Source of the DNA: an uncultured virus (IMG/VR IMGVR_UViG_3300038755_000021) | Taxonomy: Duplodnaviria; Heunggongvirae; Uroviricota; Caudoviricetes | IMG/VR virus record: IMGVR_UViG_3300038755_000021 | Location: 52,080 to 72,079 of that record | DNA: 20,000 nt | Reading direction: 5' to 3' (one strand) | In this document: positions 1 through 20,000 of the stretch, piece by piece | How positions within the stretch are numbered: the first letter of the stretch is position 1 | How the letters are laid out: the number at the start of each line of letters is the position of its first letter | Notes under the pieces: generated by a model | Database searches by the model: none | What the model saw: only the letters and a program-made list of their open reading frames with translations | What the model was told of the DNA's origin: nothing | Made by a program: the position numbers and the translations under genes

Positions 1-2
1 TG

Positions 3-1208
3 GAAGAATGGAGTAATAGATTAGGAAGATTTGCAAATGGTGATCCTACTGTTTCACAGACATCAATAACTCCTGCAGGTATGGGTATTGAAAAAATGAT
101 ATCTCCAGAAGGTTTGAAAGAACATGTTGAAAAGAAAAAACAAATAGATCAATCAAAACTTGACTATGAAAAAGTAAAAATGAATGAGTTAAGTGAAGAA
201 ATAAAAACTAAAGAGCAATTAAGAGAAGGTTTATATAATGCAGCCAAAGAGAGATTAAAAATACAAATTCCAAATGATCAATTAACTCCTAAACAAGATC
301 AAGATATTAGAGCAGAAATTGTAAGGCAAGATGTAGAATTAAAAATTGCTAAAACTAATAACGAAATAGAAAGTGCTAAATTAGATGCCGCAAAAACTGC
401 ACAACTAAGTTTTGAGAATGTTGGTTTAAAACTTAAAAATATTAGTCAGTGGTCAACTGCTGCTTCAGCAATTAATATGGCATTACCAGCAGGTATAAAA
501 GTATTAGAACAAGATCTTAGTGATTTAGATGCAGTAATAAAATCTTTAAAGCCAGAGCAACTAGAAGATTTTTTCAGATCTATTAAAAATAATAAAGAGT
601 TTAATAATTTATTCTCTACTTCTAAAGATGAGTTTACTGCAGATTATAGAAGTTACTTAGATTATGTTAAGAAACCAGGTAATGAAAATATTACTTATCC
701 AGAGTTTAAAAGTACTAATAGTTCTGTAACTAATTATGGTTATAGAAATGTTAATGGAGGTACTAATAATGTTGCAACAACAAAAGATGGTACTGAAGTA
801 AATGCTGCTAGAATTGGTGGTACATGGGTACAAAATGATTCTGAATTTAAAAAGAAATATAAAGACTCAGCTAGTTTTGTTGTAACACAAAACCCAGCAA
901 CAGGTATAGATACTCCTTATATGATGTTTTCTCATACTGATAGTGAGGATAGTAAGAAGTTATTACATGATATGACTAATTGGGCTTATGTAGATGAAGG
1001 TCTACTTTGGCTTGATTTAGATGTATCTGATTTTGATACTACAAAAGTTCCAGGTTCTTTCCATAAAGATGGTATATTATATGTACCAATTCCAGATACT
1101 CAAGGTGGAGTATCAACAAACAAAACAAACAACAAAGCAAGTTCAAAATCTGGAGCTCCAAATGTTGTTCCCAAACAAAGAAATTATGTTCCAGACTATG
1201 TAAAATAG
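3..1208 (+). CDS. 5'-truncated hypothetical protein, probable virion cargo/ejection protein
   Basis: The frame of ORF 81..1208 is open back to base 3 (EEWSNRLGRFANGDPTVSQTSITPAG-M), so the real start lies outside the window. Coiled-coil-like N-terminal half, low-complexity C-terminal tail, 6 nt upstream of the next giant gene. Function inferred from position only. Confidence 0.75.
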   Translation, partial: EEWSNRLGRFANGDPTVSQTSITPAGMGIEKMISPEGLKEHVEKKKQIDQSKLDYEKVKMNELSEEIKTKEQLREGLYNAAKERLKIQIPNDQLTPKQDQDIRAEIVRQDVELKIAKTNNEIESAKLDAAKTAQLSFENVGLKLKNISQWSTAASAINMALPAGIKVLEQDLSDLDAVIKSLKPEQLEDFFRSIKNNKEFNNLFSTSKDEFTADYRSYLDYVKKPGNENITYPEFKSTNSSVTNYGYRNVNGGTNNVATTKDGTEVNAARIGGTWVQNDSEFKKKYKDSASFVVTQNPATGIDTPYMMFSHTDSEDSKKLLHDMTNWAYVDEGLLWLDLDVSDFDTTKVPGSFHKDGILYVPIPDTQGGVSTNKTNNKASSKSGAPNVVPKQRNYVPDYVK

Positions 1209-1214
1209 AATTTA

Positions 1215-4200
1215 ATGAATGAAGAAATGGTAAAAGCCTTGTATGAAAAACTTGGCTTAAATGGAACTGTAGATTATGATAAATTTAGAACTGACATAGA
1301 GGGTAACCCAGCTATGCAAAAAGCTGTTTATGATAAATTAGGGTTACAAAATAAAAATGTTGATTATTCACAATTTGAAAAAGATTTAGGTGCCAATATT
1401 AGAACACCTTTACATGACTATGTTGCTGCATTAGAAAGTGATAATAATTATCAAGCATATAATCCAGATGGAGGAGGACAAGGTGCAGTAGGTGCTTATC
1501 AAGTAAGATATCAGAGTCATAACAAAAATGGTGATGTATCTAGAATAACTGGTACAAAAAATAGAGATGAATTTTATTCTGATTCTTATGCTCAGGATAA
1601 ATATATGTCTCATTTAATTGATCAATATCAACAACATCTTCCAGAACTTCAAAAGATAAATGAAGAAAGAGGATTAGGATTAAGTGATTGGGAATTGATG
1701 TATACAGAACATCATGAAGGTTATGATGGTGCTAAAAAATATCTATTAACTGGTACTTCAAAATTTGGTTCTGAAGAGACTTTAGATACAATGTATCAGA
1801 AAGGTAGGAAATATTTAGAATCAGGTGGACAAACATTAGCAACAAATAAAGGAAATGCATCTGCTCCAGTATCATCTTTAATATCCTTTGATACAGATGT
1901 AGATCAATCAAAATTTACAGATGAATTAGTTAAAAACCTTTATAAACAAAATGGGGGTAAAGGAGAAGTTGCACAAGCTGGTATACAAAAATATAATGGA
2001 CTTTTTGGTAAATATGACAATACTTATGCAATATCTGTAAGAGATACTTTAGGTGAAGATCATTTAATTAAATATGAAGATGTAGATTCTAGTTCTGATT
2101 TAGAAGGTGCGCAGAATAATTTAATAGAATTAGGTGGGGCCTTTGCAAATGGAATAGCTAAAGCAGGATTTCGTACTGTTGGATTATTAAAAGATCTTCA
2201 GGAATTAATTACTTCTGGAGATACTAGTTTAGATAAAGTATTTGATTATCAAGATAATCCTTTAACTAAAAAATTAACAGAAGCCTATAATACTAATATT
2301 GATCCCAGTCAATATTCTGATCAATATAAAAAATTATTAGAAGATCAGAAAATAGCAGAAGAAGGTGGGGATAGCCTTAATGCATTAGGTAAATCTTTAT
2401 CAAAAGTTTTTCATTCTGAATTCTGGAAAGACAATGGTTTAGAAACTGTTGGTAATTCATTATCCTTTTTTGTTCCAGGTGTTGTTGCAGGTAAAGCTGC
2501 TGGTGCTGCTGTAAAAGGAGCTAAGGCATTAGGTTTAGGAGAAAAGGGTACTAAAGTGTTAGCTCAACTTGGAGTTGGTGCAACTTTAAATGGAGCATTA
2601 GAAGCAGGTGCAGAAGGTGCTGAAACATTTAAAGCAGCATATGAGCACGGTATAAAAAAGGGTATGACAGAAGAAGAAGCTAGAGTAATGGCTTCTGATT
2701 ATGCTGCAGAGGTTGCCGCTACTAATATGCCAATATTAATGGCATCCAATGCTTTAGAGTTATTAGGAATTGGTGGAAAACTATTATCTGCTACGGGTTT
2801 AAAAAGATTTATTTACAATGCAGCAGCGACTGCTGTACCAGAAGGTCTTCAAGAAGGATTACAATTTGGTATTCAAGATAATGCTAAAAGATATGAAACT
2901 GAAAAATATGATCCAAATAAAGTTGGTCTTATAGATAACTTTTCTGGAGCAATGGGTGGAGCATTAAACTCTGCTTATAAAGGTTTAGTAAATGCTAGTT
3001 CAGAATTCTATGATAGCGTAGTAATGGGTGGATTAATGGGAGGAGCATTTGGAGCTCCTGGTGCTGCTAAATCTACATATGATTATTATAAAGTTGAAAA
3101 ACCTTTAGCTAAAGAAGTAAACTCTGTACTAGCTAATAGTTTTTCAGACATATATGAGAGAGATGCTGATGGTAATTTCATAGATGATAATGGAAAGATA
3201 AAAATAAATGGTTCTAAATTACAGTCACATCTTAATGGTTTACAAAATGAAAGATATTTAGCTGAGTTAGAATATCTTGCTGCTAAACAAGATAATGGTG
3301 AGGCAGTAAAGATGATACAAGGAAGTAAGATATCTAAAATTATACATGATTCTCTTGCATCTGGAAAAGATATAGACAATATTAAAAATGCAATAGATCA
3401 AGCATTTACTAAAGATGCTTATAAAGATAATAAACTAAAAGAACATTATTCTTTTGAAGAATATAAAGATTTTAGAAGCAATGCTGTAAAATTTTCAGAA
3501 GATGCATATAATGAAACATACTTTAATCCTCTATTAGCAAAACAAAGTGCAGGGTTTAAAGAAAATGTTTATTANNNNNNNNNNAATCTCTCTCAACAAA
3601 AAATGATTAATAATGAATTATCTAAATATAATTCTAAATTAGAGAGTCTTCCTGAAAAATTATCTCCACTTCAAAAATTAGAAAAAGAAGATCTTACAAC
3701 AAAGATTGAAGCAGTAACTAAATTCAAAGAGAATTTAGAAAGTGCTTATATTGATATTTTCAAAGGTGCTAAAAAAGATAAAAAAACTTCTCAAAAAGAA
3801 ACTAAAGCTGAAGAGCAAAAAATAGAAGTTAATCAAGGTTTACAAGAAGGTAAATCTCCAGAAGAAATTATCATAGATTCTGATAATCCAGAAGGAGCAG
3901 TAGATATATTACAAGAAGAAGCTAAAAAGAATACTTTAAATTCTCTTGATACTCTTAATTCTAAAAAAGAATATCAAGAAAAAGTTAGAACCCATCCTCA
4001 TTTGAGTAAAGAAATATCTGATCATTATAATTCTAGAATAGAAAAACAAAAATCAAATCAAAAAGAGATTAAGTCTGCTCAAGATTTAGTTGGAAGATAT
4101 GGAGAAGAAAATAGTCTATTAAAGGAACATGAAACAGATAATCTATTTTCTAATTTTAAAACTAGATTAGAAAATGAAGAAGGATTACAAGAAGAGATTA

Positions 4201-5522
4201 AGAATTATGAAACATTAAGAGATAATCCTAATCATACTTTTAAACCAAATCCTAAGTTTAAATTCTTAGGTCAACATATATTAGCTGGTGGAAATCTAGA
4301 TTCATATAGCTCTCTTTCAGCATTAGAACATAATATTGCTGATCCATTACTACAAGATAGTATTGATAACAAACCTATAAGTAAGACAAAAGAGGATAAG
4401 AGAAAGAATGCTAAAATATTAAAAGATAAACTAGTATCCTTACATAAAGAAGGTAAAGTCACCAAAGAAGAAGCTATTGGTTATATAGAAGAAGCTTTTG
4501 TTAATAATAAGATTACTAAAGCATCTAAAAATAAATTAATAGAAGATGTAAATACTCTTTTTGTTAAGAAGGATCCTAGAATACAACAGTTAATAGATTT
4601 AGGTTATTCAGAAGATCAAGCATTATTAGCTATTGAAAACGGTATTGCAGATGAAATAATATTAAAGAAGGGAAAATCTGATGTTTTATTTGAAGAAGGT
4701 CCTCCTATCATAACTCCTCTATTTATAGACACAGCTGTAGGTGCACAGGCTAGTAATCAAAATTTAGTACAAGTTGAATCTGTAACTCCAGATGGTAAGA
4801 AATCTTTACATACCATAAGTAAAACCATATTATTTGGTTCTAATGATATAGATGGTATGTGGTCTTCTTCTAAACAAGATATACTTTGTGATCATTTTAA
4901 AGTTCCTTTTGGATCTACTTTTAGAATAGTATCACAACCTTCTGCTTTCTATGAAAGTAATTTAGTTGAAACTAATAAAATTTTATCTACAGCAAAACCT
5001 GGAGATCAATTTTATTATGAAACAGATTATACTATATATAAAGATAAAAGTGATTTTGAAATCAATATAATATTTTATTCTAAAGATGGTAAAATAGTTA
5101 CAAAAGAAACTGAAGGATCTAAGAAACACACTGCTGGAGTTGTTAGAGCAAATAGTAATCCTGCATTAAATATTGATGAAGCAACAGAAATATCTAAACT
5201 AAGAGATAAACTTTTTACTGGAATTTCTACTACAATTCCTATAAAATTAAAATCAGTAATAAGAAAAGCTTCTTTGAATATAGGAAATTTAAGAGGGTTA
5301 ACTAAAGAAGAATCTAATAATGAGTTTGATGTTGTAATAGCAGAGTGGGAAGGTACAGTACCTAGATTTTCATCTAACCAGAGTGTTGGAGATACATATA
5401 GTCCAGCTGGAAAAGGAAGTATAAAAAGTTTTGTTCCAAGAATGATGGGTAAAGTATTCATGTTCCTAAAGTCTTGGGATAAGTCTGGTAATGAAAAAAA
5501 TATANNNNNNNNNNAGAATTAG
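1215..5522 (+). CDS. Giant virion protein, N-terminal part: lysozyme/transglycosylase-like domain + Gly/Ala-rich hydrophobic region + coiled coils (stop at 5520-5522 probably an artefact of the N gap)
   Basis: 1435-aa ORF with AALES-DNNYQAYN...GAVGAYQ motif at aa 71-96 and G/A-rich helices at ~2455-3070. The stop comes 5 nt after the gap at 5505-5514, while another frame is open from 5516. Confidence 0.8.
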   Translation: MNEEMVKALYEKLGLNGTVDYDKFRTDIEGNPAMQKAVYDKLGLQNKNVDYSQFEKDLGANIRTPLHDYVAALESDNNYQAYNPDGGGQGAVGAYQVRYQSHNKNGDVSRITGTKNRDEFYSDSYAQDKYMSHLIDQYQQHLPELQKINEERGLGLSDWELMYTEHHEGYDGAKKYLLTGTSKFGSEETLDTMYQKGRKYLESGGQTLATNKGNASAPVSSLISFDTDVDQSKFTDELVKNLYKQNGGKGEVAQAGIQKYNGLFGKYDNTYAISVRDTLGEDHLIKYEDVDSSSDLEGAQNNLIELGGAFANGIAKAGFRTVGLLKDLQELITSGDTSLDKVFDYQDNPLTKKLTEAYNTNIDPSQYSDQYKKLLEDQKIAEEGGDSLNALGKSLSKVFHSEFWKDNGLETVGNSLSFFVPGVVAGKAAGAAVKGAKALGLGEKGTKVLAQLGVGATLNGALEAGAEGAETFKAAYEHGIKKGMTEEEARVMASDYAAEVAATNMPILMASNALELLGIGGKLLSATGLKRFIYNAAATAVPEGLQEGLQFGIQDNAKRYETEKYDPNKVGLIDNFSGAMGGALNSAYKGLVNASSEFYDSVVMGGLMGGAFGAPGAAKSTYDYYKVEKPLAKEVNSVLANSFSDIYERDADGNFIDDNGKIKINGSKLQSHLNGLQNERYLAELEYLAAKQDNGEAVKMIQGSKISKIIHDSLASGKDIDNIKNAIDQAFTKDAYKDNKLKEHYSFEEYKDFRSNAVKFSEDAYNETYFNPLLAKQSAGFKENVYXXXXNLSQQKMINNELSKYNSKLESLPEKLSPLQKLEKEDLTTKIEAVTKFKENLESAYIDIFKGAKKDKKTSQKETKAEEQKIEVNQGLQEGKSPEEIIIDSDNPEGAVDILQEEAKKNTLNSLDTLNSKKEYQEKVRTHPHLSKEISDHYNSRIEKQKSNQKEIKSAQDLVGRYGEENSLLKEHETDNLFSNFKTRLENEEGLQEEIKNYETLRDNPNHTFKPNPKFKFLGQHILAGGNLDSYSSLSALEHNIADPLLQDSIDNKPISKTKEDKRKNAKILKDKLVSLHKEGKVTKEEAIGYIEEAFVNNKITKASKNKLIEDVNTLFVKKDPRIQQLIDLGYSEDQALLAIENGIADEIILKKGKSDVLFEEGPPIITPLFIDTAVGAQASNQNLVQVESVTPDGKKSLHTISKTILFGSNDIDGMWSSSKQDILCDHFKVPFGSTFRIVSQPSAFYESNLVETNKILSTAKPGDQFYYETDYTIYKDKSDFEINIIFYSKDGKIVTKETEGSKKHTAGVVRANSNPALNIDEATEISKLRDKLFTGISTTIPIKLKSVIRKASLNIGNLRGLTKEESNNEFDVVIAEWEGTVPRFSSNQSVGDTYSPAGKGSIKSFVPRMMGKVFMFLKSWDKSGNEKNIXXXXN
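1227..1388 (+). repeat. Tandem duplicated ~29-aa protein motif
   Basis: MVKALYEKLGLNGTVDYDKFRTDI versus MQKAVYDKLGLQNKNVDYSQFEKDL. Confidence 0.8.
1404..1823 (+). other. Lysozyme-like (lytic transglycosylase/muramidase fold) domain
   Basis: Putative catalytic Glu in ES (E74, nt 1434), then N-Y-x-A-x-N, A-x-G-x-Y-Q, 'EF..DSYAQD..M' and 'HHEG..GAKKYL', the motif order seen in phage lysozyme-like domains. Confidence 0.75.
3575..3584. other. Assembly gap (10 N), reading frame preserved
   Basis: Run of 10 n. Confidence 0.99.
5505..5514. other. Assembly gap (10 N), apparent frameshift
   Basis: Run of 10 n; the upstream frame is open into the gap and a different frame is open immediately after it. 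Confidence 0.99.
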
Positions 5523-7720
5523 AAACTAAAAAAGTTTCCGAAGTTCCTAGATTTAGACAGAATATATTAAATATATTAAAAAATGTAGAAGCTCAAAAAG
5601 ATGAAAAATCTGCTAAAGAAACATCTAAAGAGGCTTGGAAAGATGTTACAAAGATTGTAAGACTTAGAACACCAGATTCTAAATTTGATTCTGTAAATGT
5701 TAGTAAAGGTATAAAGGCTGGTATGACTAATCCAAGAAAAGGTGTTGGTCCAGTATTTACATATTTCTTTGAATCATCTCCGGGTAAACCAAAAGGTTTT
5801 CTTACTAAAAAAGATGGTAAAACATATAAAGGATTAAGTGCAGAAGAATTAGTTGAGTTGATAGAAGATCATAGAATTAATGTGCCACATGATAATGCTA
5901 AAGATTTCATAAACGATAACCCAGATGTATTATTAACAGATCTTGATGTAAATTCAACACAGGATAATCAGTTAGTATTTGATAATGATATAGAAAGTTT
6001 ATCAAATACACAAATAGATTCTGGTACCAGAGTTAATTCTAGAGCGAAACCTGTTAAGTTCAAAGTAACAGAGAGTTCTGAAAAAGAACAAAAAACTAAA
6101 GACTTATCTTATATTAAAGATAGATTTGCTAATCTTGGTATTGTAGTTTCAAATAAAGAATTAAATAAGTTAGCTGAAATATTTGGAGCTAATACTGGTA
6201 CAGTATGGGGAGCATTTCATGATGCAGTATTATTTTTAAATGAAAATGCTGGAATTAAGTTTCAGAAACATGAAGCGTTTCACGTTTTGTTTAATGTTTA
6301 TCTAACTCCTGAACAACAAAAAGTAGTATTAACAGAAGCTTATGATAAATTTGGAAAAGAATTAGGTATTAATAAAGAGGAATTTGAACAATGGTTAAAT
6401 AAACCTACAACTAACACTGCTAAATTTAAACAAGGAAATTTAAATGAAGTTGATTATATATTAAAAGCTGTAGATATTTTACAATCAGATAATGCTAAAC
6501 AAATATTTGAAAAAGGTAAAAAGAATAATTGGACTTTAGATAAAATATTAACAGAACTTAAAATACCTAAAGAACAAAAAGAATTATTATTAAATTTAAA
6601 TATTACAGATAGAGAACAGTTAGCTTTAGAATTAGCTAGTAATTATAGTTATACTGTTGAGATTAATACTGCAACAAAAAAGAAGTCTTCTCAAACTTTT
6701 GGTAAACCATATCAATTATTGGATAGTGAATTTCCTAATACTTGGCGTGTAGATACTGGTACATGGGCTATTGATTTTACAACAGAGGAGGAGGCATTAA
6801 ATTATATTGCTAGAAATAATAAGCAAGAAAATACTCAATATTATTCTAATATAACAGTTAATGAAGATTTTTATAAAAATAATCCTGATTGGGAATATAA
6901 AGAACAAAGAATAACTACACCATTAATTAAACCTTCTATTAAAGGTCATGCTCAATTTGCACAAGATAATGATATAGGTTGGTTTAGAGCTTGGTATAAT
7001 AAAAAAACAGGAGAGGTACATGTACTAGAAGTACAATCTGATTTATTTCAGAAAGGTAGAGATAAAGAATTTTTAGTAGATAATTATAAACATACTCCAG
7101 GAGATAGAAATTTTAATGTTACTTATGAAGGCAAGGAATATAAAGTTGGAACTATGGGGGGTATGCAAAGAGTTGTTATTTATAAAACTCTTGAAGGACA
7201 AGTGCATTATGAAAATCCAAAACAAGATTGGCTAACACAAGAAGAAATACCACAAGGACTAAAAGATATTGTATCTAATAAATTTAATAGTTTAAAACAG
7301 GAAGTATTAACTCAAAATAAATCTAATAAGGAGAATCAATTCCTACAACTTCTAAACAAAGACTCTAATTGGGTTACATTCTTTGTTAAATCTATTATAC
7401 AAGATAGTGCTAAGAAAGGTTATGAGAAAGTATTATTTCCTACTGGTAATACTGCAAGTAAAGTAGAAGGTCATACTACTTTAGAAGAGTTTAAGAAGCA
7501 AAAAGAAGATAGGATTAAGGAGCTTGAAGGTAAATTAGATACTTTAAATACATTAAAACCTAATGAAGATTTATCACCTATTACTTTTAAGCTAGGTAGT
7601 AGTAATGAAACTTTTTATTATAAAAATAAAGGATTTGAACAAGCTTTAAAAACTTATAAAGAACCATTTGAAAAAGAAATAAAACAACTTAAAGAGGAAC
7701 TNNNNNNNNNNAAAGAGTAG
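5516..7720 (+). CDS. Giant virion protein, middle part: zincin metalloprotease N-half (HEAFH) plus inserted 'LEVQSD' module
   Basis: The frame of ORF 5723..7720 is open from 5516 (ELETKKVSEVPRFRQNIL...KAG-M). WGAF at ~6206, HEAFH at 6269-6283. The stop at 7718-7720 lies just after the third gap. Confidence 0.8.
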   Translation, partial: ELETKKVSEVPRFRQNILNILKNVEAQKDEKSAKETSKEAWKDVTKIVRLRTPDSKFDSVNVSKGIKAGMTNPRKGVGPVFTYFFESSPGKPKGFLTKKDGKTYKGLSAEELVELIEDHRINVPHDNAKDFINDNPDVLLTDLDVNSTQDNQLVFDNDIESLSNTQIDSGTRVNSRAKPVKFKVTESSEKEQKTKDLSYIKDRFANLGIVVSNKELNKLAEIFGANTGTVWGAFHDAVLFLNENAGIKFQKHEAFHVLFNVYLTPEQQKVVLTEAYDKFGKELGINKEEFEQWLNKPTTNTAKFKQGNLNEVDYILKAVDILQSDNAKQIFEKGKKNNWTLDKILTELKIPKEQKELLLNLNITDREQLALELASNYSYTVEINTATKKKSSQTFGKPYQLLDSEFPNTWRVDTGTWAIDFTTEEEALNYIARNNKQENTQYYSNITVNEDFYKNNPDWEYKEQRITTPLIKPSIKGHAQFAQDNDIGWFRAWYNKKTGEVHVLEVQSDLFQKGRDKEFLVDNYKHTPGDRNFNVTYEGKEYKVGTMGGMQRVVIYKTLEGQVHYENPKQDWLTQEEIPQGLKDIVSNKFNSLKQEVLTQNKSNKENQFLQLLNKDSNWVTFFVKSIIQDSAKKGYEKVLFPTGNTASKVEGHTTLEEFKKQKEDRIKELEGKLDTLNTLKPNEDLSPITFKLGSSNETFYYKNKGFEQALKTYKEPFEKEIKQLKEEXXXXKE
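7702..7711. other. Assembly gap (10 N), apparent frameshift
   Basis: Run of 10 n; ...KQLKEE(L) before the gap and RVETEGFGALKPIY... after it in the RNAP frame. Confidence 0.99.
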
Positions 7721-10700
7721 AAACAGAAGGATTTGGTGCTTTAAAACCTATTTATAATTTCTATGAAAATACTGTAACAAACATTCTTAATAAAACATAT
7801 GGTAAAGATAATGTAAAACTTATTACTGATGAATATGGTAATACTTGGAATGAAATAACAATCAATGAAAAATCTTTAGATACAATACGATTATCAACAA
7901 AACAAAACAGTTTCTATCAAAAACAAAATCCACTAGTAAGATTAGAAGAAAAACTAGCAGAAATGTTTGAAGACTTTTCTGTTGAAAATGTTGGTATTGT
8001 ATCTTCTGAATTTAAAAAAGCATACCCAGAGATATCTAAATTCTTTGATGAAATCTATAAATTTATATATGATGTATACAGAAGATTAAAACCTTATTTC
8101 ACAGATAAACTATCAATACAAGATATATTTTATCAACTAGAAAAGAATACATTTAATAAGAAGATATTTAATGAAAGATTAACTTCTTATCAAAAATTAT
8201 CTCAATATACTCCTAAATTTAAAATAGATACATTAAACCCAATAGAGGTTAAAAGATATTCCAGGTTTATTGCTACAGATACTCTAGAACAAGCTTTATG
8301 GAAATATGAAGCTACTAATGTAAATGGAGAGATTAAATCTAAATATGGCTTCTTAAATGATTTAACAAAGGTTAAAAGAAATGAATTCTTACAAGATTTT
8401 ATTGATAAACTTGATACATTAGTTGCTAATCATTTTAAAGAATTAGGTAATCCTGAAGTTGGTGCAAAGATCAGTGAAACATTAAAGTCTAATAAAGTAG
8501 AATTTTTAAAGTATATCTTACAAGATATAAATACTCTATATGATACTCATTATTATATGGAGGAAACAGAAGAAGATGGGGAAAAGATTAATCTAATTAG
8601 AGAGACAAATGTAAATCCAACGCAAAACATAAAGGGTAAACTAAAGGAGTATTTACATAGAATTCCTATCAGAACAAAAGTTAATGGACAATACCAAGAG
8701 GTTATAGATGAAGATTTTGGTATTGAGAAAAGACATGACTTTGAACAAGTATATAATAGATTATTACAGGGATTATCTGATAATCCTACTCCAGAAATGT
8801 TCTGGGAGAAACTTCAAGATTTAGCTACTAAATTTGATTGGGCTGATCATGTAAATGAACATATTAAAGCTACATTTATAGATAGCCCAATAGAGTCTGA
8901 GTTGTTTAGAGTCTTATATGCTAAGACTGGGGGTATGAGAAATATTAACTTTATTTCTGAAACAAGAAAGAAAGGTAGCTCTAAATTTTTTGAAGCAGGT
9001 AAAAGAAATGTTGCTAATGAATTAATAGGACTATTATCTGAGAAATTTGATAATGGAGAAGCAGATGTAGCAGAGTTAAAAAAGCTAAAAGATACAGTAA
9101 AAGATGGTAAACTTTCTGAAAAAGATATATATCCATTATTAACTAATTTTGGATTTGATATAACTGAAGATGAAGCTAGTTATCTATTTTCAGAGGATAA
9201 ACATAATATACAAACATTCTTTAATTTTCTAGTTAAAAATATTGATGATAAAAATTTTCATCCTTTTAGATCAAGAGACAATGAGTTAAATAAGATATCA
9301 AGAAAGATGGCAAATTTAGTTGCTAAATTACCTTCTAAACATACAATGACAGTATTAACTGTTAAAAATGAAAATGAATATATACATCAAGCAAATAACT
9401 TTGTTTCTAAATTCTTTGCTAAACTAAAAGTTAATTCTCAAGAGTTATATAATAGAGCACAAGGTTCTTTAATTCATGAAGGTATTTCACTTTATAATAG
9501 TCTTACTGGACAACAGTTTAGAGATAAGTTTAATATTCAATATGATTTAGGGTTTAAAGAAGCTGGAAGAGGTGATGGAGTAGAATATAAAGAGTATTTA
9601 TTTTCAGATTTATTAACACACGATTTTAATGCATATCTTACTCAGGTAGCAGAAGATAAAAGGATTAGAGTACCATTGCCTACATTTTCTGATGCAACAA
9701 GTAGAGCTTATTTAGTTGCTCCTTCAAAATCAGATGTAGAAAGATTAACTGTTCCATTAGTTAAAGCAGAAATGGAAAGGATTAAATATTGTAGAAAAAA
9801 TAAAACTGGTTATAGAAACTTTGATATTAATGGTACACACTTTGTTATATTTCCTTTTTTAGAGAAATATAGTAAAACATTATTTAATACTAATCCTGAT
9901 TTATTAGATGATTACATTGAAGGTTTATTAAAAGATCATATATCAGATAGAATAAAATTATATACTGATACTTTAGTAAAAGAAGGAGTATTAGAATATG
10001 TAGAAGATAAAGATAAACATTTAGTATTAACTCCAACTGATAATGTTGCTAAGAACCTTATTAGTGGAAAGAGTTTAAAACTTGTTATTGAGAAGTATTA
10101 CAAAAATCGTTGGTTTTATAATAATCAATTAATACCTATGTTAGCAGGTGATCCTGCATTTTATGGTAATTATAAATCATCTAAAAGTAAATATGATTAT
10201 AAGAAAATATCAGATTCATTATTAAAGAGGATGAAGGAATTACACTCTCCTAAAGAGGATGCAATCATTGTTGATGATAATAATAATCCTAAAACTATAA
10301 GACAATTAGTAATTGCTGATATATTTAAAGACTCCTCAGAAGAAGAGATAGCTGAATTTAAACAGATATTTCCAGGTTTAAAATGGGAAGGACATAACTT
10401 AACAGATGGTCAAGGTATTACTACTTTAGATTTTAATAGACAAGTAAGAAGTGCTTATGGTGAATTAAATAAAGAAGACTTAGCAGAATATGAAAAGATA
10501 AAAGCTGGTAAGCATGGAAAAACAACTCCTGGATTTACAAAACCTTATTATTATAATCTAGAAACTAGAGATAATCTTTTATATCCTTTACAAGAAAAAA
10601 GCTCTGAATTTCCTTTAATTCCTGCTGAAGCATTCCTTACTAAGAATGGTAAAGTTGAATTCCCAGGAAGTCCAACTGACTTTAATAAATATGCTAGACC

Positions 10701-13700
10701 AATATTAGCTAAAATGTTATGGTTAATGAATGGTGCAGGTGATCCAAATAGAGCATTTGATAAAATAGTATTTGAATCTGTTATTAAAACAGATATCAAT
10801 GAGAAAAAGTTATTATCTATAGATGATATTAATAATTTAGATTTTAAGAAAGTATATTCTTCAATAGAAGAACACTCAGCCGCAGATTATGGTAGACAAC
10901 AAGTTGTACCAACTGATAAACATTATAATAATAAACAGAAATATGGTTCTCAAGCTAGGGTTTCTATAACAGCAGATTTAAATGAAGATGTTGTAGTTAA
11001 TGGTAAAAGTTATACTCCAGCAGAAATTAGAGAGTTACATGACTCTATTTTAGTTGCAAATATTGAAGATTCAAAAGATAAACTTAAAACTAAATTTGCA
11101 AATTTAGATTCTTTTATTAAAGTATTACGTGAAGGAGCTGTAAACAGAAATAAGTCTGTTGATCAGTTAATGGCTTATGAAATACAAGAAGATGGTTATC
11201 CTGCAGTACCAATTGATTATCCTTTGACATCAGTAGAAAATCAAAAATTAGCAAATGCTGAAACAAAGAAAGCTATTATTACACCTGTTCCTGGTGGAAC
11301 ATTTGTAAATAGATCTTCTATAGGTTATGCAGACGATTTAGAAGTAAAAAGAGTTTATAAAAATGGTGTTGCAGTAGCTATTGAATATGTAGAAGTAGCA
11401 ATCCCTGCACATAATAGTGCCTTATTACTATTAGCAGATAAAAATGGTGTAATTGATTTTAAAAAACTAAAAGAAGAATATCCTAATTTTGACAAACTAT
11501 TAGAAGGATTTGGATATAGAATTCCTACAGAGGATAAATATTCAATGTATCCTATAAGAATTAAATATCTTCTTCCTCAAAATACAGATGCTACAATTGT
11601 TCTTCCAAAAGAAGCTCCTACCATTACTGGTTTAGACTTTGACGTAGATAAGATGTTTGTAATGTTTAGAGCCTTTAAAATTAAGAAAGGTAATTTCTCA
11701 ATGTTTACAAAGTCTATTAATGATTATGCTATACAACATAATCTATTAAAAGAAAATGGAGAACCAGTTATATATTCTGAAGAGGAAGCAAGGGATCTTT
11801 TTAATAAAATGTTAATAAATGAACAGTCTAAAACTGAGACTGAAAGGATCTTGATAGATTATATGAAACAAGATTTTAATGAATTAAAAAATCTTATTAA
11901 GATTGAGGAATTAGGATATATAGAACCTAGTATGGATAATACATTATCCAGGCATAATCTTATGATGGATATTATTTTAGCAATTACAAAAACTGAGTCT
12001 TATGCTAAATCATTTCTTGAAGGTGGTAATTCAGATGTATTAGTAGAAAATATTGAAAGATTAAAAGATTTTCCATTAGATAAAAATATTCCAGAGGATG
12101 TAATTGATCCTTTACACCAGGATTATAATTCAAAAAAGGCTATTGTAGGAGGTAATATTATTGGTATTGCTGCTTCACATAATAAACATCATTTTGCAAT
12201 TCAAGGTCAACAATTTAGTTCTCTAAATCCATTAAATTTTTTAGATGGAAAAACATATCGGAGTTTAACAAAACAAGAAGGAGTAGATGGTAGGATATCT
12301 AAATTCATATCTTCAATATTATTTGCTTCTACAGAACATATTAAGAAACCTTTATTAGATCAATTAGGTATAACAGCTCAGAATGTTTCTATATTCATTA
12401 CAGGATTAAGATTGGGAATACCTTTTAGTGAACTTTCTACATTATATAGAAATCCTGCTGTAATAGATTTATTTAATGGTTTAAGTAAAATAAAATTTCC
12501 TACAACTAGAGATTTTGATAATTATATCCGTGATACATATGAATTAGATACTAAATCTATGGGATGGTTTAGAAGTTTAGAAACTCAAGATTTATCTAGT
12601 AAACAATTATTAGAGTCACTTTCTAATAATAACCATGATTTAAATTTAGTAATTTTATCAAAATTACGTACATTATTTGATATTTCAGTTGATTTAGGAG
12701 CAGTAATGAGAGCTGGTAAATTTGATACTGAAGATAGCTTTGGTCCATTATTATATGATAATTTAAAATCTGTAGGTGATATAGAATATATATATAAGAA
12801 AATTAAAGCTAATAAAATATCCTTAAGTGGTATTGAAAATATTTTACCAAACATAGGTGTAGTTGATGATAAATATGTAATGACTCCAAGTAATTTAAAA
12901 CTTAATGATGCATATATATCATTGATTGTGCAACAATTAAATGGATTAAAATCTATATTTGGATTCTTATCTGAAAACTATAACGTGGTAACAGATAAAG
13001 TCTTAGAAGTAACTGGTTTAGAAAGATTTGATGTCAAAAAGTTACAAACTGTACATAATGCTGTTAGAACTGCTATTGCACAACATGTATTAAAGTTCTC
13101 GCATAAAAATGTAGTACAAGTAAATAAAGAGTTTAAGAAAATCAAAAAAGATAAAGTATTTAATGAAAAATATCCTAACTTAATAAAGTTAATAGATATA
13201 AGATCTATAAGAGGTCAGGCTGTTATACAAAAAATAACTCCTTATAAAATTGATAAAGGTACTACGTCTTTAATTAAATCAGAATGGGCAACAGCAATGG
13301 CTGATCCTGTATATTCAGAATTTGCTAGAAATTTAGCAACATATTCTTTGATTACATCTGATTTCTCATTTAGAAAAAATTCTTTTTCTCAATTTGTGCC
13401 TGAATATGAATATTTAACAGGTACAGTTGAAGGTAAAAGAGTTAGGGAGTATTTTAATAAAATTGCAGATGTAACAGCTTTTACAAAAGAAGAGGATGGT
13501 GATTTAGCATTGTTAATAATCCAAAACAAACCTGAACTTACTAGATATATAGATGTAGATAAAGATGCAGATACTGTAGAAAGCTTTAGAATATCTACTG
13601 GAGAAACTTCTTCAGTGCACGTAAAGAATATAATTAAATTAAAAGGTAATGCTAGTGGATACACTAAAGCAAATAGTGAAGAACCACTAGAATATATCCA

Positions 13701-14382
13701 TACTACAGTCTTTTATTTACATAGGAAAGTTCCAATACTTTATAAGTATAATGGTGATAGTGTATATGAAATGGTAATACTACCATCTAATCCTCTTTTA
13801 TATTCTGTATATACTAAAGAAACTGAAGTATTTTATCCACTATTAAAAGTAAATAAAGTTGAAGATAGGGATTTTACTAAAGATAAAGAGTATGAAATGG
13901 GTCCAAGTAAAGAAATGGTAGATGATGGTTTTTTTGTGGATGAACTTGGTGCTACTGATAAAGAACCTGATTTTAGTGATGTTAATGATTTTACAGATGA
14001 GATGGGAGCTACTGATATTAATGATATAATTAATGCAGCAGAAAAGAGTGGTGTTCCTACTAAGATTGTAGATGGATTCTTTACTGAAGAAGAGAGTGCT
14101 CCTGAATCATATTATGAAATAGATCAATATAAAATCAGAATTACACCAGATGGTAAAATGTATTTTAAAAATGGCGAAGAGGTAACTGATACTACAATAC
14201 AAAATAAAGTTTTAGTACAAAAAGAGAGTAAAGAAAAAACAGCTAAAACCTCACATTATAACAAAACAGATTATGTAATATTATCAGATGGTAGAATAAT
14301 ATCTACTGCTAATTTTCAAGAAAAGACCTTCACTGAGCAAGTAAGAACTTTTATTATTAAGAATGCTAAAAAAATGTGTTAA
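7714..14382 (+). CDS. Virion-packaged DNA-dependent RNA polymerase, crAss-like/phi14:2 gp66 family (C-terminal part of the giant gene)
   Basis: 2139-aa ORF whose frame is open from 7714. TDGQG at 10402-10416, GYRIPT at 11512-11529, catalytic DFDVD(K) at 11635-11649, matching the DFDID variant of the two-barrel RNAP DxDGD loop known from crAss-like phages. Confidence 0.92.
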   Translation, partial: RVETEGFGALKPIYNFYENTVTNILNKTYGKDNVKLITDEYGNTWNEITINEKSLDTIRLSTKQNSFYQKQNPLVRLEEKLAEMFEDFSVENVGIVSSEFKKAYPEISKFFDEIYKFIYDVYRRLKPYFTDKLSIQDIFYQLEKNTFNKKIFNERLTSYQKLSQYTPKFKIDTLNPIEVKRYSRFIATDTLEQALWKYEATNVNGEIKSKYGFLNDLTKVKRNEFLQDFIDKLDTLVANHFKELGNPEVGAKISETLKSNKVEFLKYILQDINTLYDTHYYMEETEEDGEKINLIRETNVNPTQNIKGKLKEYLHRIPIRTKVNGQYQEVIDEDFGIEKRHDFEQVYNRLLQGLSDNPTPEMFWEKLQDLATKFDWADHVNEHIKATFIDSPIESELFRVLYAKTGGMRNINFISETRKKGSSKFFEAGKRNVANELIGLLSEKFDNGEADVAELKKLKDTVKDGKLSEKDIYPLLTNFGFDITEDEASYLFSEDKHNIQTFFNFLVKNIDDKNFHPFRSRDNELNKISRKMANLVAKLPSKHTMTVLTVKNENEYIHQANNFVSKFFAKLKVNSQELYNRAQGSLIHEGISLYNSLTGQQFRDKFNIQYDLGFKEAGRGDGVEYKEYLFSDLLTHDFNAYLTQVAEDKRIRVPLPTFSDATSRAYLVAPSKSDVERLTVPLVKAEMERIKYCRKNKTGYRNFDINGTHFVIFPFLEKYSKTLFNTNPDLLDDYIEGLLKDHISDRIKLYTDTLVKEGVLEYVEDKDKHLVLTPTDNVAKNLISGKSLKLVIEKYYKNRWFYNNQLIPMLAGDPAFYGNYKSSKSKYDYKKISDSLLKRMKELHSPKEDAIIVDDNNNPKTIRQLVIADIFKDSSEEEIAEFKQIFPGLKWEGHNLTDGQGITTLDFNRQVRSAYGELNKEDLAEYEKIKAGKHGKTTPGFTKPYYYNLETRDNLLYPLQEKSSEFPLIPAEAFLTKNGKVEFPGSPTDFNKYARPILAKMLWLMNGAGDPNRAFDKIVFESVIKTDINEKKLLSIDDINNLDFKKVYSSIEEHSAADYGRQQVVPTDKHYNNKQKYGSQARVSITADLNEDVVVNGKSYTPAEIRELHDSILVANIEDSKDKLKTKFANLDSFIKVLREGAVNRNKSVDQLMAYEIQEDGYPAVPIDYPLTSVENQKLANAETKKAIITPVPGGTFVNRSSIGYADDLEVKRVYKNGVAVAIEYVEVAIPAHNSALLLLADKNGVIDFKKLKEEYPNFDKLLEGFGYRIPTEDKYSMYPIRIKYLLPQNTDATIVLPKEAPTITGLDFDVDKMFVMFRAFKIKKGNFSMFTKSINDYAIQHNLLKENGEPVIYSEEEARDLFNKMLINEQSKTETERILIDYMKQDFNELKNLIKIEELGYIEPSMDNTLSRHNLMMDIILAITKTESYAKSFLEGGNSDVLVENIERLKDFPLDKNIPEDVIDPLHQDYNSKKAIVGGNIIGIAASHNKHHFAIQGQQFSSLNPLNFLDGKTYRSLTKQEGVDGRISKFISSILFASTEHIKKPLLDQLGITAQNVSIFITGLRLGIPFSELSTLYRNPAVIDLFNGLSKIKFPTTRDFDNYIRDTYELDTKSMGWFRSLETQDLSSKQLLESLSNNNHDLNLVILSKLRTLFDISVDLGAVMRAGKFDTEDSFGPLLYDNLKSVGDIEYIYKKIKANKISLSGIENILPNIGVVDDKYVMTPSNLKLNDAYISLIVQQLNGLKSIFGFLSENYNVVTDKVLEVTGLERFDVKKLQTVHNAVRTAIAQHVLKFSHKNVVQVNKEFKKIKKDKVFNEKYPNLIKLIDIRSIRGQAVIQKITPYKIDKGTTSLIKSEWATAMADPVYSEFARNLATYSLITSDFSFRKNSFSQFVPEYEYLTGTVEGKRVREYFNKIADVTAFTKEEDGDLALLIIQNKPELTRYIDVDKDADTVESFRISTGETSSVHVKNIIKLKGNASGYTKANSEEPLEYIHTTVFYLHRKVPILYKYNGDSVYEMVILPSNPLLYSVYTKETEVFYPLLKVNKVEDRDFTKDKEYEMGPSKEMVDDGFFVDELGATDKEPDFSDVNDFTDEMGATDINDIINAAEKSGVPTKIVDGFFTEEESAPESYYEIDQYKIRITPDGKMYFKNGEEVTDTTIQNKVLVQKESKEKTAKTSHYNKTDYVILSDGRIISTANFQEKTFTEQVRTFIIKNAKKMC
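13921..14100 (+). repeat. Acidic low-complexity linker with short internal repeats
   Basis: DELGATD / DEMGATD and DGFFVDE / DGFFTEE repeats in a D/E-rich stretch. Confidence 0.7.
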
Positions 14383-14564
14383 TGGTTTGTGATATAAATT
14401 CATTTAGAGTATCTACTGAGAGAAAGGTTACTGCTGCTGTAAAAGAGATTGGTTATGATATTGAGCATAGTCAATTTGAGAGATCTGGTGCTAATAAACG
14501 TGCAGCAGATACCAATGAAATGTTAGGTTTTGTTGGAGTATATTTAGACATTTACCTAATATAG
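14382..14564 (+). CDS. Short ORF (MVCDINSF...), probably the true N-terminus of the downstream giant protein, separated by a frameshift
   Basis: ATG at 14382 overlaps the RNAP stop (TAATG). The downstream gene's frame is open from 14519 and overlaps this ORF. Confidence 0.6.
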   Translation: MVCDINSFRVSTERKVTAAVKEIGYDIEHSQFERSGANKRAADTNEMLGFVGVYLDIYLI

Positions 14565-14650
14565 AGAAACAAGCTGGTGCTGAATTTGATCTTCAAGCAA
14601 GATTAGAAAGAGAAGCTACTACTCCAGATGAACAGTTATTTCAGATAGAC

Positions 14651-17600
14651 ATGGATAAAACCAGAAAATCTGTAAACTTCAAATTAGAGAAATTCATAAA
14701 GGAAATGTTATCTAAGTTAGGAGTATCTGTTAAAAACCTAGATGAATTTAAAATAAGATATAAAGAGAAAACAGGTAAAGATATATCTGTAGTATCTGTT
14801 GCTGATATATTTGAAAACATAATATATATAGCAAATGATAAAAGAGATGGTACTACTTTATCTGAAGAAGCAATGCACTTTATTGTGGATATGTTTTGGG
14901 ATAACCCTCTTATCCAGGATATATTAACATTATCTTCTGATGGAGTAAATCTTGACTATCAAAAAACAGAAACATATGAAGAAGTGTTTGTTCTTTATAA
15001 TAAGATGTATAAAGGAGATCAAACTAAAATAAATAAAGAAGTAATTGCTAAATTATTAGCAAGAACAATATATGATCAATTTTATAAACAAAGTAAAACA
15101 ACAAAAATATTAAAAGCTTTAGAAAGAATTTTAAGATTATTTTTAGGTAGAGTTTTTAGAAATATAAGATTAACAAGAGAAATAACTCCTGATGGAATTA
15201 CTGATCAATTAAATCAGTTATTAGATAGAAAAGTAACTGATATCAGATCAGAACCATTTAATACAGGATTATCTGCAAGATTAAAAACAGAAGGTAATGT
15301 AGCTGTACCAGAATCTAACTTTTCAGAGAAAGCAATTTTAAAACTTATTAAGTATTTGAAATCTAGGAAGAAAAGTTATTTAGAAGAGAAGACTGGTTTA
15401 TATGATGAGATATTAAAAAATAGAGCAGTTAAATTAGTTAACTTAATAGGAAAAAAGAAATTAAATGAATATATAGATATGTTGGCTGCATTAAGAGCTA
15501 ATCCTAATCCTACTCCTCTAGAACAAGTAAGAATTGATGAATTAAAAGAATTAATTAATCTTGTTAAGATGGATGCTAGAGATGCAGCAAATATACAAAG
15601 GATTGAAAAAATTGATAAATCTTTAGCTTTATTAAATGCTCAAGTAAAGAAACATAACTTTGAAGCTGGTATATTTATGTTTTTCTTTGGTCCAGATGGT
15701 ACAGGAGAAGGTGGAGCAATAGAAGATATTGATAATGTTATGAAGGCAATTGATGGAATTAAAAATCCTGATCCAAATAAACCAATAGTATTTGACTTAG
15801 AATTATATGCTAAAATAGTGCAGTCTTCTTCTATATATGGACCAATGATAAAGACCTTAAATGATTTATATCATGGTGGATTTACTTTTTCAGAATTATC
15901 TGCAGAGAATAATAAGAAATTAAAAGAAACATTATCTACTCTTAAAGTAAATAAAATAGATAACATTGAAAGATTTTTGGTTTCTCAAACTACTACCCAA
16001 TTAAAAAACTTATTTGCAGAGTATCAAGATATAAATCCTCAGTTAAAATATAGAATGCAGGATGAAGTTATTAAGTTATTTAATACTGGAGCATTAGCTT
16101 ATCAATGGGGTGCAGCACAAGGAGCTAAAGAAGATACTCTTGGTATATTTAATAAAATGATATTTGATATACAAAATAAAATACACAGATTAACTAATGA
16201 AACTGGAGTAGACTTATGGAATAAAATAAAAGATTTATCTGTAAATTATAAAGACTTAATGCAAGGTCATTATTGGTTAAATCCTTTTAATATTACAAAA
16301 TGGGAAAAAGCAAGAGAAGAAGCTTATGTTGGTATTATTGCAAAAACAGAAGCATTTTCTAAATCAAAAGGTTTTAATATAAAAATACCAAAAAACAGTG
16401 CATTAAGAGATGAATTATTTGCTGCTGCAAGTTTTGAAAATTCTGAAAATTTATCTGCTTATCAAGTTCATATTAAAGCTTTACATGCTTATTACAATAG
16501 ACAATGGAGAAATTGGTTTAATAAGAATACTCAGGTACATCCTGATTTAACTAATATAATAAAGAGAAAGCAATCTTCTATGAACAAAGCTCAATTTGAG
16601 TTTTGGAAATCTAAAAATATAAAAACTTCAACATATTTAAATGAAGATGGAGAGCTAATTGAAGATACATATTATACTGGTGAACTTTCAGTACCATCTT
16701 CTGGTAAAAATGGTACAGTAGATTATACAGATCCTAACTTTGAAAAACTAAGAACAGAACAACCAGATGCATTTAAAGTTCTACAATTATTAAAAGAACA
16801 ACATCTTAAAGCTCTAGAGAAAGTTCCTGGATATATGAGTTATGAGATAATGAATAGATTACCACAAATAACACAAACAATATCAGATATTGCATATAGA
16901 GGATTTGGAGATGTTAAGGGTATAGGAGATAAGATTACAGATCCATTTATGGATAAAGTAGATGATCCATTACATGCTGAAAGAGAAGATATATTTGGTA
17001 CAGAACAAATTGTAGAGAGGCCAGCAATTAAATATATATCTAAAATTGAACACCCTGAAGCTATTAGTGCTGATTTATTTAGAACAGTATTATTATTTAC
17101 AGAGATGTCAAATAACTATACTGAATTCATGGCTAAACTTCCAGAATTAAATGGTATAATAGAAGTTGTAAGAAGAGCTGAAAGAGTAGAGCCATTGGGT
17201 ACTGGTAAACCAGATTATCTTACAGATAAATTTGAACAATTAAAAAGAAGACATGTTCAAGGTGAAATCTTTGAAACTAAACATAAAGGTTTAACAAAAG
17301 TATTACAAACACTAAGACAATATATCATATCTAGGAACTTGAAAGGAAATATGGTTTCTGTAATGGTGGGTTATGTATCAGGACAAATTGAAAGTTGGAT
17401 TGAGAAGTTATTAGGTGTACATGTTAATAGAGATACCTCTGCATTTAAAGAGTTTGTTAAAAATGCTCCACAAATGTTATTAGATTTTAATTCTCCAAGT
17501 AAAAAATCTAAAGTAGCAGTTATAATGCAAGATATGGGATTATTAGATTCCATTGAATTCTTATTTGAACATACCAATGAAAATGCAATATTAAGAAGTG

Positions 17601-18772
17601 CTGGTAAATTATTAGATTGGGGAGCGTGGAGAGCTGCAGATTTAGTTCTAAAAGGTGAAGCAATGATTAATGTTGCATCTGATCTTAGGTTTATAGAGGG
17701 TAAAATGTATTCTAAAAATCAATGGAGTACTTTTATCAAAGAAAATCCAAAAAGAACTTTTGCTGAATATGAATCTGCAAAGACAATGTATGATCATATT
17801 ACTATAAATGAAGGTAAAGCTGTATATGATCCTAACATAAAGAAAGAAGATATAGATAAATTTATAGCGAAGGTAAAAGTATTATCTTCCAGGCTAGATT
17901 CTCAGCCATTAAACATAGATAAAGCTGCTGCTGCAAGTAACATTTTTTTACAATTTACAACTACCCATACTGGATGGTTATTTCAAATGTTTGAGAGGGG
18001 ATTTAAAAGAGAGCATTTTAATTACTTAACTCAGGAAAATGAAGTTGGATGGTGGAGAGCATTACAAAGCACTGGTATATGGAATCCTGCAAAATGGATA
18101 TATATTAGAGAAGTGTATGCTGAATCCACACCCCAAGAACAAGAAGGTATTAAAAGAATACTATTAATGTCAGCTTCATTATCATTAACATTTGCAGCAG
18201 CTTATGTTTTAGCAGGTTTATCATTGGGGGATGATGATGGTGAAGATTCTGCTTTACAATATGCAGCATATGTACTATCTAGAGCATTAATGGAGCAAGA
18301 AGCTAGATTGTCTTTAGCAGATGTTATTAGATATTTGGAATCTCCATTATCTGGTTTATCTAGTTTAGATGATTATTTTACATTAATAATGTTACCAATA
18401 AGATTAATGACAGATGGTTCTGATGTAGTTGAAGATGGTATATATGAAGGTTACACTAAAACACAAAAAGATGTAATAAAAAGTGTTCCTGCATTAAAAG
18501 GTTGGTTTGAAACTGCTTATGGTGGTTATATAAATCAAGCAGTTGGTAAACCAGCTACTAATATAGGTAAGTCTTTAAAGGATAAAAATGATTATATTAA
18601 AAATCAATTACTTAATCAGTCTACTGCATTATCTCCATTATCTTTACCGCTTGGTTTACCAGTTAAGGCTATTACTAAATTTACAGTAGCTCAACCTATG
18701 GCAACAGTATTAACTGATTACCCAAAGTCATCTGGACCAGTAAATTTACCAACTAAAAAAGCTAATGATTAA
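14651..18772 (+). CDS. Giant crAss-like virion cargo/ejection protein with degenerate zincin domain and C-terminal hydrophobic helices
   Basis: 1373-aa ORF, frame open upstream to 14519. EEAMH at 14864-14878 with a downstream KEVIAKLLA helix (E at 15038). Hydrophobic segment ILLMSASLSLTFAAAYVLAGLSLG at 18158-18229 followed by DDD. Lies directly after the RNAP. Confidence 0.8.
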   Translation: MDKTRKSVNFKLEKFIKEMLSKLGVSVKNLDEFKIRYKEKTGKDISVVSVADIFENIIYIANDKRDGTTLSEEAMHFIVDMFWDNPLIQDILTLSSDGVNLDYQKTETYEEVFVLYNKMYKGDQTKINKEVIAKLLARTIYDQFYKQSKTTKILKALERILRLFLGRVFRNIRLTREITPDGITDQLNQLLDRKVTDIRSEPFNTGLSARLKTEGNVAVPESNFSEKAILKLIKYLKSRKKSYLEEKTGLYDEILKNRAVKLVNLIGKKKLNEYIDMLAALRANPNPTPLEQVRIDELKELINLVKMDARDAANIQRIEKIDKSLALLNAQVKKHNFEAGIFMFFFGPDGTGEGGAIEDIDNVMKAIDGIKNPDPNKPIVFDLELYAKIVQSSSIYGPMIKTLNDLYHGGFTFSELSAENNKKLKETLSTLKVNKIDNIERFLVSQTTTQLKNLFAEYQDINPQLKYRMQDEVIKLFNTGALAYQWGAAQGAKEDTLGIFNKMIFDIQNKIHRLTNETGVDLWNKIKDLSVNYKDLMQGHYWLNPFNITKWEKAREEAYVGIIAKTEAFSKSKGFNIKIPKNSALRDELFAAASFENSENLSAYQVHIKALHAYYNRQWRNWFNKNTQVHPDLTNIIKRKQSSMNKAQFEFWKSKNIKTSTYLNEDGELIEDTYYTGELSVPSSGKNGTVDYTDPNFEKLRTEQPDAFKVLQLLKEQHLKALEKVPGYMSYEIMNRLPQITQTISDIAYRGFGDVKGIGDKITDPFMDKVDDPLHAEREDIFGTEQIVERPAIKYISKIEHPEAISADLFRTVLLFTEMSNNYTEFMAKLPELNGIIEVVRRAERVEPLGTGKPDYLTDKFEQLKRRHVQGEIFETKHKGLTKVLQTLRQYIISRNLKGNMVSVMVGYVSGQIESWIEKLLGVHVNRDTSAFKEFVKNAPQMLLDFNSPSKKSKVAVIMQDMGLLDSIEFLFEHTNENAILRSAGKLLDWGAWRAADLVLKGEAMINVASDLRFIEGKMYSKNQWSTFIKENPKRTFAEYESAKTMYDHITINEGKAVYDPNIKKEDIDKFIAKVKVLSSRLDSQPLNIDKAAAASNIFLQFTTTHTGWLFQMFERGFKREHFNYLTQENEVGWWRALQSTGIWNPAKWIYIREVYAESTPQEQEGIKRILLMSASLSLTFAAAYVLAGLSLGDDDGEDSALQYAAYVLSRALMEQEARLSLADVIRYLESPLSGLSSLDDYFTLIMLPIRLMTDGSDVVEDGIYEGYTKTQKDVIKSVPALKGWFETAYGGYINQAVGKPATNIGKSLKDKNDYIKNQLLNQSTALSPLSLPLGLPVKAITKFTVAQPMATVLTDYPKSSGPVNLPTKKAND

Positions 18773-19122
18773 GATGCAGTGATTGAAGAAACCATAACAA
18801 AGAAAGATATGTTCCAATTTGTAGTAAATCCTACTCTGTTTAAGTATTTTTTACGTTCTTCTTCAGGTATTTTTTTATCATATTTCCAGGGATCTACATA
18901 GGTAATATTATATCTTCTCCAAGACCATATAATAGTATCACCTTCTTTACTACCATTACCTCCTATTTCTGCTCTGACATAGGGTAAACCAGAACCTTTT
19001 ACTTTATGATTTAACATAGCATATCCTAAAAGACCTTCCTGATCTTTATAGTTTAAGTAGATTGGAAGTATTTTACCTGCTTTTACTTGATGAATTGTGG
19101 GTTCTTTGTAATATTTTTTCAT
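18769..19122 (-). CDS. Hypothetical protein (117 aa)
   Basis: Stand-alone minus-strand ORF not shadowed by a + strand gene, with an AT-rich leader; its stop overlaps that of the convergent gene (TTAA). Confidence 0.75.
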   Translation of the reverse strand: MKKYYKEPTIHQVKAGKILPIYLNYKDQEGLLGYAMLNHKVKGSGLPYVRAEIGGNGSKEGDTIIWSWRRYNITYVDPWKYDKKIPEEERKKYLNRVGFTTNWNISFFVMVSSITAS

Positions 19123-19133
19123 ATAAATAGCTA

Positions 19134-19141
19134 TAGTTTTG
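19134..19141 (+). promoter_or_regulatory. Candidate Bacteroidetes sigma-A -7 element (TAnnTTTG)
   Basis: TAGTTTTG(C) is an exact consensus match in the only real intergenic region, ~100 nt upstream of ATG 19244. The nearest upstream TTTG (19105-19108) is 25 nt away, longer than typical. Confidence 0.35.
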
Positions 19142-19156
19142 CGACTTTATTTACTG

Positions 19157-19166
19157 TAAAAATACG
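19157..19166 (-). promoter_or_regulatory. Candidate -7-like element for the minus-strand gene
   Basis: The minus strand reads CGTATTTTTA (TAnnTTTA, one mismatch to TAnnTTTG), ~35 nt upstream of ATG 19122. Confidence 0.3.
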
Positions 19167-19243
19167 TAATTATTTTCATATTTTTAAAATTATTTCTAAT
19201 TTTATGGTCCCTTGTAAGAGGTGTCCTTATTTAATAAGAGTTT

Positions 19244-20000
19244 ATGCCATTTACGGATAAAGATAAAAATAAATTATTCTCTGAAATACGGAGAATTAGT
19301 GATAAAGTTGTTTCCTGTGGTCAGGGAACTACTGTAACTGAATTTGATCATACATTACTCTGTGCTCCAGGTAATGTTATCGTCATTTCAGTAGTATCTT
19401 ATTCTGCAACTGGTGTACCAACTATATCTTATTATAATCTTGATGGGACACCCTATGTTGGTCCACAACCCACAAGATGTTCTGACACCTTAGAATCTGA
19501 TGCACAATTGATTTGTGCAGCTAATATTCAATATTTACAACATATTGTAAAAGCAGATGGTGCACCAAATGGTCAAGTATATTATACTGACATAACTGGG
19601 GCTCTTGTCCCAGATCCATCCCCTTTCACATATGGACCATGTGATAGCTCGTCTTTAATAACTGATAAAATTTGTCTTTGTGATAATAATGGGGGTATTC
19701 TTACTCAATTTTTAAGATTTTTTACATATGATCCTAATACTAATATAATAGTATTTACAGGAGATTGGCTTCCTGATTTATCAGCTCAATATACACCTAC
19801 AGGAATAGTTGGGTTGTGTGATAATTTTGGCACCGCAGTACAAGCCATACAAAGAATTACTCAGATTAACGGAATTGGGAGTTTTATTAGACCTGCTAAT
19901 AATATTCAGTCTATTACTGTCATAGTAAGAAGAGTAGATTCTATTATTACTCCTCCTACAATAACAGATGGTGTTGGTAATATAGTAAATTTATTTGTAG
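19244..20000 (+). CDS. 3'-truncated probable virion fibre/structural protein with Cys-paired beta-rich repeats
   Basis: Manually translated: MPFTDKDKNKLFSEIRRISDKVVSCGQG..., 252 codons with no stop to the window end; in-frame stop just upstream at 19235-19237. Absent from the ORF track because it has no stop. Confidence 0.8.
   Translation, partial: MPFTDKDKNKLFSEIRRISDKVVSCGQGTTVTEFDHTLLCAPGNVIVISVVSYSATGVPTISYYNLDGTPYVGPQPTRCSDTLESDAQLICAANIQYLQHIVKADGAPNGQVYYTDITGALVPDPSPFTYGPCDSSSLITDKICLCDNNGGILTQFLRFFTYDPNTNIIVFTGDWLPDLSAQYTPTGIVGLCDNFGTAVQAIQRITQINGIGSFIRPANNIQSITVIVRRVDSIITPPTITDGVGNIVNLFV

Follow-up and report, generated by a model that had tools for sequence, protein, structure and literature searches.

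Positions 1215-14382 (+) of the window, that is, of the whole 20,000-nucleotide stretch of DNA that was analysed, very probably hold a single multidomain RNA polymerase gene of an uncultured crAss-like phage, in which the runs of 10 N are placeholders left by scaffolding. The three open reading frames (ORFs) called there are one gene, and the splits between them are assembly gaps only. By comparison with better known phages, the product appears to be a virion cargo or polyvalent protein, with an RNA polymerase as its C-terminal part. The source genome is, as judged from its sequence, that of a crAss-like phage. Terminase, portal and major head PHROGs follow one another in the record, and the polymerase block lies after the tail genes. 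The major capsid protein matches 72 records from the Flavobacterium FpV4 group, crAssphage and genera of the Crassvirales, all of them at less than 60% identity.

Table 1. Features of the giant gene, in window coordinates.
Feature	Position	Strand	Details
Giant gene	1215..14382	+	4,381 codons and a stop, with 1, 5 and 2 bases in place of the 10-N runs
Short repeat leader			N-terminal, before the transglycosylase
Predicted lytic transglycosylase domain	1401..1814	+	residues about 63-200
Gly/Ala-rich, moderately hydrophobic region	2412..3074	+	residues about 400-620, inside the gp67-homologous stretch
Gap 1	3575..3584		10 N stand for 1 base; frame kept
Lys/Glu-rich helical stretch and further conserved segments	3585..6022	+	no assigned family
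Gap 2	5505..5514		10 N in place of 5 bases; joins frame 0 with frame 2
HExxH module (candidate zincin)	6110..6385	+	HEAFH 6269-6283; conserved Glu274 codon 6335-6337
Very conserved domain, function unassigned	6401..7893	+	spans gap 3
Gap 3	7702..7711		10 N in place of 2 bases (TG); joins frame 2 with frame 1
Predicted virion RNA polymerase core	9511..13563	+	catalytic DFDVD 11635-11649
Gene end	14377..14384	+	last codon TGT (Cys); TAA 14380-14382; ATG of the next cargo gene overlaps (TAATG)

A single reading frame across the assembly gaps

The ORFs were called at 1215..5522, 5723..7720 and 7963..14382, and the window contains three 10-N runs, the first of which lies inside ORF 1 (Table 1). A preliminary description of this DNA had proposed one chain of about 4,400 residues that is interrupted only at such gaps, and the frames behave as it stated. 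The frame of ORF 1 enters gap 2 and meets a TAG at 5520-5522. That of ORF 2 is free of stops from 5516, 69 codons upstream of the called ATG, then enters gap 3 and ends at a TAG at 7718-7720, and that of ORF 3 is likewise free of stops from 7714, 83 codons upstream of its called ATG. Both stops are found no more than 10 nt after a gap. With a stop probability of 0.093 for a random codon at the base composition of the window, the chances of 69 and 83 stop-free codons are 1.2e-3 and 3.1e-4, respectively.

Closure of the gaps, which had been suggested as a check, was carried out on contigs of other assemblies and gave lengths of 1, 5 and 2 bases, so that a single frame is restored, with no frame break at gaps 2 and 3. 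Gaps 1 and 2 are bridged by contigs of the public runs X3, X5 and X6, which leave out 9 and 5 letters, respectively. The letter at gap 1 is a T in the related locus L002, giving TAT (Tyr), and the related protein P0004 has Tyr at the same codon; the identity of this base is taken from these two relatives and not from the window's own strain. Since the codon is TA plus one base, an A or a G at this position would be a stop. The join at gap 2, the one least trusted in the preliminary description, is closed by the metagenome contig L068, both flanks of which are identical to the window; it reads GCAGT (..K N I A V E L E T..), as does L002. At gap 3, a contig of run X1 stops at 7701 with the loose letters TGAAAGAGTAGAA, which are TG plus window 7712-7722. 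L002 also has TG there, and the resulting Leu-Glu are exactly the residues needed to complete the family consensus QLKQELERVE.

Homologs that span the junctions were found at three levels of divergence, and they read through. L002 is gap-free, without N, and forms a single gene of 4,742 codons without a stop; it is collinear with the window across all three junctions, at 93-100% identity over most of the region (96% at 1-6680 and 93% at 7822-13960). P0004, a 4,611-aa protein with a different source, is collinear with the four pieces of the chain at 81, 69, 55 and 65% identity, and has exactly one residue at gap 1 and two at gap 2. In the more distant L053 (31-36% identity), one gene of 5,438 codons covers all four pieces. 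Moreover, the last match before gap 3 and the first match after it lie in one open frame at 61 of 61 loci, the two belonging to the halves of the conserved domain. The span of this domain gives independent support for the join, of the kind that the preliminary description had sought in zincin motifs on both sides of gap 3. The motifs themselves proved to be misplaced: HEAFH and Glu274 both lie about 1,400 bases upstream and there is no HExxH past the gap, so a zincin motif is ruled out as the bridge, which is provided by a separate conserved domain.

Breaks that do separate genes carry a mark of their own in this module. Cys stands at both facing ends in 27 of 27 distinct breaks (counted behind ORFs of at least 1,400 aa), and also at both breaks of phi14:2. 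The real break of the window, at 14380, reads ..KKMC / MVC.., the next cargo gene starting with Met-Val-Cys; L002 and L055 share this arrangement of the gene end. The gap junctions of the window's chain have neither Cys nor ATG.

It is thus highly improbable that the called ORFs represent three distinct genes, with real stops and new starts concealed in the gaps. The two TAG codons close behind gaps 2 and 3 would agree with such genes, as would the lack of the gap 1 letter from the window's own strain. However, these stops sit in frames that are vacated once the gaps measure 5 and 2 bases, no ATG occurs for 69 and 83 codons past the gaps though the frames are open, the frame is uninterrupted in relatives at 96%, about 65-80% and about 33% identity, and the conserved domain continues across gap 3 in every one of the 61 loci. 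Because of the bridging contigs and L068, separate genes are refuted at gaps 2 and 3. Even less credible is a chimera of contigs from different phages joined at the N runs. In its favour, the source assembly is shallow, with a word depth of about 7x and contig ends at each of the three gaps, and identity to L002 falls in window 6680-7807. This low-identity stretch is inside a piece and not at a gap, however, and L002 is collinear over the three junctions. The bridging contigs refute the chimera: X3 contigs that differ in 0-1 letters span gaps 1 and 2, L068 spans gap 2, and the X1 contig continues from before gap 3 to beyond it.

Domain organisation

The N-terminal domain, described earlier as a lysozyme, is supported as a predicted GH23-type lytic transglycosylase, which upholds the earlier claim and makes it more precise. 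A candidate catalytic Glu74 is found in ALESDNNY, followed by GAVGAYQV and later by HEGYDGAKKYL. The domain has 110 homologs at E<=1e-3, with the family consensus ESGGxYxAxNP..SGAVGKYQF, in which the Glu is near-invariant (55 aligned homologs). The profile of the domain family matches the phiKZ gp144 lytic transglycosylase (3bkh, 9xps; E 4e-7) in two stretches, with the Glu-Ser catalytic motif and an H-F-G-x-G-x-A motif; Glu74 aligns with the IES of gp144, and the E-S motif lies at the start of the domain. Searched as a single sequence, the N-terminal domain gave no match to a solved or curated transglycosylase, and Pfam Phage_lysozyme2 reached E 0.037 and 14.6 bits, under its cut-off of 28.2. 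In phiKZ, gp144 is a free endolysin of 260 residues, whereas the domain in the window forms the N-terminal part of a cargo protein of 4,381 residues. In T7, the transglycosylase of gp16 has a comparable placement at the head of a cargo protein. L053 carries a lambda-type lysozyme at the same position (3d3d, E 1.7e-11).

The membrane-type region of the preliminary description stands as a moderately hydrophobic, Gly/Ala-rich stretch with up to 47% Gly plus Ala per 40 residues, within a segment homologous to gp67 of phi14:2 (residues 392-665 align with 152-456 of gp67; E 2e-12, 25% identity). The two Kyte-Doolittle peaks, each over 19 residues, are 1.42 and 1.24, but none of the 19-residue hydropathy windows in the region reaches 1.6, the usual level of a transmembrane helix. 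A membrane role for this region is a conjecture. The Lys/Glu-rich stretch and the segments that accompany it gave no Pfam or PHROG family match; parts of them are kept in L053 and L019 (pieces B 471-640 and C 1-143; 32-33% identity).

HEAFH, which occupies residues 252-256 in the middle piece, is the sole HExxH anywhere in the chain, and its conserved partner Glu274 stands 18 residues past the second His. When 13 relatives were aligned, His83 and Glu84 were invariant and Glu105 was present in at least 90%. In 7 of these 13, Glu takes the place of the second His, which argues against a strictly conserved protease. Neither the HExxH profile searched against the PDB nor Pfam searched on the 13 members returned a zincin. 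The AlphaFold model of the module is all-helical (pLDDT 66); with it, Foldseek gave no match at E<=0.001, and the best VIA Z, 5.8, was to unrelated helical proteins. The zincin of the earlier account therefore stands as a candidate by its motif, a conserved HExxH plus Glu, but found no zincin match in the profile and fold searches.

The domain across gap 3 is recognised by the motifs SIKGHAQF, GWFR, EVQSDLFQKGR, NWVTFFVKSIIQDSAKKGYEKVLFP.GNTASKVEGH, QLK.ELERVE.EGFGALKPIYNFYEN and TDEYGNTWNE. Searches with it yielded no family in Pfam or PHROG, nothing clear in the PDB, and no match among 50,697 phage records. Its model is poor (pLDDT 56.7), and the fold search with it returned no assignable fold; modelling and fold searching, which the preliminary description had proposed per domain, thus gave no assignable fold for this domain and no zincin match for the HExxH module. 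Relatives of the conserved domain carry ART-PolyVal, Kinase-PolyVal, NADAR, Zeta_toxin/AAA_33 and further domains of this kind, and cpYpsA and FtsK_gamma also occur among relatives.

The C-terminal part is supported, by profile and translated searches, as a predicted two-barrel virion RNA polymerase of the phi14:2 gp66 family, in agreement with the polymerase first described. A polymerase profile of 5 sequences matched 6vr4_A in the PDB, which is gp66 of phi14:2, over gp66 residues 814-1784 (E 1e-63), and in this match the DFDVD (residue 1308 in the last piece) pairs with the DFDID of the structure. In a tblastn search, 105 records of crAss-like phages matched at a 'putative RNA polymerase' (best E 2e-28), crAss001-like records included. 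Pfam and PHROG searches of the window's chain itself gave no family match to any part.

The same order of domains recurs in single chains. Among 231 proteins, a set that is biased by the way it was gathered and of which 3 are the window's own pieces, lytic transglycosylase, HExxH, conserved domain and RNA polymerase follow one another in five chains, and lytic transglycosylase, HExxH and RNA polymerase in four.

Discussion

Giant chains with a fused polymerase have already been reported for some phages of this group. A 'huge polyprotein' in which the polymerase is fused with the orthologs of its neighbours, and which is likely cleaved, was noted in some crAss-like phages (Yutin et al. 2018, as summarised in 10.1101/2020.03.07.982082). 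In that summary three proteins are fused, whereas in the window there are two, and the gp65-like protein is encoded by a separate gene. The order gp67-gp66-gp65 of phi14:2 is the same in the window (gp67-like, polymerase, gp65-like), where the next gene matches gp65 (E 5e-4), and in both phages Cys is confined to the facing termini. However, gp67 and gp66 are separate in phi14:2, whereas the window has the gp67-like and gp66-like parts in one chain and adds the conserved domain, a transglycosylase at the N terminus and an HExxH module that precedes the polymerase. The HEIMH of phi14:2 is in gp65, after the polymerase. The transglycosylase and conserved-domain profiles gave no match to phi14:2 gp65-gp68, and the HExxH profile gave none to the HEIMH of gp65.

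Polyvalent proteins have been described as injected giants, with an RNA polymerase, an HExxH metallopeptidase and a lysozyme or transglycosylase in one chain (Iyer et al. 2017, PMC5512222). The protein of the window likewise joins unrelated domains in one giant chain, and the set of domains varies among its relatives. Pfam MPTase and LPD families were looked for in its domain pieces, in whole segments and in whole relatives, and none was found in the window's protein. The polymerase of N4 is a T7-like single-subunit enzyme, whereas that of the window would be of the two-barrel gp66 type. In crAss001, the giant proteins gp47, gp49 and gp50, which are associated with the polymerase, are virion cargo by mass spectrometry, and it has been proposed that they are ejected partly unfolded (Bayfield et al. 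2023, PMC10172136). They are three separate cargo proteins, with no transglycosylase fusion in the description given there, whereas the window has one chain. The record of phi14:2 gp66 bears the note 'MS/MS', as a virion protein. Because these homologs, phi14:2 gp66/gp67 and crAss001 gp47/49/50, were found in virions, we infer for the giant protein a role as cargo, its ejection and a part in early transcription; its enzyme activities and its cleavage are likewise proposed by comparison with known systems.

Self-cleavage by the zincin is a proposal already in print (10.1101/2020.03.07.982082). Another reading, which is possible though we consider it rather doubtful, is that the single chain is not self-cleaved but delivered whole, like the N4 virion polymerase, and that the HExxH, if active, targets peptidoglycan or host proteins. 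The N4 enzyme carries an HExxH domain and is reportedly packaged unprocessed (PMC5512222), the HExxH being placed in its C1 domain (PMC13434306), and the ejection protein gp28 of cyanophage A4 combines a lytic transglycosylase and a metallopeptidase (PMC12002296). Digestion of peptidoglycan is given as an alternative in the same preprint that proposes self-cleavage (Drobysheva preprint, 10.1101/2020.03.07.982082). Delivery of the whole chain would also agree with the loss of the second His in relatives, and a search of the window chain for a recurring junction motif found none. On the other hand, the same module is divided between 2-3 genes in relatives, with break points that vary, a sign that its parts can function separately, and cleavage is the reading preferred by the authors of the preprint (10.1101/2020.03.07.982082).

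With cleavage included, the giant protein may act as follows. The capsid would pack it as cargo, and it would leave through the tail before or together with the DNA. The transglycosylase would open the cell wall, and the Gly/Ala-rich part may, as a conjecture, aid the crossing of membranes. The chain might be cleaved once it has been packaged or delivered, perhaps by the HExxH module that it carries, which is also conjectural. Inside the cell, the polymerase would transcribe the first genes of the phage.

Results

Three gaps within one gene

The three gaps that divide the giant gene of the window are not gene boundaries, and four lines of evidence agree on this. The viral metagenome record is 72 kb long, with a completeness rating of 59%, and the window is its final 20 kb. 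The window holds three runs of N, each of exactly 10 N. Read from the window sequence, the first frame enters gap 2 and then meets a TAG, the second frame is open almost from the end of that gap, enters gap 3 and meets a second TAG, and the third frame is open beyond it, as the preliminary description had observed. Ahead of the called ATGs of the second and third ORFs lie 69 and 83 open codons. Stretches this long stay open by chance with probabilities of 1.2e-3 and 3.1e-4 respectively, at 0.093 stops per random codon. The false stops being TAG in both cases, its use as a sense codon was considered and rejected: the old frames close again immediately, and the gap lengths account for everything.

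Coordinates of the features discussed (window positions unless marked G000, the phage's own record)
Feature	Position	Detail
Giant gene	1215..14382 (+)	4,381 codons with gaps closed
Called ORFs	1215..5522; 5723..7720; 7963..14382	
Gap 1	3575-3584	10 N, standing for 1 base
Gap 2	5505-5514	10 N, standing for 5 bases
Gap 3	7702-7711	10 N, standing for 2 bases
False stop after gap 2	5520-5522	TAG, first frame
False stop after gap 3	7718-7720	TAG, second frame
Second frame open from	5516	
Third frame open from	7714	
N-terminal repeat motif	1215-1400	two copies, ~28 residues
Wall-enzyme segment replaced in L053	1401-1814	L053 4238-4441
Sole HExxH	6269-6283	HEAFH
Conserved domain	6401-7893	spans gap 3
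Inserts in relatives	~6990; ~7430	equivalent positions
Segments diverging from L002	6680-7807; 13960-14112	75% identity or unalignable
34 bases absent	~14538	between two short TATAT repeats
Facing cysteines	14377-14390	..KKMC, then MVC..
Next cargo gene, start region	14382-14660	
Called start of next cargo gene	14651	
Fourth N run	G000 28002-28011	10 N, inside ORF 26422-28068
Terminase large subunit ORF	G000 15289-19428	1,379 aa

When public runs were searched with the sequence from gap 2 to gap 3, 20 of them, from 12 studies, contained it, and contigs of four runs were aligned on window 3400-7900: X1, the likely source; X3, from a different sample of the same study and differing by 0-1 letters; and X5 and X6, from other studies. 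The X3 contigs give no cover at 7326-7627, and the cover of X5 also has holes. Contigs of X3, X5 and X6 cross gap 1 with 9 letters omitted and gap 2 with 5 letters omitted, and a contig of X1 stops matching at 7701 and continues with TG and then window 7712-7722 (TGAAAGAGTAGAA). The bridging contigs of other assemblies therefore show that the 10-N runs stand for 1, 5 and 2 bases, exactly the lengths that take the frame from 0 to 0, from 0 to 2 and from 2 to 1. The X1 contigs break at all three gap positions, which accounts for the placeholders set there by the scaffolder.

Related sequences read the same way. At gap 2 the metagenome contig L068, whose flanks on either side are identical to those of the window, has GCAGT, which translates as ..K-N-I-A-V-E-L-E-T... 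The close relative L002 has no N, is 96% identical to the window over 1-6680 and 93% over 7822-13960, carries T, GCAGT and TG at the three gaps, and encodes a single gene of 4,742 codons with no stop. In the stored protein P0004 (4,611 aa, of different origin) the four pieces set by the gaps follow one another collinearly at 81, 69, 55 and 65% identity; gap 1 corresponds there to a single residue (Tyr), gap 2 to two residues. In the distant relative L053 (31-36% identical) a single 5,438-codon gene covers all four. Among the 61 related loci fetched with the middle piece, one open frame crosses gap 3 in every case, from the last match before the gap through the first ~50 residues after it; the window fragments meet within the nearly invariant QLKQELERVE.EGFGALKPIYNFYEN and, by alignment, lack exactly Leu-Glu.

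The single chain that had been proposed is thus borne out by bridging contigs and by homologs across the junctions, at 786+1+640+2+728+2+2222 = 4,381 codons. The codon at gap 1 is TA plus one base, the letter in this strain being presumed from L002 (T) and P0004 (Tyr). A near-identity DNA search with the whole gene against 50,697 phage records found no match, and a related-locus search with the N-terminal 330 aa returned the L002 contig only.

Outside two divergent segments L002 and the window are 93-100% identical, and L002 also carries extra stretches of ~160 and ~125 residues; this local mosaic surrounds the site at which endonucleases insert in other relatives. The fourth N run of the phage's own record, outside the window, is probably the same scaffold-gap artefact.

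Cysteines at true gene breaks

Cysteines lie almost exclusively at the ends by which neighbouring cargo proteins face each other. At the phi14:2 locus, gp67 ends in ..NTIC, gp66 starts with MAC.. and ends in ..QECK, and gp65 starts with MSC..; these terminal cysteines are the only ones in the three proteins. Among the related loci, Cys falls within both the last 8 and the first 8 residues at each of the 27 distinct breaks that follow an ORF of 1,400 aa or more, and at just 1 of 8 breaks that follow shorter ORFs. The giant gene truly ends in ..KKMC with a TAA stop, and an overlapping ATG (TAATG) opens the next gene, MVC.., while the gap junctions hold neither a Cys nor a start codon. This sequence pattern fits fusion at the gaps. 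It also fits a hypothetical end-to-end disulfide between neighbouring cargo proteins; such a bond has been seen in cyanophage A4 (PMC12002296).

The next cargo gene is related to phi14:2 gp65, and its true start is the ATG overlapping the giant gene's stop. L002 and a second related locus (L055) possess 34 bases that are missing from the window, so the first 52 codons are out of frame with the body of the gene; the absence reflects a genuine deletion or else an error of assembly.

Domains of the giant chain

Residues 1000-1600 of the last piece match 'putative RNA polymerase' in 105 crAss-like records (best E 2e-28). A profile of 5 sequences finds 6vr4_A, phi14:2 gp66, with E 1e-63 over gp66 residues 814-1784, and the DFDVD of the window aligns on the DFDID of that structure, which supports the virion RNA polymerase of the preliminary description.

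For the N-terminal domain Pfam gives Phage_lysozyme2 only (E 0.037), and a sub-threshold Transglycosylas hit in 1 of 25 scanned homologs. An exhaustive HMMER search with residues 51-220 yielded 110 homologs at E<=1e-3, and the consensus of a 55-row alignment is ESGGxYxAxNP..SGAVGKYQF. The profile matches the phiKZ gp144 lytic transglycosylase (3bkh, 9xps) with E 4e-7, including the Glu-Ser and a second motif; the supposed lysozyme is accordingly upheld as a predicted GH23-type transglycosylase like gp144. L053 has in its place a lambda-type lysozyme (3d3d/1am7, E 1.7e-11), not a GH23-type transglycosylase, and the flanks of the swapped domain are conserved between L053 and the window. The chain thus retains a wall cutter as its first enzyme despite the swap. 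Before it, the start of the chain bears two copies of the motif ..LYEKLGL..VDY..F..D.., also present in L053, which could be a packaging or docking signal; the MNEEM start is common to P0004, P0089 and P0012.

Residues ~400-620 contain up to 47% Gly+Ala. Two 19-residue hydropathy windows there score 1.42 and 1.24, and none reaches 1.6. Residues 392-665 are homologous (E 2e-12) to phi14:2 gp67, a virion protein whose gene lies just before that of the polymerase. A membrane role for this part is conjecture.

The zincin of the preliminary description stands as a motif: an alignment of 13 relatives shows HEAFH and Glu274 to be conserved, 7 of the 13 having Glu in place of the second His. Searches found no zincin, whether by profile against PDB and Pfam on the 13 aligned members or by Foldseek and VIA wide on an AlphaFold model (pLDDT 66). 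A putative zincin is assigned from the motif together with published accounts of these phages and of polyvalent proteins. Zincin motifs had also been placed on both sides of gap 3, but the sole HExxH precedes the gap and none lies past it. The module has no detectable homology to the HEIMH site of phi14:2 gp65, and the K-x-S-S-[YF] junction motif is absent across the giant chain. Whole-piece scans of the four pieces found no Pfam or PHROGs family, Pfam on the whole giant ORFs of four relatives (L002, L053 in its first half, L022 and L003) gave nothing for the window protein, and single-sequence PDB searches of the pieces found nothing.

The domain spanning gap 3 is distinct from the zincin, and no other part of the chain is as conserved, its segments being 60-94% identical in phages whose polymerases are ~25% identical to that of the window. 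It belongs to no Pfam or PHROG family (none was consistent across 26 members), tblastn against 50,697 deposited phage genomes found no match, its profile found none in phi14:2 gp65-68, and the protein atlas places it in unnamed viral clusters only. Against PDB the profile hits only 6n7m_A (E 0.006), over ~50 residues round the gap-3 motif; an AlphaFold model of the version from related locus L006 (26 rows) has pLDDT 56.7, with which VIA wide recovers a helical hairpin only (best Z 8.4), an uninformative match. ParBc_2 (E 0.06), weak and present in 1 of 26 members only, was dropped. The domain is nevertheless common in viral metagenomes: its two short motifs are matched by more than 577 contig stretches, and 198 proteins of 2,600-8,300 aa match the L002 stretch holding it and the preceding pieces. 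These proteins carry varying extra domains (ART-PolyVal, Kinase-PolyVal, NADAR, cpYpsA, FtsK_gamma, Zeta_toxin/AAA_33), which is the signature of the 'polyvalent proteins' described by Iyer et al. 2017 (PMC5512222).

Inserts interrupt the domain at two places in relatives (L038, L039, L041, L049, L050, L051, L056 and L058), and GIY-YIG homing endonucleases make up 8 of 10 insert ORFs scanned; the window has no insert.

Architecture among relatives

Four profiles were run on 231 stored proteins, a set biased by the two gathering searches and including the window's own pieces as 3 members. Transglycosylase, HExxH, conserved domain and polymerase stand, in that order, in one chain in 5 of the 231 (P0004, P0010, P0012, P0020 and P0089; 4,603-5,086 aa), the same order without the conserved domain occurs in 4, and HExxH, conserved domain and polymerase occur together in 18. 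The polymerase core is in frame with the conserved domain in 9 of 61 loci; elsewhere, among the loci at which a core could be located, the polymerase is mostly the ORF just upstream of the conserved domain. From these varied architectures it follows that the modules are shuffled, fused and split freely in the group.

Phage identity

Outside the window the record carries, one after the other, genes for terminase, portal and major head protein. The head protein matches 72 phage records, every one below 60% identity, among them the Flavobacterium FpV4 group, crAssphage, Bacteroides crAss-like phages and named Crassvirales genera. Runs containing this DNA are labelled wastewater, activated sludge, sediment and freshwater. 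By analogy with these phage relatives, our guess for the host would be a member of Bacteroidota. The terminase large subunit ORF matches in two halves (residues 91-470 and 960-1364), and its unmatched middle may be an intein or other insert.

Discussion

Fusions of polymerase, metallopeptidase and lysozyme are described among N4-like polymerases by Iyer et al. 2017 (PMC5512222), and fused giant polyproteins of crAss-like cargo, with cleavage proposed, appear in the preprint of Drobysheva et al. (10.1101/2020.03.07.982082), which cites Yutin et al. 2018. A narrow literature search on crAss-like zincins and polyproteins turned up no description of this particular five-part chain. We file the window chain as a further example of the already known giant fused polymerases.

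With one reading frame and its homologies established, the course of delivery can be proposed from homologs found in virions. Virion mass spectrometry and an ejection model exist for crAss001 cargo (PMC10172136), and the notes of the phi14:2 record place homologs in virions. The giant protein would be packed as cargo and would exit via the tail partly unfolded; the transglycosylase would open the wall, and the polymerase would begin early transcription. That the chain is cut into parts, whether by its HExxH module or by other means, is conjecture, in line with the proposal of the crAss-like preprint. By analogy with N4, whose polymerase is reported (PMC5512222) to be delivered uncleaved, passage as one intact chain would be about as likely.

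It is possible, though we think it improbable, that the whole ejected cargo forms one ordered thread, whose N-to-C order follows the barriers, whose end is Cys-Cys-linked to the next cargo protein, and whose conserved domain is a new essential activity of the entry machine. The order would run from the wall cutter through a Gly/Ala-rich membrane-active part, the HExxH module and an enzyme-like conserved domain to the polymerase, and an end-to-end link from ..KKMC to MVC.. would extend it. Fusing or splitting genes would then change nothing, because the parts would be chained either way.

For annotation, 10-N scaffold gaps cut a 13-kb gene into three 'genes' and so created false stops and false starts. 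Other viral metagenome records will show this artefact too, and giant cargo genes should be read through such gaps. The strongly conserved domain, which lacks a known family, fold and cultured representative, is a target for structural work. The window provides a well-documented case of a crAss-like phage that has its wall cutter and its early transcription enzyme in one chain, and its domain order, common to at least 5 other single chains, offers a concrete substrate for tests of cleavage and of ejection order.

Follow-up and report, generated by a model that had tools for sequence, protein, structure and literature searches.

The giant ORF and its surroundings

The window, meaning the whole 20,000-nucleotide stretch of DNA that was analysed, contains a giant open reading frame in which a module of predicted acetyltransferase fold is placed between an HEAFH region and an RNA polymerase. 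The main features are the following, with residue numbers (q10, H178, E205 and so on) counted along the translation of window:6416-7701 and those of the C-terminal block prefixed with c.

1215..14382, + strand: giant ORF of ~4,380 aa, assuming read-through of three 10-N masks
3575-3584, 5505-5514 and 7702-7711: the three masks (runs of ten N); the last lies inside the module and is flanked by different reading frames
6269..6283, + strand: HEAFH (HExxH), ~50 residues upstream of the module and outside it
6428-7878, + strand: module of predicted acetyltransferase fold, ~490 aa, a single domain split by the 10-N mask
6428..7699, + strand: module part before the mask, q5-q428, as matched by phmmer against 1.84 billion representatives
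7714..7878, + strand: C-terminal conserved block, c1-c55, RVETEGFGALKPIYNFYENTV...ITDEYGNTWNEITI, assigned to alpha4-beta6-beta7
11635..11649, + strand: catalytic motif DFDVD of the crAss-type virion RNA polymerase, which shares the giant ORF with the module

Using tblastn, positions 7909-14379 matched 93 crAss-like phage records with E values down to 2e-32, among them Bacteroides and Cellulophaga phages and several entries annotated as "putative RNA polymerase", while TerL, portal and major head protein PHROGs were found upstream on the contig. Judged by its sequence, the giant ORF is a crAss-type virion RNA-polymerase polyprotein of an uncultured crAss-like phage, and the locus has the makeup of a crAss-like virion RNA-polymerase cargo block. 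The preprint by Drobysheva et al. (10.1101/2020.03.07.982082) describes the DFDxD motif of this polymerase, reports that the phi14:2 enzyme gp66 is packaged in the virion and translocated into the host, and mentions its fusion with neighbours into a polyprotein in some phages; PMC10172136 likewise presents the three polymerase-associated giant proteins of crAss001 virions as cargo. The window resembles the gp67-gp66-gp65 block of phi14:2 and gp47/gp49/gp50 of crAss001 in the giant virion proteins that surround a DFDxD RNA polymerase, in the zincin-type HExxH neighbour and in the single-polyprotein fusion seen in some phages, but it differs from phi14:2 by the module itself, which is absent from gp65-gp68 (profile search with all filters off, E of at least 2). 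By analogy, the window protein would be packaged and ejected as well. The first-pass annotation had placed the module in an injected protein, and that proposal gains part of its support from the virion polymerase in the same ORF and from the packaging and translocation described for its relatives.

The HEAFH sequence may mark a zincin-type metallopeptidase site of the kind seen in gp65; its region has no Pfam match, and no Pfam MPTase or LPD model was found in the window protein. Among relatives, 16 polymerase ORFs that carry no module have an HExxH 1151-1507 aa ahead of DFDxD, and in one locus (L050) where the module follows DFDxD the distance is 1489 aa. The window ORF joins the HExxH region, the module and the polymerase. 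Among 80 related loci, by contrast, 55 have the module at the head of the ORF that follows the polymerase; a motif-based count placed it downstream of the polymerase in 57 and upstream in 8 of the 65 determinable loci among the 80. Among the best 150 of 797 representatives, it starts anywhere from residue ~13 to residue ~4220 of proteins of 304-6106 aa. The suggestion that the module is mobile and swapped between giant proteins agrees with this lack of a fixed position, but it was overstated, given the one placement that prevails in 55 of the 80 loci.

Extent, conservation and distribution of the module

Against a profile of 475 positions built from 142 intact homologous modules, the part before the mask scored 413.8 bits over positions 5-405 (local hmmsearch) and the C-terminal block 92.6 bits over positions 408-471. 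The latter block was detected in 158 of 248 homologs (phmmer, whole-sequence E<=0.01) and adjoins the module in those of the 158 that were inspected. Since the two pieces are contiguous in intact homologs (in P0058 the first extends to residue 734 and the second from 737 on), the mask conceals only a few residues, and the module presumably runs on across it in the window phage. The N run and the frame change both fall inside 6420..7895, the span described in the first-pass annotation, which mentions neither.

The blocks go well past what chance would give: the phmmer search of the 1.84 billion representatives gave 797 matches at E<=1e-3, with 682 still at or below 1e-10 and 372 at or below 1e-30. 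By sequence similarity, the motif blocks are one strongly conserved domain family, large and confined to phage or phage-like contigs. Neither of two tblastn queries detected the module in any of the 50,697 deposited phage records, and at this sensitivity no cultured phage carries it; 185,579 species genomes yielded just 13 MAG contigs, whose taxon labels are discordant, and there it was not encountered as a solo cellular enzyme. It is an accessory of uncultured lineages. No sequence match to the module was obtained in Pfam, PHROGs, NCBIfam or PDB. Moreover, no Pfam LPD family was found for the window protein or for the homologs P0134, P0156 and P0013, nor any LPD among the 25 most frequent Pfam families listed for 39 core sequences; the comparison covers the Pfam LPD models only, and the module may equal one of the LPDs of Iyer et al. 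2017 that are absent from Pfam.

All seven blocks quoted from the letters alone are present, and they share one frame as far as the mask and a second frame beyond it. Together with the segments between them, they are arranged as follows.

6443..6676, + strand: conserved N-terminal strand and five-helix sub-domain, q10-q87, "NNWTLDKILTELKIPKEQK...YSYTVEINT"
6677..6832, + strand: variable region 1, q88-q139
6833..6991, + strand: block YYSNITV...NYxE...PSIKGHAQF...IGWFRA, q140-q192, with invariant Y161, E163, H178, G188 and R191
6938-6958, + strand: conserved block IKGHAQF
6974-6991, + strand: conserved block IGWFRA
7007..7069, + strand: strand beta4 and the short helix after it, q198-q218, VHVLEVQSDLFQKGRDK, with invariant E205, Q207, S208 and Q212
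7022-7060, + strand: conserved block VLEVQSDLFQKGR, which includes LEVQSD exactly at 7025-7042, as first noted
7070..7327, + strand: hypervariable insert 2 (beta4-alpha3), q219-q304, a small beta-sheet in the window model
7328..7474, + strand: helix alpha3 and strand beta5 block, q305-q353, NQFLQLLNKDSNWVTFFVKSIIQDSAKKGYEKVLFPTGNTASKVEGH, with invariant W319 and P342
7367-7447, + strand: conserved block NWVTFFVKSIIQDSAKKGYEKVLFPTG
7460-7474, + strand: conserved block KVEGH
7475..7699, + strand: hypervariable insert 3 (beta5-alpha4), q354-q428, a long helical hairpin in the window model
7750-7776, + strand: conserved block IYNFYENTV, after the mask
7828-7854, + strand: conserved block DEYGNTWNE, after the mask

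In 204 unique intact modules, eleven positions are 100% conserved: eight counted as polar or aromatic (Y161, E163, H178, R191, E205, Q207, S208 and Q212) together with G188, W319 and P342; about 30 further positions are conserved in at least 97%. The pattern H...R...E-x-QSD, which the first-pass annotation likened to one in large phage polyvalent proteins, is a genuine one, its H178, R191, E205, Q207 and S208 being invariant and D209 conserved in 99.5%. Within the beta4 and short-helix segment D209, K213 and R215 each reach at least 98%, and "FY" (c16-c17) in the C-terminal block 99%.

The loops between the blocks, described as apparently variable, proved to be so. Across 156 unique modules the spacing is constant from KGH to GWFR (9 residues) and from NWVTFF to FPxGxT (22 residues), whereas the three inter-block loops measure 16-194, 37-163 (E-x-QSD to NWVTFF) and 19-394 residues (FPxGxT to FYE), so that rigid core segments are interleaved with three hypervariable loops whose lengths vary more than tenfold. 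Some loops contain entire nested ART or kinase domains; in P0019 and P0251 a complete AAA_33/Zeta-type kinase domain lies within the N-terminal half of the module, presumably inserted precisely at variable region 1. The survey of protein contexts that had been proposed found effector-type domains beside or inside the module in homologs, namely ART-PolyVal, Zeta/AAA_33 kinase, His_Phos_1 (histidine phosphatase) and PD-(D/E)XK.

Predicted fold

The GNAT fold is a mixed alpha/beta fold of the order beta1-alpha1-alpha2-beta2-beta3-beta4-alpha3-beta5-alpha4-beta6(-beta7). The AF2 model of P0134, an intact minimal homolog modelled with an alignment of 115 sequences, runs beta-helices-beta...beta-beta-alpha-beta-alpha-beta-beta and matches this topology, with core-block pLDDT mostly 80-97 (10-residue block means) and dips to 43-72 in variable stretches. 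In the predicted model, the N-terminal sub-domain corresponds to GNAT beta1-alpha1-alpha2-beta2 plus extra helices; its pLDDT in the window's own model is 91-98 over q21-q70, and the VIA alignments of the homolog model begin at the strand equivalent to the N-terminal strand of the module. Foldseek against PDB with the P0134 model gave 29 named acetyltransferases or GNATs among the 33 matches listed (best E 0.024, probability up to 0.99), and the three structure searches, performed with two different aligners, returned nearly one superfamily only, aligning 110-150 residues of domains of 130-190 residues. GNATs were also among the weak Foldseek matches of the window's own model, truncated by the mask, and the BFVD matches comprised viral GNATs and giant uncultured-phage proteins. 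We predict that the module adopts the GNAT (Gcn5-related, acyl-CoA N-acyltransferase) fold, with the DfoC acetyltransferase domain (5O7O), AAC(6')-Ib (1V0C), SpeG and the AtaT/TacT toxins as the nearest solved structures. Invariant polar residues on a predicted enzyme-superfamily fold agree with the enzyme-like character first proposed, and a function that could not then be named is narrowed by modelling to a GNAT-like acyl-transferase fold.

Like the members of this superfamily, the module has an invariant acidic residue on beta4, and the conserved Tyr that opens its alpha4 (FYE) compares by eye with LYES of RimI-type GNATs; E205 on beta4 (100%) and Tyr c17 in alpha4 (99%) are candidate catalytic residues. 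Unlike them, it has no detectable sequence similarity to the superfamily. No GNAT Pfam match was found for the window protein (E<=0.1) or for three other full-length homologs (E<=1e-3), nor any GNAT among the 25 most frequent Pfam families listed at E<=10 for the 39 core sequences; PF00583 (Acetyltransf_1) had no match in the phage contig at E<=10 and was positive in 14 of 14 control genomes. A PDB profile search with the module gave nothing relevant, hhalign against a narrow RimI profile gave a probability of 0.1%, and a pairwise alignment with RimI did no better than shuffled sequences, of which 27 in 300 attained its score. The module further departs from GNATs in its five N-terminal helices, against two, and in the extra inserts of 16-194 and 19-394 residues.

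Another difference concerns motif A, the Q/R-x-x-G-x-G/A pyrophosphate-binding loop that joins beta4 directly to alpha3 in GNATs. The beta4 and short-helix segment sits at its place (comparison with E. coli RimI by eye), yet the canonical motif is missing, the segment after beta4 being the invariant S-D-L-F-Q-K-G-R-D with one Gly retained. Because motif A is replaced by the invariant QSDLFQKGR and a 37-163-residue insert at the CoA-pyrophosphate site of GNATs, CoA use by the module is doubtful.

A possible role at infection

Polyvalent proteins of the phage type combine several unrelated effector or enzyme domains in a single giant chain, typically together with a zincin-like peptidase, and are predicted to be packaged. 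According to Iyer, Burroughs, Anand, de Souza and Aravind 2017 (PMC5512222), GNAT domains are a recognised effector class in phage polyvalent proteins, which presumably accompany the DNA into the host; the two families described there are RimI-like, were detected by sequence and occur in gammaproteobacterial prophages and conjugative elements. The same paper presents T4 Alt as an injected ADP-ribosyltransferase that is stored in the head, delivered with the DNA and modifies proteins. Our module resembles these polyvalent-protein GNATs as an acetyltransferase-fold domain in a giant multi-domain protein with ART neighbours, but it is undetected by the Pfam GNAT and LPD models and lies on crAss-like phage contigs beside a two-barrel RNA polymerase. 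The proposed likeness to Alt is that of a head-stored protein-modifying enzyme delivered with DNA; fold and chemistry are unrelated, and the packaging and activity of Alt were shown experimentally, whereas the module is known from sequence and models.

The predicted acetyltransferase fold and the seat in a polymerase-carrying giant protein suggest that the module is probably an enzyme that enters the host cell when the phage infects, and we give about even chances to its being, more specifically, an injected acyl-transferase effector; the host-takeover or anti-defence role proposed in the first-pass annotation is hypothetical. In such an effector, Y161, E163, H178 and R191 would lie on beta2/beta3 of the GNAT core; beta4 would end in E205-V-Q207-S208-D209, followed by LFQKGR at the place of the GNAT pyrophosphate loop; NWVTFF...VLFP would form alpha3-beta5, IYNFYE alpha4, with its Tyr at the place of the RimI-type general acid, and TDEYGNTWNE beta6-beta7. 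Two of the three hypervariable stretches, the beta4-alpha3 and beta5-alpha4 links, would flank the donor/acceptor cleft of GNATs; the third would be the turn between beta3 and beta4. Packed in the capsid alongside the polymerase, the module would be ejected into the host, refold there and acylate a host or phage target, the donor probably being acetyl-CoA or a different acyl-CoA. Catalysis would take place at E205, the QSD turn, H178 and R191, and the choice of target would depend on the variable loops.

Some GNAT folds are non-catalytic, such as the acetyl-CoA-binding C-terminal domain of M. tuberculosis ICL2 and ornithine decarboxylase antizyme. The module could similarly be a ligand-sensing, regulatory or docking domain that controls a zincin-type peptidase, polyprotein processing or polymerase activation on reaching the cytoplasm, which we consider somewhat unlikely. 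The canonical CoA loop, absent and broken by large inserts, would fit such a role, as would its position as the N-terminal head of a cargo protein in the 55 loci and an HExxH within 200 aa in 33 of the 80 loci (29 after the module, 4 before; in the window ~50 aa before). Yet no HExxH occurs within 200 aa in the other 47, the structural neighbours are for the most part active transferases, and the 11 invariant and ~30 near-invariant positions cluster on beta2-beta4 and the beta4 turn in an active-site-like manner. A catalytic module might also dispense with acyl-CoA, with aminoacyl-tRNA (as in FemX and L/F-transferase) or acyl-ACP (AHL synthases, toxin-activating acyltransferases) as its donor, or a nucleic acid as its acceptor (phage Mu Mom). 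We regard this as improbable, even though the conserved K213, R215 and often K217 of the post-beta4 loop could hold the phosphates of another donor, and the invariant H and R may be similar to the His/Asp/Arg sites of acyl-ACP-dependent GNAT-fold enzymes.

The GNAT assignment might itself be a prediction artefact, the module being another enzyme (e.g. a metal-dependent hydrolase or nuclease in which H178, E205 and D209 act) or a purely structural cargo domain. The models have a mean pLDDT of 72-76 and a pTM of 0.47-0.58, and the window protein shows a weak sub-threshold Pfam match to ParBc_2 (E 0.072). However, that match falls in a hypervariable insert, the order of secondary structures fits the GNAT topology, and the two aligners converge almost exclusively on one superfamily with the core mostly at pLDDT 80-97, which makes an artefact very improbable.

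Perhaps the module is no ordinary acetyltransferase and its conserved GNAT-derived core serves as a platform. The three cleft-flanking loops, with their wide range of lengths and, in some lineages, complete ART-PolyVal or Zeta-type kinase domains nested in them, would then be the site of diversification that re-aims an invariant core at different host targets, or the core would act as an acetyl-CoA-type sensor of arrival, activating the neighbouring peptidase or polymerase once ejected. This idea is speculative and we hold it to be unlikely. If true, the module would be a programmable injected-effector scaffold of a new kind, specific to environmental crAss-like phages.

A module of fixed blocks and variable loops

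The contig of which the window forms the final 20 kb is a linear IMG/VR virus contig of 72,079 bp (CheckV completeness 59%; GC 28.6%), with a large terminase, a portal and a major head protein further upstream (PHROGs 6681, 6547 and 11589). The terminase ORF, located outside the window at G000:C1:16270-19428 and 1,052 aa long, is matched by terminase PHROGs in separate pieces (residues 1-143, 282-544 and 633-1037) and may hold an insertion, for instance an intein or an endonuclease. Within the window, a giant frame-hopping ORF is otherwise open apart from three N masks, and a fourth run of exactly 10 N lies at 28002-28011 of the contig.

Features of the giant ORF and its surroundings (window coordinates, strand as presented)
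1215-14382: giant ORF
3575-3584: run of exactly 10 N, frame kept
5505-5514: run of exactly 10 N, one-base shift of frame
6269-6283: HEAFH motif, about 50 residues N-terminal of the module
7702-7711: run of exactly 10 N, one-base shift of frame
7909-14379: region matching crAss-type virion RNA polymerase
11635-11649: DFDVD motif
14651-18772: next ORF

Either the masks are not length-preserving or genuine frameshifts are hidden beneath the second and third ones, and since the frame shifts at both, we infer the continuity of the encoded protein of about 4,380 residues. At its N-terminus (1215-1700), a faint likeness, below the cut-off, to an "aggregation-promoting factor C-terminal-like" domain is seen (NCBIfam E 0.022, residues 68-131), a family which we take to be kin of cell-wall hydrolases; this end could be the wall-cutting head of a polyprotein. 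The giant ORF ends with a cysteine (...NAKKMC, 14368-14382), and so does P0134 (...TKKC), a homologous protein. In Cellulophaga phage phi14:2 (L085) gp65 starts with MSC, gp66 starts with MAC and gp67 ends with ...TIC, and the window's next ORF starts with MDKTRK, with no N-terminal cysteine.

The seven peptide blocks that the first-pass annotation had read in this ORF are all present, LEVQSD lying at exactly 7025-7042; the third mask, which the annotation had missed, cuts through its interval. Searching the piece before this mask (window:6416-7701, 428 aa) with phmmer against 1.84 billion cluster representatives retrieved 797 proteins at E<=1e-3, of which 682 reach E<=1e-10 and 372 reach E<=1e-30, and the matched proteins range in length from 304 to 6,106 residues. 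The stretch following the mask (RVETEGFGALKPIYNFYENTV...DEYGNTWNE) was present in 158 of the 248 fetched homologs (phmmer, whole-sequence E<=0.01) and is directly C-terminal of the first piece in the homologs inspected, with a gap of two residues in one of them (P0058). A profile of 475 positions was built from 142 intact modules; the part of the window before the mask matches its positions 5-405 and the part after the mask its positions 408-471, which puts the domain at about 6428-7878. Modules have a median length of 498 residues, the shortest being about 346.

Across 204 unique intact modules, Y161, E163, H178, G188, R191, E205, Q207, S208, Q212, W319 and P342 are invariant (residue i of window:6416-7701 begins at nucleotide 6416+3(i-1)), and about 30 more positions are at least 97% conserved, among them D209, L210, F211, K213, R215, N318, Q329, D330, Y336, T346, E351 and the FY of IYNFYE. 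When spacings between seven anchor motifs were measured in 156 unique modules, KGH to GWFR and NWVTFF to FPxGxT were constant at 9 and 22 residues, whereas GWFR to E-x-QSD ranged over 16-194, E-x-QSD to NWVTFF over 37-163 and FPxGxT to FYE over 19-394 residues. Because of this conservation and these fixed and wide-ranging spacings, both the alternation of conserved blocks with variable loops and the H...R...E-x-QSD pattern, as proposed from the sequence alone, are correct.

Predicted fold of the module

Comparison of the window protein with Pfam, PHROGs, NCBIfam and PDB sequences (including phmmer against the PDB) gave nothing relevant, and a PDB profile search gave noise only. No precomputed Pfam domain lies on the module in any of the 240 homologs listed, and scanning 39 core sequences against Pfam at E<=10 yielded, among the families listed, coiled-coil-type noise only. 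The Pfam model PF00583 for GNATs, the acyl-CoA N-acyltransferase superfamily, had no match in the contig at E<=10 and was positive in 14 of 14 control genomes. ESM Atlas returned unnamed viral clusters only (scores 0.83-0.85) and, for the core, no usable named match. Against RimI, an E. coli GNAT, hhalign gave two module alignments a probability of 0.04-0.12% with a profile so narrow (all sequences at least 80% identical, Neff 1.4) that the test is weak, and the pairwise alignment was no better than chance, as 27 of 300 shuffles were equally good. Readings as a SAM-methyltransferase (VLFPTG as motif I), as an ART (from the H/R...E pattern) or as a ParB-like nuclease (Pfam ParBc_2, E 0.072, the match sitting in a variable insert) found no support in the fold searches and were rejected.

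The AlphaFold2 model of the window piece (121-sequence alignment; mean pLDDT 76, pTM 0.47) had no significant Foldseek match in the PDB, about a quarter of the weak rows being GNAT acetyltransferases, and its wide VIA-align search was dominated by a helical hairpin (q352-428) and uninformative. P0134, an intact homolog of 532 residues without two of the long inserts, was folded from a 115-sequence alignment having 20 invariant columns, including H, R and E-x-QSD-LFQ-x-x-R. In the core blocks of its module (residues 157 to 480), pLDDT by 10-residue block is mostly 80-97, with variable stretches down to 43-72, and the elements follow the order beta, five helices, beta, extra strands, beta, beta, beta, short helix, long helix, beta, helix, beta, beta. 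Three structure searches with this model agree on GNAT-type proteins. Foldseek with the P0134 model against the PDB gave GNAT-type names for 29 of the 33 matches listed (best E 0.024; probability up to 0.99). In the wide VIA search, 13 further rows had titles naming no fold, including ICL2/Rv1916, LasI, phage Mu Mom and antizyme (several of them GNAT-fold proteins), and one row aligned outside the module; in BFVD, three uncultured-phage giants at E<=1e-3 were followed by viral GNATs and "large polyvalent protein associated" proteins. All these scores are middling by the tools' own grading, and the GNAT fold carries weight because the matches are near-uniform in family and cover whole domains, not because of the scores.

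The conserved blocks can be placed on this fold from the secondary structure of the window-piece and P0134 models. IGWFRA would be beta3 and VHVLEVQSD beta4, followed by DLFQKGR as a predicted short helix at the position of the CoA pyrophosphate loop; NQFLQLLNK..NWVTFFVKSIIQDSAKKG would be alpha3, KVLFP beta5, PIYNFYENTVTNILNK alpha4, and ITDEY and TWNEITI beta6 and beta7. The stretch "LEVQSDLFQKGR" is a candidate counterpart of GNAT motif A and "FYE" of motif B, yet the canonical GNAT motif Q/R-x-x-G-x-G/A is absent from the module. By eye, "V-Q-S-D-L-F-Q-K-G" of the module resembles "V-D-P-D-Y-Q-R-Q-G" of RimI and "F-Y-E-N" resembles "L-Y-E-S", likenesses to which neither hhalign nor the pairwise alignment lends statistical support. 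While GNATs lead straight into alpha3, the module carries an insert of 37-163 residues at the same place, and two of its three hypervariable sites would lie beside the GNAT donor/acceptor-binding cleft.

Placement beside the virion RNA polymerase

Judged by its sequence, the region at 7909-14379 codes for a virion RNA polymerase of the crAss type. With it, tblastn retrieved 93 phage records, all below 60% identity and with E down to 2e-32 (22-24% identity among the 15 matches listed); crAss-like phages of Bacteroides and phages of Cellulophaga are among them, and several records carry the annotation "putative RNA polymerase". The protein gp66 of phi14:2 is described as a virion-packaged, translocated RNA polymerase, its neighbors gp65 (zincin-like) and gp67 as virion proteins, and counterparts of the three as fused into one polyprotein in some phages (10.1101/2020.03.07.982082). 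Similarly, gp47, gp49 and gp50 are reported as cargo of the virions of the crAss-like phage crAss001 (PMC10172136). By analogy with these two phages, the window's protein would be delivered into the host.

The module was found neither by tblastn with two different queries in 50,697 deposited phage records nor by profile in phi14:2 gp65-68. Scanning 185,579 species-representative genomes with two peptide patterns only, which diverged copies would escape, gave 13 loci (L087-L099), all on MAG contigs no longer than 104 kb and labeled Saccharibacteria, Woesearchaeota, Promethearchaeia, Omnitrophota, Clostridium, Neisseriaceae and others. As the contigs are short and their taxon labels discordant, they are most likely mis-binned phage DNA and not cellular genes; beyond them, the two-pattern scan found no solo cellular version.

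Arrangement in the 80 IMG/VR loci fetched, classified by motif and not by homology (number of loci)
DFDxD ORF ending just upstream of a module-headed ORF: 55
Both in one ORF, module on the N-terminal side of DFDxD (the window's layout): 7
Both in one ORF, module on the C-terminal side of DFDxD: 2
Module at the end of the ORF preceding the polymerase ORF: 1
Module split across two ORFs: 2
No call (motif missing or contig end): 13

In L034, L046, L054 and L073 the module-headed ORF continues as a homolog of the window's next ORF, the polymerase homolog being the preceding ORF; in L083 the same continuation is seen, with a polymerase ORF that phmmer did not pick up. From these layouts it follows that the module moved between neighboring giants and that gene order was not reshuffled. 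The HEAFH-to-DFDxD distance, about 1,788 residues in the window against 1,151-1,507 in 16 module-less polymerase ORFs, is consistent with insertion of the module. By phmmer, the window's polymerase part matched 5 ORFs among the 80 loci, the next ORF 6 and the HEAFH part 1; the module is the best-kept part of these giant proteins. The split modules are those of L052:835-9018 and L082:3-5524; in L052 the first ORF holds profile positions 5-321 and a later one 313-471, with a 672-aa ORF in between.

Within 200 residues of the module, an HExxH motif follows it in 29 of the 80 loci and precedes it in 4; the other 47 have none at this distance. In eight loci (L006, L021, L050, L062, L063, L077, L079 and L081) a HEYAH motif is located 27-28 residues past the module end, which points to a second zincin-like domain, fixed immediately downstream of the module, in one sub-lineage.

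Other domains were surveyed in seven homologs with a Pfam domain. A complete ART-PolyVal is nested in the module of P0022, between alpha4 and beta6, and P0019 and P0251 each have a complete AAA_33/Zeta-type kinase within the module's N-terminal half; the loops of the module tolerate entire inserted domains. Immediately N-terminal of it are an ART-PolyVal in P0171 and a histidine phosphatase in P0187, and elsewhere in the protein a Zeta-type kinase in P0086 and a PD-(D/E)XK nuclease in P0311. Such neighbors would be the company expected of injected effector ("polyvalent") proteins, as these are portrayed in PMC5512222.

Possible roles and significance

The reading we favor, to which we give about an even chance, is that of a GNAT-fold acyl-transferase effector travelling with the virion RNA polymerase, in which a conserved catalytic core would be combined with target-dependent loops. 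Against it stand the missing CoA loop, the lack of a sequence link to GNATs and the middling structural scores. Perhaps, and with distinctly lower probability, the module catalyzes nothing and is a GNAT-like sensor or docking domain linked to the adjacent peptidase or polymerase; that it is a transferase with a different donor, or with a nucleic-acid acceptor, appears unlikely. An erroneous fold call we regard as very improbable, the structural matches being so near-uniform in family.

GNAT domains of polyvalent proteins are already known, and PMC5512222 presents them as RimI-like and recognizable by sequence. The module differs from them in that it is not in the libraries searched, its cofactor region is remodeled, its insertion behavior is unusual and it is tied to a crAss-type polymerase block. 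It was set apart from the large polyvalent-protein-associated domains (LPDs) of Iyer et al. through Pfam models, and it may equal an LPD outside Pfam. No description of it was found in literature on crAss-like phages, virion RNA polymerase and acetyltransferases, and "acetyl" has 0 occurrences in the crAss001 atlas paper (PMC10172136).

The family defined here, which comprises about 800 clusters at 50% identity and has no entry in Pfam, PHROGs or NCBIfam, has been assigned a predicted fold. It offers a few invariant residues suited to mutation, expressible domain boundaries and a natural series of loop and nested-domain variants. Crassvirales, which rank with the most abundant phages known, have giant cargo proteins that largely lack annotation. 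If the module is an active transferase of the kind we favor, it would be a new injected host-modifying enzyme alongside the virion RNA polymerase; as a sensor or scaffold, it would bear on the activation of ejected polyproteins.
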